Part shown: piece after piece, positions 1 to 64,000 of the stretch
Position numbering within the stretch: position 1 is the stretch's first letter
Layout of the letters: every line of letters starts with the position of its first letter
Assembly (NCBI GenBank): GCA_963713955.1
Contig: OY970216.1
Location: forward strand, 209,934 to 273,933
Reading direction: 5' to 3'
Source of the DNA: an uncultured bacterium
Lineage (GTDB): Bacteria; Patescibacteriota; Minisyncoccia; UBA6257; GWB1-50-10
Length of the DNA stretch: 64,000 nucleotides
The notes under the pieces: generated by a model
Database searches by the model: none
What the model was told of the DNA's origin: nothing
The model's input: the letters and a program-made list of their open reading frames with translations, nothing else
Made by a program: the position numbers and the translations under genes

Positions 1-570
1 GTATCCGCCGAGTTCCACGTCGGCTTTGACCATCACGGAATCATACCCCTGGAGAATTGCGTAGAGGGATTCCAGGACCATGACGTCGCCGCCCGCATTG
101 ATGCGTTTCTCGAAATCTTCCCGTTTCATGATTTGGCTGATGCTTACCGCTTTGGTGATGGAAAGAAAGTTTTTCAAGCTTTTCCCGTGCCATTCGCTGT
201 TGTACCGGACCTCGGCCTTCTTGATGTCGATGACTTTTCCGGCCTGCTCGAGGTAGTGTTTCATGTTCGATTTTACTTCCTTTTCGGTAAGCGGTTTCCG
301 TTCGGCCGATTGCCCCGACGGGTCGCCGATTTGCGCCGTGAAATCGCCGATAATGAGAACCGCCTTATGTCCCAGTTCCTGGAATTCGCGAAGTTTCAAA
401 AGGGGAACGGTGTGTCCCAAATGGATATCCGGCTTCGTCGGATCGATGCCGAATTTCACGCGGAGTTTTCTGCCCGAGTTGAGTCTCTTGACGAGGCTTT
501 CCTTCTCGATGATTTCCTCAACCCCGCGATTCAAAACCCTTCGGATCAAATCATTTTTATCCTGTTCCAT
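1..570 (-). CDS. tyrS: Tyrosyl-tRNA synthetase, N-terminal 190 aa; C-terminus lies beyond the window start. Not in the ORF track because the ORF is open-ended.
   Basis: Minus-strand translation from ATG (revcomp cat 568-570) reads MEQDKN...KFGIDPTKPDIHLGHTVPL...LIIGDFTAQIGDPSG...KADVELGGY. The HIGH-like, GDFTA..GDP and KADVELGG(TDQ) motifs mark class I TyrRS. Open with no stops to position 1. Confidence 0.85.
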   Translation of the reverse strand, partial: MEQDKNDLIRRVLNRGVEEIIEKESLVKRLNSGRKLRVKFGIDPTKPDIHLGHTVPLLKLREFQELGHKAVLIIGDFTAQIGDPSGQSAERKPLTEKEVKSNMKHYLEQAGKVIDIKKAEVRYNSEWHGKSLKNFLSITKAVSISQIMKREDFEKRINAGGDVMVLESLYAILQGYDSVMVKADVELGGY

Positions 571-673
571 TGCCTCAATTTTAGCAGAAAATTATCTCTA
601 TTGCATTTATTTGTCAAAGATAAGGTCTTGTTGCAATTTTGAAGACGATAGGTCATTCCTCAAAATATTTAGA

Positions 674-705
674 GCCGGGCGGTAAGCCGCTCGGCCCTTT
701 TTTTC
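674..705 (+). terminator. Rho-independent terminator-like hairpin: gccgggcgg-taa-gccgctcggc, followed by c7T run.
   Basis: A 9-bp GC-rich stem (one G.U pair) followed by ccttttttt. No obvious + strand gene lies upstream in the window, so function is uncertain. It may end a transcript coming from the minus-strand side. Confidence 0.35.
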
Positions 706-1066
706 GCTAGCGAGATTTTCTATCTGTGAGCTAAATTCACTGAAGGGCGAATCCAGCTCTTGATCCTTACTCGCCGTCGAGGACATCTTCGCCACCGCAG
801 CTACTCTGCGTCATGTGGAGATACGCCATGCGTTCTGATCCCAGTAGGACCAGCTCGCGGAGCTGAAACACGAGTGGCGTCAGCTCGGCTTGCTTATCCA
901 TCTTATTCACTCCTTTCTTTGGCAAGCTGCCATTCTTATTTTAGAACTCTTTTATCTTATTATCAATGGTATGTAAATCTGGGAGTCTATTAAACTCTCG
1001 AGCGGCGCGGAGGGTAGTCACACCGCAATTTATCTGTCGCGGTTGTGATATAATGAATGCGCTCAT

Positions 1067-2443
1067 ATGGAAAGGGATTATGTAAAAGCAATTAAATATG
1101 CGACCAAGATTCTTGATTCTTGGTTGCCCTGGAAAATCCAGTATGACTCTGTTCCGGGTCTTGCTGTTGGTATCATTTATAATGGGAGACTTGTCTACCA
1201 AGAAGGTTTTGGATATGCAGACGTTGAATCGAAAGTTTTAGTAACGCCGAAAACTTGTTTTCGGATCGCTTCACTTTCCAAGACCTTTACTGCGACTGCC
1301 GTTATGCAATTGGTTGAGGAAGGCAAGCTCAGTCTCGATGATCAAGTAGAAAAGTATCTTCCGTGGTTTAAAGTACGAGCCAGCGATTTCGATTCGGCCC
1401 ATATAACCATTCGTCAGATACTTTCTCATACGGGTGGCATATGGAGAGACGGCAACATACCACGTTGGAAGAGTGACGATTTCCCCGATCTTGCCGGATT
1501 GAAAAAATCGATTTCTCCGGAAACTCTTGTATTCGAAAACTCAACACGGTTTAAATACTCAAATTTTGGTTTCGCATTGCTTGGCGAAGTTATCAAGGAA
1601 GTTAGCGATCTCAATTATGGTGAGTATGTATCAAAGCATATAATCAAGAAAATTGGCATGGAGCGAACAATTCCCGATCTCAAAGGAGAGCATGAAGATT
1701 GGTTTGCCAAAGGGTATTCTTATCCCATACCAAAGAAGGAGCGCAAGGCAGTTCCTTATTCTGAGGTAAAGGCATACGCCCCGGCTATCGGCTTTATATC
1801 AAACGTTCCCGATCTCGCGAAATACCTCGCTGCCATGTCTTTAAGACGGAAGAAATCTAATGTTTTGGTGGGTAGAGAGTCAAAGAAGGAAATGATGAGA
1901 GAGCATTGGGCTACCGATGAGGAAAATATATCATATGGACTGGGATTCTATATCCAGGAAATTGAAGGGAGAAAAGTTGTGGGGCATGGAGGCGGTTTTA
2001 ATGGATTCACTGCCCGAATTTCTCTTGATGTGGAAAATGATATTGGAGTAATTACTCTCGCCAATACCAATGATGGTTCTTGCATTTCAATTAATACTGG
2101 AATTTTCGAAACCATATACGAATTCATTGACAGGAGTAATAAATACAGCCGAGGGAAGAAAATTATTAGTCAAGAGAAGTTCGAGGGAGTATATCGTTCG
2201 CAATGGGATGACGTAATCGTTGTCGGCATTGATACCGTCCTTATTACTTTCAGGCCGAGATCGAACTCGCCCGTGAAGAGCGGGACACTGCTAAAAAGCG
2301 TGGCGAAGAACAAATTTTTAATGGAGACGGGATTCAATTTTGATTCCCCCGGCGAAATTGCCCATTTTATTTTCGAGCACAGAGCGAAGCGAGCGACCAA
2401 CGTTGTGTTTGGGGTAAAACCGTACGGGCGGTTAGAGGAATGA
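1067..2443 (+). CDS. Serine hydrolase of the beta-lactamase/PBP4-like family (class C beta-lactamase fold).
   Basis: 458 aa. Carries the S-x-x-K active-site motif ASLSKTF in the expected N-terminal context (FRIASLSKTFTATAVMQLVEEGKL). Also has YSNFGFALLG and HGGG-like (GHGGGFNG) elements typical of the family. Confidence 0.7.
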   Translation: MERDYVKAIKYATKILDSWLPWKIQYDSVPGLAVGIIYNGRLVYQEGFGYADVESKVLVTPKTCFRIASLSKTFTATAVMQLVEEGKLSLDDQVEKYLPWFKVRASDFDSAHITIRQILSHTGGIWRDGNIPRWKSDDFPDLAGLKKSISPETLVFENSTRFKYSNFGFALLGEVIKEVSDLNYGEYVSKHIIKKIGMERTIPDLKGEHEDWFAKGYSYPIPKKERKAVPYSEVKAYAPAIGFISNVPDLAKYLAAMSLRRKKSNVLVGRESKKEMMREHWATDEENISYGLGFYIQEIEGRKVVGHGGGFNGFTARISLDVENDIGVITLANTNDGSCISINTGIFETIYEFIDRSNKYSRGKKIISQEKFEGVYRSQWDDVIVVGIDTVLITFRPRSNSPVKSGTLLKSVAKNKFLMETGFNFDSPGEIAHFIFEHRAKRATNVVFGVKPYGRLEE

Positions 2444-2606
2444 GAGGTGAGAAATTTTGTGGGGCACGAGTATTCCATCGGGGTTGAATTCACCCCCGAG
2501 ACACTTTGACAATAAATTAAACAAGTGTTTTAATTGTTATTAGCATAAACAGGAACTATTTTGTTCTAGAAAAATCTTGAAATCATTAATATAAGGAGGA
2601 TTGAAA

Positions 2607-3593
2607 ATGAGTGAAAAGCCAGAATCCCGTCTGCTTGTGATTACGAGAGCGAAGGATGTGACAGCAGATCACGTGCTCCATCGGATGGCCGACCGAAACA
2701 TTTCTTACCTTCGTCTGAATGCCGAAAACTTCGAAGAAGCTGAGATTGCCTTGCAATTTCCGAATGTCCACGATTCTGTTCTTTCTATTGACCGTACGCG
2801 CGTTGCCATTGGTGAAATACAAGGGGTGTGGTTGCGGCGCCTCGTCAAACCAAAGGCATCCCAGATCCCCGAGTCGGAAGCAGAGGCACGGGTTTTTGCC
2901 GAGTCCGAGCTGGATTTCACGCTCCGTTGGTTTATCGACTTACTCAGCAACTATTGCCTCATTCTCGACGGCGAAGCAAATGTCTTGGAGGGACGGAATA
3001 AATTTGATCAGCTGGCCATCGCGGAAACGTTCGGTTTCCGTATTCCAGTAACCCTCGTTACTAATGACCCGGTGGTTGCAAAAGATTTTGTTGAACGACA
3101 TAAGACGGTTGCAATCAAGAGTGTTGCTGGATACGGACATCAAGTCGATGGTGGTTTTTATACGGTTTATACGAATATCGTTACGAAAGATGTCCTTGAT
3201 CGATTTGAATCTATCCGCGCGGCTCCGGTTTGCCTCCAAGAATATATCGAAAAGGCATTTGAGTTACGGATCACTGTGGTAGGGCAACAGGTGTTTAGTT
3301 GCCGAATTGATTCTCAAAGCACGGAACGGACGCAAACGGATTGGCGCCGACGTGATCGTGCAACACCCTATTCGGTATACGGCACCGATCATGAGTTAAG
3401 TGATCAACTCATTGCGATGATGAAGCACTACAGCGTCCGTTTTGCTTCGTTTGATCTGATCGTAACCCCAGATGGACAGACTATTTTTTTGGAGATGAAT
3501 CCGGCTACCCAATTTCTATGGATTGAGGAATTAACTGGAATGCCGATTACCGATGCTATTATTGACGAACTTCTCGTCCAATGTCGAGAATAG
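2607..3593 (+). CDS. ATP-grasp domain protein resembling RiPP (graspetide/microviridin-type) maturases. The preferred ATG is at 2607, 6 nt after RBS aaggagga; the ORF track starts at TTG 2601.
   Basis: N-terminus LLVITRAKDVTADHVLHRMADRNISYLRLNAENF resembles MdnB/MdnC-family maturase N-termini. C-terminal ATP-grasp motif FASFDLIVTPDGQTIFLEMNPATQFLWIEE. Upstream promoter-like ttgaca..N..attgtt. Confidence 0.5.
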   Translation: MSEKPESRLLVITRAKDVTADHVLHRMADRNISYLRLNAENFEEAEIALQFPNVHDSVLSIDRTRVAIGEIQGVWLRRLVKPKASQIPESEAEARVFAESELDFTLRWFIDLLSNYCLILDGEANVLEGRNKFDQLAIAETFGFRIPVTLVTNDPVVAKDFVERHKTVAIKSVAGYGHQVDGGFYTVYTNIVTKDVLDRFESIRAAPVCLQEYIEKAFELRITVVGQQVFSCRIDSQSTERTQTDWRRRDRATPYSVYGTDHELSDQLIAMMKHYSVRFASFDLIVTPDGQTIFLEMNPATQFLWIEELTGMPITDAIIDELLVQCRE

Positions 3594-3666
3594 CGAATTT
3601 CAGCGATGAGTCGAGAATGAGTGCTGGACAATCCCAAAGGATAAGAAAAAAGAAAGGAGATGGATC

Positions 3667-3876
3667 ACAGTGGTTATGATGTTTGGATCCCTAGAAAGAG
3701 TCATATCCATTATCGAAGGTAGGAACGGAGACGTGGATATTCTGACCCAAAGAGAGAAATCCGAGGAGTCCGATTCGGAAATCTTCGATGCCATATTGCG
3801 GGAGGCAGAGAGTTCTTCACAAAAGAACTCTGCGAGCCGCTATGGCGATGGACCTGGCCTGCCATGTTGCGGATAA
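3667..3876 (+). CDS. Small hypothetical ORF (68-70 aa) immediately downstream of the ATP-grasp gene. Speculative precursor peptide.
   Basis: RBS-like aaaggaga lies 9 nt before GTG 3667 (ATG at 3670). Acidic, Ser/Thr-rich middle (TQREKSEESDSEIFDAILREAESSSQKNSAS) and C-terminus GDGPGLPCCG. Followed directly by a strong hairpin terminator. Confidence 0.25.
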   Translation, partial: TVVMMFGSLERVISIIEGRNGDVDILTQREKSEESDSEIFDAILREAESSSQKNSASRYGDGPGLPCCG

Positions 3877-3884
3877 ACTACTTG

Positions 3885-3927
3885 GAGTCGACGAGGGGAA
3901 CCCCCACGTCGACTCTTTTATTTTTTC
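3885..3927. terminator. Hairpin gagtcgacg-aggggaaccccc-acgtcgactc plus ttttatttttt. A rho-independent terminator shared by convergent genes.
   Basis: Perfect 9-bp stem plus T-run on the + strand. It abuts the clpP stop (3918) on the other strand. Confidence 0.55.
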
Positions 3928-4502
3928 GTCCGTATGATTTCGTCTATGAGGCCGTATTCCTTGGCTTCTTGGGGCGTAAGATAAAAATCCCGATCGGTGT
4001 CGCGCTCTATCTTGTCTATTCTTTGTCCGGTGTGTTTAGCCAAAACCTGGTTTATTTTCTCCTTTATCTTGATGATGTGCTTGGCCGTTATCTCGATTTC
4101 AATTGCTTGGCCTTCCGCGCCGCCCATAACCTGGTGGAGAAGTATCTCGGAATTGGGGAGTGCGAATCTTTTGCCTTTCTGACCGGCGCTTAGGAGCACT
4201 GCCCCCATCGAGGCAGCCATCCCGATGCAGATTGTGGATACCGGGGCCTTGACATGCTGCATCGTGTCGTAGATTGCGAGTCCCGCCGTGACCGATCCGC
4301 CGGGAGTGTTCAAATAGAGCTTGATGTCTTTTTTGGAATCCTCGTGATCCAGAAAAAGGAGCTGGGCGATTACGCTGTTCGCGACGTCGTCCATGATGGG
4401 GCCGCCGAGGAAGACGATCCGCTCCATGAGGAGGCGGGAGTAGATATCGTAGGCCCGTTCGCCGTACGACGATTTTTCAATGACGGTTGGTATGAGATTC
4501 AT
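3918..4502 (-). CDS. clpP: ATP-dependent Clp protease proteolytic subunit ClpP.
   Basis: 194 aa. [16 protein letters not shown]..., [15 protein letters not shown]..., catalytic Ser context [20 protein letters not shown]. Canonical ClpP. Confidence 0.95.
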
Positions 4503-4589
4503 CCCGTTAGAAATTTAAAAATTTATTGCGACTGCAAAATTCAGGCCCCGCCGATAACCAAAGTGGATTTCTAGCGGGATTCATACGGA

Positions 4590-5090
4590 TTAGTATACAG
4601 AAAGAGTAATCTGCTTTGCAACAAAGCTGCCGGACGTCCTGATGTTTGAATCAGTGGTGATTACAACGACGTCGCCGCTCTTGAGGTCGGAAACGCTGAG
4701 GGAAGATTGAAGGGGCATTCCGGATTTATTCATTTTCGAATAATCCAATTTCACTATTTTCGTATTTTGATCGATAACTACCGTTTTCGCGACTTGCTTC
4801 TTGGGAGAGTTATCAAGGTGTGGAAGGTAGTCGCTTGGATCGTCCATCGAAATCGTAAGGTTGTTGCCCTGTATGCTTGTTATTTTGGTTCTCACTTGTG
4901 TAAGTACTGCCGGCGGCTCTGGAAAAGCCGCGTTTACTATCGGCTGGTATTTGGCTTCCGTCGCCGACGTGCCAGCCTGCTTGCCGTTCTCATTTCCGAT
5001 CCAGAATCCTATCAGAAATACGGCAACCGCTACCACGATACTCCCGACCGTTAAGATCGCTATTTTGTTTTTTGATTGTATTGGTTCCAT
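4590..5090 (-). CDS. Membrane-anchored hypothetical protein (one N-terminal TM helix, extracytoplasmic domain).
   Basis: 166 aa. Hydrophobic ILTVGSIVVAVAVFLIGFWIG near the N-terminus. No recognisable catalytic motif. Confidence 0.45.
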   Translation of the reverse strand: MEPIQSKNKIAILTVGSIVVAVAVFLIGFWIGNENGKQAGTSATEAKYQPIVNAAFPEPPAVLTQVRTKITSIQGNNLTISMDDPSDYLPHLDNSPKKQVAKTVVIDQNTKIVKLDYSKMNKSGMPLQSSLSVSDLKSGDVVVITTDSNIRTSGSFVAKQITLSVY

Positions 5091-5241
5091 ACCCTCTATT
5101 ATAGCACACGTATACCAAGAAAGTCTTCCAGTTTTCCCCTTAGAGGTGGTCCCGCCTCAAGGCCTTTTGAGCGCGCACGCGCGGGCGTGGTCTCTAACGG
5201 GGTGAATGTGCTATAATCTTTATGAGCTAAGAAAGTTTGCC

Positions 5242-6291
5242 ATGAAGAAACTATTTTCAAACCCGCTTTTCCATCTGGCTATTATCCTCTTTGTGGTTTT
5301 GGGATTGGAGGGGTACTTGATGGTTCATGCGCAATATATGCCGCCGGCAAACCAGCCGCCGTTTGATAGTTCTTATCCGCCACTTGATACGGGTTCTTCT
5401 CTACAGACCAAGTCAGGAAGCTTGGTGGTAGGCAATTCGTCTCAGGCGTTGCGGTTGCAATTGTCGCCAGCGGGCATTCAATGGGTTGACAGTAACGGCA
5501 ATGTAAGTAGTTCTATGACTTATGACATTAATCTGCAGGGCATAAGGGTAACTGCTGGGGGTTACTCTTCGGTCTTGGGGTATAATTGGCAATCATCCAA
5601 CGGCGGAGCTCTCATTTCCAATGGACCTCTTGTCGTTGGTGCGTCTAATCCTAATTCAGTGTCCAGTTTGAGCAGTGGTAATTTGGTAATCCCTGATTTA
5701 TCTGTCGTTGGTCCGGATGGGTCAAGTAGTTTGAATTTTTACGCGAACCCGCTGGGAAATGAAAACAGGCAAGGCTTGGGGCCGGTTATTTTGTCAGGGG
5801 GGTATTTTTCGACAAATTCTATGCTCGCCAAAAACGGCAATACTGCCGTTACGGGTCCAGAGTCGGGCATATTTGTCAACCCGGCCGGTGGTTTTATTGC
5901 CCTGGGAACCAGTATAGGTAGCACAAAGGATAGTTCTTTCAGCAACAGCTCTCTGTATTTTGCTGGACCAGTGTTAAAAATCTATGCGAACGGAGATGTG
6001 GATGCTCTGCAGGGTTCAGTCGAGTATGCAAGACCACCGGACTCAGCCAATGCGAGTGTTTTCTCAAAAATTGTGGCCGGTGGCGTCTCCGCCAACAGCC
6101 AGTTAATGACGCAATTATATAACAATACGTCCACTTATAATAATGACGTCCAGATTGTTGATCAGTCGGGAAGCATGGTCGAAAACTGCCCCGATGGATA
6201 CTTTGTGAGCGGTGTTGCATTTGGTCACGGTAAAAATGATACCAAGGAGGCGATAATGCTAATGTGCGCGCGTATGTTCCCATCGTTTTAA
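5242..6291 (+). CDS. Secreted paralog 1 of a tandem three-gene family (N-motif DTGSSLQTKSGSL, C-terminal CPDGYFVSG...C).
   Basis: Signal-peptide-like MKKLFSNPLFHLAIILFVVLGLEGYLMVHAQ (start 5242 by codon arithmetic; the ORF track starts at 5206). Shares N- and C-terminal motifs with the next two ORFs. Confidence 0.6.
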   Translation: MKKLFSNPLFHLAIILFVVLGLEGYLMVHAQYMPPANQPPFDSSYPPLDTGSSLQTKSGSLVVGNSSQALRLQLSPAGIQWVDSNGNVSSSMTYDINLQGIRVTAGGYSSVLGYNWQSSNGGALISNGPLVVGASNPNSVSSLSSGNLVIPDLSVVGPDGSSSLNFYANPLGNENRQGLGPVILSGGYFSTNSMLAKNGNTAVTGPESGIFVNPAGGFIALGTSIGSTKDSSFSNSSLYFAGPVLKIYANGDVDALQGSVEYARPPDSANASVFSKIVAGGVSANSQLMTQLYNNTSTYNNDVQIVDQSGSMVENCPDGYFVSGVAFGHGKNDTKEAIMLMCARMFPSF

Positions 6292-6294
6292 GTT

Positions 6295-7791
6295 ATGAAA
6301 AATTATCTGCCAATATTTTTGTTCGTCATCCTGATGTCAATCGCGTTCGCCTTTATCGCGCAAGCGATCAATGTTCCGCTTGATACCTCTTCAGCACCGC
6401 AGTCCAAGGCTGGTTCTCTACATTTTACTTCTTCCAGTATGGATTCCTATATCGGTGATCTCACAGGAGGTGATGTGTTGGGATTTGGCAATGGCGGTTC
6501 TTACGCGACTCTGAGACTCTCCAATGGAGTGTTTAGTGTTTTTTCACCTGCCCTGAATCAAAACTCTGAGGTGCCATTGTGGTTTGCCACGACAACCGGA
6601 ATTTATACGCCCCAAAACCTGTTTGTCACCACGAGTTCACTCGTTGGCAGCATCCCGGCGGATGCCAGTTCTTTAGAGATTTTGGGATTCACCCCGCTGC
6701 CTCCCGATAGTGGTAGCTACTGCGGTAACCAGTCGTACGGCGACAGATTGTTCGGCTGTTCTTCCACGACGCCGAACGTAGGTCTTTATGGTAGCTCATC
6801 GTGGGGTGAGGGAGCGATACTCTTTAATTTGTTTGCGAGTTCAACGGACGGATATGCAGCTAATTGGCCGGTGTCACCGGTAAATGGTAATCAGTCTTCG
6901 TTTGGGATCCTATTTGGTAATGCGTTGGGCAACGGTTTGTCGATAAACGCGTCGGCGCCATTAACCCAGGCTCAAAAAGATAATCAGAAAACTATCAGGG
7001 ATGTCTGGCGTGCAGGGCTTATGCTTGGTTTTGACGGAAGTGCTGTTTTAGGTGCACCTCCGTCCAGCGCAGAATATGCTTTTGAGATAATAACGAATAA
7101 AACCTGCGATGTCGGCAGCGGATGTACCGGGTTTGTAAAGATTGCCTCGAGTTCAGAAGACTTCTTCCGGTATGGTACTTCTGTGACTGCTGGCTATCCG
7201 GCGTACTTCGGCGCAAGAGAAAACTATGCCAGCGGAACGATCGGCTATTGTGATGACTGTACGACAAGCAATTTGAAACCGGAATATAGGTACAAGCGAA
7301 TAATGCAGCCAGCTGATACTACCGTTCGCGCACTCGACGTAGATTTGCTGAATCCATCGTGGAGTAACTGGTGGACCAGTTCGGCGGATCAGGATTGGTT
7401 AAATACTTTAAATCAGTTGGGACAAGGTATCACATGTGCGGGTACTAATAGCAAAGCGGTAAGTCAAAACGGGGCAGGCGGCATTATATTCTGGCCGACG
7501 GGGAGCGTCATTTGTAATTATGCGGGCGGTGGAGCATCGGCGCAGAGGATTTTTGAAACAAGTAATACGAGCTCTCATTACCTTGAGCCAGACTGGACTG
7601 ATTATAATCATATGACAACGAATTCAAGTCCAACATTTTTCACGAATACGTGGGCAACATGCCCACCAGGCTATTTTGTAAAAGGTATCAAGTATGGTAA
7701 ACGCACGTTGGCAACAAAGGGAGGAAGTCTCTTGGGAGAGAATTATTACGACGGTATAGTCCCATCAATAATGTGCGACAGATTGTGGTAG
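6295..7791 (+). CDS. Secreted paralog 2 (N-motif DTSSAPQSKAGSL, C-terminal CPPGYFVKG...C).
   Basis: 498 aa. Signal peptide MKNYLPIFLFVILMSIAFAFIAQA. Ser/Gly/Thr-rich, many Cys. Conserved motifs shared with flanking paralogs. Separated by 4 nt from paralog 1. Confidence 0.6.
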   Translation: MKNYLPIFLFVILMSIAFAFIAQAINVPLDTSSAPQSKAGSLHFTSSSMDSYIGDLTGGDVLGFGNGGSYATLRLSNGVFSVFSPALNQNSEVPLWFATTTGIYTPQNLFVTTSSLVGSIPADASSLEILGFTPLPPDSGSYCGNQSYGDRLFGCSSTTPNVGLYGSSSWGEGAILFNLFASSTDGYAANWPVSPVNGNQSSFGILFGNALGNGLSINASAPLTQAQKDNQKTIRDVWRAGLMLGFDGSAVLGAPPSSAEYAFEIITNKTCDVGSGCTGFVKIASSSEDFFRYGTSVTAGYPAYFGARENYASGTIGYCDDCTTSNLKPEYRYKRIMQPADTTVRALDVDLLNPSWSNWWTSSADQDWLNTLNQLGQGITCAGTNSKAVSQNGAGGIIFWPTGSVICNYAGGGASAQRIFETSNTSSHYLEPDWTDYNHMTTNSSPTFFTNTWATCPPGYFVKGIKYGKRTLATKGGSLLGENYYDGIVPSIMCDRLW

Positions 7792-7809
7792 ACAAAAATA
7801 GCAAAAATT

Positions 7810-9138
7810 ATGAATACAAATAAAATCCTAACAATTTTCGCATCAGTTCTGCTAGTTGCCGTGCTTTTTACCTGGAGAGCTATGGCCTACAATGAGCCAA
7901 GCTATCCCGCACCAGGCGGATCGGTAAATTCGGCGATAGACACCGGCCCCTATGCCCAGAGTAAAAGCGGTCGGCTCGACATTAACATAAACGGGGGTGA
8001 TCTTGTTTTGTCTACGTCATCCATGCCCCAGATCCAGTTCAGCGACAGCGGAGGGGAGGGCATTTTAGAAATGGCCCAAATACCCAATGTTGGTTATGTT
8101 CCTTCGCTTCAATGGAGTACCAATCCGCCGGTGGCTTTAGCGGGTGAGTGGTATGTAACGTCGACTCAAGGTGGTACTATCTTCTCCTACTCACCTTATA
8201 ATGTTGGTATATCAATCCCGCCTTTTACTAGTGGTCCTTCTCAAAGCGCTCTCGGTGAGCTGGTGATGGGAGATGGGAGCAATGCTGGGCTGGTTCTCAA
8301 TGCGGGAAACGGTGGAAACTACATAACATACGGCGCTCATTATGATAATTCGTCAGCGAGTTTAGGTTGGATAGCTAACTCTTCTTCGGGAAATTATCAT
8401 CCGATGCAGATTTATTTCTCGGGAGACGGCAATCAGCTGGCCTTGAGAGTCGGAGATTCCCAACCTGATACCAGTGTACTATGGAAGAGTTCGCTGGCTA
8501 TTGATTCTTCGAATTCTACTATAACATTCAGTGATAGGTATGCAGGTACTGTCATGGGCCCTCATTTTGAATATATGCCGCAAAGCATTCCGTCCGGAGC
8601 GACCGCGACAGATTATACCCAGCAGTTCCTGAGTAGTAATCCTAACGTTAAATCTTATACCGATATATCGGGAAATAGATGTATGGCCTATACGGAGAAC
8701 TTTCCCACTATTATCTCTTCGCCTCCGTCTAACTTGTGCAATGCTTCTGACTTTGGGAAGGATATATATGCCTATCTCAACCATGCTCAGTATGATGAGA
8801 ACGATAACCTCACCTGTGGTCTCACGGCTTACTACCGGTGTGTCGCCGATCAACAGGATCCTCGGAATAACACTTCGAAACTTTACGTCGGTGTTTTGGA
8901 GTTGAAAGACCAAAAATGGAGCGGCACAGTGGAAGCGAGTACGACTATAAGTGGCGATGCGCTCGAATTGAAACTCGGCAATTCATATTACGATTCCTGG
9001 GTCATGTGTCCAAACGGCTATTTCTTGAGTGGAATACACACCTCTGTCTTAAGTAAATCAGGACAATCAACGAGTTACAATATAGTCAACGATGGAAAGA
9101 ATGTAAATGATGCTTACATAGAATGCAGCAAATTATAG
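7810..9138 (+). CDS. Secreted paralog 3 (N-motif DTGPYAQSKSGRL, C-terminal CPNGYFLSG...C).
   Basis: 442 aa. N-terminal hydrophobic ILTIFASVLLVAVLF. Same conserved terminal motifs as paralogs 1 and 2. Confidence 0.6.
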   Translation: MNTNKILTIFASVLLVAVLFTWRAMAYNEPSYPAPGGSVNSAIDTGPYAQSKSGRLDININGGDLVLSTSSMPQIQFSDSGGEGILEMAQIPNVGYVPSLQWSTNPPVALAGEWYVTSTQGGTIFSYSPYNVGISIPPFTSGPSQSALGELVMGDGSNAGLVLNAGNGGNYITYGAHYDNSSASLGWIANSSSGNYHPMQIYFSGDGNQLALRVGDSQPDTSVLWKSSLAIDSSNSTITFSDRYAGTVMGPHFEYMPQSIPSGATATDYTQQFLSSNPNVKSYTDISGNRCMAYTENFPTIISSPPSNLCNASDFGKDIYAYLNHAQYDENDNLTCGLTAYYRCVADQQDPRNNTSKLYVGVLELKDQKWSGTVEASTTISGDALELKLGNSYYDSWVMCPNGYFLSGIHTSVLSKSGQSTSYNIVNDGKNVNDAYIECSKL

Positions 9139-9144
9139 ATTTTT

Positions 9145-11295
9145 ATGACTAGATTATCCATCAAAAAACTTTTCGTCTTCTTCGCTGGGGCAATTGTGGT
9201 AGGGGGAGCGTTTGTGATAACTGGCCATTATGTACTTGCCCTGACGACGGTGCCTGGGGGTAACAATGGCGGCGGGACGGCGGGGAATAATATATCAGTT
9301 CAGATACTGGTTAATGGGGCGTCGAACCTATCCGCCGGTTCGGTAATAGGAAGTAGGATAGACTGCGGAGAGGGAAGCAATATTTGCGGTGGCAGCATAC
9401 CGACGGGTGCAACGAGCGTCACCTTCACGGAGACCCCCGCATCAGGTTACATCTTCAATTCGTGGGGGGGCGATTGCAATAACACGACCGGTAACACGTG
9501 TACCGTGAGTTGGGGTCAAGATCCCACGCCGACGAGCATAAATGTTATTGCTAATTTTGTTTCTTCCCCGGTTCCGTCGCCAGTATCCAGTGCTCTATCT
9601 GTGCAAGTAACCGTCGGCGGGAGTGTCAATAACAGTGCTGGTGTAGTTTCAAGTACGGCGGCGAGCGCGGGAGTTCCTCCTATAAAGTGCGGTGGGAATT
9701 CAACAAACTGCAGCACTAGTTTGAAATTCCCCCCGTCGCAGCGGATTACCCTCACGGCTTCTCCAGCGGGAGGGTACACGTTCTCCGGGTGGAGTTTCTC
9801 AGGGGCTGCTGTTGATACCAATTGTCCGGCGACAGATCTTACTTGCATGGTCGCAAATGATGGGTGGACCACAGCAGGCACCGTCTCAGCCAACTTCACT
9901 AAAATAACCCCTGCTTTTGCCGGTAATATTACGGCGAACATCGTTTACGCGTCGACGACCGGCGGGACGGCGACGGTGTATTTGAGCTGGCCGGCGGCCA
10001 AGAACGCACCGGGAGTAACGTATGCCATTTCGAGAGGTAGCACTCCCGTGGGTAGTACAGCGTCAACCTCATACTATGATACGTCAGCGCCGTTAGGAAA
10101 TTCCGCTACGGTATACAGCATCACGGTAAGCGGTATAAGTGGTAGCATGACGTCTAATTCTCTTGACCTGAACTTACAGAAGGTGCTCACCGGTTATGCG
10201 TGGGCGAACGCCAATGCCTCCACGGTGAGTGGCAGCACTGTGACTACAAAATCGACAAAGTCCTATAACTGGAATAGCGCAAGCACTCCTTTCGATGTGA
10301 GCGGGAGCGCAAGTTCCAATTCTATTACTCTGAGTTTTTCCGAGCCGGCGTCAGGATCTTCTAATTGGTCGCAAGATCCTTCCGCTGATGAAGCCGTCTA
10401 TAGATGTCCGGATTCGGGTTATACTCTCAACTGCAAAAATGTAAGTCAATCTTTGAATGTAAACCCGGGTGGTACGTGGTCTTTTACTGATTCCAATTTG
10501 GTTTTTGCATCGACTTACTACTACGAAGTGGCAACTCATGACCAATATGGCAGCATGTACATAGTATATTTGGCTGCCACGACGAACAGCGCGGCCAACT
10601 ATCAAGGCATCGGCTGGATCAAATTCAGTTCGGACACAACCTCATCGCCGTCGGATACCAATCAGTACGGTGTGTATATTGATGACAAAGGGAATCTTTC
10701 CGGGTATGCCTGGAGCGGGATGCAGTGTCCTTCGGGCCAGAGCGGCAACTGCGGCTACGGTTGGCTCTCGTTCAACGAGAGCGATGCGTCCCATCAGCGT
10801 GGATCGTTCACAGGTGCCGGTCTCACGGATTGGGCAAGATTTCTCACGTTTGCAAACGGCGGGAGTTCCTGGGACGGCTGGGTGAATTTAGGCGGCGTTT
10901 CGTACGATCCTTCGACGAAGATGTTCGGCGGCAGAACGCCGACGTTGCCCGTGGATGTTCTGGGCCAGATGTCTTTCTGCGATCCGAATAACGGAGCGAA
11001 CTATTGCGTCAGGGGAACGCCACCACCGCAGCCGCCGATAATCAAGCCGGTCTCCGCCGTAACGTATAACAGCTTCACGGTGAACTGGACCAATCCGCAG
11101 AAGTATACGAAGATTGAAGTTTATGTCAGCAAGCCAAATAATTCCACTGATTTTAGTTCTCCTCCTGCCGACCAACCGGTATTTGCAACCACGAGTCAAA
11201 GCTACGTCAATGCGACGACAAGTATCCTCTCGGTCCCGGTAAATGCCCTCCCCAATATGCAATATGGCATGTTTGTCAGAGGATATCTAAAATAG
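9145..11295 (+). CDS. Large secreted/surface protein with divergent InlB B-repeat-like domains, GYAW...GWI(S/K)F repeats and a C-terminal fibronectin type III-like domain.
   Basis: 716 aa. N-terminal TM/signal FVFFAGAIVVGGAFVITG. InlB-B-like unit (GSVIGSRIDCGEGSNICGGS...GYIFNSWGGDCNNTTGNTCTV...VIANF). Repeats GIGWIKFSS..., GYAWSGMQCPSGQSGNCGYGWLSFNESDA. Fn3-like VTYNSFTVNWTNPQKYTKIEVYVS. Confidence 0.6.
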   Translation: MTRLSIKKLFVFFAGAIVVGGAFVITGHYVLALTTVPGGNNGGGTAGNNISVQILVNGASNLSAGSVIGSRIDCGEGSNICGGSIPTGATSVTFTETPASGYIFNSWGGDCNNTTGNTCTVSWGQDPTPTSINVIANFVSSPVPSPVSSALSVQVTVGGSVNNSAGVVSSTAASAGVPPIKCGGNSTNCSTSLKFPPSQRITLTASPAGGYTFSGWSFSGAAVDTNCPATDLTCMVANDGWTTAGTVSANFTKITPAFAGNITANIVYASTTGGTATVYLSWPAAKNAPGVTYAISRGSTPVGSTASTSYYDTSAPLGNSATVYSITVSGISGSMTSNSLDLNLQKVLTGYAWANANASTVSGSTVTTKSTKSYNWNSASTPFDVSGSASSNSITLSFSEPASGSSNWSQDPSADEAVYRCPDSGYTLNCKNVSQSLNVNPGGTWSFTDSNLVFASTYYYEVATHDQYGSMYIVYLAATTNSAANYQGIGWIKFSSDTTSSPSDTNQYGVYIDDKGNLSGYAWSGMQCPSGQSGNCGYGWLSFNESDASHQRGSFTGAGLTDWARFLTFANGGSSWDGWVNLGGVSYDPSTKMFGGRTPTLPVDVLGQMSFCDPNNGANYCVRGTPPPQPPIIKPVSAVTYNSFTVNWTNPQKYTKIEVYVSKPNNSTDFSSPPADQPVFATTSQSYVNATTSILSVPVNALPNMQYGMFVRGYLK

Positions 11296-11417
11296 CCCTA
11301 TAAATCAAGGTTATTTTGTTTCGTTTGATTTTTTCGTATATTTGTGGTATAATAGTAATCTAGAAATAAGAAGAACGTTTTTTAAAAACTAAAAAGCTCA
11401 GAAAGGAGCGATTCGAA

Positions 11418-12716
11418 ATGAAAACGATCATTCTTTCGGCTTTAATGCTCCTCATGAGCATTGCGCCGATAGATGTTTTGGGACAACAAAGTTCTGTGGC
11501 CCAAAAGGTGAACGGCTGTAACATCAGTCTCAAGTATAGTTGGTTCCCAGGCGGAGGCAGCATCAACGTGAGATCCGTGGCAGTTGTCAATGGAACCATC
11601 ATTGCTGGGACTACTGGCTGGAACGGGACAGCGTTCGTTGCGCCGGTGTATGTTTCTCAGGATACCGGCAAAACGTGGATTCCAATTGATTCCGCGAGAG
11701 GTCTCAATATTCCATGGAACCGGGTTTTCTCAGTATCTGCCGTGGATTCTCATCAGGTTATCATCGGAGCTGATTGTGGGATATACAAATCAATGGATTC
11801 CGGACTGCACTGGATTCAAGTTTATAATGATCCCAATGCTGGTTTTGGAGTATCCTACCTTGGCTACGATACTGTCATAGCCTGTGGTGGCCCCGGCGCC
11901 CTGAAGTCGAATGACAACGGTAATACTTGGCACTATGTAAGTAACGAGAACGTTGGCTGGGTAGTGAAAGCGCCAAATGGAAATCTGGTCAGTGGTATAG
12001 GAAGTGCTTTCGAGAGTGATGCTAAAGGTATCGTGATATCGTCTGATGGAGGGAATAATTGGGAGTCCTCCAACACGGGACTTACCAACAAAAACATATT
12101 TTCCCTGTCTGCCGATAGATCTGATGTCTATGCTGTCACTCATATCGGTGGCACATTTGTATCGCACGATGATGGCTCTTCATGGAGTCCGGTAACCAAT
12201 CTTCCTGATCAAGGGGAAGTTGTATCGACGATAAGTGGTTTGGGTGTGTTCGCTGGTTTCAGCCAGTCGGGTCAGCCAACCCTTTACTGGTCTCGTGACG
12301 GATCGAGTTGGTCTGCGGTCACCGTGTTCGACAATTGGCCGTTCTCGTTTGCTGAATTTGACTCAACCACCGTCGTTATCGGAACCGAAAGCGGCGTATG
12401 GATTGCGCACTTTGATAATCTCACTCCAGTTATCGAGCACCCTACAATTGCCACAAACTTCGCGTTATCCCAGAACTACCCGAACCCGTTCAACCCGACC
12501 ACTGCTATCAGATTCACGGTTTCAAAGAGAAGCTTTGTAACGCTCTCGGTCTACAACGTCCTTGGCCAGTTGGTGAAAACCCTGGTCAATGACGAGAAAA
12601 GTCCGGGAACTTACGAAGCAAGCTTTGACGGTACTTCACTCCCGTCGGGCACCTACATCTATCGTTTGCAAACTGATTTATACTCGCAGACGAAGAAAAT
12701 GGTTCTTTTAAAGTGA
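11418..12716 (+). CDS. BNR/Asp-box repeat beta-propeller protein (sialidase-like or Ycf48-like fold) with a type IX secretion system C-terminal sorting domain (Por_Secre_tail type).
   Basis: 432 aa. Signal peptide. Six S-x-D-x-G-x-(T/S)-W repeats (SQDTGKTW, SMDSGLHW, SNDNGNTW, SSDGGNNW, SHDDGSSW, SRDGSSW). C-terminus LSQNYPNPFNPTTAIRF...LSVYNVLGQLVKTLVN...SGTYIYRLQTD...KKMVLLK matches the T9SS CTD consensus. Extended -10 promoter ttgtggtataat and RBS aaaggag upstream. Confidence 0.75.
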   Translation: MKTIILSALMLLMSIAPIDVLGQQSSVAQKVNGCNISLKYSWFPGGGSINVRSVAVVNGTIIAGTTGWNGTAFVAPVYVSQDTGKTWIPIDSARGLNIPWNRVFSVSAVDSHQVIIGADCGIYKSMDSGLHWIQVYNDPNAGFGVSYLGYDTVIACGGPGALKSNDNGNTWHYVSNENVGWVVKAPNGNLVSGIGSAFESDAKGIVISSDGGNNWESSNTGLTNKNIFSLSADRSDVYAVTHIGGTFVSHDDGSSWSPVTNLPDQGEVVSTISGLGVFAGFSQSGQPTLYWSRDGSSWSAVTVFDNWPFSFAEFDSTTVVIGTESGVWIAHFDNLTPVIEHPTIATNFALSQNYPNPFNPTTAIRFTVSKRSFVTLSVYNVLGQLVKTLVNDEKSPGTYEASFDGTSLPSGTYIYRLQTDLYSQTKKMVLLK

Positions 12717-12727
12717 TCTTGTTCAAG

Positions 12728-12764
12728 GAGGTTCAGCTTAAAAACTGAACCTCTTTTCCGTTTT
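12728..12764 (+). terminator. Terminator hairpin gaggttcag-cttaaaaa-ctgaacctc plus ttttccgtttt. Copy 1 of a repeated terminator; the second copy is at about 19070.
   Basis: Perfect 9-bp stem immediately after the BNR gene stop, then a T-run. A near-identical element (cttgttcaa[a/g]gaggttcag...ctgaacc..ttttccgtttt) recurs at 19061-19108. Confidence 0.55.
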
Positions 12765-13119
12765 GCGCAGTCTAATTTCCAAAATCCCCACACTCGATGC
12801 TAGTTTTTGGAGAAGAGGGGCAAAAAGATGAGAAGTCATAGGGCTTTCTGGATTTGGTACCCCCTTCATTCTGGAGGTACCCGAGTGAAGCGGTGATTAA
12901 AGGGTTTTGAGAGGTCAGATTGAAGGGGTAGCTACTCCTCGAAATCGGGGTTATGCTGGTAAAAAGTTCGGATTTTGTCCAAGAGAGACAGCTCGCAAAG
13001 TTAGCCGATAAATCTTTGCTAAAATCCTCATCTTTAATAACGAAAGGTGGGTTAGAAGAAAAGTGCCCGGAACGATGAAGAGAAATGGGAGTTGAAATCA
13101 ACTCCCATTATAAACCTAC

Positions 13120-13590
13120 CTAAGAAACATTTTCAATCAAATAGCTACGATTGTTACAAGAGACCTCTTCTCCTTTCTTCCTGCCCATGCATGCACGGGC
13201 TAGCGGAGCAGATGGGGTAAGAGTGGTAACTACCGAGTTGTTCACTTGGATATTTTCCCCTCCGGCCCTCAAAACGATGAAGCAAATTCTGATACCGCCC
13301 GACGTTCCCTTATCTTTCAATTCAATCAATGAACCAACGCTTACAGTACCTTTGTTGTAGTGGATCGGCGTGGTAACAACATAGTTCAGGTCCTCCTGCG
13401 CCTTCTGCAATTGTTGTTGCAGTCCGGCAGCCAAGTGGCTGAGCTGGGATTTTGACGTATCAGAATGGCTCTCACTGCTGCTCGGCGCATCAATGGCGCG
13501 CTCTCTGGTGTCTTTTAAAGAGGCCTCCAATTCTTTCACGCGCCCTCTCAGCAGATCGGCCAGCGCTGAAACGATTTCCTCTTTATTCAT
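13120..13590 (-). CDS. GreA/GreB-family-like protein (C-terminal FKBP-like domain of transcript cleavage factors).
   Basis: 156 aa. C-terminal VSVGSLIELKDKGTSGGIRICFIVLRAGGENIQVNNSVVTTLTPSAPLARACMGRKKGEEVS resembles the GreA C-terminal domain pattern (GS.V.L.D..G....Y.IVG..EAD...G.IS..SPLA.AL.GK..GD.V). The N-terminus is not clearly a Gre coiled-coil, so assignment is moderate. A hairpin terminator (gggagttgatttcaactccc) follows at about 13085-13119. Confidence 0.45.
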   Translation of the reverse strand: MNKEEIVSALADLLRGRVKELEASLKDTRERAIDAPSSSESHSDTSKSQLSHLAAGLQQQLQKAQEDLNYVVTTPIHYNKGTVSVGSLIELKDKGTSGGIRICFIVLRAGGENIQVNNSVVTTLTPSAPLARACMGRKKGEEVSCNNRSYLIENVS

Positions 13591-13770
13591 GACAAATAGC
13601 TCCTTTCAAGCTTGAATAGTTACAAAATTATGTATACATTTTCCCGTAAACTCTGAACCCATAATGAGCAGGTAAAAAATATCAAATGATTAGGTTCTAA
13701 TAATTAGTAAATCACAAATATGAAGAAAGGTCAACTGCATTCTTCCTCGGAAGGTAATACAATCAAAACT

Positions 13771-14328
13771 ATGGATATTTATTTGGTGACAAGGAATAAA
13801 GGTAAATTGCTGGCAGCGAACAGCGCCTTCGATAACACGGGTATCTTTCTTAAGCCAGTAGAAAGAGACTATCCGGAAATCCAGGCTGATACCAGTGCAG
13901 AAATAGCAAAGTACACAGCCCTTGAGGCAGCTAAAAATTTGGGGGCTCCAGCCATTAGAGAGGATCACAGTTTGGTACTTAACGCACTAGACATCCCAGG
14001 GCCATACATGAACTATTTTGAAAAACATGTTCCTCCGGAGAAAATACTTAAAATATTAGAGCGTTTCAACGATCGCTCTGGTTATTTCGAAGTCGCAACT
14101 GCTTACGCGGAGCCGGATGGCGAAGTGCAGCAATTTTCATTCAGAGTTCCCTTCAGAATCAGCAAAGAGATGCGCGGGAAATTACAAACCGGCTGGAACA
14201 AAATCTTGGTTCTTGAGGGGGAAACGCGTACACTGGCTGAATATCCAGAAACGGAAAGAACGCATATCTGGAATAAAAACTATTTGGCGATAGTAAAATA
14301 TCTCAAGGAAAACTCTAAAATTTCCTGA
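13771..14328 (+). CDS. Ham1/RdgB-like non-canonical purine NTP pyrophosphatase (ITPase family), tentative. The ORF track begins at 13720; the ATG at 13771 gives MDIYLVTRNKGKL.
   Basis: IYLVTRNKGKLLAANSAF (compare TGNxGKxxE), REDHSLVLNALDIPGPYMNYF (compare DDSGLxVDALxGxPGxYSARY). Family-level similarity only. Confidence 0.4.
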   Translation: MDIYLVTRNKGKLLAANSAFDNTGIFLKPVERDYPEIQADTSAEIAKYTALEAAKNLGAPAIREDHSLVLNALDIPGPYMNYFEKHVPPEKILKILERFNDRSGYFEVATAYAEPDGEVQQFSFRVPFRISKEMRGKLQTGWNKILVLEGETRTLAEYPETERTHIWNKNYLAIVKYLKENSKIS

Positions 14329-15007
14329 ATACGCCACGGAAGACAGAACGCCATCCCGTATTTACCAAGCTCCTATAAGTTGCCACCTTACTCTCTGGTC
14401 TGATTTTTAATTCTCTAAGAAGACCGAGTATCCTCGATTTCGGCAAGAGTACCATATGCAAACCTTCCTTCGTAAGGAAAGTGAATTTGTCCACATTTAG
14501 TTTCTTAAAAGGAACCTTACTATTTTTTGCATAAAACATGTTTATGCAAACGTATCCTCCCCTTTTCAAAACCCTTGCCGTCTCTCCTACAGCCGCTCTC
14601 AACTCTGATAGAGAATCGACATTATGATAAATGCCATTGGCAATAATAACATTGAAGACCGAATCTTTAAAAGGGAGACGTTTCATATCGGCCATAACAA
14701 TTCTTTTATTAGTTTTATTCCTTAAATACTTTTTAGATTTTTCACGTGCACGCCGAACCATGGACTCGTGCAAATCGCAAGCCCACACGTCAAATCCCAT
14801 TTTGAGTAGTAACACGGTATTACGGCCAGCGCCACAACCTACATCTAAAACTTTCACTGACGCTGGATTTTCAAAGTTAGAAAAAAACTTTTCCCAGTAA
14901 GGAGGGGGTGGTAATAAAGAGAATTCCTCTACAATCTTAGGGTCATTCCAAAATAATTCTTCTGGGGATTTATACATTTTTAATGGCTTTGGTAACACGA
15001 TATCCAC
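14315..15007 (-). CDS. Class I SAM-dependent methyltransferase.
   Basis: 230 aa. Motif I VLDVGCGAGRNTVLLLKMGFDVWACDL, then the post-I acidic residue and motif II/III spacing. Confidence 0.7.
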   Translation of the reverse strand: MDIVLPKPLKMYKSPEELFWNDPKIVEEFSLLPPPPYWEKFFSNFENPASVKVLDVGCGAGRNTVLLLKMGFDVWACDLHESMVRRAREKSKKYLRNKTNKRIVMADMKRLPFKDSVFNVIIANGIYHNVDSLSELRAAVGETARVLKRGGYVCINMFYAKNSKVPFKKLNVDKFTFLTKEGLHMVLLPKSRILGLLRELKIRPESKVATYRSLVNTGWRSVFRGVFRKF

Positions 15008-16085
15008 CGTTCCAAATATGCGTGGAAAATGTTTTCATTCCCCTATCCCTAAAGGCCCTAATGCAAGTTCTAGGATTTTTAGTTATAGCGAATATTCCGG
15101 GTCCTACAGAAGATATTGCCAGAACATCGGCTATATTGTCTTTCTTCAAATACCTCAGGTCATCGCATAATTTGGTCAAACCGGGGTAGGTGAAAGAACA
15201 GTTTTCTATACTTCCCATTTCAAAGCGATATTTGTAAATAACATCACCTATTTTCGAGAGATCGTTACTGACCACCGATGGTAAGACCTCATGCAAGACT
15301 AGATATGCAATATCCTTTCCCCATTTTTTACCGGTAGCCACGAAGCGATGAAGATTTCTCTTTTCCATTGCCATAAGTTCCGCCGCATCAAGATCGGGGA
15401 CATCTTTCGGAATACCGATAACGACTTCGTAGCTCGCCGGTATTTTCATCTCAGCGATGGGAACACTTTCTCCGGCAAGCACTATCATTCCCGCTTTTTC
15501 TATACCACCGGCCGCCGAACCGCCGATGCACTGAACCGGAACGAGATACTCTTCATTGCCATCTATTTCCTCTCCGTGGTTTTGAGCAAGATACGTAATA
15601 AGTACCTGCCGAGGTATGGGATTCCCGTAAGCTTCATTGAACGCACAAGCCACAGCCGCGATAAGACTGCTGCTTGAACCGAGGCCGCAGTGTTTTATCT
15701 CGTTTTCGTTATCAACTTTGATATCGAATCCCTCTTTGAAACCTATAGCTCGTTTCATAAGGAAAGCCGAATGCATAATTAGTGATCGTCTCTTGGAAAA
15801 ATTATCGATAGCTATAGCGGAATCTTTACGTAGCGTTAATGTCACCTTTTTGAACAAGGGAACGACAAATAATATCTCTCCGGGGGTATACTTGAAATTC
15901 TTCTTGACGTCTATCTTACTGGGGTCTATAGCCATGGCATCAAGTCTGCTCGGATATAAAAGAACCAGCTTTCTGTACAAGAGACAGCAGCGTTTTACCT
16001 TTACTTTTATTGGATTAAAAAGGCTCCCCACTTTGAACAGTGAAGAGCCTTTAACTCTCGATAGATTTTTTTTAGTTTTGGGCAT
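14970..16085 (-). CDS. GHMP kinase family protein (beta-RFAP synthase / pantoate kinase-like). The ORF track begins with TTG at 16115; the first ATG is at 16085.
   Basis: GHMP signature HCGLGSSSSLIAAVACAF (P-x-G-S-G-L-G-SS-A-A type phosphate loop). N-terminal YPSRLDAMAIDPSKI resembles the TPSRLHFxLID start of the beta-RFAP-synthase subgroup. Overlaps the downstream methyltransferase by 38 nt. Confidence 0.55.
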   Translation of the reverse strand: MPKTKKNLSRVKGSSLFKVGSLFNPIKVKVKRCCLLYRKLVLLYPSRLDAMAIDPSKIDVKKNFKYTPGEILFVVPLFKKVTLTLRKDSAIAIDNFSKRRSLIMHSAFLMKRAIGFKEGFDIKVDNENEIKHCGLGSSSSLIAAVACAFNEAYGNPIPRQVLITYLAQNHGEEIDGNEEYLVPVQCIGGSAAGGIEKAGMIVLAGESVPIAEMKIPASYEVVIGIPKDVPDLDAAELMAMEKRNLHRFVATGKKWGKDIAYLVLHEVLPSVVSNDLSKIGDVIYKYRFEMGSIENCSFTYPGLTKLCDDLRYLKKDNIADVLAISSVGPGIFAITKNPRTCIRAFRDRGMKTFSTHIWNGGYRVTKAIKNV

Positions 16086-16644
16086 AATGCAGCTTTTGAA
16101 AGAGTATCTTGTCAAGGCTCTCCCGCAAACTTTCTAGATCACCGTTGTTCCATATGTTGAACTGGGCTATTTCACGGATAGTATTTAAGCCCATTCTGAC
16201 ATCCAGATCAAGAAGTTCGTTAAACTCGTCGTCAGAAAGATTCTTCTTCTCACGCGAGTTATAGCGTTCATGTAAAATCTTAAATGGAGCATCTAAAAAG
16301 ACAACTTGATTAGAATACCCATTGACCGATTTTATACGTTCGCTTATGAAAACTATACCACCTTTTGATCGATTGCCAACAATGACTATGTCTTTATGCA
16401 GTCTAGTTTCCTCAGCTCGCATTTTTGCCAATTTCAACTCGCAAACCAGAAGATCGTCCGTAAAGCGCTGGCCGTAATGCCTTTCCCCCTCAGTAATCCA
16501 ATCACCGAAAGAAAGATTAGTATCTTGTTTTTGGTGTATCTGTCTGAGGGTTGGCCCCGAGTCCACTGTCAAAAATCCATGTGGGGCAATTAAATTGGCG
16601 GAAAGGGTTTTGCCAGATCCATGAGGTCCTACAAGGAAGATCAT
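16072..16644 (-). CDS. P-loop NTPase, small nucleotide/nucleoside kinase-like. Start placed at MIFLVGPHGSGKT.
   Basis: Walker A IFLVGPHGSGKTLSANL. Size about 190 aa with a hydrophobic Walker B-like IVIVGNRSKGG. Resembles adenylate/dephospho-CoA-kinase-like folds. Specificity unknown. Confidence 0.5.
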   Translation of the reverse strand: MIFLVGPHGSGKTLSANLIAPHGFLTVDSGPTLRQIHQKQDTNLSFGDWITEGERHYGQRFTDDLLVCELKLAKMRAEETRLHKDIVIVGNRSKGGIVFISERIKSVNGYSNQVVFLDAPFKILHERYNSREKKNLSDDEFNELLDLDVRMGLNTIREIAQFNIWNNGDLESLRESLDKILFQKLHYAQN

Positions 16645-16821
16645 TGTCTTATTTCTCCTTTCGATTGACAAGTAAAACTTTTCCAAGAATACCACATAAA
16701 AACAATAATGTCAAAACATTTGGACTGACGATTTCAACATTGACATGCTAACAGAATTATTTAATAATAAAATTAGGCTCTTTTACAACCATCTAATCAG
16801 TCAGAAAGAAGGTGAAATACC

Positions 16822-17967
16822 ATGAGGGATACTAAAAGATCGTATCTCAGCATACCCTGCCACTGGAGCGAATCGATAATCAGTACAGTTATGAACGTCA
16901 AGCCGGTTAGAAACATTGACGTATCAGATGTATACGGAGTTATGGCAGATGGCGGGCCAGTTGGACATGGAAGGTCAAGAAACTCAGTTGTAGCTATAAG
17001 CAAAGAGCGCGCCGTAGAGTTTAGATCTTTCCTGAAACATAATGGCCTCAGATTTATTTACTTACTGAATGCTCCTTTCAGATTTGAAGGCAACGCAGAA
17101 CAGAAACAATCATTGGACAGCTATCTGGGGTGGATCATTGAAGATTTAGATCCCGATGCTGTAATGATCGCATCTCATGAACTAATGCGTTACGTAAGAG
17201 CTATCAACGAGCAAACTCCAATTCACATATCTACGATTGCCGGCGTCAGAAACAAAAAGGACCTCGTGAAATACTTAGATATAGTTCCCAGCCGCGTGGT
17301 TCTACACCATGATACCGGGAAAGAATTGGAAACGTTGCTGGAATTAGTGCAGTTCTGCCTTAGTGAAGGCATTGAAATTGAACTAATGGCAACAGAAAGT
17401 TGTTTGTTTCATTGTCCAGATAGGCAAAATCATTACGAATCGTTGGCGCATGGTCGTGAGGATAAGCCGTTTCATTCCGTATGTAACGCGAAGAAACTCA
17501 GTCATCCTCGCGAATTTCTTATGTCAGGCGGAACAATACGCCCAGAGGACATCGAGATCTACGAGGACATCGGTATCCATCATTTCAAAATCACTGGCCG
17601 TTCTAAACCAGCAGATTGGCTTCCGGATGTTGTACGAGCCTACAAGATAAGAGAATACAGAGGCAATCTAATCCGCCTGCTTGGCATAGATCCGCTCATC
17701 CACGCCGAGGATTGGATTTACATTGAAAATTCAGCCCTTTCTGGTTTTACAAAAGAACTGCTTGGCGCAAAATCACATCGCGAGAAGATAGCCTGTGCCG
17801 AAAGGTGGATTACCAAACTTTATGCATCTGGACAATTCAAGCTATTGGACGGTTCAGAATACGTGAATAAAGGTAACTATCTCGATTTACTCTCTTGCGG
17901 CAGAATGTCTGACTCGATTATTAACTGCTCTCAGCAAGAAAGTGATCAGTCAATACACCCCGGATGA
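16822..17967 (+). CDS. Hypothetical protein, possibly U32-peptidase-like TIM-barrel protein (low confidence). An alternative start is at 16891.
   Basis: 381 aa. Layout (IYLLNAPFRFEGNAEQKQSLDSYLGWIIEDLDPDAVMIASHELMRYV...IHISTIAGVRN...VVLHHDTGKELE...CLFHCPDRQ) is compatible with the U32 family architecture, but no diagnostic motif was confirmed. Confidence 0.3.
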   Translation: MRDTKRSYLSIPCHWSESIISTVMNVKPVRNIDVSDVYGVMADGGPVGHGRSRNSVVAISKERAVEFRSFLKHNGLRFIYLLNAPFRFEGNAEQKQSLDSYLGWIIEDLDPDAVMIASHELMRYVRAINEQTPIHISTIAGVRNKKDLVKYLDIVPSRVVLHHDTGKELETLLELVQFCLSEGIEIELMATESCLFHCPDRQNHYESLAHGREDKPFHSVCNAKKLSHPREFLMSGGTIRPEDIEIYEDIGIHHFKITGRSKPADWLPDVVRAYKIREYRGNLIRLLGIDPLIHAEDWIYIENSALSGFTKELLGAKSHREKIACAERWITKLYASGQFKLLDGSEYVNKGNYLDLLSCGRMSDSIINCSQQESDQSIHPG

Positions 17968-18011
17968 TGGCGATATCATTCGGGGTTGTCTATATAAACA
18001 ATATCCTCGTT

Positions 18012-18704
18012 TTACCGCTTCGCTACCTTTTTCGCAGTAGCGTCTGCAAAGATCTTCATCGTATCGTAAATTTTTAATCTTGGATGACGAGGAATCAATA
18101 ATTGTAAATCTGTGCAAGCCAATATTACATGCTCTATCCCCCTTTGCTCAAAACTGTTAATAATATCTACTAACTTTTTTCTGTCTTGATGGCCATGTTT
18201 ATTTGAGACTAAATGGTAAATTATCTCACCGATTTTAGCCTGTTCGTAATCATGGGGGATAACTTGCTCTATATCGTTCTTGACAAGGAACTTTTCGTAC
18301 AACTTTTTATTCAAGGTTATCCTGGTGGAAATAATTCCAACCCTAGAGATACCTTCTTCTTTCAAGAATTTTACCGTTTCTTCAATTATACTGAGTACGG
18401 GAATTTTGACTGAATTCCTAATGTCTTCAATAAAGGTATGTAAAGTATTGCACGGCATTGCTAAGAAATCAGCACCGGCAATTTCTAATCTTCTTGCGGC
18501 ATCTAGGATAAACGGATGGCACCTTTCTTCGCCAATCCCTTTTACAATTGCATCTTCTTCAACATCGTAGGGCAATGGAACGCTATAAATCAGAATCGGG
18601 GGCCTATTAATCTTGTTTAAATCCTGGCATCGAGAAATCAACTCTAAATAAAACTTGGAAGTTGTTTCAGGACCCAACCCACCTATTATGCCGACCGTTT
18701 TCAT
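18012..18704 (-). CDS. Aspartate/glutamate racemase family protein (Asp racemase-like).
   Basis: 230 aa. MKTVGIIGGLGPETTSKFYLELI (GIIGGMGP motif), two catalytic Cys contexts AMPCNTLHTF and ILACTDLQLL. Confidence 0.8.
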   Translation of the reverse strand: MKTVGIIGGLGPETTSKFYLELISRCQDLNKINRPPILIYSVPLPYDVEEDAIVKGIGEERCHPFILDAARRLEIAGADFLAMPCNTLHTFIEDIRNSVKIPVLSIIEETVKFLKEEGISRVGIISTRITLNKKLYEKFLVKNDIEQVIPHDYEQAKIGEIIYHLVSNKHGHQDRKKLVDIINSFEQRGIEHVILACTDLQLLIPRHPRLKIYDTMKIFADATAKKVAKR

Positions 18705-18726
18705 ATTTTTATTTATTGTCTGTCTA

Positions 18727-18909
18727 TTCTATCACAAAAACCGAAAACATAATTTCCATTGAAGGTGGCGACACTTTTCTCCGGTGTACAACAAACATCC
18801 CGGAAATTACGTTGCTACGTTTAACGGCAGCAAATTCGCAAGCGGTCTATACTTCTACCGCCTGCAAGCTGACGATCTTTCTCTTACCAAGGAAATGATC
18901 TTGATGAAG
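18727..18909 (+). pseudogene. Relic C-terminal fragment of a T9SS C-terminal-sorting-domain protein. Truncated, with an internal deletion.
   Basis: In-frame translation ...FSPVYNKHPGNYVATFNGSKFASGLYFYRLQADDLSLTKEMILMK* aligns to the last ~35 aa of the 11418 and 26777 gene products (SPGTYEASFDGTSLPSGTYIYRLQTD...KKMVLLK). An upstream in-frame TGA and no N-terminal body. About 150 nt downstream lies a copy of the terminator repeat. Confidence 0.6.
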
Positions 18910-19069
18910 TAGTTTCGAAAAGTCCGTGCGCTTCGCACCTCCGGGCTTTTCTGCGTTTACGCGGCTTGTTTCCTCCTTCCCCTAATTTCTCCAAAACTAT
19001 CCTTATACCACGATCGTGGTGTTAGGGGAGATTTTGGAATCATCCGCCTGTGAAGTGACCTTGTTCAAA

Positions 19070-19108
19070 GAGGTTCAGTCCTAAAAAACTGAACCCCTTT
19101 TCCGTTTT
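19070..19108 (+). terminator. Copy 2 of the gaggttcag...ctgaacc hairpin plus ttttccgtttt terminator repeat.
   Basis: ttgttcaaagaggttcag-tcctaaaaaa-ctgaacccc-ttttccgtttt. Compare with 12721-12764. Confidence 0.5.
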
Positions 19109-19319
19109 ATATACTAATATTTGGCCTCCCGCTCTCCATATACTAATACCCCCAGCAAAATTCGCCTTAACTATTGATGTCCGACGTCAATAGATTGTGG
19201 TTGCTTTAGAATTCCGCCTCCGCGCAAAGAGCTATGCGCAAAAGTGAGGCGCTATAACTAATCATAGCGCCCAATATATACTTGTTTTTCAGTAAATTTA
19301 ATGATATTATTGAAACAAT

Positions 19320-19535
19320 ATGAGCCGACAATTTACCGCCATTTATAAAAAGACCGGGAAATGGTATTCTGCTTGGGTAGAAGAAATTCCCGGCGTTAAT
19401 ACTCAAGGCCGCACACTAAAAGAAGCCAAAGAAAATCTCAAGGAAGCTCTGGTGCTTGTTTTAGAAACGAGTAAACTTTTGGTCAAAAGCTCTGATTCTA
19501 AGGTTTTAAGAGAACCGATTTCCGTGTCTTTATGA
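19320..19535 (+). CDS. hicB: HicB-family antitoxin (UPF0150 fold), cassette 1.
   Basis: 71 aa. FTAIYKKTGKWYSAWVEEIPGVNTQGRTLKEAKENLKEALVLVLE matches the HicB N-terminal domain pattern (..Y.A.VPELPGC.TQG.TLEEA..N.KEAI.L.LE). The sigma70-like promoter ttgttt-N17-tattat is directly upstream. Confidence 0.7.
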   Translation: MSRQFTAIYKKTGKWYSAWVEEIPGVNTQGRTLKEAKENLKEALVLVLETSKLLVKSSDSKVLREPISVSL

Positions 19536-19723
19536 AGAGGCGCGAACTTGTGAATCGTATCATGAAGCAAGGTTGCGTTTTTGTACGCGAGGGCGCTAAG
19601 CATAGCGTCTTTTTTAATCCCGAAACAAAAAGAATTTCGACGGTACCGCGTCATCAGGAAATCAATAATTTCTTAGCCGAGAAAATCTGTCAGGACTTGG
19701 GCATACCAAAGTCGAGGAAATAG
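19532..19723 (+). CDS. hicA: HicA-family mRNA interferase toxin, cassette 1.
   Basis: 63 aa. KRRELVNRIMKQGCVFVREGAKHSVFFNPETKRISTVPRHQEI fits HicA (YcfA-like: K..E..K.L...G....R..GSH..F.HP.....TVP.H). Overlaps hicB by 4 nt. Confidence 0.75.
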   Translation: MKRRELVNRIMKQGCVFVREGAKHSVFFNPETKRISTVPRHQEINNFLAEKICQDLGIPKSRK

Positions 19724-19810
19724 CGGCTACGGCTGGTTCTCGTTCAACTCGAGTGATGTCCAGGGATGCTCACGAAGTAATACTCAGTGTCAGCCAATCG
19801 TCAGCTTAAT

Positions 19811-20284
19811 ATGAACACCTATTTGAAGAAGTTCATCGACTCCGAGTTTGACAGACCAGGTAAGGCGTTGGATCTGGGGGCGGGAGATTTTTTTGACGTG
19901 GTTTGCCTAAAGCAGCTGAAATGGCAATGCGAAGGCGTAGATATAAAGACCGGCGTTGACTTAGAGAAGCCCTACCTTTCTCCAAGGAGACCGTTTGATC
20001 TTGTTTATTCCAACTACTTAATCCACAAACTCAAGAACAAAAAGCAACTTATCAAGACAGTATTCAACAATTTAAAAAGCGGGGGTTGGTTTTTCCTCCA
20101 CACTTTTGACAAGTCAGATCCTAACAGCCGGTCAACTATTACTGCTAAGTCTATAGAAAATCTATTGAACAAAGAAAGTTTTAAAAGCATTGGCACGCGG
20201 ATTTTCAGCTATTACGATAATGAAGAGGGCCACAAGCATTGGCATAGGATTCTGGAGGTTACCGCGCAGAAACAAGAAGCATAA
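19811..20284 (+). CDS. Small class I SAM-dependent methyltransferase. Start at MNTYLKKF; the ORF track gives 19787.
   Basis: Motif I ALDLGAGDFFDVVCL. Motif-IV-like SGGWFFLHTF. About 158 aa. Confidence 0.6.
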   Translation: MNTYLKKFIDSEFDRPGKALDLGAGDFFDVVCLKQLKWQCEGVDIKTGVDLEKPYLSPRRPFDLVYSNYLIHKLKNKKQLIKTVFNNLKSGGWFFLHTFDKSDPNSRSTITAKSIENLLNKESFKSIGTRIFSYYDNEEGHKHWHRILEVTAQKQEA

Positions 20285-20422
20285 AATGGGAGAAGGCTGA
20301 TACCTGCATCAGCCTTTTGAACTTCTTATTTGCCCGCGTGGTTTCACCACTGTTCCGGGCTTTTCTGCATTTAATGGAGCCACTATTGACAATTTTATTT
20401 CCACGCTTTAGTATACTAAAGT

Positions 20423-20725
20423 ATGAAAGAACAAGATAAATGGATGAATAGGAATAGCGACGCACTTTTTGAGGCCATTCTTAGGCTTAGGAATCTCAAT
20501 GAAACCAGGAGATTCTTCAGGGATCTCATGGCCGAGAAGGAAATCGCTGAATTCAGTAACCGGTGGAAGGCTGCGCGGATGCTTAACCAAAAGATGTCCT
20601 ACAAAAAGATAGCCAAGGAGACCGGCTTGAGCTCGACGACTATCGCACGAGTACAGAAGTGGCTCAAGGGGAATCTGGGCGGTTACCGGCTAATATTGAG
20701 AAGATCAGGACAGAACTATTTATGA
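20423..20725 (+). CDS. YerC/YecD-family TrpR-like DNA-binding protein.
   Basis: 100 aa. LFEAILRLRNLNETRRFFRDLMAEKEIAEFSNRWKAARMLNQKMSYKKIAKETGLSSTTIARVQKWLKGNLGGY is the characteristic YerC/YecD signature (HTH ...TG.S.ATIARV). A promoter-like ttgaca..N..agtatact lies upstream. Confidence 0.7.
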   Translation: MKEQDKWMNRNSDALFEAILRLRNLNETRRFFRDLMAEKEIAEFSNRWKAARMLNQKMSYKKIAKETGLSSTTIARVQKWLKGNLGGYRLILRRSGQNYL

Positions 20726-21264
20726 AAAAGTTACCAAGAAAGTTACAAATAGGCGTTGTGGGATCAGCCGCCGATCTGAAATACTCAAAGAAGATGCAGA
20801 GTATAGCTTATGAGGTAGGGAAAATGATTGCAGAGAGCGGGGCGATAGTGGTTTATGGCGCCGAGAAGGATTATGACTCCCTTTCCACGGCCGCTGCGAG
20901 GGGTGCAAAGGAAGCAGGCGGGATAACCGTTGGCATCACCTATGGGAGGGGGAAAAATATTTGGGACAAGAGTGGCTCGGCAAGTATCGTCATTGTAACA
21001 GGTGTTGAGCGAGGAGGGGGTAGGGAATTTGTCCTCGTGAACTCGTGTGATGTGATTATTGTTATATCAGGAGGATCGGGGACGCTCACCGAGATGGCGA
21101 TGGCGTACCAAATGGATATCCCTATCATCGCTGTAGCGGGGACTGGTGGATGGGCTGATAAGCTCGCTGGTAAGTATATAGATAAACGAAGACGACTAAG
21201 AATCTTGAAAGCAAGAACGCCTCGGCAAGCGGTAATATCAGCTCTCAATGTCGCAAGAACTTGA
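20722..21264 (+). CDS. LOG-family / TIGR00725-like Rossmann-fold nucleotide-binding protein. Start at MKKLPRK; the ORF track gives 20659.
   Basis: IGVVGSAADLKY..., VVYGAEKDYDS, and ISGGSGTLTEMAMAY (LOG PGGxGTxxE motif). About 180 aa. Confidence 0.55.
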   Translation: MKKLPRKLQIGVVGSAADLKYSKKMQSIAYEVGKMIAESGAIVVYGAEKDYDSLSTAAARGAKEAGGITVGITYGRGKNIWDKSGSASIVIVTGVERGGGREFVLVNSCDVIIVISGGSGTLTEMAMAYQMDIPIIAVAGTGGWADKLAGKYIDKRRRLRILKARTPRQAVISALNVART

Positions 21265-21273
21265 GAGCCCTCA

Positions 21274-22047
21274 ATGATTACTCCCCGCCAGAAACAAGTT
21301 CTCTTCATTGCCTGCACGCACGGCAACGAACCGATAGGGAAATTGGCAGTTGAGGGACTTTTGAAAAACAAAAATCTGTCGCGAAAATTCGATTGTGTCA
21401 TCGGGAACCCCAGGGCGTACGCTAGAAATATTCGCTTTACAGACTCTGATCTCAACCGATCTGCGCCTGGCAGGCAATACTCGAAAAAATATGAGGTGAG
21501 ACGCGCCTTTCAACTGATCCAGCTTTTCAAGAGGTACCGATACGTTATCGATCTCCATCAAACCAGGGCGAATAATCGGATAGTAGTCATTATTCCAAAG
21601 CTTACCCGCCGTTCTCTGGCGCTTGCTCTGGCCTTTGACGTAAGGGATGTTCTCATCTGGCCATCATCGTCCTCATTAAAATCACGACTCAGGCCGCTCA
21701 CCGAGTACAAAGACTATGGTATAGAGATAGAATCCGGGATCAAAGCAAATCCACGAAAAACCTTAATGAAGCTTACAGTGATCGTCTATGATTTCCTCAT
21801 GAAAGATTCGGGAGCGATATCGACAAACCTTGAAGATTTGAAGGAAAAAATTTGCAAGAGAAAGTTTTATTTAGTTTATGATCGCATTGGTATAGAGGAC
21901 ATTCAAGGTGCCACAGTCGAGGATTTCAAAGAGGTGGATACGGGAGAGAAAAAGTACATTGCTTTGCTCTTTGGGAGACGTCAGGGATTGATCGGATATA
22001 AGATGCGCCGCGTGAGTGAAAAGTGGATCAGTAATTCCATTTCTTAA
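21274..22047 (+). CDS. Succinylglutamate desuccinylase / aspartoacylase (AstE-AspA) family zinc hydrolase.
   Basis: 257 aa. N-terminal LFIACTHGNEPIGK (GxHGNExxG zinc-ligand motif) and the DLHQT second metal-ligand context. Confidence 0.65.
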   Translation: MITPRQKQVLFIACTHGNEPIGKLAVEGLLKNKNLSRKFDCVIGNPRAYARNIRFTDSDLNRSAPGRQYSKKYEVRRAFQLIQLFKRYRYVIDLHQTRANNRIVVIIPKLTRRSLALALAFDVRDVLIWPSSSSLKSRLRPLTEYKDYGIEIESGIKANPRKTLMKLTVIVYDFLMKDSGAISTNLEDLKEKICKRKFYLVYDRIGIEDIQGATVEDFKEVDTGEKKYIALLFGRRQGLIGYKMRRVSEKWISNSIS

Positions 22048-22049
22048 TC

Positions 22050-22805
22050 ATGGAATCCGGCAAGACAATCACCATCCTCTCGACTTTTACCGAGGATATA
22101 CTTGTGAACGAAGAAGGGGAAGTGATCAGGAAACAAAGAGGAGGACCGGCATTTTATCTCGAGCGGACCTTCAGGCGTGAGAAAGTAACGTCAGTTTTAA
22201 AGACTGGTCCCGAGATGGAAGTCAAAATCCTTGTGGCAAAAACAGGAGAGCTTGGCATGGTTTCACGGGGGTCGTCACCACAGAAAGTAAGATTCTCGGA
22301 CCTCAAAACACCATTTCTCCTTATTTCCACAGTGTTAAACGAATTTGATCTGACCGAGCTTCCGCAGTTCAGAGGATTTGTATTTCTCGATGTTCAAGGC
22401 TATGTAAGAAACGGCAGTCGTTTTGGAAAGAAGAAGCTATGGCGTCCCACCAATAGGGTGTTTAGCAGTATTTTCTGCCTCAAGGGCACTGGAGAAGAAT
22501 TGAAGAGTTTACCGGATCACTATCTTGAGACTCAAAGGGGAAAAATTCTCATAACCACGAATGGTAAAAGTGGTTGTGAAATTTTCACCTTCGGTAAACG
22601 TGATGTTGTAAAACCGAAAAGAATTGTCGTGACAGGAAACACGGTAGGGGCCGGCGATACATTTTTCGCTAATTTTATTTCCCATTTTACGAGGACAATG
22701 GATGCCTCCGTTAGTGCCAGGTACGCCGTGAAGGAAACCTCAGTTTTCCTCTCCGCAATAAGTTCGTGTAATCTTAAATGCAATCACCCTAATGAAACAA
22801 GATAG
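22050..22805 (+). CDS. PfkB-family carbohydrate/nucleoside kinase (ribokinase-like).
   Basis: 251 aa. N-terminal GGPAFYLE (GG motif) and C-terminal VVTGNTVGAGDTFFANFIS (DTxGAGDxF anion-hole motif). Confidence 0.7.
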   Translation: MESGKTITILSTFTEDILVNEEGEVIRKQRGGPAFYLERTFRREKVTSVLKTGPEMEVKILVAKTGELGMVSRGSSPQKVRFSDLKTPFLLISTVLNEFDLTELPQFRGFVFLDVQGYVRNGSRFGKKKLWRPTNRVFSSIFCLKGTGEELKSLPDHYLETQRGKILITTNGKSGCEIFTFGKRDVVKPKRIVVTGNTVGAGDTFFANFISHFTRTMDASVSARYAVKETSVFLSAISSCNLKCNHPNETR

Positions 22806-23504
22806 CAAGCTTATCATTTTTGATCTCGATGGGACTATCTATAAATTGGACGGCGGGTCTTATAAAAAATCCTCTTTACGGAGGGGCGTGTTGCGGAACG
22901 CAGTCAAATTCATCGGAGAAAGACTGTCTAGAAGTGAGGTAGAGGCTCAGAATGTACTCCGGACCATTAAAAAGAAATATGGTGAACAGATAAGTATCGG
23001 ATTGGAGAGAGAGTTTGGAATCGATCGCCATGATTACTTCAATACTGTTTGGGACATTCCGGCCCGTGATCTTGTTACAAAGAAAGACAGCGGGCGAAAA
23101 ATCCTACTAGCCCTGAGAAGGGAGTATGAAATGGCGCTTGTGTCTGATGCCCCACGTGTTTGGATAAACAACGTTCTAAAAGAGTTGGGAATTAAAACCT
23201 CTTTAGCGGTATGGTATTCTCTGGCGAGGGGAACCGACGCAAGGGTTTTGGTAATACTTTTGCGGATATCACACGAACTCTAAAAACCTCTCCACAAGAT
23301 TGTATTGTTATCGGTGATCAAGAGAATACAGACATTGTTCCTGCAAAGAGACTCGGCATGTACACTATCTTCGTCAGCCCAAAAAAACGTTCTCTCATAG
23401 CCGATGACACTATTTCATCCATTCGCGAACTCCCGGCGGCACTTAGAGCTGAGGCTCTTTTTAACTTCAACGAAAATCTACCAAAGGAAATTTTATTGCA
23501 GTGA
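22792..23504 (+). pseudogene. HAD-superfamily hydrolase split into two overlapping reading frames (22792-23283 and 23211-23504). Either a genuine frameshift pseudogene or an assembly indel.
   Basis: Frame A: MKQDSKLIIFDLDGTIY (HAD motif I DxDGT) ... ALVSDAP ... LKELGIKTS. Frame B continues ...FSGEGNRRKGFGNTFADI...CIVIGDQENTDIVPAKRLGMYTIFV (motif III Lys and IV GDxxxD). A single-base frame change near 23196-23215 would fuse them. Confidence 0.5.
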
Positions 23505-23699
23505 CTTTTGAAAAAACCCGCATGGTTTCACCACTGTTCCGGTTTTTCTGCGTTTACGCGGCTTGTTTCTCCCGCCAGCAGGCTCTTCGGTTTTCAAAAT
23601 TCCACCCTCGCGCAAAAGCTATGCCTGAAAGTGGGATGCTACAGTTAACTGTAGCAGCTCGGATTTCTCAGACTATGCCGCGTTTGCATTTGAACGAGC

Positions 23700-23963
23700 T
23701 TGTTGTATAATCTAGAAATGGCCAAGAAACAGCAGTTCAAAATTCTTATCGAGCAAGGTGATGACGGAATGTTTGTTGGGAGCGTTCCTTCCTTGCCTGG
23801 TTGTCATACGCAAGCTAAGACCCTCCCCGAGCTGAAGAAACGGATTCGGGAAGCGATTGAACTCTGTCTTGAAGTTGCCAAGGAAGATGCCAGCTACCGG
23901 GCGAGAATAAAACAGTTTGCTTACGAACCGACCTTCGTTGGCCTTGAGATGGTCAGCGTATGA
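23700..23963 (+). CDS. hicB: HicB-family antitoxin, cassette 2.
   Basis: 87 aa. FKILIEQGDDGMFVGSVPSLPGCHTQAKTLPELKKRIREAIELCLE is textbook HicB/UPF0150. Promoter ttgcat-N17-tataat lies 8 nt before the ATG (near-leaderless). Confidence 0.8.
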   Translation: MLYNLEMAKKQQFKILIEQGDDGMFVGSVPSLPGCHTQAKTLPELKKRIREAIELCLEVAKEDASYRARIKQFAYEPTFVGLEMVSV

Positions 23964-24187
23964 GCAGGCATCTACCTGTCTTGAAAGCAAAGGATGTTAT
24001 AAAGATTTTGAGAAAGCTGGGCTTTTATGAGGTGCGAACGAAAGGTTCGCACGTCTTTTTCAAGCATCCTGATGGCAGAGTGACGTTAGTCCCCGTGCAT
24101 AGGAGAGAAAATATAGGCAAAGTGCTCTTACATCAAATCATGAGAGAGGTTAAGATTACGCCTGAAGAATTCTCTAAGTTGTTATAA
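23960..24187 (+). CDS. hicA: HicA-family toxin, cassette 2.
   Basis: 75 aa. KAKDVIKILRKLGFYEVRTKGSHVFFKHPDGRVTLVPVHRRENIGKVLLHQIMREVKIT is the canonical HicA/YcfA signature. 4-nt overlap with hicB. Confidence 0.8.
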   Translation: MSRHLPVLKAKDVIKILRKLGFYEVRTKGSHVFFKHPDGRVTLVPVHRRENIGKVLLHQIMREVKITPEEFSKLL

Positions 24188-24522
24188 ATCCCTGCGGCTA
24201 CGGTTGGCTCTCTCTTTTCTCTTCAAGAGCTTCTTTGTTGAAAGAAATTTGGCAATCGGTTTCGCGCAGTTGGGACAAAAATCATAACTATCAAAACCAA
24301 TGCCGACGGAGATTGCTTCCCTCAGCTTCCTTAAACTCTTCCGACAGATATCACACTTGCGGATGATCATATCTTTTCTCTCGTGCAAGCAATTATACCA
24401 CGCCAAGATTTTTTTTCGAGGCCCTGTGGCTATGGTTTTCGAACAGCGCCGTTGGAGGATTCTTGGATTGCTCGTCGCCTCGGTGAAAACTCAATCTTCG
24501 TTTGCAAAGAGGCTAACAATGC

Positions 24523-25326
24523 TTAGCCTCTCTTTTTGTTTTTCTTCTGACAAATAAAAACCATTTGCTCGCTACCGGGTTTATACGGTTTCAGGCTGAA
24601 GTCGCCATAAACTTTTACCGGATACAAACCGACTTTTTCCAGTAAGGACTGTATTTCTATAAAATCTGCTTGATACCCAGATGCTGGATAATGCCAACGC
24701 CGAGTAACACTGTTAGCGTTTAAAATTTCCATAAAATAATGTATTTGAAAGATACGTCTCGCGGGAACCTGTATTGCGGAAAAAAGATTCCAAGTTTCAC
24801 TTTTTATTACCCGTGAGAAATGATATCTCACGGCATATTCCCTAGACAGATCATTAGGCGAGAACAGATCGAGAACAAATAGACCATTTTCATCGAGGTG
24901 CTCCGCTATGTTCTTGAGAGCTTTGTATTGTCTTTGTTGTATCTCTTCTGGTGAATAATATGCGTCGCCCTTCTGGGCAAGATATGCCAGACTATCAAAA
25001 GGCAGGAAAATGAGCTTGAATCGCTTGTTTCTAAACAGGGAGGAGGAAAACTCGACTAGATCGTCTTTGAAAATTTTAACTTTTCTGCCAGCTTTTAATG
25101 TTTTAACTTTTTTCCTGGCAATATCCAACATCGCAGCATTAGTATCGAAGCCCCAAATCTCCTTACCCGATTTCGCTATGGGAGCGAGAATACGACCAGC
25201 TCCGCAAGCACATTCCAATATCGGTCCATTAACCTTCTGAGCCAGGCGATAATAGAAATCTACATCATCTTTTTTATTCTCGTACTCCAGATCGTAAAAT
25301 TTTGCGTAAAGCTGCTCTCTGTTCAT
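24523..25326 (-). CDS. Class I SAM-dependent methyltransferase. Start at MNREQLYAKFY; the ORF track gives 25380.
   Basis: Motif I ILECACGAGRILAPIAKSGKEIWGFD, acidic DLVEF, motif-II-like LIFLPFDSLAY. Confidence 0.7.
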   Translation of the reverse strand: MNREQLYAKFYDLEYENKKDDVDFYYRLAQKVNGPILECACGAGRILAPIAKSGKEIWGFDTNAAMLDIARKKVKTLKAGRKVKIFKDDLVEFSSSLFRNKRFKLIFLPFDSLAYLAQKGDAYYSPEEIQQRQYKALKNIAEHLDENGLFVLDLFSPNDLSREYAVRYHFSRVIKSETWNLFSAIQVPARRIFQIHYFMEILNANSVTRRWHYPASGYQADFIEIQSLLEKVGLYPVKVYGDFSLKPYKPGSEQMVFICQKKNKKRG

Positions 25327-25454
25327 AACAGTTTTATTATACCAATAAAAGCCGAACGAACAATGAAGATATTCCACCACTCCTCATACTAAGAAGTGAT
25401 GGAGTATAAAAAGGCAGAAAAGTCCGGAGGTGCTAAGCACACGGACTTTTCGTA

Positions 25455-26777
25455 TCACTTCAAAAGCAGCATCTTCTTCGTCAGTGACAACCCATCAGAG
25501 GTTGTCAGACAATAGAAGTATGTGCCCGACGGAAAGTGACTTCCGTCGAACTGTACGACACGAATTCCTGGAGAAACAGTACCGTCCACCAATGTCGCTA
25601 CTTCTTGCCCGAGAACATTGTAAACCTTGAGGGTCACAAATGTTCTCAAAGCAACCGTATAGCTGATCGTCGTGGTCGGGTTGAACGGGTTCGGGTAGTT
25701 CTGGTTCAGGGTGAAGCCGTAGGGCTGGTTTGTTGTCGCATGGACTGCGGTTATAACACCATCGACACGCCACAGACCATTGGTAGTGCCGACGAGAAGC
25801 GAATGATTCTGAATCGCCAGACTCATCACTCCGATGGGAATGCCATTGATGCTATTTGGTACTACTTGCGTCCATCGTGCTCCGTCGTATTTGAATACAC
25901 CACCAGTTGCCGATCCCTGCCCACTGAAGCCGACGAAAATGGTATTCTTCTGGCCCACGAGAATAGTGGTCGCCTCTTTCTGAGACGAATCTATTCCTGT
26001 GATTTTCGTCCAGGTACCGCCGTTATCAATCGACTGATACACACCATCACCGGTACCGGTGAATGGGTTTCCGGTTCCGGCGTATAGGACACCGTTACTG
26101 TCAGCAGCTATGGCCTCAACATCTTGGAAGTTGATACCATTATCACTAGGCTGCCACGTTTTCCCTTCATTGGTGGAACAGAAAACGCTCGCACTATTCG
26201 CAATATTAACTGTCCCAGCAAAGATGAAACCTCTCGTATACACCAGAGTATTCACATACAGCGTGCTATCGTAGAAGATAGTTTTCCAATTTTCGCCGCC
26301 ATCAAATGATTGTAGGATGCCACCAGAAATGCCAGCCATAATTGCATCTCCTCTGATCAGGAAACATGTGATTGACGCACTATGCTTCCACGTTGTATAG
26401 GGTGACGGTGGAGAAGGTTGGGTCCAGCTTGAACCATTGTCGGTGGAACGGAATAACCCGTTCACGGTCCCGACAAGTATAGCGTTGGTCTTGGGATCGC
26501 GAACGACCGCATAGCTATAACGAGACCACCAATCGAGATTGATAGGCAATTGGGTCCATACTGCACCGTCATCCGTCGTCTGCATTATGCCCATATCAGC
26601 GGTAGCGGCAAGTATGTCATTGCTATCGCCGTCAACCCATAGTGAATTGACATTGATGCTCTGACCTATAAGACTGTCCGGCCAGATGTACGAGTAGGAA
26701 ACAGACGTACTGGATTGGCTTCTCGCGGACGAGATGCCAATCAGTACGGCTGCGAGAAACAATCCAATATTTTTCAT
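25455..26777 (-). CDS. Second BNR/Asp-box repeat beta-propeller protein with a T9SS C-terminal sorting domain. Start at MKNIGLFLAAVLIG.
   Basis: Signal peptide. Asp-box repeats (TTDDGAVWTQ, STDNGSSWTQ, SFDGGENWKT, STNEGKTWQP, SIDNGGTWTK). C-terminus LNQNYPNPFNPTTTISYTVALRTFVTLKVYNVLGQEVATLVDG...SGTYFYCLTTSDGLSLTKKMLLLK. 32 nt of the CTD coding sequence are identical (inverted) to gene 11418. Confidence 0.75.
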   Translation of the reverse strand: MKNIGLFLAAVLIGISSARSQSSTSVSYSYIWPDSLIGQSINVNSLWVDGDSNDILAATADMGIMQTTDDGAVWTQLPINLDWWSRYSYAVVRDPKTNAILVGTVNGLFRSTDNGSSWTQPSPPSPYTTWKHSASITCFLIRGDAIMAGISGGILQSFDGGENWKTIFYDSTLYVNTLVYTRGFIFAGTVNIANSASVFCSTNEGKTWQPSDNGINFQDVEAIAADSNGVLYAGTGNPFTGTGDGVYQSIDNGGTWTKITGIDSSQKEATTILVGQKNTIFVGFSGQGSATGGVFKYDGARWTQVVPNSINGIPIGVMSLAIQNHSLLVGTTNGLWRVDGVITAVHATTNQPYGFTLNQNYPNPFNPTTTISYTVALRTFVTLKVYNVLGQEVATLVDGTVSPGIRVVQFDGSHFPSGTYFYCLTTSDGLSLTKKMLLLK

Positions 26778-26872
26778 TTTCAACTCCTTTCTAAACTCTA
26801 TTATAACATAAATGCTCAATCTTTGCAACAAAAAGGCGATACGGTAAAAGAATATATGCTATAATACAAGAA

Positions 26873-29812
26873 ATGAGAAAAATACTACTATTTTCTCTAT
26901 CCATGTTGCTCCTCTACGGGGTGAGCAAGGTTTTTGCCTCGAACCTCGTCTCAAACTTCCAAGCAAATCCAACGAGTACCGGCGTTCAGGTACAGTGGGT
27001 GAATAACGGCAAGTATGAATACCAGGTGCTTACGAGATCAGATATCGTCCCGCCTATTCAACCATTGCAAACATACAAGAATCCCTCGGCGGGTTTACAA
27101 AGTTTTATCGATCCAAATCTCCCCACGACTCAGTCGGTACCCGGCGGTACGGTGGGTACGTATGCATATAAACTGCAGACGACTGACGCGAGCGGTAATC
27201 AAGTTCCTGATACCGCTTCTCTCGAGTACGCCGATTCGGAAGTCAAGTCTGTCACTACGCTCAGTAGTTACCAGTATTCGGCTTCTTGTCTTTCTGCCAC
27301 TCAATCCTCGATAACGGTGGGGTGGAACACGAATGATCCGAATGTCTCAGGCGTCACCTTGCAAAACGACAATCGATCACCCTATACAGGACTACTACCG
27401 TCGGGGAGCCAAGTAGACGGCGGTCTCACAAACAACACTTCTTACAATTATTCCGTCTCATTTGACAATAGCCATGGCTATACGATAGGGACTTCAACGG
27501 TAACGTGCCAAACGGGCGGCTCGAGCATCTATACTTATCTGTTCTCTTGCGGACCTTCTACGACTTCGAGCGTCACGTTGAGCTTCATCACTGCCGACCC
27601 GGCGGTAAGTTACATAAACATAAGCGGCGACTCTGTGCCAGGGAGAACGGCAAATCAACAGGTGTCGCCTCCTTGGGTGGCAAGCTACGTTGTGCCGAAT
27701 CTTTTACCGGGAACACTCTACTACTATACCGCGTCACTTGGGTATAATGGTTCACCAAATGGTACTCCGCCGACGGGCAGCCCTTCTGCACCAACCCCCT
27801 CGGCGTTACAGTGCCCGACTAAAGTCAATCAAGCCGCAACCACTCTCTCGGACGCGCCGAGCATGGCGCAGGCGTTCGCGAGCGATCCCTCGACGATCTA
27901 TCTCAACTGGAAAGACAACGCGACGTCAACCGCGGGATCGTATGAGTTTGTGGTGCAGCGGATGCAGATGACGCCGAATGTCCCGACATCAACCACGGCC
28001 GCCGCAGTCGAGGACAACTCCAACAACCTGTCGGTCAACGTGAACTGGAAAGATCTCACCACCTCGACGCCGTACTATGCGGTCGTCGAGCGGAGCACCG
28101 ATCCTTCCTTTGTGACCGCGACCTTTTTCCACTACGAAGGGGAAGTCGCCGATCTTGCGACGACGACCGCCGGCAGCTATACGCCGAATCCCGGCGACCA
28201 GAACCTCCATCCTTTTACCAATCCCGATAGTTCCGTAAGCGAAGCGACGACATACTACTACCGTGTCCGGGCATGTTCCCAGCTGGGCCTCGGCGGGTAC
28301 TACGCGTCGGGCGTTGGGAGCGAGATATTGAACAGCGGCCCCGACGGAGAGCCGATGTACCCCTGCACATGGCTCTCACCCGCTTTCGGAACGACCACGC
28401 CGCCCCTCGCGCCGATGAGTCTCACCGCGGCGGTGGACGTGCAGAATCCGACAGGGAAGGTGAATCTGCACTGGATCAACCCCTCCAAGAAAGCTTCCTA
28501 CCTCGAAATAGAGCGCGGCAGTCAAATCATCGCCACGAATCTTTCCACGACCACGACGTCGTATCCGGACGACAATAACGGCAACGGCTTGTCGGCGGGA
28601 ACATCCTACTCGTACGGCGTGAGAGCGTGCTACAACGTTGCCAAGGACTACGTGACGGGGGCGAGTTCCACTGCTTGCTCGAACTGGAGCGCTTCGGCGG
28701 CCACTACCACCAACTTCGTGGTGAACGTAGCGAGGAGCGGGACTGGCGGGGGGACGGTAATGAGCGACCCCTCCGGCATCAGTTGCGGGAGCACATGTTC
28801 GGCGAATTTCCCCGCCGGCACGTCGGTCGTGCTCTCGGCGACTCCTGACGGGAATTCGACGTTCGCCGGATGGGGCGGTGACTGCTCCGGAACGGGAACC
28901 TGCACCGTCTCTGGCAACACGAACGCCACCGCGACCTTCAATTCGAACAATAACACTCTTACCGTTGCGCTAAGTCCCCAGGTTGGGGCAGCTAATGTAG
29001 CTAAAGTTACCATCAATGCAAACGGCAGTAACGTCGTTGTTAGCACCAGTACAACCTTGAATTTGCCCTTGGGAACCCAAGTTACATTAACCGCCTGGTC
29101 CGATACGTCTCTTTATACATTCTCGAGCTGGACAGGTGACGCTTGCAATAATCAAACAGGTTTGGTTTGTACATTCATTTTTGATGCACCCTCTCAAGCA
29201 ACCGCAAACTTCGTCCACACAGTGGGATATAATCCCGATAATCTCATGGCTTCGTTGATGAGAATGATATCATCTACGATTAATTCGTCTCGCAACTTTG
29301 CAGAAAGCTTGACCGGAGGTATCTCTCGCATCGCAGGGAGCGTTGCGTCCGGCTTCAGCAAGGCAGTGGCTTACTTAACATCCCCGTCTACAGCCGAGGG
29401 CCAGACAGCGAGCGACAACGCCACCTACAATCCCTACTTTACAACTACCACCGTTATCACAAATACTGCGAGTCCGTACTGGCAAGATACAAACCTCCTG
29501 CCGGACACCACGTACGTGTATCGGGTGAAGGTTCTCTATAATGATGGGAGAGCGAGCGATTGGTCGAATTGGGCTGCGGCGAAAACGCTCTATAACAACA
29601 GTGGTGTCTCAGTTGGATTCATGCCCATTTGCACAGCGAACAGCGTTTGTAGGAGTGATATTCCAGGCGTGCAATCATCCGATTTGGGCCACTTCAACCG
29701 CAACCCGCAACTGAGTGGCCAGCAACCAGTCGAGAAATCCGAGCGGCAGTGCACGACGAACGCCGACTGCGTGAACGTGGGGCGGGTGAATCAGCTGTTC
29801 CAGGAGAAGTAG
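26873..29812 (+). CDS. Giant secreted surface protein (979 aa) with Fn3-like modules and divergent InlB B-repeat domains. Internally mosaic in composition.
   Basis: Signal peptide MRKILLFSLSMLLLYGVSKVFA. Fn3-like units (SATQSSITVGWNTND..., SAPSMAQAFASDPSTIYLNWKDN...). Classic InlB-B-like unit VVNVARSGTGGGTVMSDPSGISCGSTCSANFPAGTSVVLSATPDGNSTFAGWGGDCSGTGTCTVSGNTNATATF and a second one after it. Extended -10 promoter tatgctataat upstream. Confidence 0.65.
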   Translation: MRKILLFSLSMLLLYGVSKVFASNLVSNFQANPTSTGVQVQWVNNGKYEYQVLTRSDIVPPIQPLQTYKNPSAGLQSFIDPNLPTTQSVPGGTVGTYAYKLQTTDASGNQVPDTASLEYADSEVKSVTTLSSYQYSASCLSATQSSITVGWNTNDPNVSGVTLQNDNRSPYTGLLPSGSQVDGGLTNNTSYNYSVSFDNSHGYTIGTSTVTCQTGGSSIYTYLFSCGPSTTSSVTLSFITADPAVSYINISGDSVPGRTANQQVSPPWVASYVVPNLLPGTLYYYTASLGYNGSPNGTPPTGSPSAPTPSALQCPTKVNQAATTLSDAPSMAQAFASDPSTIYLNWKDNATSTAGSYEFVVQRMQMTPNVPTSTTAAAVEDNSNNLSVNVNWKDLTTSTPYYAVVERSTDPSFVTATFFHYEGEVADLATTTAGSYTPNPGDQNLHPFTNPDSSVSEATTYYYRVRACSQLGLGGYYASGVGSEILNSGPDGEPMYPCTWLSPAFGTTTPPLAPMSLTAAVDVQNPTGKVNLHWINPSKKASYLEIERGSQIIATNLSTTTTSYPDDNNGNGLSAGTSYSYGVRACYNVAKDYVTGASSTACSNWSASAATTTNFVVNVARSGTGGGTVMSDPSGISCGSTCSANFPAGTSVVLSATPDGNSTFAGWGGDCSGTGTCTVSGNTNATATFNSNNNTLTVALSPQVGAANVAKVTINANGSNVVVSTSTTLNLPLGTQVTLTAWSDTSLYTFSSWTGDACNNQTGLVCTFIFDAPSQATANFVHTVGYNPDNLMASLMRMISSTINSSRNFAESLTGGISRIAGSVASGFSKAVAYLTSPSTAEGQTASDNATYNPYFTTTTVITNTASPYWQDTNLLPDTTYVYRVKVLYNDGRASDWSNWAAAKTLYNNSGVSVGFMPICTANSVCRSDIPGVQSSDLGHFNRNPQLSGQQPVEKSERQCTTNADCVNVGRVNQLFQEK

Positions 29813-30097
29813 CTTTCGGAATAATTGTTTTCCTCTCACTCAAACCTCCAGGCGTTAAAATTCCTCTCGCTCGCACGCTCCTCGCCACCCAGCTCGCGCT
29901 CCGCCACCTGGCGTACGCTCGCGGGGCCTGGCTCGGTGACGCGGCTCGCTCGGGGATTTTGAAACGCCTTCCGGCAGAATCGTTTGAGAAAAACAATTAT
30001 TCCTTTTAGGTTGGATAGGGGGATTTATAATCTCGCCTCGACAAACCCGCTCAAAATAGAGTAAGTCCCCTCTATCGGTTTTATTGGTTTTGGGGGG

Positions 30098-30856
30098 TTA
30101 AGTCCTGGCGGCGGTAATGGCGATGATCTTCCGGGCGCCGTTCTTTTTGAGGAGCGCGGTGATTTCCGTGATCGTCGCACCGGACGTGAAAACGTCGTCA
30201 ACGACGAAGAAATTCCGCCCGGCAATCTCGGCGCCGCGCCGGACACTGAAAGAACCTTTCACATTTTCTCTCCGTTCTTTGTACGATTTTTGTTCCGTCT
30301 GCGATTTTGCCTTCCGGGATTTTACTAGGATATTTTCCTCTATCTCGAATTTCGGAAACGCGCCCCCGGCATCCATCTCCCCGATGAATCTTTTGAGATT
30401 CCGGGCTATGAGGAGAGATTGATTGAAACCTCTCCGCCTCTCTTTCGACGGGTGGAGCGGGACGGGAATCATCGTGAAATCCCCCTCGATCGGCTTTCCG
30501 GAGTTGAGAAACGTTTTGAGGAGATAGCCGGTCGTGAAGAACGCAAGCGGTACGGCCGCTTTTTTCACTCCGTCGTACTTCAGGACATGGATGAGCTTTT
30601 GGGTTGCCGATTCTTCGAACTTCAAGGGTGAGGCGAGGACGAATTTCGCGGAGCCGTGGCAGGTAACCTCCCGGGAAGGGAGTCTCCTCTTGCAAATTGG
30701 GCAGAAGAAACCATACGGGTAGGAGAATTTTTCCCTGCAGGAGCGGCAGAGCGAGAGTTCTCGTTCGTCTTTCTGAAGGATCTTTTCGCAGACGAGGCAA
30801 ATCGGCGGGAAAACTGCGTCGAAAAACGATTTCGCGAACTCGCTTAGCCCCTTCAT
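30098..30856 (-). CDS. comFC: ComF-family protein (ComFC-like phosphoribosyltransferase-domain competence protein).
   Basis: 252 aa. N-terminal zinc-finger-like PPICLVCEK...CRSC...CPIC. C-terminal PRTase motif NFFVVDDVFTSGATITE. Confidence 0.75.
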   Translation of the reverse strand: MKGLSEFAKSFFDAVFPPICLVCEKILQKDERELSLCRSCREKFSYPYGFFCPICKRRLPSREVTCHGSAKFVLASPLKFEESATQKLIHVLKYDGVKKAAVPLAFFTTGYLLKTFLNSGKPIEGDFTMIPVPLHPSKERRRGFNQSLLIARNLKRFIGEMDAGGAFPKFEIEENILVKSRKAKSQTEQKSYKERRENVKGSFSVRRGAEIAGRNFFVVDDVFTSGATITEITALLKKNGARKIIAITAART

Positions 30857-30885
30857 TTTGTGTTAAAATCATTATAACAAGCACC

Positions 30886-31989
30886 ATGAAGATAACCAGC
30901 GTTTTCTCGGATTTTTTCTCGGACGTTTTTAATTTCTTGAAAGCGAGGTTGGTTTTGGGTGTGGATATCGGCACCGCTTCGGTCAAAGTTGTGGCGGTCG
31001 GCGAGCGGGGCGGCAAGCTGAATCTTCAGAACTATGGAATCCTCGAAACCAGAGACTATCTCATCCATCCCGCGAAGGCGCTTCAGACAAGTTCCCTTCC
31101 CATTGATGAAAACGCGGCGGCTGAAGCACTCCGGATTCTCTTGAGAGAAGTTAAGCCGAAGACCGCGACGGCGGTAGCTTCAATACCGGCTTTTTCTTCG
31201 TTCGCGACGGTCATGGATATGCCTCTTCTTTCTCCGTCCGAAACGGCGAAGGCGGTCATGTTCCAGGCCCCCCAATATATCCCGATGCCGGTCGACGAGG
31301 TTACGATCGACTGGTTCAAGGTGGATGAATTCGCAAGCGATGCGGGGCAGAAGTATCAGCACGTTTTCGTCGTCGGCATTCCGAAAAGCGTGATCCAGAA
31401 ATACAAGAATATCCTGAAAATGGCCGGATTAAAACTCGTCTCCCTGGAGTTCGACGGGTTGGCCCTCGTGCGGAGTCTCGTGGATTCCGGCGACGATGAA
31501 ACCATTATCGTCGACATCGGCGCCGAAGAAACCGACATATTCATAGCCTCGCGGGGGCATTTGGAATACCTCGGCGAAACCGATTACAGCGGGATACACC
31601 TCACCCAATCGGTCGGCAGAAGCCTCGGCATAACCACGATGAGAGCGGAAGAGTTGAAGCGGAGGAGGGGACTCCTGTCGGAGGGGCCCGAATCTGAGTT
31701 ATCAACATTAACTATTCCGTTCTTGGATGTTATAATACAAGAAGTGAACCACGTGCGGGATGTTTATAAGAGAAGGTACGGAAAGGAGGCAAAAAAGATA
31801 ATGCTCGTCGGAGGAGGGGCCAACTTGATAGGCGTGGGGCGGTATTTTTCAAAGCAGACGGGACTCATCGAAACTAAACCGAGCATTTTCAGAAAAGTTT
31901 CTTATGATCTGCGCTTGGAACCGGTCCTCGCGCAACTTGAGAATGAACTCCCCGTAGCCGTGGGTTTAGCCGAGCGGTACTTTGAGTAG
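30886..31989 (+). CDS. pilM: Type IV pilus assembly protein PilM (actin-like ATPase fold). Start at MKITSV; the ORF track gives 30697.
   Basis: LVLGVDIGTASVKVVAV..., IDWF..., IVDIGAEETDIFIA..., MLVGGGANLIGV are typical PilM/FtsA-like motifs. Sits upstream of pilN/pilO. Confidence 0.75.
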   Translation: MKITSVFSDFFSDVFNFLKARLVLGVDIGTASVKVVAVGERGGKLNLQNYGILETRDYLIHPAKALQTSSLPIDENAAAEALRILLREVKPKTATAVASIPAFSSFATVMDMPLLSPSETAKAVMFQAPQYIPMPVDEVTIDWFKVDEFASDAGQKYQHVFVVGIPKSVIQKYKNILKMAGLKLVSLEFDGLALVRSLVDSGDDETIIVDIGAEETDIFIASRGHLEYLGETDYSGIHLTQSVGRSLGITTMRAEELKRRRGLLSEGPESELSTLTIPFLDVIIQEVNHVRDVYKRRYGKEAKKIMLVGGGANLIGVGRYFSKQTGLIETKPSIFRKVSYDLRLEPVLAQLENELPVAVGLAERYFE

Positions 31990-32047
31990 CGATGCGAATA
32001 ACGAAGAAAATAAATTTGTATAATTAGTATATTAGCATCGATACACC

Positions 32048-32620
32048 ATGGACGAACAACAAAATCAACAAAGAACCAACGCAGGGGTAAGCGAACAGTT
32101 CTTGAGTAACCCGGTCACCATCGGCACGCCGTGGCGGCTTTTTGTGTTTTCAGTGCTTCTCTTCGCCTTCTCGCTTTTGGTCTACTTCGGGCTGAAAGTC
32201 GGATACGAAAATTATCTGCAGTCGAGGTCGGATGCCTTGGATCAGAACCTTTCCCAGCTTTCAAGTTCGATCAGCCAGGAGGACGAGCAAAATTTCATCG
32301 CGGTGTATTCCCAGATTGTAAACCTGAAAAGCGTTCTCGGGAGTCACCTCTTCAGCGAGAATATTTTCCCGTTTCTCGAGAAAGATACGCTCCCCCAGGT
32401 GAGTTACTCGGAAGCAAAGTTTTCGAGCGACACGCGCACGCTGGAGCTCACGGGGCAATCGGTTTCGCTCCAAATCTTGGCTGAACAGATGGCCGAGTTC
32501 GAGAAAGCCTCGGAACTCGAGAGCGCGGTTCTTTCGGGAATGAATTTCAACCCCGGCGGCAACACCTCCTTCACCATAACCTTGACCTTCAAGGGCGATT
32601 ATTTGTCGAAGCCGGTGTAA
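32048..32620 (+). CDS. pilN: PilN-like pilus assembly protein (single TM, coiled-coil periplasmic region).
   Basis: 190 aa. TM RLFVFSVLLFAFSLLVYFGL after a short cytoplasmic N-terminus. Position between pilM and pilO. Confidence 0.55.
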   Translation: MDEQQNQQRTNAGVSEQFLSNPVTIGTPWRLFVFSVLLFAFSLLVYFGLKVGYENYLQSRSDALDQNLSQLSSSISQEDEQNFIAVYSQIVNLKSVLGSHLFSENIFPFLEKDTLPQVSYSEAKFSSDTRTLELTGQSVSLQILAEQMAEFEKASELESAVLSGMNFNPGGNTSFTITLTFKGDYLSKPV

Positions 32621-32627
32621 CCCTACC

Positions 32628-33206
32628 ATGAAAGCATCAACCAAAAGGGCTCTCAGCATTCTCTTCTCGCTTTTCTTTCTCATAGCGACCATCGTCGTCT
32701 ACACGAGCCTCATACAACCGGAGATTGGCGCCGCGAGTCAGTTGCAATCCGTCGTCGCTTCCAAGACCAACGCTTACCAGAATCAGAAAAACGCGGTATC
32801 TCAGGTTTCAAAGCTTATTAGCCAGTTCCAGAATGCGGGTTCACTCGAAAACACTCTTTCACTCGCGATGCCGATAGGGCCGAGCGTAACACAAGCCCTG
32901 AACCAGTGGTACACGGTTTCACAGACGAGCCAAGCGAGCGTCCAGACACTCGACATAAAAGTCGGGAACGCTTTCATCCAATCCAGCCAGCCTCTGGCCA
33001 AAGGCATGGGGACCGTGACCGTCGATCTGGGACTCCTCGGGACGTACGATTCGTTGAAGCAATTTTTGACCTCGATTGAGTCGAACGCGAGAGTGATCAA
33101 CGTCGATTCCCTGGACCTGAGGCCGGTGCAGTCGCAAAGCACGGCGGGCGGCGGGTCGCTCTACTCGCTCGGCCTCACCGTTGATACGTATTATCAATCG
33201 AACTAA
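32628..33206 (+). CDS. pilO: PilO-like pilus assembly protein.
   Basis: 192 aa. N-terminal TM ALSILFSLFFLIATIVVY, coiled-coil then periplasmic domain. Synteny. Confidence 0.5.
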   Translation: MKASTKRALSILFSLFFLIATIVVYTSLIQPEIGAASQLQSVVASKTNAYQNQKNAVSQVSKLISQFQNAGSLENTLSLAMPIGPSVTQALNQWYTVSQTSQASVQTLDIKVGNAFIQSSQPLAKGMGTVTVDLGLLGTYDSLKQFLTSIESNARVINVDSLDLRPVQSQSTAGGGSLYSLGLTVDTYYQSN

Positions 33207-33338
33207 TCCCTCACCCTTCGAGAATCGCGTATAATAAGAACAAAGACTACTATGAATAAGTTAAAAAACACAAATTTGAGACCAATAAGTAAAATGCTTC
33301 TTCGTCGCGAAGCCGAATCAATTCTTGAAGGGTGAGGG

Positions 33339-33629
33339 ATGGCGATCATCGTTGAACAAGAGAAGAAGCCGGTGAATTGGGTGAACGTCGTGGCTATCGT
33401 GGTTTTCGTGGTCCTGGTTTTCGCCGTGGCCTATTTCGTGTTTTTCAACAAGCCGGAACTCATCGACGTCGTTTTGCCGGGCGGACTCAGGAACATCAAC
33501 ACGTTGTCGCAGGTTCAGGTGGATCCGTCGCCCGTGGTCACGACGCTCCAGAAGTATTTCACGACCAACTACAATTCACCGATCACGATTCCGACTCCCG
33601 GCCGCACCAACCCCTTCGCGCCATTCTAA
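33339..33629 (+). CDS. Small membrane protein (96 aa) between pilO and pilB. Possible PilP-like or accessory pilus component.
   Basis: TM helix VNVVAIVVFVVLVFAVAYFVFF. Flanked on both sides by the tccctcacccttcgag / cttcgaagggtgaggg inverted repeats. Confidence 0.4.
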   Translation: MAIIVEQEKKPVNWVNVVAIVVFVVLVFAVAYFVFFNKPELIDVVLPGGLRNINTLSQVQVDPSPVVTTLQKYFTTNYNSPITIPTPGRTNPFAPF

Positions 33630-33754
33630 TCCCTCACCCTTCGAGGATCGCTTTGAGTCATTTTGGGAAGTACATGAAATTGGAGATTGTCGTAAAAAAG
33701 CTGAGAGAGAAAACTCCGAAGCCGCGGAGTTTATTAATCTTCGAAGGGTGAGGG

Positions 33755-35485
33755 ATGACCGATCAAGAATTAGTCAAAAAACTGGTTGAAAAGAAGCTGA
33801 TTTCGGAGCAAATCGGCTCGAGGATTTTGCGCGACGCCGAACTTCGGGGGCAGTCGGCGGAAGAAATGATTTATCAAAGCCGACTGGCCGATGAAACAGC
33901 CGTCGCGAAGGTGAAAAGCGAGCTCCTTGGCGTACCATACAAGAAAGTAGACGTGGGTGCGGTGACGAGCGATCTCATCGCTTTCATTCCCAAGGAAACG
34001 TCGAAAACCTACCAGGTTATTCCGCTCGAGAAAAACGGCGATATGCTGGTCGTGGGAATGCTCCGGCCCGACAGTTTGCAGGCGCAGGAGGCTCTGAAAT
34101 TCATAGCCAAGCAGGAACGGCTGAGTCTCGGCGTTTACCTCGTGACTCCTTCGGACATGGCGGCGGTGTGGAGGAAGTATGCGCCGTACAAAACCGAAGT
34201 CGAGTCAGCCGTGGAGGAAATCGGGAACGTGAGACAGGCTGATTCCTTCGCGGTTTCGCTCGAAGAAGAAGGAGGAACCGGCGAGGACGCGCCGATCATA
34301 AAAATAGTCGCCTCGACGCTCCGGGAGGCAGTCGAAGAGAAAGCTTCGGACATTCACATAGAACCGCAGCGGCTCCGGCTTCGCGTACGGTTCCGGATCG
34401 ACGGCGACCTCAAGGAAGTCGCTTCCCTCCCTCTTTCCTTGAGCCAACCCGTCATTTCGCGCGTCAAGGTTTTGGCAAGATTGAAACTCGACGAGACGAG
34501 GATTCCCCAGGACGGAAGGTTCAGGACTTTGATTTCCGGGAGGGATATTGATTTCAGGGTGGCGACGTTCCCGACTCCTTCAGGCGAGAAAGTGGTTTTG
34601 CGCGTTCTCGATCCGACAACCGGTCTCAAGGGTCTCCCGGAACTGGGGCTTAGCGATTACAACTTCAAGATATTGGAAGAGGCGCTCGGGTCTCCGTACG
34701 GCATGGTTTTGATCACCGGACCCACGGGTTCCGGCAAGACGACCACGCTCTACGCGATCATGCAGAAAATCAATTCCGAAAAGGTGAATATCGTGACTCT
34801 CGAGGATCCCGTCGAGTACTTCATGGATGGGATCAACCAATCTCAGGTAAAACCCGAGATCGGCTATGATTTTTCTTCCGGCCTCCGGCAGATTTTGCGG
34901 CAGGATCCGGACATCATCATGGTCGGCGAGGTCAGGGATTCGGAGACCGCCAATTTGGCCGTGAATGCGGCCTTGACCGGACACCTTATGCTCTCGACTC
35001 TTCATACCAACAATTCCATCGGCGTCATTCCGCGGCTCATCGATCTCGGCGTGCCGGGATTTCTTCTTGCGTCTTCCCTGAATCTCATGCTCGCCCAACG
35101 TCTCGTGGGGAGGCTGTGTCCCGAGTGCAAGAAGGAGCGGCCGGTGTCCGCCGGTCTTGAGAAAGTGGTGGAGGAATCTCTCGCGAAGCTTCCCGAAAGC
35201 GTGCGTGCGGGCCTCAAGTACAAAAAGCCCTACTCCTCGTGGTATGTCGAGCCGAATCCGAGTTGCAACGTCTGCAACGGGAAGGGGACGGTGGGGAGGG
35301 TGGCGGCATTCGAAATCTTCAGGATGACGAGGGAATTGGTGGACATCGTAAGCCGAGGATTCACCGAGAACGCGCTCATCGACGAGGCAAAGCGGCAGGG
35401 CATGGTCTCGATGAGAGAAGACGGCGTCCTGAAAGCACTTCAGGGCGAAGTGATGCTGGAAGAAGTGGTGAGGGAAACGGAGTAA
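33755..35485 (+). CDS. pilB: Type IV pilus assembly ATPase PilB (GspE family).
   Basis: 576 aa. N-terminal GSPII-like domain. Walker A GPTGSGKTTTLYA. Asp box and His box (TLEDPVEY..., LRQDPDIIMVGEVRD, STLHTN). Tetracysteine CPECKK...CNVCNGKG. Confidence 0.9.
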   Translation: MTDQELVKKLVEKKLISEQIGSRILRDAELRGQSAEEMIYQSRLADETAVAKVKSELLGVPYKKVDVGAVTSDLIAFIPKETSKTYQVIPLEKNGDMLVVGMLRPDSLQAQEALKFIAKQERLSLGVYLVTPSDMAAVWRKYAPYKTEVESAVEEIGNVRQADSFAVSLEEEGGTGEDAPIIKIVASTLREAVEEKASDIHIEPQRLRLRVRFRIDGDLKEVASLPLSLSQPVISRVKVLARLKLDETRIPQDGRFRTLISGRDIDFRVATFPTPSGEKVVLRVLDPTTGLKGLPELGLSDYNFKILEEALGSPYGMVLITGPTGSGKTTTLYAIMQKINSEKVNIVTLEDPVEYFMDGINQSQVKPEIGYDFSSGLRQILRQDPDIIMVGEVRDSETANLAVNAALTGHLMLSTLHTNNSIGVIPRLIDLGVPGFLLASSLNLMLAQRLVGRLCPECKKERPVSAGLEKVVEESLAKLPESVRAGLKYKKPYSSWYVEPNPSCNVCNGKGTVGRVAAFEIFRMTRELVDIVSRGFTENALIDEAKRQGMVSMREDGVLKALQGEVMLEEVVRETE

Positions 35486-35502
35486 GTGCTATTATTACCA
35501 CA

Positions 35503-36582
35503 ATGGCAACAGATTCTAATAAACAAAGACTGAACAATCTCTTGGTCATGACCGCGAAGCAGAACGCATCGGATCTGCACTTGGCCGTCGGGAGGAGGCC
35601 GACCGTGAGAGTCGACAGCGTCTTGATCCCGATAGCCGAGGAGCCGATCTTGACCAAGGAAGATGCGGAGGGACTCGTGTTCGCGCTCTTGACCGAGGAG
35701 CAGAAAGTTTCTTTCCTTGATCGGAAACAGCTTGATTTTTCGTATAATTACGAGGACAAGGCCCGATTCCGGGTGAACGCATATTTCCAGCGGGGATTCG
35801 TGGCCGCGGCGCTTCGCTTGATACCGGGCGAGATAAAGACGGTGGAAGAATTGAATCTGCCGCCGATACTCCACGATTTCACGAAGTTGAACCAGGGATT
35901 CATTCTCGTCGTGGGGCCCGCGGGGCACGGAAAGTCAACGACCTTGGCCGCCCTCCTCGACGAAGTGAATCACAGGAGAAATGATCACATCATCACCATC
36001 GAAGATCCGATCGAATACATATTTTCCCAAGACCGGTGCATCATCTCGCAGCGGGAAGTCGGGGCCGACACGATTTCTTTCAATTCGGCGCTCCGGGCGG
36101 TCTTGCGACAGGATCCGGACGTTATCATGATCGGCGAGATGCGCGATGCCGAAACGATCGCGACGGCCATGACGGCCGCCGAAACGGGTCACTTGGTGTT
36201 CTCAACGCTCCACACCAATTCTGCTTCGCAAACCATCGACCGGATCATCGACAGTTTTCCCCCGAACCAACAGGGACAAATCGTTTCCCAGCTCGCCTCA
36301 ACCTTGGTTGCCATCGTTTCCGAACGGCTAATACCCAGGATGGGGGGCGGGAGAATACCTTCGATGGAAATCATGATCGTGAATCCCGCCATAAGGAACC
36401 TCGTACGGGAACGGAAGATTTATCAGATAGATTTGGTGATAGAGACGAGCGTTCAGGAAGGCATGATATCCTTGAACCGCTCCCTCGTGAACCTCATCAA
36501 AAAGAAGGAAGTATCTCTCGAGCAAGCCGAGTCGTATTCGCTGAACCCGGCGGAGCTCAGAATACTTTTGGAAAGGACGTGA
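35503..36582 (+). CDS. pilT: Twitching motility ATPase PilT. The ORF track's longer 35239 start is an out-of-context frame extension overlapping pilB.
   Basis: LHLAVGRRPTVRVDSVLIP, RFRVNAYFQRG, Walker A VGPAGHGKSTTLAALL, ITIEDPIEY, VLRQDPDVIMIGEMRD, FSTLHTNSA. The PilB stop at 35485 is 18 nt before the ATG at 35503. Confidence 0.9.
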   Translation: MATDSNKQRLNNLLVMTAKQNASDLHLAVGRRPTVRVDSVLIPIAEEPILTKEDAEGLVFALLTEEQKVSFLDRKQLDFSYNYEDKARFRVNAYFQRGFVAAALRLIPGEIKTVEELNLPPILHDFTKLNQGFILVVGPAGHGKSTTLAALLDEVNHRRNDHIITIEDPIEYIFSQDRCIISQREVGADTISFNSALRAVLRQDPDVIMIGEMRDAETIATAMTAAETGHLVFSTLHTNSASQTIDRIIDSFPPNQQGQIVSQLASTLVAIVSERLIPRMGGGRIPSMEIMIVNPAIRNLVRERKIYQIDLVIETSVQEGMISLNRSLVNLIKKKEVSLEQAESYSLNPAELRILLERT

Positions 36583-36696
36583 TATAATGAAAGCTATATA
36601 ACACCAACAACGCGAACATATGCGAACAACACGAACGGCTAAGTACATTTGTGTCATTCGTGCGGTTCGTATTGTGCAGTTTGCGTCATTCGTGCC

Positions 36697-37902
36697 ATGA
36701 AATTCGGCTACAAGGCGAGAACTAAAGAAGGGGAGCTGCAGGTGGGAAACGTTGAGGCCGCGTCTCGGGAAGCGGCTCTTGCGATTTTACTGAGTCACGG
36801 CTTGTTCGTTTTGAGTGTGGAACCCGTTGTCGAAAACACGTGGGCCTCGAGGATTCTGGAATTCTTCAAGAGAGTCAAGATGCAGGATCTCATGATCTTC
36901 ACGAGGCAATTCGCGACGCTCCTTGCCTCGCAAGTTCCGCTCTCGGACAGTTTGGCGAGCCTCTACAAACAGACGACCAAGCCGGTTCTCAAGGAGGCGA
37001 TCTACGAAGTGGCGAGCGACATCGATGCGGGCTTTTCCCTCTCCCAAGCCCTCGGCAGGCATCCGGGGATATTTTCCGAGTTCTACGTGAACATGGTCAA
37101 GTCCGCCGAGGTGACGGGGCGCTTGAGCGAAGTTCTGAACTTCCTCGCCGATTATCTGGAGAAGCAAACGACGCTCATGGGCAAGGTCAAAAACGCGCTC
37201 ACGTATCCGGCTTTCATCATCGTCCTTTTCGTCATCGTTGTCATCGTCATGGTCACGATGGTTTTTCCTCAAATCGTGCCGATACTCAAGGAATCGAATG
37301 TTCAGCTTCCCATCTACACCCAGATACTCCTCGGGGTCAGTAATTTCATGATCAGCTGGTGGTGGACGGTCGTGATCGTCTTCGCCGCCGTCATTTTGAT
37401 CCTCGTCGATTATTTCCAGACCAAGGAAGGAAAAGTCGTTTTGGATACAATTGCCTTGAAAACGCCGATTGTCGGGAAGCTCCTCCAAAAGCTCTACGTT
37501 TCAAGGTTCGCCGAGTCGGCGAGAGTCCTCATCAAGGGCGGGCTCACCATTCCCCAGGCAGTTGAGATTTCCTCGCGCGTCATCGGGAGCAGCATCTATG
37601 AGGAACTTCTCCATGATGCTGCGGAGCAGATTCGGAAAGGGAGACTCCTGTCCCAGGCCTTAGCTCCCATGCCGGAATTCCCGCCTCTGGTTTCGCAGCT
37701 CATAAGCGTGGGCGAATCAACCGGGCGCATTGAGGAACTCCTCGGGAAAATAAACGATTTTTATTCCCGGGAAGTCGAAAACACGGTCGAAAATCTTGTT
37801 TCTCTCATCCAGCCGATTCTCATGGTCGTGATCGGCGTCATCATTGCGTTCCTCTTCGCGTCGATTCTCTTGCCGATCTATAACCTATCCCAGACATTCT
37901 AG
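36697..37902 (+). CDS. pilC: Type IV pilus platform protein PilC (GspF family). Start at MKFGYKART.
   Basis: Two GspF repeats (LATLLASQVPLSDSLASLY..., FAESARVLIKGGLTIPQAVEIS...). Three TM regions. Confidence 0.85.
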   Translation: MKFGYKARTKEGELQVGNVEAASREAALAILLSHGLFVLSVEPVVENTWASRILEFFKRVKMQDLMIFTRQFATLLASQVPLSDSLASLYKQTTKPVLKEAIYEVASDIDAGFSLSQALGRHPGIFSEFYVNMVKSAEVTGRLSEVLNFLADYLEKQTTLMGKVKNALTYPAFIIVLFVIVVIVMVTMVFPQIVPILKESNVQLPIYTQILLGVSNFMISWWWTVVIVFAAVILILVDYFQTKEGKVVLDTIALKTPIVGKLLQKLYVSRFAESARVLIKGGLTIPQAVEISSRVIGSSIYEELLHDAAEQIRKGRLLSQALAPMPEFPPLVSQLISVGESTGRIEELLGKINDFYSREVENTVENLVSLIQPILMVVIGVIIAFLFASILLPIYNLSQTF

Positions 37903-37984
37903 AGTAATCGCCAATGATGCGAATGACTGCAAATAACGCGAATATGATATAATAAGAACAAATGGTCGATGAATAAAAAAACAA

Positions 37985-38371
37985 ATGTTTAAAGCAAAAG
38001 AAGGTTTCACCTTGATAGAAATGCTCGTCGTGATCGCGATGATCGGGCTTCTCTCGGCCGTTATCCTGGTCGCCCTCGGCCCCTCGAGAACCAAAGCCAA
38101 GGACACGAGAGTTATCTCGGACATAAACCAGATGAGGAGTTTGATGGAGTCAAGCTTCAATCCAAGTACAAGCCAATACGGTTCACCCGCCACGAGCAGC
38201 TTGGTGAACGACATAATCAGTCAAGGATCCTCTTTACAAGGTAGTGCATCTTCGACGGCTTACTGGTTCTACGCCTCGTTGCCGTCCGGCTCGGGAATGT
38301 ACTGCGTCGATAGTACTGGGTACTCGGGCATCGTAACTTCAACTAATACCGCAAGCTCTACTTGCCAATAA
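37985..38371 (+). CDS. Type IV pilin (prepilin with class III signal peptide).
   Basis: MFKAKEGFTLIEMLVVIAMIGLLSAVILVALGP has the G|FTLIEM cleavage/N-methylation motif. C-terminal Cys pair. Confidence 0.8.
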   Translation: MFKAKEGFTLIEMLVVIAMIGLLSAVILVALGPSRTKAKDTRVISDINQMRSLMESSFNPSTSQYGSPATSSLVNDIISQGSSLQGSASSTAYWFYASLPSGSGMYCVDSTGYSGIVTSTNTASSTCQ

Positions 38372-38378
38372 GCATAAG

Positions 38379-38849
38379 ATGAGAAAAAAAGGTTTCACTC
38401 TCATCGAAATGCTCATCGTGATCGCGATGATCGGAATTCTCTCGACGGTTATTTTGATTGCCCTCGGCCCCTCAAGGACCAAGGCGAAGGATACGAGGAT
38501 AATTTCGGACGTTAATCAGATAAGATCTCTTGGAGAAACATACTACGATCCCATAACGGGCCAGTACGATCTTGCGGGCGTGGCCGCGGCGGCTTCCTCC
38601 ACATTAGCTGACATGAGTGCTATGAATGGCGGAACATGGCAGCCGGACTGTCCATTTGGAAATCCCGACAACGGCATTAAGCCGTGGAGTGGCGATTCTG
38701 ATATTCAGGGAGTAGAGTGCCCCACCTCATTTGATAAATTTTCTGTTTACGGTAAGCTAGTTAGCCCCTCGGTTACTACCTACTACTGTGTGGACAGTTC
38801 AGGAAATACTGCCAACCTGAATCATGTGCCGGGCGTTACCTGTCAATAA
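38379..38849 (+). CDS. Type IV pilin.
   Basis: MRKKGFTLIEMLIVIAMIGILSTVILIALGP. Four Cys in the C-terminal half. Confidence 0.8.
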   Translation: MRKKGFTLIEMLIVIAMIGILSTVILIALGPSRTKAKDTRIISDVNQIRSLGETYYDPITGQYDLAGVAAAASSTLADMSAMNGGTWQPDCPFGNPDNGIKPWSGDSDIQGVECPTSFDKFSVYGKLVSPSVTTYYCVDSSGNTANLNHVPGVTCQ

Positions 38850-39331
38850 TGCGTCCCTTACACTATATAATGTGTAGAAATTCTAAGTCTGGTTTCACTC
38901 TCATTGAAATGCTCGTCGTGATCGCGATGATTGGTCTCCTCTCGGCTGTCATCCTGGTCGCCCTCGGCCCCTCGAGAACCAAAGCCAAGGACACGAGGGT
39001 GATTTCGGATGTGAACCAGGTCCGGGTGTTGGCAGAGAACTTGTTTGACATTTCCACTAGTAAGTACCCGACGTGTATTTGTAACAACTACCCGTGGGAC
39101 GATTGCAAACCCGATCCTGGCTTCTCGGCACTTAAGTCGGACGTGGCGAACGATGGTGGTTCATTCAGTGCAGGCTGCAATAACAAAAATACAGTTGCAG
39201 TTTTTTATTCCAGTCTACCGAGCGGCGGTGGCTATTGTGCTGATACCGCAGGGGGTGCCATTTCCGGTACGGTAGCCTCCAGTTCTCCACCCGGAACCCC
39301 AAATATAGGTGATGTTTGCCCAGAGCAGTAA
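38849..39331 (+). CDS. Type IV pilin. An alternative start is at ATG 38870 (MCRNSKSGFTLIEM).
   Basis: ..NSKSGFTLIEMLVVIAMIGLLSAVILVALGP. The nucleotide sequence of the N-terminal region is nearly identical to pilin 37985. Confidence 0.75.
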   Translation: MRPLHYIMCRNSKSGFTLIEMLVVIAMIGLLSAVILVALGPSRTKAKDTRVISDVNQVRVLAENLFDISTSKYPTCICNNYPWDDCKPDPGFSALKSDVANDGGSFSAGCNNKNTVAVFYSSLPSGGGYCADTAGGAISGTVASSSPPGTPNIGDVCPEQ

Positions 39332-39461
39332 GATGTAATATTATTAAACAATCCAGATGGTGAGAAAATATTTTTCTAAATCAGGCTTTACCCCGCACCG
39401 AGCCAAGCGCTGCAACGCTCTCGCGTTTTCAACAATGACAAGGGATAAGCTGGAACCAACA

Positions 39462-39986
39462 ATGGACATCAAGAGCCGAAATCACCCGTCAGCTGCGAGC
39501 GTTGAAAACGAAGCGCTTGATCTGGTGTCGGGGTTTACCTTAATCGAAATGCTCGTCGTCGTGGCTGTCATCGGGCTTCTTTCGTCCATTCTGTTGAACG
39601 CGTTGGGGCCTGCGAAGGACAAAGCGAAAGACGCAAGGATCATGCAGGAAGTGAATCAGGTGAGAGACATCGCCGAGACCTTGTACAACGGTACGTATAC
39701 CAATTTGCCCTCCATATCCGCCGGCACGACCCAGGTGAATAATGCCAATCTCCAATCGCTCACTTCTGACATTGATCTCCAGGGAGGGGAGCTGCACGTC
39801 GTTTTGTCATCTGACGTGAGAACCTACGTGGCTTACTCCAAACTGAACACAATGGTGCCGGATCCGGTAACAGGTACCCCGACGACCCAGTACTACTGCG
39901 TCGACAGCTCGGGAAAAGCGGTTTTTCTCACGACCCAGCCCAATGACAATAGAATAAGCAATTCTTCGCCGGCCACGTGCGATTAG
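39462..39986 (+). CDS. Type IV pilin with a long leader (MDIKSRNHPSAASVENEALDLVSG|FTLIEM). The ORF track starts at 39357 and includes a degenerate partial copy of a pilin N-terminus (KSGFTPHRAK).
   Basis: SGFTLIEMLVVVAVIGLLSSILLNALGP. The upstream in-frame stretch aaatcaggctttacc... mimics the first codons of pilin 38870 and then diverges. Confidence 0.65.
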   Translation: MDIKSRNHPSAASVENEALDLVSGFTLIEMLVVVAVIGLLSSILLNALGPAKDKAKDARIMQEVNQVRDIAETLYNGTYTNLPSISAGTTQVNNANLQSLTSDIDLQGGELHVVLSSDVRTYVAYSKLNTMVPDPVTGTPTTQYYCVDSSGKAVFLTTQPNDNRISNSSPATCD

Positions 39987-40110
39987 ACATGCCCCGTAGG
40001 ACAACTTCGAACGGGGTATTTCGGAGCGTTTACTTAAGGATTGGGGAGTGAGCTAAGGTCCCGTAGAGAGTTAAAAGGTCTATCATGCAAACAAGAAATA
40101 ATTCGAAGTT

Positions 40111-41022
40111 GTGCTACAGGGTATGATCGGGTTCCTGCTTCTTTTCTTCCTTGGCTTGTCGTTCGGCAGTTTCTTCAACGTTTTGATTCTGCGGTACGAT
40201 CCGGAGGGTAAATTCTTCGATATCAAGAAATTGAGCGGCCGGTCGCATTGCCCGAAATGCATGAGGACGCTCGGCCCCGGGGAACTCATCCCCGTTTTCA
40301 GTTTCATATTTCTCGGAGGGAAATGCTTGCACTGCAGGGAAAGAATATCCTTCTTCTATCCTTTTACCGAACTTTTGACCGGCATTGTTTTTGCCGGCAT
40401 CCCGTATTTCTTGAACGGTTTCTACGGCATAAGCAACGCGGTTTTTTGGATTTTTGCGTTGCCGACGTGGTATTACACCCTTGTTCTTTTCTGGCTCATC
40501 GCGATTGTGACGCTTGTTCTGATTGCCCTTGTCGATTTCAAGTACTATCTCATCCCGGACGAACTAGAGGTAATTCTCTTCCTCGCGGGTGCGGCCGTGT
40601 CGCTTTTGCTCTTTTACTGCGGATCGACGCTCATTGAACCCTTCCGCGATTCATTCCTCAAAAATTATGCCATCATCTTTTCACCGACGCAAAATGTCCT
40701 CATAAGTCATGCCTTTGGAGCCCTTATCGGGGGATTATTCTTTTTGCTGCTTGTTGTCCTGAGTCGCGGGCGGGGGATCGGCTTCGGGGATGTGAAGCTC
40801 GCTTTCGCTTCCGGCGCGGTTCTGGGTTGGCCGGACATAGGTCTTGCAGTTGTTCTCTCGTTCATCCTGGGAGGCATCGTAGGCGTGATTCTTCTTGCCT
40901 TGAGGAGCAGGGGCATGAAGGACAAGGTCCCGTACGCGCCGTTTTTTGTCATCGGCGTCCTCCTCACGGTCGTTTTGGGTCACGCCATCATTTTCAATTA
41001 CTTCCGCCTGTTTGGCATGTAG
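40111..41022 (+). CDS. pilD: Prepilin peptidase PilD (A24 family). GTG start in the ORF track; an ATG at 40123 is also possible.
   Basis: Zn-binding tetracysteine CPKC...CLHC near the N-terminus. Multi-TM. Catalytic Asp contexts (YYLIPDELEV..., IGFGDVKLAFASG). Confidence 0.85.
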   Translation: MLQGMIGFLLLFFLGLSFGSFFNVLILRYDPEGKFFDIKKLSGRSHCPKCMRTLGPGELIPVFSFIFLGGKCLHCRERISFFYPFTELLTGIVFAGIPYFLNGFYGISNAVFWIFALPTWYYTLVLFWLIAIVTLVLIALVDFKYYLIPDELEVILFLAGAAVSLLLFYCGSTLIEPFRDSFLKNYAIIFSPTQNVLISHAFGALIGGLFFLLLVVLSRGRGIGFGDVKLAFASGAVLGWPDIGLAVVLSFILGGIVGVILLALRSRGMKDKVPYAPFFVIGVLLTVVLGHAIIFNYFRLFGM

Positions 41023-41038
41023 GGTATAATAAACCCTA

Positions 41039-41548
41039 ATGAAGGAAGGATTCACTCTCATAGAGACATTGATCGTTCTCGCGATAACGGCGATCCTCTC
41101 GACCATATTCTTGGCCTACAACAGTTCTTCGAACGGCCAAGTCGCGCTCTATACGGAGCGGGCGCAAGTGGTGGGAGCGCTCCAAAGAGCTAAGACGCTC
41201 GCTCTCGACAAATACATGGTGAGCCCCGGGAGCACCTCTTCCTGCGCTTTCGGCGTTCATTTCCAAACCTCGACGGGAGTTTACTCCATTTATGGAAAAT
41301 ACCCGCCGCCCGGCAGCACCGATTGCACCGCCGGTTACGGCTTCATGGGCAACTCAAGTGACACGGTGGTGCAAAGCTTGCAACTCCAGGGAAAGGTTGG
41401 ATTTGTCGATCCCACCCCGTCAGACATTTATTTCGTCCCGCCGTATTTCATCGCAAACGCGACCGGCACTATCACCCTCAAGAGCAACGATAGCGGTGCC
41501 ACGGCGTCCATCGAGGTCACTCAAGGAGGGAGCATTTCATCTCTTTGA
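41039..41548 (+). CDS. Minor pilin / pseudopilin-like protein (FimT/GspH-like).
   Basis: MKEGFTLIETLIVLAITAILSTIFLAY has a class III signal. 169 aa. Confidence 0.7.
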   Translation: MKEGFTLIETLIVLAITAILSTIFLAYNSSSNGQVALYTERAQVVGALQRAKTLALDKYMVSPGSTSSCAFGVHFQTSTGVYSIYGKYPPPGSTDCTAGYGFMGNSSDTVVQSLQLQGKVGFVDPTPSDIYFVPPYFIANATGTITLKSNDSGATASIEVTQGGSISSL

Positions 41549-42081
41549 CGAATATGAGAATAACGCGTCTTAAAAACCGGGAAGGCAGCCTTATGATAGA
41601 AGCCATCGTGGCGGCGAGCCTCGTCGTCGTGGGTCTCTTGGGACTTTTCAATTTGATTTACAACTCGACGGTCAGGGACAAAGACGTAATCCACAAACTC
41701 CAGGCGACGTACTTAGCAGCGGAGGGAATAGAAGTGGTAAAAAACTTCATAGATCAAAACGTCGCTAGCGGAACTCAATGGAACGCCAATCTGTACACAG
41801 GGGATTATCAAGATGTTTCGTTCGATAATCTGGGTCAGGTCGGGACTGGGGATAGCGCCGTTTATTTTGCGACAACCACGGGACTTTTTACCGGATATAG
41901 TTCGGTGTTCACCGCTTTTTCCGGCGGGTCGAGAGAGTTGGCGCTCTTTTCCCGGGTCGTATCGTTGAATGTCGGAACGAATCAAATCAGCGTCACGTCG
42001 ACCGTTTCCTGGTCGGAAGAAGGGAAAAGTGAGTCGGTGAGCTTAGACGACATCTTCTATAATTGGAGGAAACCAAGTTAA
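41545..42081 (+). CDS. Minor pilin-like protein with an atypical prepilin N-terminus.
   Basis: REGSLMIEAIVAASLVVVGLLGLF (G-SLMIEA variant of the cleavage motif). 178 aa. Confidence 0.5.
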   Translation: MTNMRITRLKNREGSLMIEAIVAASLVVVGLLGLFNLIYNSTVRDKDVIHKLQATYLAAEGIEVVKNFIDQNVASGTQWNANLYTGDYQDVSFDNLGQVGTGDSAVYFATTTGLFTGYSSVFTAFSGGSRELALFSRVVSLNVGTNQISVTSTVSWSEEGKSESVSLDDIFYNWRKPS

Positions 42082-42147
42082 ACTTTGTAATATGTTTTTT
42101 GGAATTCATTTCAAAACACCTCTCTGGGTGAAAAAATGCGTGAGGAT

Positions 42148-42228
42148 GCAGACTCAGGAGGGCAAAAAAGTGGGTAAGACTTGGCCTAGCGGCCCGGAGC
42201 GCACACCTTTTTGGCTTCCTGAGTCTGC
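42148..42228. repeat. Copy 1 of a structured palindromic intergenic element: 37-nt conserved core (42170-42206) flanked by A6/T5 runs and a 12-nt inverted repeat gcagactcagga / tcctgagtctgc.
   Basis: Core gtgggtaagacttggcctagcggcccggagcgcacac. Also present at 47461-47497 (+) and 45376-45412 (reverse complement). Confidence 0.6.
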
Positions 42229-42265
42229 AATTATTACCTTTAAAGAGAAGAAGTTACAGAAATAC

Positions 42266-42826
42266 ATGGGTTTCACCATCGTTGAGCTTCTGGTCGCGAT
42301 GGCCGTTTTCGTCATCGTGGTCACGGTCGCGACAGCCATCTTCATACGGTCGCTCCAGAACCAGCGGCGCCTGGTGACGGTCATGGGCATGCAAACAAAT
42401 CTCGACACGGCCCTCGAGCAGATGGCGAGGGAGGTGAGGGGAGGATATTTGTTCTCAGCAAGTACCCTTACATGCGCGAATTCAGTGTCGTTCGACACCG
42501 CGAGCGGTACCGCGGTGTCTTACGGACTATCCAGTAGTTCTATCGTGAGGAACGGGCAGCCGATAACGTCGAGCGACGTCAAGGTTTCGAATCTTTGCTT
42601 TATAGTTTCGCAGGCTCCATTGGGAGATGCGGGCATGTATACCAATCCAGGGAGTCCTTGTAATCCCTGGAGAGTGACGGTAGCCGCCGAGGTTGAGCCG
42701 AGAGTAGCGGGACAATCGAATAATATAGAGCCGTTTTACCTCCAAACCACCGTGAGCTCGCGGGTTTTGCCAAAGGACATGCCGGCGGATATAAAGGGGC
42801 AATATGGATACACATCTTGTCAGTAA
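42266..42826 (+). CDS. PilW/GspJ-like minor pilin. Start at MGFTIVELL; the ORF track 42092 start spans an intergenic repeat element.
   Basis: MGFTIVELLVAMAVFVIVVTVATAIFIRSLQNQRR has prepilin-type N-terminal cleavage/methylation. About 186 aa. Confidence 0.6.
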   Translation: MGFTIVELLVAMAVFVIVVTVATAIFIRSLQNQRRLVTVMGMQTNLDTALEQMAREVRGGYLFSASTLTCANSVSFDTASGTAVSYGLSSSSIVRNGQPITSSDVKVSNLCFIVSQAPLGDAGMYTNPGSPCNPWRVTVAAEVEPRVAGQSNNIEPFYLQTTVSSRVLPKDMPADIKGQYGYTSCQ

Positions 42827-43211
42827 AAATTTAAGGAAAGCTCAGGCTATGATGGTGGTAACCATTCTCATGGGAGGCTTATTTTTGGTTGGCACCGCCG
42901 TTGCGGGCCTTCTCATGCTTTACCAGCTGAAACAATCTTCCGACGCCGTGAGTTCCGGCGCGGCTGTCTTCGCGGCCGATGCCGGGACCGAGGCCAGTCT
43001 TTTCTGCTACTATACGACCTCGACGCCGTCGACTATCTGCGGTATAGGGTACCTCTGCCCGACTTCCGTAAAGCTGCCGAATGGCGCTTCCGCTTCCTCA
43101 ACGCTTCTCTTTCACTGTGACGGGGGATCGCCATCGTATTTCACGGCCGTGAGTTACGGGTATGCCGGCACGTCCGAACGGGTCGTGCAGTCTAACTTCT
43201 CGTTGGAATAG
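42804..43211 (+). CDS. Pilus-associated membrane protein (PilX-like minor component), hypothetical.
   Basis: 135 aa. N-terminal TM MMVVTILMGGLFLVGTAVAGLLML. Cys-rich C-terminus. Last gene of the pilus cluster. Confidence 0.4.
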   Translation: MDTHLVSKNLRKAQAMMVVTILMGGLFLVGTAVAGLLMLYQLKQSSDAVSSGAAVFAADAGTEASLFCYYTTSTPSTICGIGYLCPTSVKLPNGASASSTLLFHCDGGSPSYFTAVSYGYAGTSERVVQSNFSLE

Positions 43212-43219
43212 AAGAGGGT

Positions 43220-45352
43220 ATGACGAAAAACGAAGCCCGGGAACGGATCGAAAAACTGAAGAAAGAAATAAACAAATACCGCTATGCGTATCACGTACTC
43301 GATCGGGAACTTATTTCTCCCGAGGCGCTGGACTCGCTGAAGAAAGAACTTTTCGATCTGGAGCACGAATTTCCGGAATTCGTGACGCCGGATTCCCCAA
43401 CGCAGCGCGTTGAGGGGAAGCCCTTGAAGGCGTTCAAGAAAGTGCCTCACGAGCGGCCCATGATTTCGTTCGACGATTCGTTCTCCGAGGGGGACATGCA
43501 AGCGTGGCTTTCCCGCTTGGAAAATTTTTTGGGGAGGGGAATAGCCGATGCTCACGAGGCGCTGGGAGAAAAACCGTACCGGAGGGGAGACAAAAAACCT
43601 CCTGTCTTTTATTGCGAACTCAAAATCGACGGACTGGCGATCGAGCTCGTGTACGAGCATGGCGTTCTGGTCCAGGGTTCGACGCGAGGAAACGGGCTCA
43701 TCGGCGAAGACGTGACACAGAATTTGAGAACCATCGAAGCCATTCCCTTGAATCTTTTGCCTTCCGAAGAAGCAGCCGAGAACTTGCGGAAGCTCGGCGT
43801 AAACCCTAAACCCTATACCCTAAACCCTCGGCGTCTCGTTGTTCGCGGCGAAGCGTTCATCGCGAGGAAAGAATTTGAGAGGATAAACAGAGAACGATTG
43901 AAGCGGCACGAAAAAGCATACGCGAATCCACGGAACATCGCCGCTGGATCGATACGGCAGCTTGATCCCAAAATCACGGCGTCGCGGAAACTGGATTCTT
44001 TCCAGTATGCGCTCTTCACCGACATCGGACAGAAATTCCATGAAGAGGAACATCTGCTCCTCAAAGCTTTCGGCTTCAAGACCAATCCCCACAACAAAGG
44101 TGTGAGTTCCCTGAAAGAAGCATTCGCATTCAGGGATTACTGGGTGGATCATCGGAACGAAATATCGTATGAAATCGACGGGACAGTGGTTCTCGTGAAC
44201 AGCAACAAGATTTTCAACGAGGCGGGGGTCGCAGGAAAAGCGCCGCGCGGCGCGATGGCCTATAAATTTTCCCCCCGGGAGGCGACCACCAGAGTTTTGG
44301 ATATCGTGGTTCAGGTCGGCCGTACCGGCGTTTTGACGCCCGTCGCCGTCATGGAGCCAGTCGGAGTCGGTGGCGTTACGATCACGCACGCGACGCTTCA
44401 CAATGAAGACGAGGTGGAGCGCCTTGACCTCCGGGTAGGCGACACGATTGTCGTTTCCCGCGCCGGAGACGTCATTCCGCAGGTGACGCAAGTTCTGAAA
44501 AATTTGCGGACCGGCCACGAGAGGAAGTTCAAAATGCCATCCGTTTGCCCGGTTGACGGCGGCCGCGTTGCAAAAATCGGCGCCCTCACAAAGTGTACGA
44601 ACCCCGACTGCGGCGCGAAACACAAGGAGTCGCTCTACCATTTCGTTTCCCGGACTGCCTTCGACATCCGCGGACTCGGACCGAAGATTCTGGACAAGTT
44701 CTTGGACGAAGGACTCATTTCCGATGCGGCCGACATCTTTGAGGTGAAAGAAGGGGACATCGAAGCCTTGCCGCGGTTCGGCGAAAAATCGGCCGAAAAC
44801 ATCGTCCGGGAGGTAAGTCAGAAGAGAAAAACGAGCTTGCCGAGGTTTTTGTACGCTCTCGGGATTCTTCATGTCGGCGAGGAAACGGCGGTCCTCTTGG
44901 CGCAAGCAATTTCAAGACCGAAATTCCGAATTTCGAAGCCAACCGATGTGGGCGAAGTTACGAAGTCCTTCTCGCTGGAGGAGCTTCAAGAATTGCCCGA
45001 TATCGGGCCGATCGTCGCGAAGAGTATTTACGACTGGTTCCGTACCGCGAAAAATGCGAGGTTCTTGGAGAGATTGGAAAAAGCGGGGGTGGAAATAGAG
45101 CGGATTAAATCGACAGACAAAAGCCAAAAGTTGAAAGGACGGACGTTCGTCTTGACCGGCACCCTGTCTTCAATGTCCCGCGACGAAGCGAAGGATAAGA
45201 TAAGGGAACTAGGCGGTGACGTTTCTGAAACCGTTTCGACAAAAACCACTTTTGTCGTCGTGGGAGAAAATCCGGGATCGAAGTACGACCGGGCAGAAAA
45301 ACTAGGTGTCCAAATCTTAGACGAAGAAGAGTTTAGAGAGCTTATTAGTTGA
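43220..45352 (+). CDS. ligA: NAD-dependent DNA ligase LigA.
   Basis: 710 aa. Adenylation motif KIDGLAIELVYEHG (KxDG). Zn-finger CPVDGGRV...C..C. HhH motifs and C-terminal BRCT (GRTFVLTGTLSSMSRDEAKDKIRELGGDVSETVS). Confidence 0.95.
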   Translation: MTKNEARERIEKLKKEINKYRYAYHVLDRELISPEALDSLKKELFDLEHEFPEFVTPDSPTQRVEGKPLKAFKKVPHERPMISFDDSFSEGDMQAWLSRLENFLGRGIADAHEALGEKPYRRGDKKPPVFYCELKIDGLAIELVYEHGVLVQGSTRGNGLIGEDVTQNLRTIEAIPLNLLPSEEAAENLRKLGVNPKPYTLNPRRLVVRGEAFIARKEFERINRERLKRHEKAYANPRNIAAGSIRQLDPKITASRKLDSFQYALFTDIGQKFHEEEHLLLKAFGFKTNPHNKGVSSLKEAFAFRDYWVDHRNEISYEIDGTVVLVNSNKIFNEAGVAGKAPRGAMAYKFSPREATTRVLDIVVQVGRTGVLTPVAVMEPVGVGGVTITHATLHNEDEVERLDLRVGDTIVVSRAGDVIPQVTQVLKNLRTGHERKFKMPSVCPVDGGRVAKIGALTKCTNPDCGAKHKESLYHFVSRTAFDIRGLGPKILDKFLDEGLISDAADIFEVKEGDIEALPRFGEKSAENIVREVSQKRKTSLPRFLYALGILHVGEETAVLLAQAISRPKFRISKPTDVGEVTKSFSLEELQELPDIGPIVAKSIYDWFRTAKNARFLERLEKAGVEIERIKSTDKSQKLKGRTFVLTGTLSSMSRDEAKDKIRELGGDVSETVSTKTTFVVVGENPGSKYDRAEKLGVQILDEEEFRELIS

Positions 45353-45356
45353 TAAA

Positions 45357-45431
45357 GAATCGGTGAATTAAAAAAGTGTGCGCTCCGGGCCGCTAGGCCA
45401 AGTCTTACCCACTTTTTTACCTCACCGATTC
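45357..45431. repeat. Copy 2 (reverse orientation) of the 37-nt-core palindromic element, flanked by the inverted repeat gaatcggtgaa / ctcaccgattc. Sits between convergent ligA and the PHP gene.
   Basis: gtgtgcgctccgggccgctaggccaagtcttacccac at 45376-45412 is the exact reverse complement of the core. A6 and T6 runs flank it. It would act as a bidirectional terminator-like structure. Confidence 0.6.
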
Positions 45432-45435
45432 TTCC

Positions 45436-46131
45436 TCAGCGAAACAAGTTCAGGGTGGTTTTGAGGAGTATCCTCATGACGTATTCGTCCGTGAGTCTCG
45501 CGGGCGGCGAGATGATTTTTATTTTTCCTTCCTTCACGGCTTTTGCGATGGACGGGAACGAACTGTCGTCGGCTTCCAGAATTGAGTAGCTTCCGTCGAG
45601 CCAATCGAGGTCGTGGGTATCGGACGTGGCGACGATCGGCAGGTTGTGTGTGAGAGCGAAATGACCCGCCTCTTTGTTGAGATTCAAGAACTTGAAGTGG
45701 AACCACGAGTACTCCACAGCGTCGAAAAGCTCCACGTGTTCCTTGAGCTTCCTGCCTAATGAAACTCCCCCGCCGAAGAACGGGTGGGGGGCGATAATGA
45801 GCACTTCCGGATGGGCTTCTTTGTATTTCTTCAAGTCGGAAAACGTTTCTACGTTTTCCGCCGATTTATCGACATTCAACATGATGACATCCTTTCCTTC
45901 CACGCTCTTTTCTATGCCTTGAATGAGGTTTATGCCGAGACTCTTCGCGTATTCGTGGTATTTTTCGTCGTCCGTCACGAAATTGTGGCACGTGACCGCG
46001 AGAGCATCGAAGCCGAGCTCCTTGGCCTTGCGAAGCCCCTCAAAGAGGCTGTGCTTCGCGACGAGTGCCGCTCGTTCCTTGTCTTCCACGTCGTCTTTCG
46101 TGTGAAAATGAAGATTTGTTTTAATTTTCAT
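45436..46131 (-). CDS. PHP-domain metal-dependent phosphoesterase.
   Basis: 231 aa. N-terminal NLHFHTKDD (HxH), AVTCHN, IIAPHPFF, ATSDTHDLD metal-ligand contexts typical of the PHP family. Confidence 0.7.
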   Translation of the reverse strand: MKIKTNLHFHTKDDVEDKERAALVAKHSLFEGLRKAKELGFDALAVTCHNFVTDDEKYHEYAKSLGINLIQGIEKSVEGKDVIMLNVDKSAENVETFSDLKKYKEAHPEVLIIAPHPFFGGGVSLGRKLKEHVELFDAVEYSWFHFKFLNLNKEAGHFALTHNLPIVATSDTHDLDWLDGSYSILEADDSSFPSIAKAVKEGKIKIISPPARLTDEYVMRILLKTTLNLFR

Positions 46132-46190
46132 GAGGAATTTGCTATAATGAGATTAATAATAAAAGGTCGTTTAATAATAAGCTATAAGAG

Positions 46191-46871
46191 ATGTTTATTC
46201 AAGATTGGACGTCTATCGTTGCGACTTCGCTCCAAAATCTTTGGATCGGGTTCATAAACGCAGTCGCCGGCATCATCGGGGCGCTCATCGTCCTTATCAT
46301 AGGGCTTATCGTCGCGTCTCTCTTGGGTACGCTCGTGGAAAAGATAGTGAACGTCATCCAGTTGGACAAATTGTTGTCCAATTTGGGGCTCGGCGAATAT
46401 TTCGAGAGGGCGGGGTTGAGTCTGAAGAGCGGAAAATTCTTCAAGAAGCTCGTATATTGGTTCCTGGTTGTCGTGTTCCTCTTAGCCGCTTCCGATATAC
46501 TCGGCTTTTATTCGCTTTCCTCGTTCCTCGAGAGCGTGCTCCTCTACGTTCCCAACGTGATCGTGGCGGTTCTCATCATGCTTGCCGCGTTCGTCATCGG
46601 CCATTTCTTGAGAAACCTGGTAGCCGCTTCCATAAAAGCTTCGAAGCTTCACGGAGCGGGATTCCTGGGTTCTCTCACGTGGTGGGCGATTGTCGTCTTC
46701 GGATTCCTCGCATCGCTCTCACAGCTCGGCATTGCGGTTACCATCATTAACGCGCTCGTGACGGGGTTGATTGCCATGCTCGCTATTGCCTTCGGTTTGG
46801 CCTTTGGGTTGGGGGGCAAAGGGTATGCCGAACATCTGATAGAAAAGCTGAGGGATCGGACGGAAAGGTAG
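46191..46871 (+). CDS. Polytopic membrane protein with conserved TM-helix repeats (MscS-associated TM_helix-like), function unknown.
   Basis: 226 aa. At least five hydrophobic helices (IGFINAVAGIIGALIVLIIGLIVASLLG, etc.). Followed by hairpin terminator cccgtcccgattctgatcgggacggg plus tttt at about 46896-46930. Confidence 0.45.
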   Translation: MFIQDWTSIVATSLQNLWIGFINAVAGIIGALIVLIIGLIVASLLGTLVEKIVNVIQLDKLLSNLGLGEYFERAGLSLKSGKFFKKLVYWFLVVVFLLAASDILGFYSLSSFLESVLLYVPNVIVAVLIMLAAFVIGHFLRNLVAASIKASKLHGAGFLGSLTWWAIVVFGFLASLSQLGIAVTIINALVTGLIAMLAIAFGLAFGLGGKGYAEHLIEKLRDRTER

Positions 46872-47118
46872 AATCGGCAAGAATCATTTCGCGTGAAAAC
46901 TATCCCGTCCCGATTCTGATCGGGACGGGATTTTCTTGCCCCGTCACCAGATCAAGCGTTTCGCTCCCAGCGCCGGAGACCAGCTTGGGGATAGGAGGAA
47001 TCTTGCAATTGCTCCTCGCCTTGATTATCCCAAGGAACGCTGGAAGCGACAGGCGCTGCAGTGCTTGGCTCGGTACGGGGCTTGCCCCTTTGGCGAACCT
47101 TGTGATACCCTAGAAGGC

Positions 47119-47436
47119 ATGAATGATTTTGCCGTAGTCGTGACCGGCGGAAAACAGTACAAGGTCAAAGCCGGGGACAAGCTGAAAATCGAGAAGATAA
47201 GCGGTGAGCCGGGCCAGCCTTTTTCTTTTGACAAAGTACTCTTGGTTTCGAAAGGGGAAAACACCGCGATAGGCACTCCCTACCTCGCGGATGCGTCGGT
47301 CACGGCGAAAATCGTCTCTGGCGGCAGGGACGATAAGAAGATTGTCTTCAGATTCCATTCCAAAACCAGGTACCGGAAACTTAAGGGGCATCGGCAGCAC
47401 TACACCGAGGTCTCTGTTAGTAAAATAAACCTCTAG
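47119..47436 (+). CDS. rplU: 50S ribosomal protein L21. Start at MNDFAVVV; the ORF track 46936 start lies within the leader.
   Basis: MNDFAVVVTGGKQYKVKAGDKLKIEKI...FDKVLLV...GRDDKKIVFRFHSKTRYRKLKGHRQHYTEV matches the L21 family consensus (GGKQY, GHRQ.YT). Confidence 0.85.
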   Translation: MNDFAVVVTGGKQYKVKAGDKLKIEKISGEPGQPFSFDKVLLVSKGENTAIGTPYLADASVTAKIVSGGRDDKKIVFRFHSKTRYRKLKGHRQHYTEVSVSKINL

Positions 47437-47440
47437 GGAA

Positions 47441-47517
47441 GAGCTCGGCGAGGCGAAAACGTGGGTAAGACTTGGCCTAGCGGCCCGGAGCGCACACATT
47501 TTCGGCTTGCCGAGCTC
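47441..47517. repeat. Copy 3 of the 37-nt-core palindromic element, flanked by the inverted repeat gagctcggc / gccgagctc. Sits between convergent rplU and recR.
   Basis: Core at 47461-47497 is identical to copy 1. The outer stems differ from copies 1 and 2 but remain self-complementary. Confidence 0.6.
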
Positions 47518-47519
47518 TT

Positions 47520-48119
47520 TTACGTCCTCTTCTCGAATGAGTGGAGAAGGGTTGTCTCGTCGGCAAATTCTACCTCGCCTCCCGTGGGGAGTCCCCGGCC
47601 GAGCCGGGTTATTTTTTTTGCCAGATTCTTAAAATCCTCCCGTATGAGATCGGACGTAAAGTCGCCGATCGACGTGGCATTCAGGGCTACGATGATTTCC
47701 TCAGCCTTCCCGCCGAGCTCTTTTTTTATCCTCTCTTTCAGCTTTTCCAGACGGTCTTTTTGCTCTTGTCCCAAGATCCCCTTTTCGGCCAAGTTCCCGA
47801 GGATGAGGTAGTGTCCGTTGAACTTGCTTATTTTCTCGAACGTCAGGAGATCGGTTTCTCTTTCGACGACAGCCACGATGTGCGAGTCCCTCTCGGGGTC
47901 AGAGCAAATTCGGCACAATTTTTCGTTTCTCTCTTTTACGAAGAAACAGCGTTCGCAGACATCGAGTTTCGTGAGCCCTTCGAGGGCTGCAACCGTATTT
48001 TCGAGGTCCACCTTTTCCATCTGGAGAAAGAAAAAAGCCAGCCGCGTTGCCTGCCGCGGCCCCAAGATAGGCAGTTTTGAAAAACGGTCTATAAATCTTT
48101 TTATTTCCTCTGGTATCAT
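47520..48119 (-). CDS. recR: Recombination protein RecR. Start at MIPEEIKRF.
   Basis: HhH LPILGPRQATRLAFFFL. C4 zinc finger CERC...CRIC. Toprim domain (HIVAVVERETD, ILGNLAE), then the C-terminal region. Confidence 0.8.
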   Translation of the reverse strand: MIPEEIKRFIDRFSKLPILGPRQATRLAFFFLQMEKVDLENTVAALEGLTKLDVCERCFFVKERNEKLCRICSDPERDSHIVAVVERETDLLTFEKISKFNGHYLILGNLAEKGILGQEQKDRLEKLKERIKKELGGKAEEIIVALNATSIGDFTSDLIREDFKNLAKKITRLGRGLPTGGEVEFADETTLLHSFEKRT

Positions 48120-48132
48120 CCGGTTTGCGATT

Positions 48133-49509
48133 TTACTGCAATGCATCGAGCGAGGCGTGGGATGTGTCCAAGTTCTTGAAACTGACTTTTTCTTTGTCGA
48201 AGATGAGTTTCACGGATCCCGTCGGCCCGTTCCGGTGTTTGGCTATGATGATCTCGACTGTGTTGTCTTCCATGAGATCGTCCTCCATCGTCGATCTTTC
48301 CTTGTCCTTCCGGTATATGAAGAGAACGACGTCGGCGTCCTGTTCCAAACTGCCGGATTCTCTGAGGTCTGACAAGCGCGGTATTTTTATGTCTCTCTTG
48401 TCCACGTCCCGCGAAAGCTGGGAGACGGCAATGACCGGGACGTTCAATTCCCGCGCGAGCGACTTCAGGCTCCTCGAAATTTCCGTAACCTGTTGTACCA
48501 TGTTGTCACTCGTGGTCCGCGGCTGTATGAGTTGGAGATAGTCCACAATGATCATGTCTATGCCGTGTTCCAATTGGAGGCGTCTCGCCATGGAACGCAT
48601 CTGGAGCACGGTGGGAGAAGGGGTGTCGTCTATGAAGATTTTGGCGTTCGAGAGCTCCTCGAGTGCCTGCTGGACCAGCGAGAATTCCATGTCGTCCGAT
48701 ATCTTTCCGGTCCGTAAACGCCAGAGCGGTATCTGGGCTTGGCTTGAGATCAGCCGGTCTATGACCTGCTCCCGGGACATCTCTATCGAGAATATTCCCA
48801 CCGATTTTTTGCCCATCGTGGCCGCCTGCCGCGCCATATCGAGAACGAGGGCCGTTTTCCCGTAGGAAGGTCTGGCTCCGATGATCACGAGATCCGACGG
48901 CTGGAAACCGGAGAGGAACCGGTCGAGATCGTGGAAAAAAGTGGGAACGCCCCTCAAGGTTTCTTTTCCGCCGCGGTGCAGTTTTTCGAAGCGTTCGTAA
49001 GCTTCCGGCAGTTCGTCTTTCAGGGGAACGAATTTCTGGGGCCGTGATCTCTGCGAGATTCCGAATATTCTCTGTTCGACTGATTCAAGGAGTTCTTCGA
49101 AATTGCGGAGCCCGAAAGCCTTTTCGCTGATGTCCGACGCCGCTTCGATGAGATCCCTCCGCACGCGTTGTTCCTTGACTATGTTCGCGTAGTGAGCCAC
49201 GTGAGCGGACGTAGGAACGCTGTCGGTAAGTTCGGTCAAATAGTCGAGCCCGCCGGTTTCATCGAGCTGTTTTTTTGCCTTGAGGTCATGGGAAACGGTC
49301 AGGAGATCGACCGGTTCGCCTTTGCTCCAGAGATTCACGATACTCTCGTATATCTTCCGATGCTTGGATTCGTAGAAGTCGCTCGGTGCCAAAAAATCGG
49401 CGACCTGGACGATCGCGTTTTTGTCGAGCATCAAGGCTCCGAGGACTGAGCGCTCCGCCTCGATGTCCTGCGGCGGTAATTTTAACTGACTCGTTTCTTT
49501 CTTCGCCAT
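48133..49509 (-). CDS. dnaB: Replicative DNA helicase DnaB.
   Basis: 458 aa. N-terminal DIEAERSVLGALML. Walker A GARPSYGKTALVLDMA. SIEMS, Walker B IIVDYLQL, and the arginine finger region. Confidence 0.95.
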   Translation of the reverse strand: MAKKETSQLKLPPQDIEAERSVLGALMLDKNAIVQVADFLAPSDFYESKHRKIYESIVNLWSKGEPVDLLTVSHDLKAKKQLDETGGLDYLTELTDSVPTSAHVAHYANIVKEQRVRRDLIEAASDISEKAFGLRNFEELLESVEQRIFGISQRSRPQKFVPLKDELPEAYERFEKLHRGGKETLRGVPTFFHDLDRFLSGFQPSDLVIIGARPSYGKTALVLDMARQAATMGKKSVGIFSIEMSREQVIDRLISSQAQIPLWRLRTGKISDDMEFSLVQQALEELSNAKIFIDDTPSPTVLQMRSMARRLQLEHGIDMIIVDYLQLIQPRTTSDNMVQQVTEISRSLKSLARELNVPVIAVSQLSRDVDKRDIKIPRLSDLRESGSLEQDADVVLFIYRKDKERSTMEDDLMEDNTVEIIIAKHRNGPTGSVKLIFDKEKVSFKNLDTSHASLDALQ

Positions 49510-49511
49510 GA

Positions 49512-50951
49512 TTATTTATAGATGAAAGGCCCCAAAGGCGTATCGTCTATCTTGTATCCTAATTCTTTTATTTTATTTCTCAAGGCGTCGGAGCGGACAA
49601 ACTGTTTATTGCCTCGGGATAACTCACGCTCGGCTGCCAATTTCCTTACGGCAAGCGGTATTTTGTCCTTCCGGGAGAGTTCAAGCCCCAGGACGGAATC
49701 GATTTCAATCACGGCTTTTCTCGTCTCCGAAGCTCTCCGTTTTCCTACCCGCCCGGCGAATAAGTCATCGACGTAGCTTTTGACGAAGGAACGGGTGAGA
49801 GCTATGGCAACGGGCGTATTCAGATCGTTCTCCATCGACGTTTTAAATGAATTCCGGAATTGTTTTACTGCTTCGCGCCAATCCGGCCTTTCGTCTTTGT
49901 CTCTGGAATTGAACGTGAAAAGATAACCGGTTTGGTTCTTGAGTTCCCGGTAGGCCTTTTCGGCCGCGGTCATTGCCTTCCAGGTGAAATTGAGTTGAGA
50001 GCGATAGTGGGCGGTCAGAACAAAGTAACGGTAATTTAAGGGGTAAAACCCTTCCTTGAGGAGCGTTTGGAGCGTTATGAAATTGCCGAGCGACTTTCCC
50101 ATCCGGCTCTCATTCACGATGAGGAATTCGCCATGGAGCCAATAGTGCGCCAGGGGCTTTCCTTCGGCCGCCTCCGATTGGGCAATCTCGTTCGTGTGAT
50201 GCAGCGATATGTGATCGATGCCCCCCGTGTGGATGTCGAATGGCTGGCCAAGGAAATGGGTGGAAATGGCCGAGCACTCGACGTGCCAGCCGGGGAACCC
50301 CTTCCCCCACGGCGACGGCCACTGGAGGATGTGATTTTTAAAAAGTCCGACCAATTTGAACCAAAGGACGAAATCCGCCGGATTGCGTTTTTCGTCGTCC
50401 GTGACGATGTCTTCCCGGGCGCCGGTTATTTTTTCGGAGAGTTTTTGATGCGAGAGTCTCGTGTAGCCGGGAAATTTGCTCACGTCAAAATATATCGCCT
50501 TCGAGGTTTCGTACGCGAATCCCTTTCTCTCGAGTTTTTTTATCAGTTTTATCTGCTGGGGTATATACTTTGTTGCTGGTGCTATAATTTGGGGCTTCCG
50601 GGCGTTCAGCTTTTCCAGATCACCGAGAAACGCTTTGGTGTAAAAGCGGGCAATATCCTTCACGGATTTTTTCTCTTTTTCCGCTTCCTTTTGCAACTTG
50701 TCCTGCCCCGTGTCGGCATCGGAGGTAAGATGCCCGACGTCGGTTATGTTCATGACGCGTTTTACGCGATAGCCGCAATAGTTCAATGTCCTTTCGAGCA
50801 CATCCTCGAAAATATAGGTGCGGAGGTTGCCGACGTGAGCGTAGTTGTAAACCGTCGGCCCGCAGGTATAGAGACCAACCCGTCCTTTTCTGATGGGTCT
50901 AAAAGCCTCTTTTCTTCTCGTGAGCGTGTTATAAAAAAACATCAAAGCCAT
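49512..50951 (-). CDS. cysS: Cysteinyl-tRNA synthetase.
   Basis: 479 aa. LYTCGPTVYNYAHVGNLRT (HIGH-like HVGN), Zn-ligand contexts, RMGKSLGN (KMSKS). C-terminal anticodon-binding helices. Confidence 0.9.
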   Translation of the reverse strand: MALMFFYNTLTRRKEAFRPIRKGRVGLYTCGPTVYNYAHVGNLRTYIFEDVLERTLNYCGYRVKRVMNITDVGHLTSDADTGQDKLQKEAEKEKKSVKDIARFYTKAFLGDLEKLNARKPQIIAPATKYIPQQIKLIKKLERKGFAYETSKAIYFDVSKFPGYTRLSHQKLSEKITGAREDIVTDDEKRNPADFVLWFKLVGLFKNHILQWPSPWGKGFPGWHVECSAISTHFLGQPFDIHTGGIDHISLHHTNEIAQSEAAEGKPLAHYWLHGEFLIVNESRMGKSLGNFITLQTLLKEGFYPLNYRYFVLTAHYRSQLNFTWKAMTAAEKAYRELKNQTGYLFTFNSRDKDERPDWREAVKQFRNSFKTSMENDLNTPVAIALTRSFVKSYVDDLFAGRVGKRRASETRKAVIEIDSVLGLELSRKDKIPLAVRKLAAERELSRGNKQFVRSDALRNKIKELGYKIDDTPLGPFIYK

Positions 50952-51847
50952 CGTTTCTTCCTGAATATGAAGGCGAGAATTGCCACGATCGCGCAGACCA
51001 CAAGGAGATCGACCCAGAAATCGGCCGGGCTTTTGAAGAGCGTCGGTTCCACCGTCGGCTGGAGCGCGATCGTCGTGAAAAGCAGGAGGGGAAACGTGAG
51101 AAAACCCAAAATCGAGAACCTCCTCATGACTTCGGACGTTTCCGATTGGAATATCTGGGAAACGGTCTCGCTGTAGGAAACGACGGTCATGCGAAGCGTT
51201 TCAAGGAGGTAATGAACCTTCGAAAAACTTCCCATGAGGTCGGAGAAATAGATCTTGGACTGCTCGCCGTAAAAGTCTCCGCCGACCGCGAGGAGCGACT
51301 CGAGGGTGGTTTTTTCCGATGCCGCGGTTATTTCAAATTCGAACAAATCCCGCTTGATGTACGAGAGATCCTCCAGAAGTTTTCGGTCGCTCACGCCGAA
51401 TAATTGCTCTCCGACGGCGTTGACTTTTTCTTCAACGTGCCGGAGCTGCCGTAGGGAAAAGGTGTTGACTTCCTGGAAGAGATAATAAATCATCTGCGGA
51501 ACGCTTTGGATTTTGCCGTCGAGCCTCTGGGAAAGATCGGATTCGAACTGAGTGAGCGGCTCTATGTCTTCGTAACTGTACGTGAGGATCACGTCTTTCG
51601 TCGAGAGGAAATCTATCTCCGTTCTCCTCGCTGCCTTATTTCTTTCGTCGTACCGGTGCAAATGGTAAACGGCAAAAAGATAGTTTCCGTAGCTTTCTAT
51701 CTTGCTCCGGTCCGACGGACGCTCGAGCTCCTTCAATATCAAAGGGTGGGCCTTGATAAGAGAGATGGTTTCCACAATGTCGTCTCCGTCGGGATTCTGG
51801 AAATGGACCCATCGCACCTTGCCTATTTTTTCTTCGTACTTCTTCAT
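50942..51847 (-). CDS. CorA-like divalent cation transporter. The GMN motif is degenerate.
   Basis: 301 aa. Soluble N-terminal domain, then two C-terminal TM helices (MRRFSILGFLTFPLLLFTTIAL ... WVDLLVVCAIVAILAFIF) and a basic tail. The canonical YGMNF is not recognisable, so the assignment is tentative. Confidence 0.45.
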   Translation of the reverse strand: MKKYEEKIGKVRWVHFQNPDGDDIVETISLIKAHPLILKELERPSDRSKIESYGNYLFAVYHLHRYDERNKAARRTEIDFLSTKDVILTYSYEDIEPLTQFESDLSQRLDGKIQSVPQMIYYLFQEVNTFSLRQLRHVEEKVNAVGEQLFGVSDRKLLEDLSYIKRDLFEFEITAASEKTTLESLLAVGGDFYGEQSKIYFSDLMGSFSKVHYLLETLRMTVVSYSETVSQIFQSETSEVMRRFSILGFLTFPLLLFTTIALQPTVEPTLFKSPADFWVDLLVVCAIVAILAFIFRKKRWL

Positions 51848-51931
51848 CTACCAATAATAACACCAACGACGCAAACGTACACGAATGACGCGAACGCTGC
51901 CCGTATCATTCGTGTTGTTGATATTGTAAAT

Positions 51932-52906
51932 TCATTTCGAGAAATCGAGGATAATATTGTCGACGCGGGGGGTCGAGTTCTGAAGGGAGTTCGTCTGGAG
52001 CATGAGCTCGTACCTGAAATAGCGGTAGTTGCTGAAATAAGTCGGGTTTACGCAAATCGGCGTACCTGGCGCGGGACAGGATGACAGCGTTCCTCCCGTG
52101 AGACTCTGGCTGCACGGCGCGCCGTACCAATTGCTTCCCGTGCCCGAGGGACCGATGTAATTCCAGGAGCTGCTTGTGCTATTCGAAGCCGCGATCTGGA
52201 ATCCCAATGCGGTCCCGGCAAGGCCACACGATCCTTGCCACACGATGCTCTGGAGAGTTGCTGGCCCGCCTGCGTCTATCGTGTACGATGTGAGATAACC
52301 CACGGTACTCGTTGATCTCCAACTGGTATTCACGAGATACGGCGCTGCCGAGCAATTGCCGCCGCCCGGATTCGAGCAGTTGAAACTAATCCATCCCGCG
52401 AGATCGTTCCACGCCCAGCCGTTGAAGTTGCCATTCGAGTCTATCGAGACGTCGTAGCTCACCGAACCGGGGCAGACGGCCGAATTTTGCCCGCCGCAGA
52501 AACTAATCCATCCCACGAGATCGTTCCACGCGAAACCGCTCAAAGCTCCCGTCGCGTCCGCGCCGCTGCAGGAACCGTCGGCGTTGTGCGTCGCGTTCGT
52601 GCCGTTGCAGATGCCGTAGTTTGAGGTGCCGCACAGGTTTCCGTTTCTGGTTGTGAAGCAATCGAGAGAGAGGTCGCCCACGGAAGAACTGGCATAGCCG
52701 CTTATTTTGGTGCCTGCGACAAGGACGGCTTGAGTCCCGTAAAAATCCCAAAAGCCGTCAAGCGGGTCGTAAGCCGACGAGCTGGTCGGTGAAGATGCTA
52801 TGTTGGTGCTTGCAGCAGCCGACGGGGCGCCGGAGAGTATCAAAAACAGGGTCATCGCGACGACAATCGCGACGAGTATCCAGAAAACGATCTTGACCGG
52901 TTTCAT
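51932..52906 (-). CDS. Secreted Cys-rich protein with GFAWNDLVGWISF / GWAWNDLAGWISFN repeats. Same repeat family as in the 9145 protein.
   Basis: 324 aa. Signal/TM IVFWILVAIVVAMTLFLILSG. Ser/Thr-rich linker. Two copies of G[FW]AWNDL[VA]GWISF followed by Cys clusters. Confidence 0.5.
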   Translation of the reverse strand: MKPVKIVFWILVAIVVAMTLFLILSGAPSAAASTNIASSPTSSSAYDPLDGFWDFYGTQAVLVAGTKISGYASSSVGDLSLDCFTTRNGNLCGTSNYGICNGTNATHNADGSCSGADATGALSGFAWNDLVGWISFCGGQNSAVCPGSVSYDVSIDSNGNFNGWAWNDLAGWISFNCSNPGGGNCSAAPYLVNTSWRSTSTVGYLTSYTIDAGGPATLQSIVWQGSCGLAGTALGFQIAASNSTSSSWNYIGPSGTGSNWYGAPCSQSLTGGTLSSCPAPGTPICVNPTYFSNYRYFRYELMLQTNSLQNSTPRVDNIILDFSK

Positions 52907-53000
52907 TTCTTCAATTATATATCAAAAATTTGTTTTATGTTATAATGGGGAAACCCCGCGCCCGAGGAGGCACGGGAAAAGGTCAAATTTCTTTTTAAAA

Positions 53001-53444
53001 ATGAAAGACAAGTTAAATAGGATACTCTTGGCGATCGTGATAGTTCTTTTTTTGGTCTTGGTCGGGATTTTGTACTGGAAGTTCTGGGGGAGCGGGGAGT
53101 CGTCGTATTACGCAGTGTATCTCCGGACGGGAGATCTCTACTTCGGGGAACTCAGCACTTTTCCGTCGTTCCAACTGACCCATGTCTACATGCTCCAGGT
53201 GAACTCCCAGAACCAGGAGAATCCGGTGAGCGTCCAGAAGTTCGCGAGTGTTTTCTGGGGACCGGAAGATTCGATAAAGATAAACAAGGACGACATCGTA
53301 TGGTACACCAAGCTTGCTTCCACGAGCCGGCTCCTTGGGCTTATTAAATCCAACCCGTCGCTCGCGTCGGGGACGCCGTCCGAGAACATTCCGCCGAGTA
53401 ATCAGACGTCAACGGTGGAAGTGCCCGTTGAGGGATCCAAATAG
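53001..53444 (+). CDS. Membrane-anchored hypothetical protein. Start at MKDKLNR; the ORF track gives 52800.
   Basis: N-terminal TM ILLAIVIVLFLVLVGILYW. About 147 aa. Directly upstream of the pilin-like gene. Confidence 0.4.
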   Translation: MKDKLNRILLAIVIVLFLVLVGILYWKFWGSGESSYYAVYLRTGDLYFGELSTFPSFQLTHVYMLQVNSQNQENPVSVQKFASVFWGPEDSIKINKDDIVWYTKLASTSRLLGLIKSNPSLASGTPSENIPPSNQTSTVEVPVEGSK

Positions 53445-53494
53445 AGTTGTTTGGCTCGCCGAACCTGCGCCGTTCAAGATTCTCCGTTTTTGTT

Positions 53495-53941
53495 ATGATG
53501 AAAGGTATGTCACCGGATCGTGTGAAAAAAGGAAACTCGGGCCAAACAGCGCTGCCGTTCATATTACTCGTGAGTGGTATTATCATTGAAATAGTGGTGG
53601 CAGGGACTCTCACGTCTTACTTCGCGAGTGGTTCCGGCTTCGGGGAGAGGTTGGATGCGAGAGCTGTGGCAGCCGCCTCTTCGGGGATCAACGACGCTCT
53701 GATGCAACTCACGAAGAACAAGGATTTCGGCTCCTCCAATCCCACGTACGGAGTCGGTGTGGGGAGTGATGCGGCAACGGTCACCTTCACAAGCGCTCTC
53801 TCGAACGGCTACTACAACTATACGGTTACTTCACTCGGAATCGCTGGGACGAGGCAAAAGAAAATAGTCGCCACGGTCGCGGTCGATGCCTCAACCGGCA
53901 GCATGAGCCTCACTTCTCTCGGGGAGGTTCCAATCCAATAG
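53495..53941 (+). CDS. Prepilin/TadE-like small membrane protein, tentative. The ORF track starts at 53447.
   Basis: KKGNSGQTALPFILLVSGIIIEIVVAG resembles TadE/pseudopilin N-termini (RGQxAVEFALVLP). Gly/Ser-rich remainder. Confidence 0.35.
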   Translation: MMKGMSPDRVKKGNSGQTALPFILLVSGIIIEIVVAGTLTSYFASGSGFGERLDARAVAAASSGINDALMQLTKNKDFGSSNPTYGVGVGSDAATVTFTSALSNGYYNYTVTSLGIAGTRQKKIVATVAVDASTGSMSLTSLGEVPIQ

Positions 53942-53955
53942 AAACAAATGGAAAA

Positions 53956-55470
53956 ATGAAAATAAGAGAACTATTACAAAAGGCGGTTAAATTATTTGAG
54001 AAACTGAGCTCAAAACCCAGAATAGACGGCCTGGAGATAACCGGCAGTACTCTCAAGTACGCGTGGTTGGAAGGCGGGAGCGTGAGAACCGCGGGTGTGA
54101 AGCTTGCGCCGGGGATCATCGTCGAAGGCAAACTGCGCGACCGAGAGGGTTTTTTGAAAGCGCTCGCTGCTCTCAAATCTGCGATTGTAATCGGCAGGAA
54201 AGATAAAACGCTCCGGATCAATGTCGTTCTTCCCACCCCCATTATTTTTACCCAGAGTTTTTCGGTTCCAAACCTGAGCGCCGGGGAATTGGAAGAATCC
54301 GTTAACCTCAATCTGCAGATGATATCCCCCATAGCGAGGGAGGAAGCCAATATGAGCGCCCAGATAGTTTCGGAACGCGACTTCAATTATGAATTTTTTG
54401 GTGCTTTCGCCGAGCGAAAGGAGGTTGCGAACTACGAATCGGCTCTCGTGGAAGGCGGCTTCGCGCCGGTTTCGTTTGAGTTCCAAGCGTTATCCCTCGC
54501 GCGATTTATAAGAAATTTTTCCGTTGCTTCGGAGGGGCTCGTTTTGGTTTTCAGCCTGTCTCCCGACGGCATCGAATTGTTTCTCATCGTGGATGGCAAC
54601 ACGCATTTCAGTTACTTTAGGTCGTGGCAGTCGATTCAGGGGAATCTGCCATCTCTCTCGAGGAGTTTGTTCGAGGAGGTTATTGCCGAGGAAGTTGTCA
54701 AGGTCGTGAATTTTTCGTCCGGCAAATTCGGTCTTTCTCCCGGATCGCTTCTCTTCTTGGCTCCCGGCTTTGAGGAAGAAATGGGGAAGCTCGCGGAGAG
54801 CAGACTGGGGATAAAATCCGCTCCGATATTCTCTCCCCGCCTCAAGGCTCAACCCCTCTTTTATTCCGCGGTCGGTGCCGCGATGCGGTGGCAGGATGAA
54901 AAAGAAAACGGAGACTTGAAGGCCATAAACCTGGGCGGAGAAGATCTCGTGAGGGTCATCTATGAAGAGCAATTCCTGAATTTCACGTCGTTGTGGCGCG
55001 GAATACTGTCAGGCGTTTTTGGTTTTCTCCTCCTCGCGTACGTGGGGGGGTCTCTTTTCGTCATTGGTCAATACAAATCGGTGAATGCGGATATCTCCTC
55101 GTTCAATCCGCCGCTTGATGAAACGAAACTCACTGACATGACGAATAAGGTTACCACCTTCAATAATCTGGTGAAAGAACTCGGAACCATCCGGGGTTCG
55201 AGCGAAGATTTCTACAGTCCCTTGAAGCACTTATCCGACCTCACGAAGGCAAGTGAAATCAAGATTCTTTCGCTTAACGTAACCTCGCTTTCTTCTCCCG
55301 TCACCATCTCCGCGAACGCTCCGAGCTACAACACGGTTTTGGAGTTCAAAAACAAGATTTCTTCAGATGCCATGTTTGCTAATATCGATCTGCCGTTGAC
55401 TGAGATAATAACCCAGAGTGACGGATCGGTTAACTTCTCCCTCTCCTTCAGTTTCAACCTGAGCCATTAA
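53956..55470 (+). CDS. PilM-like (actin-fold) domain fused to a TM plus periplasmic PilN/PilO-like C-terminal region. Second pilus-assembly-type module.
   Basis: 504 aa. N-terminal GLEITGSTLKYAWLEGGSV... and LVLVFSLSPDGIELFLIVDGN resemble PilM subdomains. TM ILSGVFGFLLLAYVGGSLFVIGQY at about residue 345. C-terminal coiled/beta region. Confidence 0.45.
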   Translation: MKIRELLQKAVKLFEKLSSKPRIDGLEITGSTLKYAWLEGGSVRTAGVKLAPGIIVEGKLRDREGFLKALAALKSAIVIGRKDKTLRINVVLPTPIIFTQSFSVPNLSAGELEESVNLNLQMISPIAREEANMSAQIVSERDFNYEFFGAFAERKEVANYESALVEGGFAPVSFEFQALSLARFIRNFSVASEGLVLVFSLSPDGIELFLIVDGNTHFSYFRSWQSIQGNLPSLSRSLFEEVIAEEVVKVVNFSSGKFGLSPGSLLFLAPGFEEEMGKLAESRLGIKSAPIFSPRLKAQPLFYSAVGAAMRWQDEKENGDLKAINLGGEDLVRVIYEEQFLNFTSLWRGILSGVFGFLLLAYVGGSLFVIGQYKSVNADISSFNPPLDETKLTDMTNKVTTFNNLVKELGTIRGSSEDFYSPLKHLSDLTKASEIKILSLNVTSLSSPVTISANAPSYNTVLEFKNKISSDAMFANIDLPLTEIITQSDGSVNFSLSFSFNLSH

Positions 55471-55552
55471 AATCTGTCTCGAGACCCACCTTTTCGCCTC
55501 ACCGAGTCCTTGTTTTGTGCACTCTCATCTTGGAGGGGGGTTGAGATGGGTT

Positions 55553-56083
55553 CTAGATTCCCAGTTCCGCCTTGATCGACTGAAAAACTTCCGTGAGTTT
55601 TTGGAGCGAACGCGCATCAATGGTTCTCAAAACAAAGTCACCGGCTTTTTTTCGCCGCCTTTCGCCTTCGTTCCTGATACCGATCCTCACTCTCCAGAAA
55701 TCCCTCGTTTTCATCTCCGCTATCGCCGATGAGACACCCCGGTGTCCCGCTGGCCCCCTCCCGAACTGTATGCGATATTCGCCGAGCGGAATGTCGGCAT
55801 CATCGTGGACGAACGCCGTTTCCGCGGGGGTCGATTTGAAATAAGAGATGGCTTTCTTGGCTGCCTTTCCCGATTCATTCATGAGAAAGGAATCTGTTTT
55901 CACGAGCGCGAAGGGGCCGTATTTGAAATAAGAGAACGAGGGGCCTGACCTCCAGGCGGCTTCTTCGCCGGAGAGAAAATCCAGAAATTTAAACCCGGCG
56001 TTGTGAAACGTGTCCTTGTACTCTTTCCCGGGATTGCCGAGACCTATGATTACTCTCAGATTATTTGCTTTTTTACTTTCCAT
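55553..56083 (-). CDS. pth: Peptidyl-tRNA hydrolase.
   Basis: LRVIIGLGNPGKEYKDTFHNAGFKFLD (GLGNPG, HN). VHDDADIPLGEYRIQFGRGPAGHRGVSS (HDE.D...G..R.K.GG...GHNG). Confidence 0.9.
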   Translation of the reverse strand: MESKKANNLRVIIGLGNPGKEYKDTFHNAGFKFLDFLSGEEAAWRSGPSFSYFKYGPFALVKTDSFLMNESGKAAKKAISYFKSTPAETAFVHDDADIPLGEYRIQFGRGPAGHRGVSSAIAEMKTRDFWRVRIGIRNEGERRRKKAGDFVLRTIDARSLQKLTEVFQSIKAELGI

Positions 56084-56135
56084 TGAATAGAATTTACCCA
56101 GTAGTGAAAACTCGCCTCTATCATTATATTACATT

Positions 56136-56690
56136 ATGAAGAAAATATTTTGGTCCATCGCCGAAATGCTCGAGACCATCGCGATAGCGGTGGTAGCCGT
56201 CCTCGTCGTCCGGACATTCGTCGCCCAGCCGTTTTTGGTCAGCGGTTCAAGCATGGAGCCGACCTTCAACAACGGTGATTACCTTCTGGTCGACGAACTT
56301 ACCTATCATTTCCGATTCCCGGAACGGGGAGAGGTGATCGTTTTGAAATACCCCAAAGATCCCAGTTCTTATTTCATCAAGAGAGTTATCGGCTTGCCGG
56401 GGGAAACAGTCGTTATTAAGAATGGCGAGGTTACCGTCGTCGATCAGGGGAAGAAGGAGGTCTTGAACGAGCCGTACCTGGATCAGCCGATGGTGCCGGG
56501 CGACTTCGAGGAGACGCTGGGCCCCAATCAGTATTTCGTAATGGGAGACAACAGGAACTACAGCTACGACTCAAGGAGCTGGGGACCGGTACCGTCGAGC
56601 GACGTCGTGGGAGTGGTGAGACTGCGCTTGTGGCCTCTCGCGACCGCCATGGCTTTCGGAACCCCTTCCTATGGTACGAGTACCCCATGA
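56136..56690 (+). CDS. lepB: Signal peptidase I.
   Basis: TM then catalytic Ser SGSSMEPTF. Lys box VIGLPGETV. GDNRNYSYDSRSWGPV. Confidence 0.85.
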   Translation: MKKIFWSIAEMLETIAIAVVAVLVVRTFVAQPFLVSGSSMEPTFNNGDYLLVDELTYHFRFPERGEVIVLKYPKDPSSYFIKRVIGLPGETVVIKNGEVTVVDQGKKEVLNEPYLDQPMVPGDFEETLGPNQYFVMGDNRNYSYDSRSWGPVPSSDVVGVVRLRLWPLATAMAFGTPSYGTSTP

Positions 56691-57970
56691 AGGCAAAGCA
56701 GAAAAATCAGCAGGTCTTTTTGGGGCTCGAGGCGATGCCCGATGCCCTCCCGCGCCTCCAAGGGTACTGGAGACAAGTCTGGGAGACGGGGAGAGCGGTC
56801 TCCGAGCTCCATGATTTTTATCTCATGGAACCTGCCATGCTCGAGCGGTATGAGGTTTTCGAGGATGCTTTCGGCAGCGACCGGGAACTCCTGAAGGACA
56901 AAATTTTTTCCCTGAAAATGGGAAAGATGAAAGCAGCTCTCCGGTTCAGTTTCCGGGAATCGGTTCTCCGGAGTTTCATCGACCATAAACTGGCTTATTT
57001 CGCATACCCCCTCAAAGTTTTCCACTTCGGTCCGGTTTTCAGGAACGTGAAGGCGGACGAATATTTTCTGAAGGAATTTCACGAACTTGGCTTCCAAGTC
57101 GTGGGGGAAACCGATCCCATCTATGACGGGGAAATCATCATGGCTTTCTACGATTTTTTCAAAAGTTTGAGACTTTCCGGCGTCATGCTGAAGATCGGAA
57201 GCTCCGGCTGCCGCGCCTGCCGCGGATCTTTCAGGCAAAAACTTGTCAATTACTACAAGGGGAAAATGAAAGACGTTTGCAAAGGGTGCGCCAAGAATTT
57301 CGAGGTAAATCCGTTCCTTCTCCTCACTTGCGAGAAGGAAGAGTGCCGGGCCGTCCGGCAAAACGGGCCGATTATGTTCGATTATTTGTGCCAGGGCTGC
57401 AACAATCATCTGAAGTCTGTTCTCGAACTCGTGGAGGACAACGGCATCGCGTACGAGCCGGATGCTAACCTCGTTTCCACGAACGAGCTCAACGACCGGA
57501 CCATCTTCGAGTTCAGAGTTCCGGAAATGCCCTACCCCTTGGCTTTCGGTTCGCGTTATGACTACGTCTCCGAGGCGGTTTTCAAAAAACAGATTCCGGC
57601 CGTGGGAGGGAATCTGGGAGTGGAAAGGACCATTGAGGCGATGGCGCGGCAGGGAATAGAACCGAGATTCAAGTCCAAACCGAGAGTGTTCTTTCTCGTC
57701 ATCGGCGATCAAGCCAAGAAAGGAGCGCTGCGCCTCATGAACAAGTTAAGACTTGCCGGCGTCGCCGTCGTCGAGGTCGTCGGCAAGAAAACGTTGAAAG
57801 CCCAAGTGAAGACCGCCGAGAAGATGGGAATCAAATTAGCCCTTCTCCTCGGGCAGAAGGAGATTTTCGACGGGACGGTCATCTTACGGGACATGACATC
57901 GGGGATACAGGAAACCATTCTCGTCGACAAGCTGGTGGAAGAGGTGAAGAAAAGGTTGAATAATGAATAA
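56687..57970 (+). CDS. hisS: Histidyl-tRNA synthetase-like class II aaRS with a divergent N-terminal/motif-1 region. Start at MKAKQKN, overlapping the lepB stop (ATGA).
   Basis: Motif 2-like FHFGPVFRNVKADEYFLKEFHELGFQVVGE. Motif 3-like AFGSRYDYVSEAVFKKQIPAVGGNLGVERTIEAM (GGRYD...AVGFA.G.ER pattern). C-terminal anticodon-binding domain (VFFLVIGDQAKKGALRL...VAVVEV...). HisZ paralog not excluded. Confidence 0.65.
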   Translation: MKAKQKNQQVFLGLEAMPDALPRLQGYWRQVWETGRAVSELHDFYLMEPAMLERYEVFEDAFGSDRELLKDKIFSLKMGKMKAALRFSFRESVLRSFIDHKLAYFAYPLKVFHFGPVFRNVKADEYFLKEFHELGFQVVGETDPIYDGEIIMAFYDFFKSLRLSGVMLKIGSSGCRACRGSFRQKLVNYYKGKMKDVCKGCAKNFEVNPFLLLTCEKEECRAVRQNGPIMFDYLCQGCNNHLKSVLELVEDNGIAYEPDANLVSTNELNDRTIFEFRVPEMPYPLAFGSRYDYVSEAVFKKQIPAVGGNLGVERTIEAMARQGIEPRFKSKPRVFFLVIGDQAKKGALRLMNKLRLAGVAVVEVVGKKTLKAQVKTAEKMGIKLALLLGQKEIFDGTVILRDMTSGIQETILVDKLVEEVKKRLNNE

Positions 57971-58391
57971 GATGGATTGCTTGTTCTGCAAAATAGTGAA
58001 AGGCGAAATTCCGGCGCACGTCGTTTACGAGAGCGATGCGGCTTTGGGAATTCTCGATGTAAATCCCAAAGCCCCCGGCCATGCGATGGTGATACCGAAG
58101 ATCCACGCCGAAAACGTATTGGACCTGCCGGCGGAATCCGTGGGCCCCGTGTTTTTGGCTGTCAAGGAAACAACGGAGAAGCTCAAGAAAGCTTTTTCGC
58201 CGGACGGTTTTACGATAGGGATCAATCATGGCCGCGTTTCGGGGCAGTCGGTTAACCATCTGCACATCCATATCATGCCGCGGTGGTTTTCCGACGGAGG
58301 CGGTTCGGTGCACGGCGTCGTTTCGAATCCTCCCCGCGAGACGTTGGAGGAGATCAAAGACAGGATACTAAGGTCGAACAAGGAAAAGTAG
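57963..58391 (+). CDS. HIT-family (histidine triad) nucleotide hydrolase.
   Basis: CLFCKIVKGEIPAHVVYESD..., histidine triad VNHLHIHIMPR. Confidence 0.85.
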   Translation: MNKMDCLFCKIVKGEIPAHVVYESDAALGILDVNPKAPGHAMVIPKIHAENVLDLPAESVGPVFLAVKETTEKLKKAFSPDGFTIGINHGRVSGQSVNHLHIHIMPRWFSDGGGSVHGVVSNPPRETLEEIKDRILRSNKEK

Positions 58392-58396
58392 TTACC

Positions 58397-58612
58397 ATGG
58401 AAATCAGAAAAAGAAAAAACGAAAGCGTAGGAACCTTTCTCTACCGCTTCAACAAAAGAGTCCAGCAAAGCGGGATCCTGAAAGAAGTGAAAAAAAGGAA
58501 AGCGGTCACGAGGCCGCAAAACAGGAGGAAGAGAAGAATATCGGCCATTTACCGGTACCGGCGGGAAAAAGAAATCAAACGATCCCGCAAGTTGGGGTAC
58601 ACCGGTCGGTGA
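58397..58612 (+). CDS. rpsU: 30S ribosomal protein S21. Start at MEIRKRKNES; the ORF track 58283 start is an upstream extension.
   Basis: MEIRKRKNESVGTFLYRFNKRVQQSGILKEVKKRKAVTRPQNRRKRRISA fits the S21 consensus (V.V..NE....ALRRFKR..E..G.L.E.R.R..YEKP...RKRK). Confidence 0.8.
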   Translation: MEIRKRKNESVGTFLYRFNKRVQQSGILKEVKKRKAVTRPQNRRKRRISAIYRYRREKEIKRSRKLGYTGR

Positions 58613-58631
58613 TTTTATCCGCGTTTCCTCT

Positions 58632-59093
58632 ATGTCCCTCATCAAGGAAAAAATAGAAGGCGATTTAAAGGATGCGATGAAAGGAAGGGATGACTTCAAA
58701 GTCGGGGCTTTGCGTTTTCTCCTCTCGAGCATCCAGGGGAAGGAAATAGACAAGAGGGGCAAGGGTTTCGCGGAAACGCTCTCCGACGAAGAAGCGGAAG
58801 ACGTCTTGAGAAAGGAATACAAAAAGAGGAAGGAATCCTTCGAAATTTATTCCCGGAGCGGCCGGAGCGACCTCGCGTCCGGGGAAGAAAAGGAAATGGC
58901 CGTCATCGAGAGCTATCTCCCGCCCCGGGTGTCCTCCGCGGAGGTGAGGAAAATAATCGATGACGCCGTCGCCGCGATTCAGCTTTCCGGCCCCGGGGAC
59001 TTCGGGCGCGTGATGGGCGAAGTCATGAAGAAAGCGAAGGGCGCCGACGGTTCGGAGGTTTCCCGGATCATAAAGGAAAAACTCGCGGGTTAG
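58632..59093 (+). CDS. yqeY: GatB/YqeY domain protein.
   Basis: KEKIEGDLKDAMKGRDDFKVGALRFLLSSIQGKEID...EAEDVLRKEYKKRKESFEIYSRSGRSDLASGEEKEMAVIESYLP matches YqeY. Confidence 0.8.
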   Translation: MSLIKEKIEGDLKDAMKGRDDFKVGALRFLLSSIQGKEIDKRGKGFAETLSDEEAEDVLRKEYKKRKESFEIYSRSGRSDLASGEEKEMAVIESYLPPRVSSAEVRKIIDDAVAAIQLSGPGDFGRVMGEVMKKAKGADGSEVSRIIKEKLAG

Positions 59094-59096
59094 GCC

Positions 59097-59522
59097 ATGA
59101 ATCGGAATCTAGTCTCATTCGGAGTGTCTAAAAAGAGGTTTACAAAGTACGAAAGAGCTGTGAGAGAAGCAGCTCTTCTTTCGTTGAAGGTTCTCGGCAA
59201 GAACAAGAAAGCTCTGGATATTTTCCTCGTCCCCGACGGTGAGATGAAAAAGCTCAATCGCCGATTCAGAGGCAGGAACAAGGTGACGGACGTCCTGAGT
59301 TTCCCTGCTGACCCCCCGTTTCCGCGGCCCGATCTCGGGAAGCGGGATTTCATCGGGGAGATTTTCCTGGCGCCGGACTTCGTTGAAACGGAAAAAGAAG
59401 ACATCCGTTTTCTCACGGTGCACGCCACGTTGCACCTTCTCGGGTATACCCATTCCGCCCGGAAAGATAGTATAATGATGAATAAGCTGGAACGTAAAAT
59501 TTGGCCATGTCGAAAATATTAA
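59097..59522 (+). CDS. ybeY: rRNA maturation endoribonuclease YbeY.
   Basis: ALDIFLVPDGEMKKLNRRFRGRNKVTDVLSFP and zinc-binding HATLHLLGYTH (H..LHL.GYDH). Confidence 0.8.
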   Translation: MNRNLVSFGVSKKRFTKYERAVREAALLSLKVLGKNKKALDIFLVPDGEMKKLNRRFRGRNKVTDVLSFPADPPFPRPDLGKRDFIGEIFLAPDFVETEKEDIRFLTVHATLHLLGYTHSARKDSIMMNKLERKIWPCRKY

Positions 59523-60724
59523 CAAGCTTGGATTTGGGTTCATCGCAATTCAAGGGCATCGTCGTCGAAGAAAAAAAAGACGGCTTCCTTTCCGTAATAT
59601 CCGCTTTCAAGCAGCCGTCGGACGGTTTCCGGAAAGGCGTCCTCGTTGATTTCGAGGAGGCCGCGGATTCTTTGGGGAAAATTTTTTCCGACTTGTCCAA
59701 AATCTCGAAGAAGGCGGTCCAGAATGTTTTCATAAACGTGGCGAGCGAATACATAAGACCGCGTCCCTCGCGGGGAGCGGTCGCCATTTCGAACGTAAGC
59801 CGCGAGATAAAGAGCGACGACGTGGAGAAGGTGAATCAGCTTTCCCTGGCTTTCAAGGCAAGTCCCAACTCGTTCGTGCTCCACAACATAACCAAGGAAT
59901 ACATCGTGGATGACATCGGGGATATCTTGGACCCCGTGGGCATGGCCGGCAACCGGCTCGAGGTTGAGACGCTTATCGTCGAGGGGGTATCGTCGCAGGT
60001 GAATCCGCTCATAAGGCTCTTCGATTCTGTGGATGCCACGGTCGGGGGATTGGTTTTCAATCCTCTGGCCGCCGCCGAGGCCGTGCTTTCCAAGAAACAA
60101 AAGAACCTCGGGGTGATGATGATAGATTTCGGATCGGGAACCACAAACGTCGCCGTTTTCGAAGAAGGGAAAATCCTCCATGCGAAGACCATACCCATCG
60201 GATCGTCGTACATCACGAACGACATCGCAATCGGCCTCAAAGTTTCCGTCGATCTGGCTGAAAAACTCAAGTTGAGCTACAGCTCGGCGACTTCCTCGGG
60301 CGTCGGGAAGCGGGACGTCGTACGCCTCATGGACGTTGATGGAAAGAGTGAGGGAGAAATATCGAGGAAATTCCTCTCCGAAATAATAGAAGTCAGGGTT
60401 GCAGAAATTCTGGATTTAATAAATAATGAGGTGAAGGCGATAGGCCGGAGTATACAGCTTCCGGGCGGGGTGGTAGCAACGGGGGGCGGCGTCAAGCTCT
60501 ATAAAATGGACGAGATTTTAAGGGAAGAAATGCGTCTCCCGGCCCAGGTAGGATTCCCCAATCTAAACCGCTTCGAGGTCATGAATCCGGCTCACAAGGA
60601 GATGATCGACGATCCGGAATTCGCCGTGGCGGTGGGGCTCATGCTGAAAGCTTCCGAGGAAGACGGCCGGCCTGTCCAAAAAATAAGGTCAATTAAAGAT
60701 TTCTTAAGGAATCTCCTTCCTTAA
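59507..60724 (+). CDS. ftsA: Cell division protein FtsA.
   Basis: ILTSLDLGSSQFKGIVVE..., IDFGSGTTNVAVFEEG, VATGGGVKL. Actin-like ATPase. Located upstream of ftsZ. Confidence 0.85.
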   Translation: MSKILTSLDLGSSQFKGIVVEEKKDGFLSVISAFKQPSDGFRKGVLVDFEEAADSLGKIFSDLSKISKKAVQNVFINVASEYIRPRPSRGAVAISNVSREIKSDDVEKVNQLSLAFKASPNSFVLHNITKEYIVDDIGDILDPVGMAGNRLEVETLIVEGVSSQVNPLIRLFDSVDATVGGLVFNPLAAAEAVLSKKQKNLGVMMIDFGSGTTNVAVFEEGKILHAKTIPIGSSYITNDIAIGLKVSVDLAEKLKLSYSSATSSGVGKRDVVRLMDVDGKSEGEISRKFLSEIIEVRVAEILDLINNEVKAIGRSIQLPGGVVATGGGVKLYKMDEILREEMRLPAQVGFPNLNRFEVMNPAHKEMIDDPEFAVAVGLMLKASEEDGRPVQKIRSIKDFLRNLLP

Positions 60725-60731
60725 CATAGCA

Positions 60732-61976
60732 ATGGATAAAAAAAATAGGAGTGTAAAAAAGAGGAGAAAGAACTTCTCGAGGGCGCGGGAGCCGAAATCA
60801 AAAAGAACGGAAGGCGTAACCAAGATAAAAGTCGTGGGAATCGGCGGGGCCGGGAATCACATCGTCTCGAGAATGATGGAGAGCGAGCGTCCGAGAGGCG
60901 TCGAGTTTGTCGCCGTGAACACCGATACGCAGGATTTGGATTATACGACGGCTCACCGGAAACTCTACATCGGTAAGGCTCTGACCAAGGGTTTGGGAGC
61001 GGGAATGAATCCCGAGATCGGCAAACAGGCGGCCGAGGAAAACCGTTCCGAGATTGGAGAAGCGCTCGAGGGAGCGGACATCGTTTTCATAACCGCCGGC
61101 ATGGGCGGAGGAACCGGCAGCGGTTCCGCCCCGGTTGTGGCGGAGATCGCCAAAGAAAAAGGAATCCTGACCATCGCCGTTGTAACGAAGCCGTTCGGTT
61201 TTGAAGGAACGCAGCGCGCGGTGATCGCCCAGGAAGGCATCACGAGGCTCAAGGATAAAGTCGATGCACTGGTCGTGATCCCCAACGACAGGATTTTCAC
61301 GGTGATACAAAAAGACACGCCGGTTTTGAAAGCCTTCTCTTACATCGACGATGTTCTGAAACAAGCCGTGCGGGCGCTCGCGGAACTCATCAACACGCCG
61401 GGGCTCATCAACGTGGACTTCGCGGACATAAGATCGGTCTTGAAGGAATCCGGAACGACGTTGATCGGAATCGGAATTGCCTCGGGTCAGGATCGGGGGA
61501 TCAAGGCGGTGAGTTCGGCCGTCAATTCCCCGCTTCTTGAAGTGACGCTCGACGGCGCGAAAGGCGTCTTGTTCTCGATCGCCGGCAGCCGCGATCTCAA
61601 GATGTCCGAAATCAACGACATCGCGAAAGCAATCTCGGCGAGCCTCGACTCGGGGGCCAAAGTGATCTTCGGTGCCTACTATGACCGAGGCTTGAAAGAT
61701 AAAGCGCTCAAAGTTACCGTCATCGCGACAGGCTTTAACGGGATGTTTTCCGAGAAGAGAGCTATTCCGAATCTCTTCATGGTTGGTGAGAGCCCGAAAC
61801 GCGGTGATGAAAACCAAAACTCCCTGAGGAAGGAACCGGAATCGAAAAAACAAATTGAGACTGAGATCTCGTCCGGCGAGAAAGCGAATGAAAACCTAAA
61901 GCCGAGCAAGGAACCTAAGGTGGAAAAACCGGAGCCGTGGGAAATACCCGCGTTCCTCCGGAAAAAGAAAAAATAA
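60732..61976 (+). CDS. ftsZ: Cell division GTPase FtsZ.
   Basis: IKVVGIGGAGNHIVSRM, tubulin signature FITAGMGGGTGSGSAPVVAEIAKE, T7 loop NVDFADI, basic C-terminal tail. Confidence 0.95.
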   Translation: MDKKNRSVKKRRKNFSRAREPKSKRTEGVTKIKVVGIGGAGNHIVSRMMESERPRGVEFVAVNTDTQDLDYTTAHRKLYIGKALTKGLGAGMNPEIGKQAAEENRSEIGEALEGADIVFITAGMGGGTGSGSAPVVAEIAKEKGILTIAVVTKPFGFEGTQRAVIAQEGITRLKDKVDALVVIPNDRIFTVIQKDTPVLKAFSYIDDVLKQAVRALAELINTPGLINVDFADIRSVLKESGTTLIGIGIASGQDRGIKAVSSAVNSPLLEVTLDGAKGVLFSIAGSRDLKMSEINDIAKAISASLDSGAKVIFGAYYDRGLKDKALKVTVIATGFNGMFSEKRAIPNLFMVGESPKRGDENQNSLRKEPESKKQIETEISSGEKANENLKPSKEPKVEKPEPWEIPAFLRKKKK

Positions 61977-62005
61977 TCCCGGGATTTAGTCAAATTTTCA
62001 GTCGA

Positions 62006-62040
62006 AAAATCCGCCGCTGAGGCGGATTTTCGGTTTCTTT
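62006..62040 (+). terminator. Rho-independent terminator after ftsZ (aaaatccgcc-gctga-ggcggatttt plus tcggtttcttt).
   Basis: 10-bp perfect stem, 5-nt loop, T-rich tail. Confidence 0.6.
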
Positions 62041-62139
62041 GAGTTATCCACTGTTGACCCCCTGGCTTTGGGTTTAAAATTATCTATGCCAAAAAGCTTT
62101 CAAAATAAAGAGTCGCCCAAATCTAATTTATAAAACAAA

Positions 62140-64000
62140 ATGTTGTTCACGTCGGTGAAAAAGCGCGAAGGTCAGGTCGTTCCCTTTGATCAGGGGAGAA
62201 TCACGAAAGCGATCGCGAAGGCCATGGAGGCCACGGGAGAAGGAAACGGAAAAGATGCCGAAAAAATTTCTGGGAGCGTCGTAAAAACCCTGGAAAAAAA
62301 TTATTCCCCCGATCGCGTCCTTGGGATAGAGGAGATACAGGATGTAGTCGAAGAGGAACTCATGGGAGCAGGCTTTTCGCAGACGGCCAAGGCGTACATT
62401 CTGTACCGCGAAGAGCGGACGAAATTGAGAGACGCGAAAAGATCCATCCCGGAGTACGTTCACGACCTCGCGACGGAAAGTAAAAAATATTTCCGGAACC
62501 CCTTGGGAGAATTTATTTACTACCGATCGTATTCACGCTGGCTCGAAAGTGAAGGGCGGCGAGAAACATGGATCGAGACCGTCGAACGGTACGTCGCGTT
62601 CATGAAAAAGAAATTGGGCGACAAGCTGACGGGAGAAGAATACGAAGAAGTGAAACAAGCGATCCTCCGGCAGGATGTCATGCCGTCGATGCGGCTCCTC
62701 TGGAGTGCGGGCCCGGCGGCGGAGGCCACCAATGTCTCCGCGTATAATTGTTCTTTCATCGCGCCGACGAAGCTCCGCGATTTGGGAGAGATCATGTATC
62801 TTTCGATGTGCGGTGCCGGTGTCGGCTTTTCTGTCGAACATCAGACGGTGGAGCAGTTTCCGCAGATCAAAAAACAAGCCGGAGAAAAATTGCCGACCTT
62901 CGTCATCAAAGACAGTAAAGAAGGATGGGCCGATGCGTTGGTCTTCGGCCTCGAAACGTGGTTCGATGGCAAGGACGTTGACTTCGATTTTTCGGAGCTC
63001 CGCCCCCAGGGAGCGCGTTTGAAAACAATGGGCGGGAGAAGTTCCGGGCCGGAACCCTTGCGGGCGGTTCTCGAATTCTCCCGGAGGAAAATATTAGCCA
63101 AGCAGGGCCGGAGGCTTTCTCCACTCGACGTCCATGACGTCATCTGCAAGATCGGGGAAGTCGTCGTGATGGGAGGCGTGCGGCGGACTGCCTTGATATC
63201 CCTCTCCGATCTGGACGACAAGGAAATGCAGATGGCGAAGTTCGGACAATTTTATCTCACGGAACCCCAGCGATCGATGGCGAACAATTCCGCCGTTTAC
63301 AGTGAGAAGCCGTCGGCCGCCGTTTTCTTGGAAGAGTGGCTTGCCCTCGCGAAGAGCGGCAGCGGCGAGCGGGGGATTTTCAACCGGGGCGGCCTCGAAC
63401 GCCAGCTTCCCGAAAGGCGGTGGAAACTTTTCAAGAGTCACGCGCTGACGTCGGGGACCAACCCCTGCGGCGAGATCGTCCTCAGGTCCAAGGAGTTCTG
63501 CAACCTGTCCGAAATAGTGGCCCGTTTCGAGGACACCGAAGAAACTCTTTTGAGGAAAGCGCGCCTCGCCTCGATCATCGGTACCTACCAATCAATGCTC
63601 ACCGATTTCAACTATCTTTCTCCCGAGTGGAAGAAAAACTGCGAAGAAGAAAGGCTCCTCGGCGTTTCGATAACTGGCCAGTGGGACTCGCCGGCGGTGC
63701 GGAATTCCCAAACTATGGAGAAACTGAGAGGGATAGCCGTCGAAACGAACAAGATTTACGCTAAGAAATTCGGCATCAACCAGTCGGCGGCCGTGACCTG
63801 CGTGAAGCCGTCCGGGACTGTTTCTCAGCTCGTCGATGCCGCCTCCGGTCTCCACCCGCGGCATGCCCCGTATTACATCCGGCGGGTGAGAATCTCCGCG
63901 ACTGACAGTCTCTTCAAGATGCTTCGTGACCAAAAGGTACCTTTCCATCCGGAGGTGGGACAGTCGGACGAAAACGCGACGACCTATGTCCTTGAATTCC
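62140..64000 (+). CDS. nrdJ: Ribonucleotide reductase, class II (adenosylcobalamin-type NrdJ-like) with an N-terminal ATP-cone. 3' end beyond the window.
   Basis: ATP-cone VKKREGQVVPFDQGRITKAIAKA. Then RNR catalytic core (NCSFIAPTKL, MCGAGVGFS, NPCGEIVL, CNLSEIV, SGTVSQL). Open to the window end. Confidence 0.8.
   Translation, partial: MLFTSVKKREGQVVPFDQGRITKAIAKAMEATGEGNGKDAEKISGSVVKTLEKNYSPDRVLGIEEIQDVVEEELMGAGFSQTAKAYILYREERTKLRDAKRSIPEYVHDLATESKKYFRNPLGEFIYYRSYSRWLESEGRRETWIETVERYVAFMKKKLGDKLTGEEYEEVKQAILRQDVMPSMRLLWSAGPAAEATNVSAYNCSFIAPTKLRDLGEIMYLSMCGAGVGFSVEHQTVEQFPQIKKQAGEKLPTFVIKDSKEGWADALVFGLETWFDGKDVDFDFSELRPQGARLKTMGGRSSGPEPLRAVLEFSRRKILAKQGRRLSPLDVHDVICKIGEVVVMGGVRRTALISLSDLDDKEMQMAKFGQFYLTEPQRSMANNSAVYSEKPSAAVFLEEWLALAKSGSGERGIFNRGGLERQLPERRWKLFKSHALTSGTNPCGEIVLRSKEFCNLSEIVARFEDTEETLLRKARLASIIGTYQSMLTDFNYLSPEWKKNCEEERLLGVSITGQWDSPAVRNSQTMEKLRGIAVETNKIYAKKFGINQSAAVTCVKPSGTVSQLVDAASGLHPRHAPYYIRRVRISATDSLFKMLRDQKVPFHPEVGQSDENATTYVLEF

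Follow-up and report, generated by a model that had tools for sequence, protein, structure and literature searches.

Inverted-repeat elements at two junctions of a pilus operon and their relatives in CPR/Patescibacteria

Correia elements of Neisseria and the ERIC/IRU sequences of enterobacteria are 100-200 bp in length and have terminal inverted repeats (TIRs), which pair in the mRNA to give a long hairpin (PMC10969869). They are multi-copy, show presence/absence variation between relatives, sometimes carry promoters, and can alter the expression of neighboring genes (PMC10969869). We analyzed two sequences, E1 and E2, from a pilus operon in a 64-kb window (64,000 nucleotides, the whole stretch of DNA under study) of an uncultured bacterium of the Patescibacteria. 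E1 and E2 resemble Correia and ERIC elements in their small size, the TIR hairpin in mRNA, the multiple copies and the presence/absence pattern. Our results suggest that E1 and E2 are probably two ORF-less copies of an insertion element with palindromic ends, repeated at cistron junctions of CPR/Patescibacteria.

Two inverted-repeat pairs in the pilus operon

The gene calls of the operon are supported for PilM, a PilO-like protein, PilB (T2SSE), PilT, PilC and pilins. Using sequence inspection and a repeat finder, we identified two 20-bp inverted-repeat pairs, which occupy the pilO-orf96 and orf96-pilB gaps. The corresponding features are the following:

33206..33340, + strand: E1, 135 nt including the terminal AT..AT, the entire pilO-orf96 gap
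33206..33225, + strand: left arm of E1, ATCCCTCACCCTTCGAGAAT, from the repeat finder and the family consensus
33321..33340, + strand: right arm of E1, ATTCTTGAAGGGTGAGGGAT, from the sequence and the repeat finder
33339..33629, + strand: orf96, a conserved 96-aa membrane-anchored protein of the pilus operon, between E1 and E2
33629..33756, + strand: E2, 128 nt, the entire orf96-pilB gap
33629..33648, + strand: left arm of E2, ATCCCTCACCCTTCGAGGAT, from the repeat finder
33737..33756, + strand: right arm of E2, ATCTTCGAAGGGTGAGGGAT, from the sequence and the repeat finder

The two inverted-repeat pairs of the original prediction are real: the arms are 20 nt each and 95% complementary, with one G.U per pair, and are separated by 95 nt in E1 and 88 nt in E2. 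The first A of the left arm is the final base of the upstream TAA, that of pilO for E1 and that of orf96 for E2. The right arm of E1 holds an SD-like GGGTGA (33330-33335), a TGA (33333-33335) and the AT of the orf96 ATG (33339), and that of E2 holds GGGTGA (33746-33751), TGA (33749-33751) and the AT of the pilB ATG (33755). Thus, the earlier statement that one arm pairs with a sequence containing the Shine-Dalgarno (SD) motif and the start codon holds for both elements. Allowing <=3 mismatches, the arm 16-mer occurs 5 times in 64 kb versus 0.64 expected, a count reached in 0 of 100 shuffles. Four of these occurrences are the arms of E1 and E2, i.e., two element copies in this part of the source genome; the fifth (position 6798, 3 mismatches, within an ORF) looks like a chance match.

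We found 31 homologues of orf96. The pilO-orf96 junction is 1-8 nt long in five relatives (68-81% orf96 identity), and the orf96-pilB junction is 3-12 nt long in two relatives (loci L245 and L247). Because the orthologous junctions in relatives consist of only a few nucleotides, E1 and E2 were gained by insertion in this lineage. The same comparison bears on integron-like cassette boundaries, with orf96 as a cassette between two recombination sites of the attC type. In favor of such a model, the sites are imperfect palindromes, 125-135 nt long, whose ends are conserved and whose centers vary, and they directly follow ORFs; in addition, the arms that flank orf96 are in inverted orientation. However, orf96 has the same position in all relatives, whether the elements are present or not, the arms ATCCCTCACCC...GGGTGAGGGAT lack the attC core GTTRRRY/RYYYAAC, and the copies are dispersed in core operons and do not form an array. 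This model is hardly tenable.

Copies at other gene junctions and the link to a GIY-YIG nuclease

A search for the arms beyond the window produced a large family. The same arms (ATCCCTCACCCTTCRRRRAT), placed around AT-rich spacers of 120-170 nt, were found at >70 non-redundant gene junctions in CPR/Patescibacteria, including Saccharibacteria, Jorgensenbacteria, Minisyncoccia and other Patescibacteria MAGs, in which the paired arms are 124-167 nt apart; the number of metagenome loci with paired arms exceeds 120. For 64 of the 76 non-redundant AT-rich copies scored, an ATG directly follows one arm, and for 51 of these 64, a stop codon directly precedes the other. These 51 copies represent the direct succession of stop, TCCC..GGGA and TG, in which at most an A/AT could be duplicated. 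The genes downstream of family copies include rpL2, rpS19, rpL18, rpS11, rpL22, rpS2, MreB, NusB, RecR and HPF. At least five copies are located on one 636-kb contig, and one Saccharibacteria locus has three, of which two are nearly the same even in their interiors. Aligned from end to end, E1 has 73% identity to copies in loci L149 and L212, which occupy unrelated junctions.

The same arms also bracket a gene for an 85-88-aa GIY-YIG nuclease in other CPR genomes. This arrangement was detected at five distinct loci, in T4SS-like, glycosyltransferase and pilT-pilC operons; for example, the ORF of locus L071 matches PF01541 at 8.8e-16. The protein consists of the 88-aa catalytic domain only and lacks a DNA-binding module. 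The right arm constitutes the last codons of the nuclease gene, and 27 of 99 homologues end in LEG followed by the stop, an ending that the arm encodes. Three non-CPR homologues have the same layout with other arm sequences. No GIY-YIG ORF is present in the 64-kb window, and E1 and E2 contain none. An nhmmer comparison of a profile of the five full-length cassettes to 63 ORF-less copies, on both strands, revealed no interior homology; therefore, the arms are the sole link between the ORF-less copies and the cassette, and the origin of E1/E2 as a deletion derivative of the nuclease gene was rejected. A resemblance between the C-terminal peptides KDRFKRSVIFEG and KSRLYNSLMLEG is anecdotal. To our knowledge, GIY-YIG is not a known transposase. 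In the literature covered, which did not extend to most subscription journals, we found no description of an intercistronic repeat in CPR or of terminal inverted repeats around a GIY-YIG cassette.

E1 and E2 share with MITEs a small size, 20-bp TIRs, interiors containing only short non-conserved frames, and a multi-copy distribution with empty orthologous sites. The GIY-YIG cassette is a candidate parent element by its arms, the interiors having no homology. Target-site duplications, expected of MITEs, are absent at E1 and E2; a systematic test detected them in 3 of 64 copies versus 1.3 in the control, and a 5-nt ATGRA duplication was seen in a minority of copies only (loci L135, L243, L247 and L263). 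E1 and E2 do not qualify as a REPIN/RAYT system, as the flanked gene is GIY-YIG (PF01541) and not an HUH Y1 transposase, and no RAYT was found among the loci examined. An intact GIY-YIG ORF, as in a free-standing GIY-YIG homing endonuclease cassette, is seen in the full-length relatives only and not in E1/E2. Carriage by phages was considered and rejected, as the one viral-contig match came from a GC-rich non-CPR family.

This distribution bears directly on regulation of the pilus. The main reading of the original prediction was a device for control of pilB or for segmenting the operon mRNA, which in its regulatory form amounts to a dedicated translational attenuator of both orf96 and pilB, evolved to regulate the pilus. 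In both genes, the SD-like motif and the AUG indeed lie within the stem, and the hairpins are thermodynamically favored in context. However, the elements are missing from the orthologous operons of relatives with 68-81% orf96 identity, identical arms precede ribosomal-protein genes, mreB, nusB and recR, among others, in distant CPR classes, and the whole of E1 recurs at non-pilus junctions. We consider the attenuator very unlikely and largely refuted by the distribution. As a dedicated function, pilB control or mRNA segmentation is not supported, given the same arms at dozens of unrelated junctions, including ribosomal-protein operons, and the operons of relatives that lack them, whereas the second proposal of the original prediction, two MITE-like insertions with conserved termini, is favored by the family distribution and the empty sites. 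Since the element is found at gene junctions in many CPR and its ends also bracket a nuclease gene elsewhere, it is not a dedicated pilus regulator. The pilus operon is not under special riboswitch-like control and simply carries two passengers.

The RNA stem, the interiors and translation of the downstream genes

RNA folding yielded -45.2 kcal/mol (z -4.3) for E1 and -57.2 kcal/mol (z -4.9) for E2, with the stems alone accounting for -35.0 and -36.8 kcal/mol, respectively. Both hairpins are retained in the MFE and centroid structures of the 651-nt context, so that the two stems suspected earlier are stable. In each case, the favored stem spans the SD and the start codon, as expected for sequestration of the ribosome-binding site (RBS). 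Across the family, the stem is exactly 20 bp long; the outer 14 bp of the arms are conserved in sequence, the inner 4-6 bp covary, and the pair is kept in 32 of 35 inner-position departures from the consensus. Inner-arm pairing was judged by these counts of compensated departures, a shuffled-partner control being uninformative because AAAGAT is common to most copies. It should be noted that the stems have 13 G.U versus 12 A.C pairs, i.e., no asymmetry of the kind that marks a sense RNA; thus, RNA rather than DNA as the selected structure has no support.

The same features are relevant to cleavage by RNase III or another RNase, which would separate pilMNO, orf96 and the segment from pilB onward, with the half-stems melting and the SD becoming unmasked. 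Each stem is a 20-bp near-perfect duplex, of the length class that RNase III accepts, and this length is sharply kept; in addition, RNase III cleaves the TIRs of Correia elements within transcripts of Neisseria (PMC10969869). Conversely, copies are found within ribosomal-protein operons, where segmenting the mRNA brings no obvious gain, and there is no strand-specific G.U signature. RNase sites are a minority possibility, one that is compatible with a mobile-element origin, as in the case of the Correia elements.

No known RNA family accounts for E1/E2: a scan of the window with Rfam 15 gave no gathering-level match, and at E<=10 the sole match in 33100-33900 was a chance-level miRNA. The right arms are followed by ATGGCG and ATGACC, with no T run. 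Because there is no U-tract after the arms, the motif is not a terminator; a terminator scan flagged, weakly, just the small inner hairpin of E2. The refuting condition named in the original prediction, a generic terminator at gene ends, is thus half borne out: the motif is widespread at gene ends, but with a start codon and no U-tract downstream.

The interiors contain the following features:

33296..33313, + strand: 3' subterminal hairpin of E1, GCTTCTTCGTCGCGAAGC, the conserved 3' module of the E1/E2 subfamily
33711..33732, + strand: 3' subterminal hairpin of E2, AAACTCCGAAGCCGCGGAGTTT, -9.6 kcal/mol, with the right arm 3-4 nt further
33231..33236, + strand: TATAAT box within E1, a putative promoter element
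33252..33335, + strand: 27-codon open frame of E1, MNKLKNTNLRPISKMLLRREAESILEG followed by a stop, terminated by the arm TGA, 3 nt ahead of the orf96 ATG
33674..33751, + strand: 25-codon open frame of E2, MKLEIVVKKLREKTPKPRSLLIFEG followed by a stop, ending at the arm TGA

The interiors of E1 and E2, originally described as unrelated, have no mutual BLAST similarity, but both carry a short 5' GATCGC and a 3' hairpin module. Interiors of the family are AT-rich and variable, with a small hairpin adjoining the right arm. This hairpin lies in the 3' half of the interior in 49 of 63 copies (p about 1e-5), indicating a fixed polarity with respect to the downstream gene. The 15-mer TATAATAAGAACAAA (33230-33244), which includes the TATAAT box of E1, is identical to 37948-37962, upstream of the first pilin gene; the alignment of E1 to this pilin-upstream sequence has a score of 56, compared to 27.8 +/- 4.6 (maximum 49) for shuffles. 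Judging from these motifs, E1 may add an internal promoter to the pilus operon.

Inverted repeats around a promoter-like box beside pilus genes, together with the inversion reported for Correia elements (PMC10969869), bring to mind invertons, in which the repeats would be recombinase sites and flipping of the ~90-nt interior would cause phase variation of the pilus. We regard this as extremely improbable: over 650 nt, the sequence has 100% identity and the same orientation in two independent assemblies of other samples, the interior polarity is the same in those 49 of 63 copies, and no recombinase was identified. Segments of 88-95 bp are very short for recombinase-mediated inversion.

The two short frames might also be the functional units, i.e., genes for small proteins. 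Both have their ATG at element position 44-45 and use the same TGA of the arm as stop codon, and similar frames are present in loci L033, L036 and L078. However, most Saccharibacteria copies lack such a frame, the peptides show no conservation, and Pfam gave no match. The E1 frame is probably not a gene, given the lack of conservation across the family; small-peptide genes in the spacers were rejected as highly improbable.

Under the preferred reading, in which E1 and E2 are copies of an insertion element, the GIY-YIG cassette would be the autonomous or founding form, and E1 and E2 would be MITE- or REPIN-like passengers. The termini appear suited to operons: with the left arm starting at the stop of the preceding gene, the right arm would bring the SD-like GGGTGA six nt (GGAGG-equivalent register) before the ATG, plus the A of this ATG. 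On polycistronic mRNA, pairing of the arms (about -35 kcal/mol) would mask the SD and the AUG, yet orf96 and pilB must be expressed. The most likely routes of coupling are that ribosomes ending at the abutting stop, or ribosomes on the short frames ending at the arm TGA, would open the outer stem, so that orf96 and pilB would be translated; the 27-codon frame could bring ribosomes into the E1 stem. Transcripts starting at the TATAAT box of E1 would have no left arm. As an exact TATAAT is found in only 13 of 63 interiors, and the frames are missing in most Saccharibacteria copies, these stem-opening routes are not universal. The effect on pilus expression, if any, would be a by-product or a secondary exaptation and not the reason for the element.

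We also put forward a broader and rather speculative proposal: that these are undescribed operon-resident selfish elements of several phyla, consisting of a GIY-YIG gene or an ORF-less shell, with C-rich and G-rich inverted arms plugging into the stop-to-start junction and supplying their own SD and start-codon base, with a hairpin that juxtaposes the stop and the start so that ribosomes cross ~130-290 nt, and with a nuclease that recognizes the hairpin or cruciform and mobilizes both forms.

The genomes of CPR/Patescibacteria are tiny and streamlined, yet the element has settled in the most conserved operons without destroying them. If the hairpin juxtaposes the stop and the start, an insertion would be nearly neutral even in ribosomal-protein operons, and if the arms preserve translational coupling, the element would show how nature can place DNA between cistrons and avoid polar effects. 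The element would also affect gene calling in CPR MAGs, as start codons, SD statistics and apparent intergenic regulators at these junctions would be element-derived. The link to a minimal GIY-YIG protein, with other arms in other phyla, suggests a REP/RAYT-like partnership with a different nuclease fold. This would provide a testable function for small stand-alone GIY-YIG proteins, which are widespread.

Comparison to described systems

Several distinctions separate the E1/E2 family from Correia and ERIC elements. The latter have TA target duplications and an IS-type ancestry, whereas the family has no consistent duplication, and its associated ORF is a GIY-YIG nuclease and not a transposase. 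Furthermore, the family shows an exact succession of stop, element and ATG in a fixed orientation relative to the operon, and both the SD and the first base (A) of the start codon come from its right end. The REP2 repeats of Neisseria and the IR repeats of Borrelia are also among the closest described systems; unlike the E1/E2 family, REP2 has no TIRs, no abutting upstream stop codon and no associated nuclease gene.

The coat-replicase coupling of MS2 is similar in that an upstream segment pairs with the SD and AUG of the downstream gene and would be opened by ribosomes translating or terminating on the upstream cistron. In the case of E1/E2, however, a single inserted element brings both the masking segment and the RBS that it masks, and the coupling is putative.

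The REP/REPIN-RAYT systems are likewise dispersed extragenic palindromic repeats, with a single-domain nuclease-type gene flanked by them and with pairing better conserved than the inner sequence. By contrast, the enzyme of the E1/E2 family is GIY-YIG instead of an HUH/Y1 RAYT, a single arm is not a palindrome, and the copies are strictly intercistronic and apparently number from units to tens, not hundreds.

The GIY-YIG homing genes of phages (T4 seg/mob type) are also small ORFs between conserved genes, co-oriented and dependent on the host operon, and RBS-masking hairpins occur at free-standing phage GIY-YIG genes. The phage enzymes, however, have DNA-binding domains and no TIRs, whereas the CPR family combines a bare 85-88-aa domain with 20-bp arms, and its ORF-less derivatives outnumber the nuclease cassette.

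Two arm-bounded elements in the pilus operon

The type IV pilus operon of the window encodes PilM, PilN-like and PilO-like proteins, orf96, PilB, PilT, PilC and pilins; orf96 is a genuine conserved protein of 96 aa. Two palindrome-ended elements flank its gene, E1 following pilO and E2 preceding pilB:

E1: arms 33206-33225 and 33321-33340, 95 nt between arms (repeat finder)
E2: arms 33629-33648 and 33737-33756, 88 nt between arms (repeat finder)

The inverted repeats originally noticed around both spacers are real, comprising two pairs of 20-nt arms with 95% complementarity, and the 16-mer was found 5 times in 64 kb (up to 3 mismatches) versus 0.64 expected, four of these being the arms. Arm to arm, each element runs from the final A of the upstream TAA to the AT of the next ATG and so occupies the entire intergenic gap. 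The predicted stems also held in RNA folding (E1, -45.2 kcal/mol, z = -4.3; E2, -57.2 kcal/mol, z = -4.9; isolated stems, -35.0 and -36.8 kcal/mol), and both local hairpins were retained in the MFE and centroid structures of the 651-nt context. Open frames in E1 (27 codons) and E2 (25 codons) terminate at the same arm TGA. The TATAAT of E1 lies within a 15-mer identical to the region upstream of the first pilin gene, and when the alignment is extended its score clearly exceeds those of shuffles.

Orthologous pilus operons were retrieved using orf96 homologues. In two other samples, which contain the same species, the region is identical to window 33151-33800. In relatives with orf96 identities of 81, 81, 74, 73 and 68%, the pilO-orf96 gap is 4, 3, 8, 1 and 5 nt, respectively, and the orf96-pilB gap is 12 and 3 nt in two relatives and filled by unrelated 82-122-nt inserts in three. 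By this comparison of orthologues, E1 and E2 are insertions. Other inserts in relatives are as follows:

L241 3292-3376: orf96-pilB insert (junction of E2)
L243 3292-3413: orf96-pilB insert
L251 2416-2497: orf96-pilB insert
L243 2298-2422: sister element, pilN-pilO junction
L247 2277-2404: sister element, pilN-pilO junction

In this clade, then, insertions have struck the pilus operon repeatedly and at different junctions, with orf96-pilB an apparent hot spot of recurrent insertion. The L241 and L243 orf96-pilB inserts have ...TTACGCGAGCAGAGCGAGCATATT... in common, and that of L251 is different again. The sister-element arms differ from those of E1 and E2 (ATCCCGCTTTAGAGAAT / ATTCTCTAAAGGCGCGGAAT and ATCCCGTTAGAGGCA / TGCCTCTAACGGGAT), with ATGAA on either side; between the two orthologous copies the inner arm varies, on both sides. 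These arms are similar to those flanking a GIY-YIG gene of an Omnitrophota genome (L263).

A second palindromic repeat, unrelated to E1 and E2, occurs directly 3' of stop codons, where the flanking genes are in tandem or convergent:

42147-42229, 45352-45436, 47440-47520: window copies of the second repeat

It contains a conserved core of about 40 nt (GTGGGTAAGACTTGGCCTAGCGGCCCGGAGCGCACAC) within A/T runs and outer stems that vary between copies with complementarity kept, and has no Rfam match; candidates for its identity are a bidirectional terminator whose loop is conserved, a small RNA and a further mobile hairpin.

The element family in CPR genomes

A scan for the arm motif, covering a single genome of each species, yielded mainly single matches in unrelated phyla, in line with chance. 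AT-rich arm pairs arranged as in E1 and E2 (a plus copy, then a minus copy 124-167 nt downstream) were confined to Patescibacteria/CPR MAGs (Saccharibacteria, Jorgensenbacteria, Minisyncoccia and other Patescibacteria); proteobacterial MAGs contributed two GC-rich pairs. A metagenome scan requiring both arms gave at least 120 loci. With duplicates and GC-rich relatives set aside, the matches listed comprise 76 AT-rich copies, 64 of them with an ATG directly after one arm; a stop codon abuts the other arm in 51 of these 64 (TAAT followed by CCCTC in 45). Three copies lie in a single Saccharibacteria locus, two of them at different junctions and near-identical through the interior, and one 636-kb contig has at least five. 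Over its full length, E1 shares 73% identity with copies from unrelated junctions of other organisms. Genes 3' of copies encode ribosomal proteins L2, S19, L18, S11, L22 and S2, as well as MreB, NusB, RecR and HPF, and, identified by eye only, PilB, PilC, ValRS and UvrC. On this evidence, E1 and E2 are copies of a repeated element and no local device. The originally proposed pilus-specific regulation is thus left unsupported, since the element recurs at unrelated junctions and pilus orthologues of relatives do without E1 and E2; the MITE-like insertion, offered as its alternative, gains support from the short orthologous gaps and extends to a multi-copy family.

The stem measures exactly 20 bp in 63 unique copies (AT-CCCTCACCCTTC-RRRRAT, 12 of the 20 positions being preset by the scan pattern), and pairing ends abruptly beyond it. 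At the four variable inner positions, the pair is kept in 32 of 35 departures from consensus, mostly by two-sided change; arm complementarity is clearly maintained. With 13 G.U against 12 A.C, the imperfect pairs show no asymmetry that would mark the sense RNA as the strand under selection. Interiors have a fixed polarity; they are AT-rich, and their sense strand is purine-rich. Their longest hairpin lies in the 3' half in 49/63 copies (p about 1e-5), 0-4 nt from the right arm in 39; in the E1 subfamily it is a conserved GCTTC..GTCGCGAAGC module, of which E2 has a compensated version. Exact TATAAT boxes number 17 sense versus 4 antisense, in only 13/63 copies. No target duplication is consistent across copies; a 5-nt ATGRA duplication surrounds a minority (L135, L140, L149, L196, L243, L247, L263).

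Before the S11 gene of different Saccharibacteria (L094 2220-2380, L107 6090-6230, L239 488-633), arms are identical and interiors differ, each interior resembling other copies of its own genome, which suggests interior replacement or gene conversion within genomes. Nested mini-hairpins of arm-like sequence (e.g., CCCCTCACCCTTTAAAATTAAAGGGTGAGGGG; L080 1970-2136, L015 1940-2091, L094 2220-2380) look like the product of one copy inserting into, or recombining with, a second. GC-rich repeat families of non-CPR bacteria have the same outer 12 nt (CCCTCACCCTTC...GAAGGGTGAGGG) as the CPR family and likewise measure 125-150 nt; nested CCCTCTCCCC/GGGGAGAGGG hairpins lie within them, and their flanks are terminator-like (aaaaggc...gcctttt), not stop/ATG. 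Examples (within L121-L240) are:

L137 1910-2034; L147 1432-1581; L124 3673-3803; L138 2713-2843: GC-rich non-CPR repeats

Arm-bracketed GIY-YIG genes

A 292-nt copy (L071) has an 88-aa ORF between its arms that matches PF01541 at 8.8e-16, and L135 is a second arm-bracketed GIY-YIG copy. With the L071 nuclease as query, Wolfebacteria, Colwellbacteria and Paceibacterota yielded 99 homologues, 84-88 aa long; 27 end in ..LEG* and about 13 in ..QG*, the codons of which (CTT GAA/CAA GGG TGA) are the right arm. Every further locus examined has the gene co-directional within an operon (T4SS-like, asparagine synthase/glycosyltransferase, pilT-pilC), in the order TAA, left arm (21-24 nt), ATG...GIY-YIG...right arm, GGG, ATG, and inner-arm differences are always two-sided; the L253 cassette arm matches the E1 left arm at 17/20 positions. 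Three non-CPR homologues (annotated Omnitrophota, annotated Nitrospirae and one other) have the same layout with 15-16-nt arms of different sequence, a C-rich left arm adjoining the upstream stop and a G-rich right arm holding the nuclease stop and next start; a 65%-GC locus is a fourth such case. No homology to the nuclease gene was detectable in the interiors of ORF-less copies; the GIY-YIG link is therefore based solely on arms and placement.

In L263, the last 14 nt of the upstream gene (AAGGTGCGGGATGA; 1454-1467) recur exactly at the cassette right end (1760-1773), leaving the upstream context of the downstream gene unchanged, and the left junction and left arm form a near-perfect palindrome. 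This 14-nt repeat may be a long duplication of the target or may hint at how the element inserts.

Proposed mechanism and known systems

With insertion, family membership, architecture and nuclease association demonstrated, the anatomy suggests that the termini are adapted to a between-cistron position. In relatives, the empty junctions lack an SD and their gaps are 1-8 nt, and SD-less junctions with few-nt gaps are typical of termination-reinitiation coupling. Some 130 inserted nt would disrupt this coupling unless the element restored it. Because the left arm starts at the stop codon, a terminating ribosome would have to open the outer base pairs, exactly those in which the AUG and SD are expected to be paired; energies were computed for the stem with 6-12 bp opened. 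Provided that the 3' end of the 16S rRNA is canonical (the window contains no rRNA for comparison), GGGTGA would, by established SD rules, pair with 3'-UCCACU-5' 6 nt before the ATG, in the GGAGG-equivalent register. In the full-length cassette, the nuclease ORF terminates at the arm TGA, 3 nt ahead of the next ATG. The TATAAT of E1 could also yield transcripts without the left arm. A serious, non-exclusive alternative is that RNase III cuts the 20-bp stems, as it cleaves Correia TIRs (PMC10969869).

Most window genes lack a Shine-Dalgarno, GGAGG-type SDs being a minority, and have instead a TATAAT box 7-24 nt ahead of the ATG, a sign that mRNAs may be leaderless or have very short leaders; a strong SD-like motif carried by the element is unusual in this mostly SD-less genome.

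Upstream of 4590-5090, 26873, 30856, 32048, 41039 and 51932-52906: TATAAT-before-ATG examples

The element family is undescribed in the literature searched, and its exact stop-to-start placement together with a GIY-YIG partner appears to be so as well; a 2024 MITE review nowhere mentions endonucleases (PMC10969869). The element is no terminator, attC site or Rfam family; the absence of a consistent target duplication and of a known transposase speaks against strict MITE membership, and the associated enzyme against a REPIN. It resembles the transcribed intercistronic MITEs Correia and ERIC in its workings, Neisseria REP2 and Borrelia IR in bearing a promoter, RBS or ATG, REPIN/RAYT in flanking a nuclease gene and, in its cassette form, free-standing phage GIY-YIG genes.

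What the first reader, a model, noticed from the sequence alone, without database searches (positions are those of the whole stretch)
42148..47517. Three intergenic copies of a 37-nt conserved core held inside different self-complementary stems
gtgggtaagacttggcctagcggcccggagcgcacac occurs at 42170-42206 (+), 47461-47497 (+) and as an exact reverse complement at 45376-45412. In every copy the core is flanked by an A-run upstream and a T-run downstream, and then by 9-12-nt outer arms that are different in each copy but always mutually complementary: gcagactcagga/tcctgagtctgc; gaatcggtgaa/ctcaccgattc; gagctcggc/gccgagctc. A conserved loop with co-varying stems is the signature of a selected RNA or DNA structure rather than a decaying repeat. 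Two copies sit between convergent genes (ligA>|<PHP; rplU>|<recR), where the structure would serve as a bidirectional terminator. The third lies between two co-directional pilus genes. Options are a novel REP/MITE-like element, a recognition site for a DNA-binding protein or recombinase, or a small structured RNA.
Basis: seen in the sequence. Interest (0 to 1): 0.6.

Follow-up and report, generated by a model that had tools for sequence, protein, structure and literature searches.

The report
Palindromic repeat element of CPR bacteria
The three copies belong to a large, apparently undescribed family of about 85-base hairpin-forming repeats. The family is scattered through the tiny genomes of Patescibacteria (CPR), both after genes and in frame inside essential genes, much like the 'selfish' palindromic elements of Rickettsia.

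Summary
Three exact copies of the 37-nt core lie at 42170-42206 (+), 45376-45412 (-) and 47461-47497 (+), and each sits at the tip of an ~81-87-nt hairpin.

They are not a local curiosity. A 22-nt piece of the core occurs in more than 117 stretches of Patescibacteria/CPR genomes, and no Rfam family matches. Across 111 copies a ~21-bp stem covaries strongly.

At least 20 of 115 copies lie inside real genes, in frame and in either orientation. These genes include ValRS, RarA, IF-2, ArgRS, MiaA, TruB and KsgA. This is the hallmark of Rickettsia palindromic elements (RPE).

The distribution is patchy: one copy in 673 kb of LigA relatives. Unbiased samples of orthologues show many decayed or deleted copies, so the 'perfect' core conservation I first saw was partly an artefact of exact-match searching.

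In some lineages, however, the central 45 nt is frozen even at synonymous sites inside RarA, while the outer arms change and stay paired. Something therefore constrains the nucleic acid itself.

Best reading: an RPE-like interspersed palindromic element. Its apex is recognised by an unknown trans-acting factor, and its intergenic copies may also serve as 3'-end or terminator hairpins. I rate it a new variant of a known kind.

The parts
42147..42229 (+). Copy 1: whole hairpin element. The outer arms are GCAGACTCAGGA (42148-42159) and TCCTGAGTCTGC (42217-42228), the inner arms are GGGCAAAAAA and CTTTTTGGCT, and the core lies at 42170-42206.
   Evidence: I11. The covariance model scores it 80.0 bits. 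It lies in frame (KTWPSGPER) inside ORF 42092-42826.
42170..42206 (+). Core/apex of copy 1. It consists of a 5-bp closing stem GTGGG/CACAC with a G.A mismatch, a U.G pair, a purine-rich 4x4 internal loop (AAGA/GAGC), and a GGCC-UAGC-GGCC hairpin.
   Evidence: Exact match.
45351..45437 (-). Copy 2: whole hairpin element on the minus strand, with its core at 45376-45412. It fills the whole gap between the ligA stop (45350-45352) and the stop of the convergent PHP-domain gene (45436-45438).
   Evidence: (I8). The covariance model scores it 84.7 bits. A LigA relative (L192, the same contig as L065, 61% LigA identity) has a copy in the same place and orientation.
47436..47522 (+). Copy 3: whole hairpin element, with the hairpin at 47439-47519 and the core at 47461-47497. 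It fills the gap between the rplU stop (47434-47436) and the stop of the convergent recR gene (47520-47522).
   Evidence: (I13). The covariance model scores it 83.2 bits.
42092..42826 (+). Prepilin-type gene whose annotated 244-aa product (identical to P0241) reads through copy 1 before the G|FTIVELL cleavage motif (M-G-F at 42267). Copy 1 would then be part of a 59-aa leader peptide. If translation instead starts at 42267, the leader would be only 'MG'.
   Evidence: Homologues have leaders of 4-25 aa, and several have other insertions at this spot. The true start codon is not established.

Best explanation
The three copies are members of a large family of interspersed palindromic (hairpin-forming) DNA elements specific to Patescibacteria/CPR. 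They are functionally analogous to the Rickettsia palindromic elements. The unit is the whole ~73-90-nt hairpin. It has a ~29-nt apex of fixed sequence closed by a short covarying stem, often an A-run and T-run, and then ~15-25 bp of fast-evolving but always complementary arms. Copies have spread to many unrelated loci. Surviving copies sit where they do no harm: directly after stop codons, and in frame in surface loops and linkers of proteins, where they are translated as 25-30 extra residues. Four of the six frames through the core are open. Shown here: the spread, the structure, the in-frame intragenic copies in both orientations, the patchy lineage-specific presence, decay and deletion in many lineages, and nucleotide-level freezing of the central 45 nt in others. 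Inferred: the apex is the recognition site of an unidentified trans-acting protein, present in only some lineages, that binds the folded single strand carrying the 'sense' core. The arms stay complementary through compensatory change or intra-hairpin template switching. Intergenic copies such as copies 2 and 3 are tolerated, or co-opted, as bidirectional 3'-end or terminator hairpins.
For: Spread and specificity. The 22-mer is found in more than 117 stretches, and every listed record is a CPR MAG. There are none in 2.9 million viral contigs, no Rfam family matches, and there are no plasmid matches.

Structure. The stem is 21 bp and 22 of 29 pairs show double changes. Cells are 88% paired against 61% in shuffles, and the covariation score is 0.635 against 0.159. 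G.U exceeds A.C about 2:1 on the core's strand, while A.C sits at background mismatch level.

Intragenic in-frame copies. All 20 spanning ORFs tested have Pfam domains that span or flank the element. They are ValRS, RarA (3), Wzy (2), IF-2, ArgRS, MiaA (2), TruB, cysteine desulfurase (2), FtsJ, KsgA, methyltransferases (2), a histidine kinase and an LTD-domain protein.

Patchiness. There is one copy in 673 kb around 80 LigA relatives and no fossils there. The nearest relative, L119, lacks all three sites.

Decay. The RarA and IF-2 loops in 120 homologues each show intact, mutated and deleted versions in three frames and orientations.

Constraint. RarA orthologues L200, L201 and L091 show 0 of 15 synonymous differences in the central 45 nt. 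Elsewhere in the gene 45-57% of identical-residue codons differ, and the arms differ but stay paired at -49 to -59 kcal/mol.

RPE properties are taken from PMC10969869 and PMC1779305.
Against: No transposase, target-site duplication or clean empty site was found. Direct repeats at the hairpin base are at most slightly above chance, and neighbouring genes are ordinary housekeeping genes. Purely selfish DNA should not stay frozen at synonymous sites at one locus across diverged orthologues with locus-specific closing stems. That observation points to host-level constraint, or to an unknown maintenance process. The conserved part is the centre rather than the ends, which is the opposite of MITEs, REPs and REPINs. 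There is no sequence relationship to RPEs. Mobility itself is inferred from distribution and was not observed.
Confidence: 0.6

Rival explanations
1. A host-maintained, strand-specific single-stranded DNA signal rather than selfish DNA. The folded hairpin with its fixed apex would be read by a conserved CPR protein. One possibility is a priming site for complementary-strand synthesis on single-stranded DNA, like plasmid single-strand origins. Another is a DNA-uptake or recombination signal in these naturally competent bacteria, or a binding site for a nucleoid protein or gyrase, as in BIME/RIP elements.
For: Copies are conserved in either orientation relative to genes and inside genes. Synonymous sites are frozen in situ together with locus-specific closing stems. 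G.T exceeds A.C on one strand. At motif level the element resembles ssoA, with TAGCG in the terminal loop (CS-6 is TAGCGT) and GCCGAG in an arm (RSB is TTATGCCGAGAAAATTT; PMC4598088). Uptake sequences of Haemophilus and Neisseria likewise occur in genes, in both orientations and in terminators (my own knowledge).
Against: There is no sequence or architectural similarity to the real ssoA of pT181 or to any plasmid. The density of roughly 1 per 20-150 kb is far below that of known uptake sequences. Single-strand origins work in one orientation only, whereas the three window copies are +, -, + within 5.4 kb. Closely related genomes lack the element altogether, so it is dispensable. No binding protein is known.
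Confidence: 0.2
2. A structured RNA element. It would be a bidirectional intrinsic terminator or an mRNA 3'-end stabilising hairpin whose apex binds a conserved RNA-binding protein.
For: Intergenic copies start 0-20 nt after a stop codon. Copies 2 and 3 exactly fill the gap between convergent genes. The closing stem is flanked by a 5' A-run and a 3' T-run in 53% of copies, against 10% with the reverse polarity. Conserved U.G wobbles and a G.U excess fit RNA. The fold is very stable.
Against: The core's orientation relative to the gene it follows is near random, at about 36 sense and 46 antisense, so half the transcripts would carry the complement. Only 5% of copies have a T-run after the full hairpin. 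At least 20 copies lie in frame inside essential genes. Antisense intragenic copies are conserved just as strictly. There is no conserved promoter. The window has ordinary short terminators elsewhere, at 46902-46931.
Confidence: 0.15
3. An intron-like or bypassed element. The hairpin would be removed from the mRNA, with the stem bringing the cut sites together and the apex acting as the enzyme's handle, or it would be skipped by the ribosome. Its integrity would then be essential to the host gene.
For: This would explain why the apex is frozen at synonymous sites inside essential genes and why a semi-conserved motif sits at the stem base (A before the stem, GAA after it). CPR rRNA genes are known for unusual insertions (my own knowledge).
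Against: Every intragenic copy examined keeps an open, in-phase frame through the whole element (20 of 20). The 120 RarA and 120 IF-2 homologues are all predicted as continuous proteins, with the element-derived peptide evolving as protein sequence. No split genes were seen. Both orientations occur at the same site.
Confidence: 0.05

Closest known systems
Rickettsia palindromic elements (RPE-1 to RPE-10)
   Same: Both are interspersed palindromic repeats of about 100 bp in a reduced genome. Both are found in intergenic DNA and in frame inside unrelated housekeeping genes, where they add a peptide. Both show lineage-specific proliferation and ancient copies shared by orthologues, and the mobilising enzyme is unknown in both (PMC10969869, PMC1779305; here).
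   Different: The host clade is different (CPR, not Rickettsiales), and there is no evidence of sequence relationship. The element is shorter, at 73-90 nt. The conserved part here is a ~29-nt apex with freely varying arms, whereas RPE families are defined by a consensus over the whole element. Four reading frames are used rather than one conserved peptide. The central 45 nt is frozen at synonymous sites in some lineages.
REP / REPIN elements with RAYT transposases, and BIME/RIP mosaics of enterobacteria
   Same: Both are hairpin-forming repeats placed after genes and between convergent genes, in either orientation. BIME-1/RIP has a conserved central protein-binding motif between inverted arms. 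Both have been proposed to act as terminators or mRNA stabilisers.
   Different: REP stems are the conserved part and are species-specific. REPs are extragenic by definition and are linked to a RAYT gene. Here the arms vary, copies occur inside genes, the core is shared across classes of CPR, and no RAYT-like gene was seen near copies.
MITEs, ERIC and Correia elements
   Same: All are short non-autonomous repeats with inverted-repeat structure. ERIC also occurs in either orientation in transcribed regions and has variants with extra internal inserts, as seen here in L107/L111 and L074.
   Different: MITEs have conserved terminal inverted repeats and target-site duplications. Here the termini vary and no clear duplication is found.
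ssoA-type single-strand origins of rolling-circle plasmids
   Same: Both are strand-specific long hairpins with a conserved terminal-loop motif TAGCG(T/A) and a GCCGAG-containing stem motif (PMC4598088).
   Different: ssoA is about 130-160 nt with several sub-hairpins, resides on plasmids and has a fixed orientation. pT181 palA shows no alignable similarity.

Membership tests
Rickettsia palindromic elements (RPE) | Interspersed repeat that folds as a palindrome or hairpin, about 100-150 bp | tested here: met
   Hairpins have a median length of 85 nt, somewhat shorter than RPEs, and occur in more than 115 copies.
Rickettsia palindromic elements (RPE) | Copies in both intergenic DNA and protein-coding genes, inserted in frame | tested here: met
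   All 20 spanning ORFs tested are real genes with the element in frame.
Rickettsia palindromic elements (RPE) | Sequence homology to an RPE family consensus, with a Rickettsiales host | tested here: not met
   All hosts are Patescibacteria. I did not compare sequences with RPE consensus sequences because none were available. The element is therefore an analogue, not a member.
REP / REPIN-RAYT | Conserved stem (REP) sequence with a 5' GTAG, extragenic location, and an associated RAYT gene | tested here: not met
   The arms vary while the loop is conserved. Copies occur inside genes. No recurrent transposase-like neighbour was found within 3 kb. Whole genomes were not searched for RAYT.
MITE | Conserved terminal inverted repeats and a target-site duplication | tested here: not met
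   The terminal arms are not conserved in sequence. Direct repeats at the base number 25 for 4-mers, 13 for 5-mers and 4 for 6-mers among 103 copies. Chance predicts roughly 20, 5 and 1, which is at most a slight excess.
Rho-independent (intrinsic) terminator | GC-rich hairpin immediately followed by a U-tract, at the end of a transcription unit | tested here: inconclusive
   A T-run of at least 5 in 8 follows the full hairpin in only 5% of copies. An A-run and T-run flank the inner closing stem in 53%. Copies 2 and 3 lie between convergent genes, but many family members are intragenic.
Any Rfam 15 RNA family | A covariance-model match at the gathering score | tested here: not met
   There are no hits in the 64-kb window. 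At a permissive E-value only generic miRNA-like hairpin models appear, far below threshold.
ssoA single-strand origin | RSB (TTATGCCGAGAAAATTT) and CS-6 (TAGCGT) in a ~130-160-nt folded structure on a rolling-circle replicon | tested here: not met
   Only TAGCG and, in one subfamily, TGCCGAG are shared. There is no similarity to pT181 palA or to plasmids, and the location is chromosomal.
TIGR-Tas stem-loop guide arrays | Tandem arrays next to a Nop-domain tas gene, with loops that carry variable spacers between short box C/D motifs | tested here: not met
   The copies are dispersed, the loop is invariant, and no tas gene is adjacent (PMC12045711).

The most novel reading that the evidence does not exclude
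The element is not merely tolerated selfish DNA. It would be a strand-specific, folded single-strand signal that some CPR lineages actively maintain, even at synonymous sites inside essential genes, because a conserved protein reads its apex. Candidate roles are priming of complementary-strand synthesis on imported or displaced single-stranded DNA (sso-like), or marking DNA for uptake or recombination in these obligately DNA-scavenging bacteria. That would make it a superphylum-wide cis-acting nucleic-acid signal of a new kind.
Probability: 0.2. Interest if true: 0.85.

Novelty: new variant of a known kind. Interest (0 to 1): 0.72.

Why it matters
In-frame palindromic 'selfish' elements have been treated as a near-unique oddity of Rickettsia. 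Finding an analogous family across the CPR superphylum shows that the phenomenon recurs in reduced genomes. It supplies many natural examples of peptide insertion into essential proteins such as aminoacyl-tRNA synthetases, IF-2 and RarA. The unusual layout, with a fixed apex and free arms, and the nucleotide-level freezing inside genes imply an unidentified protein partner and possibly a new mobilisation or maintenance mechanism. In practice the 22-29-nt core is a compact sequence marker for CPR. It can also break assemblies, confuse gene callers and cause mis-annotated start and stop codons.

Tried and rejected
1. Known RNA families: Rfam at gathering and permissive thresholds found nothing.

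2. Origin from tRNA: a local alignment against 153 tRNAs and tmRNAs from the fetched loci gave only 7-8-nt chance matches.

3. I compared the core from memory with K-turn, UAA/GAN, SRP, 5S rRNA and 23S rRNA motifs and found nothing convincing. This was not tested further.

4. Insertion into pre-existing terminator loops: rejected as the general rule, because the outer arms have biased, orientation-specific pair composition (for example C-G 40 against G-C 9 at one position) and share a subfamily consensus across genomes. One possibly 'empty' orthologous hairpin after clpP (window 3873-3916) is inconclusive.

5. A terminator test by gene direction: A-run and T-run lengths do not differ between sense and antisense contexts.

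6. TIGR-Tas arrays and ssoA: rejected as memberships.

7. My early conclusion that the core is 'hyper-conserved with no fossils' was an ascertainment artefact of exact-match searching. Protein-level samples of RarA and IF-2 orthologues show many decayed copies.

8. Literature searches for the sequence and for CPR repeats or structured RNAs found no description. One preprint could not be opened.

9. Two script calls were wasted.
Full report
OBSERVATION. The 37-mer occurs exactly three times in the window, at 42170-42206 (+), 45376-45412 (-) and 47461-47497 (+). None is expected by chance, and there are no near-copies with up to 3 mismatches. Each copy is flanked by an A-run and a T-run and by complementary arms (I8, I11, I13). 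Each folds into one long hairpin with the core at the tip, at -42 to -50 kcal/mol and z about -6. Copies 1 and 3 are 90% identical over 63 nt (D4). Copies 2 and 3 exactly fill the gaps between the stop codons of convergent genes: ligA with a PHP-domain gene, and rplU with recR. A covariance model built later finds only these three in the window, at 80-85 bits. The opposite strand scores 17-19 bits. A peptide and nucleotide scan finds no decayed copies elsewhere in the window.

A LARGE FAMILY, NOT A LOCAL DUPLICATION. No Rfam family matches. Every listed record is a Patescibacteria/CPR MAG: Saccharibacteria, Paceibacterota, Parcubacteria, Minisyncoccia, Kaiser-, Adler- and Nomurabacteria, and Peribacteria. 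It is absent from 2.9 million viral contigs and from plasmids.

STRUCTURE ACROSS THE FAMILY. An ungapped alignment of 111 copies (A1) shows a ~21-bp stem directly adjoining the core. Of its 29 pairs, 22 have compensatory double changes. Cells are 88% paired, against 61% in shuffles and 38-49% when the partner column is slid. The covariation score is 0.635 against 0.159. The 5-bp closing stem covaries (GTGGG/CACAC, GGGAG/CTCCC, GAGAC/GTCTC and others) around a frequent purine-purine mismatch. A U.G pair is kept in 107 of 111 copies. Rare core variants are themselves compensatory: GGCC/GGCC becomes GGGC/GCCC at two loci, and C11 is lost together with its partner G at two others. G.U pairs are about twice as frequent as A.C on the core's strand, and A.C is no more frequent than other mismatches. 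One particular strand therefore folds. The arms are most often 23 nt long, and the median total length is 85 nt. The arms are not random. Several positions prefer one orientation of a pair (C-G 40 against G-C 9). Arms of the window's GTGGG subfamily resemble those in other genomes (GAGAyTCGGyA...). The whole hairpin is thus the repeated unit.

LOCATION. With crude ORF calls, intergenic copies begin 0-20 nt after a stop codon. The core's orientation relative to that gene is near random, at about 36 sense and 46 antisense, and only 7 copies lie between divergent genes. Only 5% have a T-run after the complete hairpin. In 53% an A-run precedes and a T-run follows the closing stem, against 10% with the reverse polarity. 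Neighbouring genes are ordinary housekeeping genes, and no transposase recurs.

THE DECISIVE FINDING: MANY COPIES LIE INSIDE GENES, IN FRAME. Four of the six frames through the core are open: sense KTWPSGPER and VRLGLAARS, antisense ALRAARPSL and RSGPLGQVL. Long ORFs run through 33 copies. All 20 that I tested are real proteins whose Pfam domains span or flank the insert. They are:
- ValRS, between the catalytic and anticodon-binding domains, at the same site in two genomes;
- RarA/MgsA, inside the AAA+ domain, in three genomes and both orientations;
- O-antigen ligase (2), IF-2, ArgRS and MiaA (2, both orientations);
- TruB, cysteine desulfurase (2), FtsJ, KsgA, two small methyltransferases, a histidine kinase and an LTD-domain protein.

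In the window, copy 1 lies in frame within the ORF annotated as a 244-aa prepilin-type protein (P0241). It sits upstream of the G|FTIVELL cleavage motif. Homologues have leaders of 4-25 aa, so copy 1 is either part of an extended leader that is cleaved off, or lies in the 5' UTR. In-frame residence in unrelated housekeeping genes, together with intergenic copies, is the defining peculiarity of Rickettsia palindromic elements (PMC10969869, PMC1779305).

PATCHINESS AND DECAY. In 673 kb around LigA genes of 80 relatives (59-81% identity) there is a single copy. It lies after ligA in the same orientation as copy 2. There are no weaker covariance-model hits. The closest relative, L119 (81% LigA identity), lacks all three sites. 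Its two pilin genes abut, and ligA is followed by gatC. Conversely, two relatives (L013, L110) carry a copy between clpP and tyrS. At that position the window has a plain hairpin (3873-3916) and 3.3 kb of other genes.

Samples that were not selected for the core correct my early impression of perfect conservation. In 120 RarA homologues, the loop between DIKxxLG and LFIDE is either 27-32 aa or 11-15 aa. The long form is the whole 87-nt element. Some long forms have an intact RSGPLGQVL peptide, many are mutated (RSRPLGQAL, RSGALAQVL and others), and some are in sense frames. The short forms look like deletion remnants (GQIKFDT..RPK). The IF-2 linker shows the same pattern in three frames and orientations. 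This is an inference.

A REAL CONSTRAINT REMAINS. RarA orthologues L200, L201 and L091 are 79-82% identical in protein, and 45-57% of their identical-residue codons differ. They nevertheless share a 45-nt block (closing stem plus core, in antisense orientation) with 0 of 15 synonymous differences. Their outer arms differ yet remain paired, at -49 to -59 kcal/mol. The closing stem is specific to this locus, which argues against overwriting from paralogous copies. L202 carries a coherent five-change variant core that is shared by a subfamily.

INTERPRETATION. The spread to dozens of unrelated sites, the in-frame copies, the random orientation, the nested inserts (55 nt in L107/L111 and a 16-nt hairpin in L074) and the lineage-specific gain, decay and deletion all identify an interspersed palindromic element of the RPE/REP/MITE kind.

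It differs from all of those in having a fixed centre and free ends. It also shows nucleotide-level conservation in situ in some lineages. I infer a trans-acting factor that reads the folded apex on one strand and is present in only some lineages. Whether that factor mobilises the element or uses it for the host is open. The rivals are as follows:
- A host DNA signal, sso-like or uptake-like, at 0.2.
- An RNA terminator or 3'-UTR element, at 0.15. It is weakened by the random orientation and the intragenic copies.
- A spliced or bypassed element, at 0.05. It is contradicted by uniformly open, in-phase frames.

For the window itself, copies 2 and 3 may well act as bidirectional 3'-end hairpins. 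That would be a local by-product and not the reason the family exists.

LIMITS. Mobility is inferred and was not observed. No enzyme, target duplication or clean empty site was found. Copy number per genome is only roughly estimated. No transcript or protein data were available. Literature searches in the held library found no description of this element, but that library is incomplete.

Noticed in passing
window 18916-18958 / 25410-25452; 18944-18972 / 23541-23569; 20333-20363 / 23517-23547; 12737-12764 / 19081-19108; 12470-12568 / 25606-25704: A second set of short repeated sequences, unrelated to the core, recurs in direct and inverted orientation between about 12 and 26 kb (for example CGAAAAGTCCGTGCGCTTCGCACCTCCGGGCTTTTCTGCGTTT). 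They may be another repeat family or shared terminators and promoters of duplicated genes.
   Followed up: no
window 37996-42826: A cluster of at least five paralogous prepilin-type genes shares the N-terminal GFTLIE(M/L)L coding segment (repeat families D1, D2 and D7). Copy 1 sits at the last of them.
   Followed up: partly
proteins P0255, P0256, P0258, P0261, P0263 (homologues of window 42092-42826): Several homologous pilins carry other 25-60-aa insertions exactly at the leader cleavage motif, with the GFT motif duplicated on both sides (GFTPH...GFTIVELL). That looks like a target-site duplication by a different inserted element. P0256 (LWPKTGPKG) may be a decayed copy of the present one.
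   Followed up: no
L107:2079-2220 (-) and L111:5222-5360 (+): Two copies with different stems carry the same 55-nt extra hairpin (ACCAATTTTTCTTGCCTGTACTCAGGATTAGAAAAATGGAAGTGCTCTTGTGGTG). It is inserted between GGAGCG and CGC on the 3' side of the apex, so it is a nested insert or an optional third stem. In L107 the two arms no longer pair well.
   Followed up: partly
L074:1201-1299 (-); L012:2541-2627 (-): L074 has a 16-nt hairpin (TCCGCCAGCTGGCGGA) replacing the GCC of the apical stem while keeping TAGCG and CCCGGAGCGC. L012 has a scrambled core but a perfect long stem whose outer arm (AAGAGCTCGGC) equals that of window copy 3.
   Followed up: partly
window 570-3920: In relatives L013 and L110, tyrS and clpP are separated only by one copy of the element. 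In the window they are 3.3 kb apart, with two plus-strand genes (1067-2443 and 2601-3593) in between. Plain hairpin terminators lie at 676-705 and 3873-3916.
   Followed up: partly
window 46902-46931: An ordinary intrinsic terminator lies between the MscS-like gene and rplU. It has a perfect 13-bp stem, a 4-nt loop and a T-rich tail, and shows what core-less terminators look like in this genome.
   Followed up: yes
L032:1777-1947 (-): Two cores lie 84 nt apart in a partial tandem duplication. The first unit lacks its 3' arm and runs into a complete second unit.
   Followed up: no
L001 (Logan contig ERR12035932_1628822, 3223 bp): A short-read assembly of the same organism ends 47 nt after the ligA stop, within copy 2. 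This suggests that the hairpin or repeat breaks assemblies.
   Followed up: no

Follow-up and report, generated by a model that had tools for sequence, protein, structure and literature searches.

A putative accessory type IV pilus module around a PilM-PilN fusion gene in an ultra-small Patescibacteria bacterium

Gene content and layout

The 64-kb window analyzed here, part of a contig of 804,691 bp, comes from an ultra-small Patescibacteria bacterium. Its list of open reading frames places four genes at 51932-55470: that of a 324-aa GW protein on the minus strand and, on the plus strand and in this order, those of TM147, pilinL, and PilMN. An independent gene call on the identical public contig returned the same genes (324, 147, 144, and 504 aa), in agreement with a preliminary description of three co-directional genes beside a divergent GWISF-repeat protein. 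None of the four families has an existing annotation, and all are conserved in more than 100 species-level genomes. The features referred to below are as follows.

51932..52906, minus strand: GW protein, 324 aa, Cys-rich, with 'GWISF' (open reading frame)
52907..53000, no strand: intergenic stretch separating the divergent GW gene from the three plus-strand genes
53001..53444, plus strand: TM147, a 147-aa bitopic membrane protein
53507..53941, plus strand: pilinL, non-canonical pilin-like protein of 144 aa (or starting at 53495)
53956..55470, plus strand: PilMN, a 504-aa PilM-TM-PilN fusion
54013..54900, plus strand: PilMN, actin-fold PilM-like domain, aa ~20-315 (secondary structure, pLDDT, and aligned range)
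54925..54942, plus strand: PilMN, 'INLGGE' motif, aa 324-329 (conservation among 32 members)
54994..55065, plus strand: PilMN, invariant Trp-Arg followed by the TM helix, aa 347-370 (conservation; structure model)
55108..55467, plus strand: PilMN, PilN-like outer domain (DSSP of the model)
30886..42826, plus strand: main type IV pilus (T4P) locus, outside the module (Pfam matches)
42804..43211, plus strand: p7, final minor-pilin gene of the main locus and a weak pilinL paralogue, given for context

The intergenic region (52907..53000) probably holds promoters; a sigma-70-like site on the minus strand (52943-52914) agrees at 10 of 12 positions, which is a consensus match only and no proof of function. 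Translation of pilinL can begin at 53495 (148 aa) or at 53507 (144 aa, the start preferred by the gene caller), and the conserved part of the protein begins at Gly-Gln, residues 12-13 of the shorter form.

The PilM-PilN fusion protein and its neighbors

PilMN consists of a cytoplasmic actin-fold PilM-like domain, a PilN-type linker with a TM helix, and a PilN-like outer domain; profile, fold search, and structure model all support the actin-fold, TM helix, and outer domain order that had been proposed for this protein. Residues ~20-315 adopt an actin-like ATPase fold with the 1C subdomain of the PilM/FtsA type, and their best sequence-profile and fold matches are to PilM. The PilMN-family profile matched PilM structures in the PDB at 1e-15, and the top Foldseek match was the PilM:PilN(1-12) chimera 5eou. 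The TIGR01175 score (29.9 bits, E 2.7e-7) is under the curated cut-off of 133 bits; neither PF11104 (PilM_2) nor any other Pfam family was matched by the window PilMN at E<=0.01, a level reached by PF11104 in 13 of 32 relatives. Where PilM has 'LDIGS' and 'DIGA,' the alignment places 'LEITGS' and 'SLSPDG' in PilMN, and by this reading its phosphate-binding 'DxG' motifs look altered. The fold search also recovers GspL cytoplasmic domains, and neither the sequence nor the fold of PilMN is nearer to GspL than to PilM.

Twenty residues ahead of the TM helix lies the INL motif, conserved among the 32 members (I 27, N 26, L 28), and 'INLGGE' is predicted to occupy, in cis, the position of the PilM-bound N-terminal 'INLLP' peptide of PilN. 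Residues W347 and R348 are invariant or near-invariant, and the model shows a long helix at 331-382. The outer domain comprises a coiled helix followed by an alpha-beta-beta-alpha-beta-beta core (DSSP: H389-414, H420-432, E436-441, E449-455, H458-470, E474-478, E492-500), and PilMN carries the INLLP-type peptide, TM helix, coiled helix, and ferredoxin-like outer domain of a PilN. Pfam PilN (PF05137) is under threshold for the window protein (E 0.19; 12.2 bits against a cut-off of 22.8) and is matched by 6 of 32 relatives (best E 1.2e-5). When the outer part was compared by hhalign with the window's own PilN, the two were colinear over 146 columns (E 0.016), versus E 0.76 with PilO. To judge from these profiles, the outer domain is PilN-like and not PilO-like; of the PilM-PilN/O fusion proposed earlier, the PilN half is retained and the PilO half is not.

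The N-terminus of pilinL reads KKGNSG-QTALPFILLVSGIIIEIVVAG and is followed by an amphipathic helix and a C-terminal region, which presumably form a pilin fold. The family comprises 490 cluster representatives at E<=1e-3, and 126 representatives yield the motif [KR][KR]-G(106)/A(17)-Q/I/V-x-A/T-L-P/S-x-I/V-L-L-x-G/S-G-I-I-x-E(110). A basic leader ending in Gly (106/126) or Ala (17/126) is thus followed by a hydrophobic stretch, as in pilins. Position +5 is Pro (92) or Ser (25) instead of Glu (n=126), and a near-invariant Glu stands at +16 after the Gly (110/126). N_methyl (PF07963) was matched by 0 of 52 family members, whereas true pilins of the same genomes do match it. Matches to Class_IIIsignal (7/18 members, best E 0.017) and PilX_N (1/52, E 0.02) are weak, and a PDB profile search with the family gave nothing significant. 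Since Glu5 and an N_methyl match are both missing, pilinL is likened to PilX, GspK, or ComGG; with no canonical prepilin motif, it is regarded as a non-canonical pilin-like protein and at most a candidate PilD substrate. The pilin-like N-terminus described previously is therefore upheld as to its basic, Gly/Ala, and hydrophobic elements and its place among true pilins in distant relatives, but not as to TadE resemblance or a canonical prepilin-peptidase motif. Across the first 66 positions from the N-terminus, the main-locus product p7 matches a broad pilinL HMM (E 6.3e-5), and it also matches the pilinL of locus L062 (phmmer, 3e-6); against the narrow pilinL profile, hhalign gave no significant match.

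TM147 has an N-terminal TM helix (aa 2-30), a barrel (aa ~35-118), and a low-complexity Pro/Ser/Gln tail. The barrel, predicted to be extracytoplasmic, is of the Sm type, with five bent strands after an N-terminal helix, a fold for which no precedent was found among T4P or T2SS machines. The gene is adjacent in 48 of 70 loci and missing beside the pilinL-PilMN pair in the other 22.

The GW protein begins with a hydrophobic signal or anchor, continues with a Cys-rich repeat region, and ends in a conserved C-terminal domain; it has no match in Pfam, NCBIfam, or PHROG. Two full repeats (G[FW]AWNDLxGWISF, minus strand ~52513 and ~52396) and one degenerate N-terminal copy account for the GW repeats noted earlier, a description that had overlooked the separate C-terminal domain (~aa 199-324; 'WQG..FQIAAS..W.YIGP..YRYFRY..P.VD.IIL.FS'). 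Loci L002 and L003 have orthologues (57-58% identity) that are likewise oriented divergently to the module. In L073 an N_methyl pilin carries both the repeats and the C-terminal domain (BLASTP 4e-27 and 3e-12); L076, L077, and L081 have only the C-terminal domain on N_methyl pilins (1e-15), and in P0238 the repeats are carried by a pilinL-family protein (5e-12). Other natural fusions of the pilinL family involve fn3, Laminin_G_3, and DUF1554. The GW gene adjoins the module in at least 19 of 63 loci, a lower bound because the profile was built from three close sequences. By their sequence relationships, then, the repeats and the C-terminal domain are modules that are pilin-borne elsewhere and stand alone in this window. 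Neighborhood in two orientations, together with the pilin fusions, ties the GW protein functionally to the module, as had been suspected.

Relation to the main pilus locus

The main locus encodes PilM, PilN, PilO, PilB, PilT, PilC, three GFTLIEM pilins, PilD (40111-41022), and minor pilins. No ATPase, platform, or peptidase of the module's own occurs within the 64-kb window, and the main locus is the presumed source of all three. In all 74 related loci whose upstream DNA is long enough, which span Paceibacteria and Jorgensenbacteria and reach down to 27% identity, pilinL immediately precedes PilMN; the gene arrangement is not due to chance. The most distant loci have a same-strand operon, pilB(-pilB)-pilC-N_methyl pilin(s)-[GW]-[TM147]-pilinL-PilMN, with the pair at its end. 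Linked ATPases and platforms, where present, are of the PilB/PilC type (T2SSE with MshEN; T2SSF). The search for a cognate ATPase thus yielded a PilB type in distant operons and, in 47 of 53 loci examined over 7 kb upstream, neither ATPase nor platform beside the module.

These results do not support the Tad-like or competence-type system suggested earlier: TadE, Flp, and ComG profiles found no match, and the linked motor components are of another type. For a Tad/Flp pilus, PF13400 was hit in 1 of 18 members (E 8.9), and the ATPases are PilB-type with MshEN; for a Com pseudopilus (ComGA-GG), no ComGG or ComGF match was obtained among 18 + 52 pilinL members. ComG operons are not known to include PilM and PilN homologues.

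The explanation we favor, with moderate confidence, is that the plus-strand trio and the GW gene opposite to it make up an accessory T4P sub-module and not a separate filament system. It would most likely serve priming, tip, and alignment functions, relying on the PilB, PilC, and PilD genes found 10-20 kb upstream. PilMN would act as a single-chain PilM-PilN alignment and assembly pair, an architecture shared with GspL and C. difficile PilMN. The assembly ATPase would bind to its cytoplasmic actin-fold domain, with the PilN-type peptide held in cis, and the ferredoxin-like domain on the outside would touch pilins and partner proteins. As a PilX/GspK/ComGG-like protein without Glu5, perhaps processed by PilD, pilinL would most likely be part of a priming or tip complex. 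The GW protein, a separate signal-anchored product, would probably serve as an adhesin-like factor at the tip, presented together with pilinL or on it. TM147, a membrane-anchored Sm-like barrel that accompanies both sub-pairs, is probably either a PilO/PilP-like partner or a protein that chaperones or anchors the GW protein. The locus at 30.9-42.8 kb would supply the motor (PilB, PilT), the platform (PilC), the peptidase (PilD), and the major pilins.

Several observations run counter to the accessory-module reading. PilM, PilN, and PilO are already encoded here as separate proteins, together with a PilX-like p7; the window PilMN is under every curated cut-off; pilinL is without N_methyl match, Glu5, or PDB profile match; the TM147 fold lacks precedent and its gene is not constantly present beside the pair; and of 63 loci, only 19 showed the GW gene beside the module, again as a lower bound. 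In addition, the analysis covered 64 kb of the ~805-kb contig, and a second ATPase may lie elsewhere.

An independent second T4P-like machine, with its ATPase, platform, and major pilin elsewhere in the genome and a distinct GW-tipped filament, comparable to T4P-1/T4P-2 of Saccharibacteria, would account for the paralogous pairs in the window (PilM + PilN versus PilMN; p7 versus pilinL), for relatives with a self-contained PilB-PilC-pilins-pilinL-PilMN operon and no separate PilM/PilN/PilO nearby, and for the two PilB genes in the L082 operon; two T4P systems are indeed known in Saccharibacteria (PMC12206443). We nevertheless consider it unlikely. In 47 of 53 loci the 7 kb upstream contain no ATPase, platform, or major pilin, and neither does the 64-kb window beyond the main locus; these are also very small genomes, the longest contig measuring ~805 kb. 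The main-locus PilB is 37% and PilC 29% identical to the operon-linked proteins of distant relatives, and PilMN shares 29% with its distant counterparts (pilinL likewise 31-42%); divergence about equal to that of PilMN fits orthology and one shared motor. The distinct filament system of the preliminary description is disfavored by the same facts.

Quite improbable, in our judgment, is a T2SS-like pseudopilus or anchor in which PilMN corresponds to GspL, pilinL to a GspK-like cap, and TM147 to GspM/GspC, the GW protein being pushed through the wall or held at the surface with no long pilus; in its favor are the fused PilM-TM-PilN layout, which is that of GspL (PMC4471445), the GspL domains recovered by fold search, the absence of Glu5 from pilinL as in GspK, and a GW protein with its own signal or anchor and linked to TM147. 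The genes could also have no part in a pilus and instead encode an FtsA-like membrane scaffold that works with small bitopic partners in growth or division of the envelope, kept because of their fixed position among housekeeping and division genes. This is highly implausible, as sequence profiles give PilM and PilN alone and never FtsA, the gene of a genuine, SHS2-containing FtsA lies 4 kb downstream, all domain fusions point to pilins, and in L078, L081, and L082 the pair shares an operon with pilB, pilC, and N_methyl pilins and the window's division-gene synteny is absent.

More speculatively, pilinL-PilMN, TM147, and the detached GW protein might be a dedicated 'second head,' that is, an alternative priming and alignment complex on a single PilB/PilC motor, building a second kind of pilus with a non-covalent, lectin-like GW tip and with TM147 as a new Sm-fold component in place of PilO or PilP. 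We hold this only tentatively; if true, it would amount to a new route by which minimal genomes diversify the functions of their pili, and would add a new fold to the proteins associated with pili.

Comparison with known systems

T4P are thought to be central to host attachment and DNA uptake in Patescibacteria, and their machinery has barely been characterized (PMC6744442, PMC12206443). Assigning four 'hypothetical' families to pilus machinery improves the annotation of such genomes and offers several hypotheses: a single-chain PilM-PilN protein, an Sm-fold membrane partner, a Pfam-invisible PilX-like pilin family as carrier of adhesin modules, and a GW/C-terminal module that shifts between pilin-fused and stand-alone forms and may be a determinant of host recognition.

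The PilM-PilN complex corresponds to GspL and connects the ATPase with pilins (PMC4471445). PilMN resembles type IVa PilM-PilN (T. thermophilus 2ych, M. xanthus 3jc8, P. aeruginosa 5eou) in fold and profile, in the INL motif before the TM helix, in the doubled alpha-beta-beta outer domain, and, in relatives, in linkage to pilB, pilC, and pilins; it differs in being one chain under curated thresholds with no accompanying PilO gene. A fused PilMN is known from the T4P of C. difficile (PMC7057214), and both this protein and GspL have the same layout of actin-like domain, single TM helix, and ferredoxin-like outer domain. Like C. difficile, the host of the module is expected to have no outer membrane, as proposed for CPR bacteria (PMC6744442). 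Sm/LSm barrels (PDB 3by7; LSm, Sm, Hfq) differ from TM147, which is membrane-anchored with a barrel predicted to lie outside the cell, a location that makes RNA binding implausible, and no sequence similarity links them.

With the minor pilins PilX, GspK, and ComGG, pilinL shares a basic-Gly-hydrophobic N-terminus without Glu5 and the last place in the minor-pilin gene order; it differs in the Glu 16 residues after the Gly, in Pro or Ser at +5, and in having no significant match to PilX_N, ComGG, T2SSK, or N_methyl. PilX1 and PilX2 of Saccharibacteria combine non-canonical signal peptides with large adhesin-type domains at the C-terminus (PMC12206443), and the pilinL family likewise carries large C-terminal modules. 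Modular type IV pilins are a further parallel: relatives graft GW modules onto N_methyl pilins or pilinL, and other pilinL members bear Laminin_G_3 or fn3 modules, whereas in the window the GW modules are detached, as a signal-anchored protein encoded by a divergent gene.

The module and the main pilus locus

The window derives from a Patescibacteria genome of the Paceibacteria/Minisyncoccia type. Public contigs of up to ~805 kb (804,691 bp) contain the region in identical form, and genomes closely related to it carry the labels Patescibacteria, Minisyncoccia, Jorgensenbacteria, Paceibacterota or Brennerbacteria. A complete monoderm-type type IV pilus (T4P) locus occupies 30.9-43.2 kb and is separated from the four-gene module by housekeeping genes (ligA to corA; 43.2-51.8 kb). 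The four ORFs of the module lie where the preliminary description had placed them, and gene calling done independently on the identical public contig concurs.

Features of the main T4P locus and of the module (window coordinates)
30.9-43.2 kb: main-locus PilM (PF11104, 1e-31)
30.9-43.2 kb: main-locus PilN-like protein and PilO
30.9-43.2 kb: main-locus motor and platform, PilB (T2SSE with N-terminal MshEN; 33755-35485), PilT and PilC
30.9-43.2 kb: three GFTLIEM pilins and PilD (40111-41022)
30.9-43.2 kb: four minor-pilin-like genes
41039-42826: pilin4, p5 and p6
42804-43211, plus: p7, at the end of the main minor-pilin gene set
51932-52906, minus: GW protein, 324 aa
53001-53444, plus: TM147, bitopic membrane protein, 147 aa
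53495 or 53507 to 53941, plus: pilinL, pilin-like protein, 148 or 144 aa
53956-55470, plus: PilMN, 504 aa

As listed, the PilT ORF (35239-36582, plus) overlaps the end of PilB (35485), and its true start is probably ~35500. A phage origin of the module was rejected, PHROG matches being absent for all four proteins. Scanning the module for promoters and terminators revealed nothing decisive.

Gene context across relatives

The module is a real, conserved feature, and the evidence is strongest in its gene context. With one genome scanned per species, 113 PilMN relatives were obtained, 80 loci of which were fetched and mapped with HMMs. In all 74 loci with enough DNA, pilinL is the gene immediately upstream of PilMN; TM147 adjoins the pair in 48 of 70. 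Divergent GW genes were counted in 13/63 loci and co-directional ones in 6/63, a lower bound because the profile was built from three close sequences. Downstream of PilMN, pth (minus strand), lepB and hisS are found in 73 of the 80 loci. The order 3′ of PilMN in the window (55553-61976) is pth(-)-lepB-hisS-HIT-yqeY-ybeY-ftsA-ftsZ; this pth-to-ftsZ order is unusually stable, being kept in 73/80 species-level loci (L002-L084) down to 28% PilMN identity.

At the loci of greatest divergence (27-31% identity) the pilinL-PilMN pair ends a same-strand T4P operon. That of locus L082 reads PilB-PilB-PilC-N_methyl pilin-pilinL-PilMN, with genes that overlap or abut and unrelated housekeeping genes on both sides. 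The two tandem PilB-type ATPases ahead of PilC in this compact operon (L082 1483-4897; 567 and 569 aa) are full length; PilT is not visible at this locus. Five loci (L076, L077, L078, L081 and L083) share the order (response regulator)-major pilin-PilB-PilC-minor pilin, continued by a "GQSLIE" N_methyl pilin-(GW)-(TM147)-pilinL-PilMN. Both the conserved pair and its occurrence in the pilB-pilC-pilin operons of relatives are established. The window PilB shares 37% and PilC 29% identity with its operon-linked counterpart at distant loci, and the same comparison gives 29% for PilMN and 31-42% for pilinL. Since the PilB/PilC identities fall in the PilMN/pilinL range, they fit a view of the main-locus motor as the module's putative orthologous partner, the two now being set apart by housekeeping genes.

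Protein families of the module

Taken alone, PilMN remains below threshold with NCBIfam pilM (E 2.7e-7; 29.9 vs 133 bits) and with Pfam PilN (E 0.19). A profile built from 32 homologues (27-61% identity) and compared with all PDB sequences recovered PilM of M. xanthus (1e-15) and Thermus (3.9e-11), and no other meaningful match beyond PilM; among the family members, Pfam PilM_2 matches 13/32 and PilN 6/32. The AlphaFold model is confident (pLDDT 86), and its top Foldseek matches are the PilM proteins of P. aeruginosa, M. xanthus and Thermus (E about 1e-18 to 1e-16), followed by FtsA (about 1e-11) and then GspL/EpsL (about 1e-8). Downstream of the actin-fold domain an I-N-L-G-G-E motif (I in 27, N in 26 and L in 28 of the 32) occupies the position of the PilN INLLP peptide and precedes an invariant Trp-Arg and a TM helix. 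Beyond this helix the model shows a long helix and an alpha-beta-beta-alpha-beta-beta core, a layout that is the PilN/PilO/GspL-periplasmic pattern (PMC4471445). The outer half aligns colinearly with the window's own PilN (hhalign E 0.016) and poorly with PilO (E 0.76), which was rejected. Because profile and Foldseek searches both place PilM first, the actin-fold, PilM-like N-terminal half proposed in the preliminary description is upheld; of the proposed PilM-PilN/O fusion, the PilM and PilN parts stand and the PilO part does not. The fold and homology of PilMN are established: it is a PilM-PilN fusion. At L072 (1259-2841) the homologue is present as two overlapping ORFs, either because of a frameshift or an assembly error or because it is a pseudogene.

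PilinL is a predicted pilin-like but non-canonical protein. A profile search of 1.84 billion representatives gave a family of 490 clusters, nearly all of 135-160 aa, and the N-terminus of the homologues is extremely conserved. Over 126 representatives it reads [KR][KR], then G (106) or A (17), continuing Q/I/V-x-A/T-L-P/S-x-I/V-L-L-x-G/S-G-I-I-x-E-I-A-I-A-G. A hydrophobic helix follows a basic leader whose last residue is Gly/Ala, an arrangement shared with class III signal peptides; unlike canonical pilins, position +5 is Pro or Ser rather than Glu, and a nearly invariant Glu is found at +16. No N_methyl match was found in pilinL members; Class_IIIsignal matched weakly in 7/18 (best E 0.017) and PilX_N once (E 0.02). 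The pilinL profile gave only non-significant matches to PDB sequences, including an archaeal pilin (E 3.9). The prepilin-type processing motif implied by the preliminary description is therefore half present, with the Gly/Ala site but not the Glu5/N-methyl signature; GspK, PilX and ComGG likewise lack this signature yet possess the Gly/Ala site. Saccharibacteria PilX1 and PilX2, which carry large C-terminal domains, resemble pilinL in having non-canonical N-terminal signal peptides (PMC12206443). In four family members further modules extend the C-terminus (fn3 repeats with DUF1554; Ig/fn3-like domains; Laminin_G_3; GW repeats), and these proteins resemble modular pilins.

The N-terminus of p7 is "RKAQAMMVV...", and its C-terminal stretch "...SYGYAGTSERVV" is followed by QSNFSLE. 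The narrow pilinL profile gave a non-significant hhalign probability of 0.6% with p7, and a broader HMM matched (E 6.3e-5) across the TM and helix part only, so the relationship is taken as weak. As a weak paralogue of pilinL (53507-53941), p7 would bring the PilX-like genes in the genome to two.

Besides two full G[FW]AWNDLxGWISF repeats and a single degenerate one, the GW protein has a separate domain at its C-terminus. This domain recurs as the C-terminal domain of N_methyl pilins of the "GQSLIE" type at L076, L077 and L081 (BLASTP 1e-15), and at L073 a single N_methyl pilin carries both this domain and three GW repeats (4e-27 and 3e-12). In P0238, a pilinL-family member, GW repeats are fused to pilinL (5e-12). 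The protein is separate, with a signal peptide, and encoded within the operon at L078, L079 and L083; in the window and closer relatives its gene is separate and divergently transcribed, and conservation there (57-58%) exceeds that of PilMN (about 42%). In relatives the GW and C-terminal modules are pilin-borne; the GW protein is such a pilin module in detached form. The "KGQSLIE" N_methyl minor pilins (L076:5362-6405, L077:3179-4177, L081:4771-5865, L073:4461-5954) share a conserved C-terminal domain, "WQG..F.IASS..W.Y.G...RY.RY...P.IDDIIINWSP", for which there is no Pfam model. A 716-aa ORF at 9145-11295 (plus) holds a single "GWVNLGG" motif resembling the GW repeats.

TM147 is the best conserved of the set (>140 homologues, all unnamed). 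Its model (pLDDT 82) consists of a TM helix, a small Sm-like barrel and a disordered Pro/Ser/Gln tail. This fold is not known from any T4P or T2SS component. Identification as PilO, PilP, GspM or GspC was rejected, sequence support being absent and the barrel being neither ferredoxin-like nor a beta-sandwich. TM147 lies within the operon at L078, flanked by the GW gene and pilinL; in one Jorgensenbacteria genome it has kept its place beside the divergent GW gene with no pilinL-PilMN after it. Other genes fill >10 kb where the pair would be expected (L085/L086 10482-20417; LCQG01000005); among their products are an LTD-domain protein and cupredoxin-like proteins, and two of the genes are of the bAvd/23S_rRNA_IVP type, a kind that accompanies diversity-generating retroelements. 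TM147 may partner the PilN domain in the manner of PilO/PilP, or serve the GW protein as an anchor or chaperone.

Proposed role and comparison with known systems

PilM-PilN and GspL recruit an ATPase at the membrane and contact pilins (PMC4471445); by analogy, PilMN would recruit the assembly ATPase and contact pilins. PilinL may act as a PilX/GspK-like priming or tip subunit, together with which the GW protein would be presented as an adhesin-like head, and the main locus would supply motor, platform and peptidase. Judged on the 64-kb window and on flanks of 7-10 kb in relatives, an independent second system with its motor encoded elsewhere in the genome is unlikely; the identities of the window PilB and PilC fit a motor supplied by the main locus. 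The GspL-like matches of PilMN would suit a T2SS-like device secreting or anchoring the GW protein, and the preliminary description had considered the latter as cargo. Such a device is quite improbable. Through its fusions and its neighbouring genes the GW protein is linked with the pilins, which favours a subunit or tip factor over cargo.

A non-pilus, FtsA-like scaffold is disfavoured to the point of being very improbable: profile results and operon evidence point against it, as does a separate bona fide FtsA at 59501-60724. The Tad-like or competence-type (Com-like) filament hinted at in the preliminary description was rejected, TadE, Flp and ComG profile matches being absent and the linked ATPases PilB-type.

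General accounts exist of T4P in the Candidate Phyla Radiation (CPR; PMC6744442), and in Saccharibacteria a pair of T4P systems has been dissected (PMC12206443); literature searches, which brought up CPR T4P and C. difficile PilMN, turned up no account of the four-gene module or its three Pfam-less families. Of interest are the unannotated pilin-like carrier family, the Sm-fold membrane partner and a module that switches between a pilin-fused and a free state. PilMN shares its layout with GspL and with C. difficile PilMN (PMC7057214), but differs from both in being a second copy, outside the main cluster and paired with a pilin-like gene.
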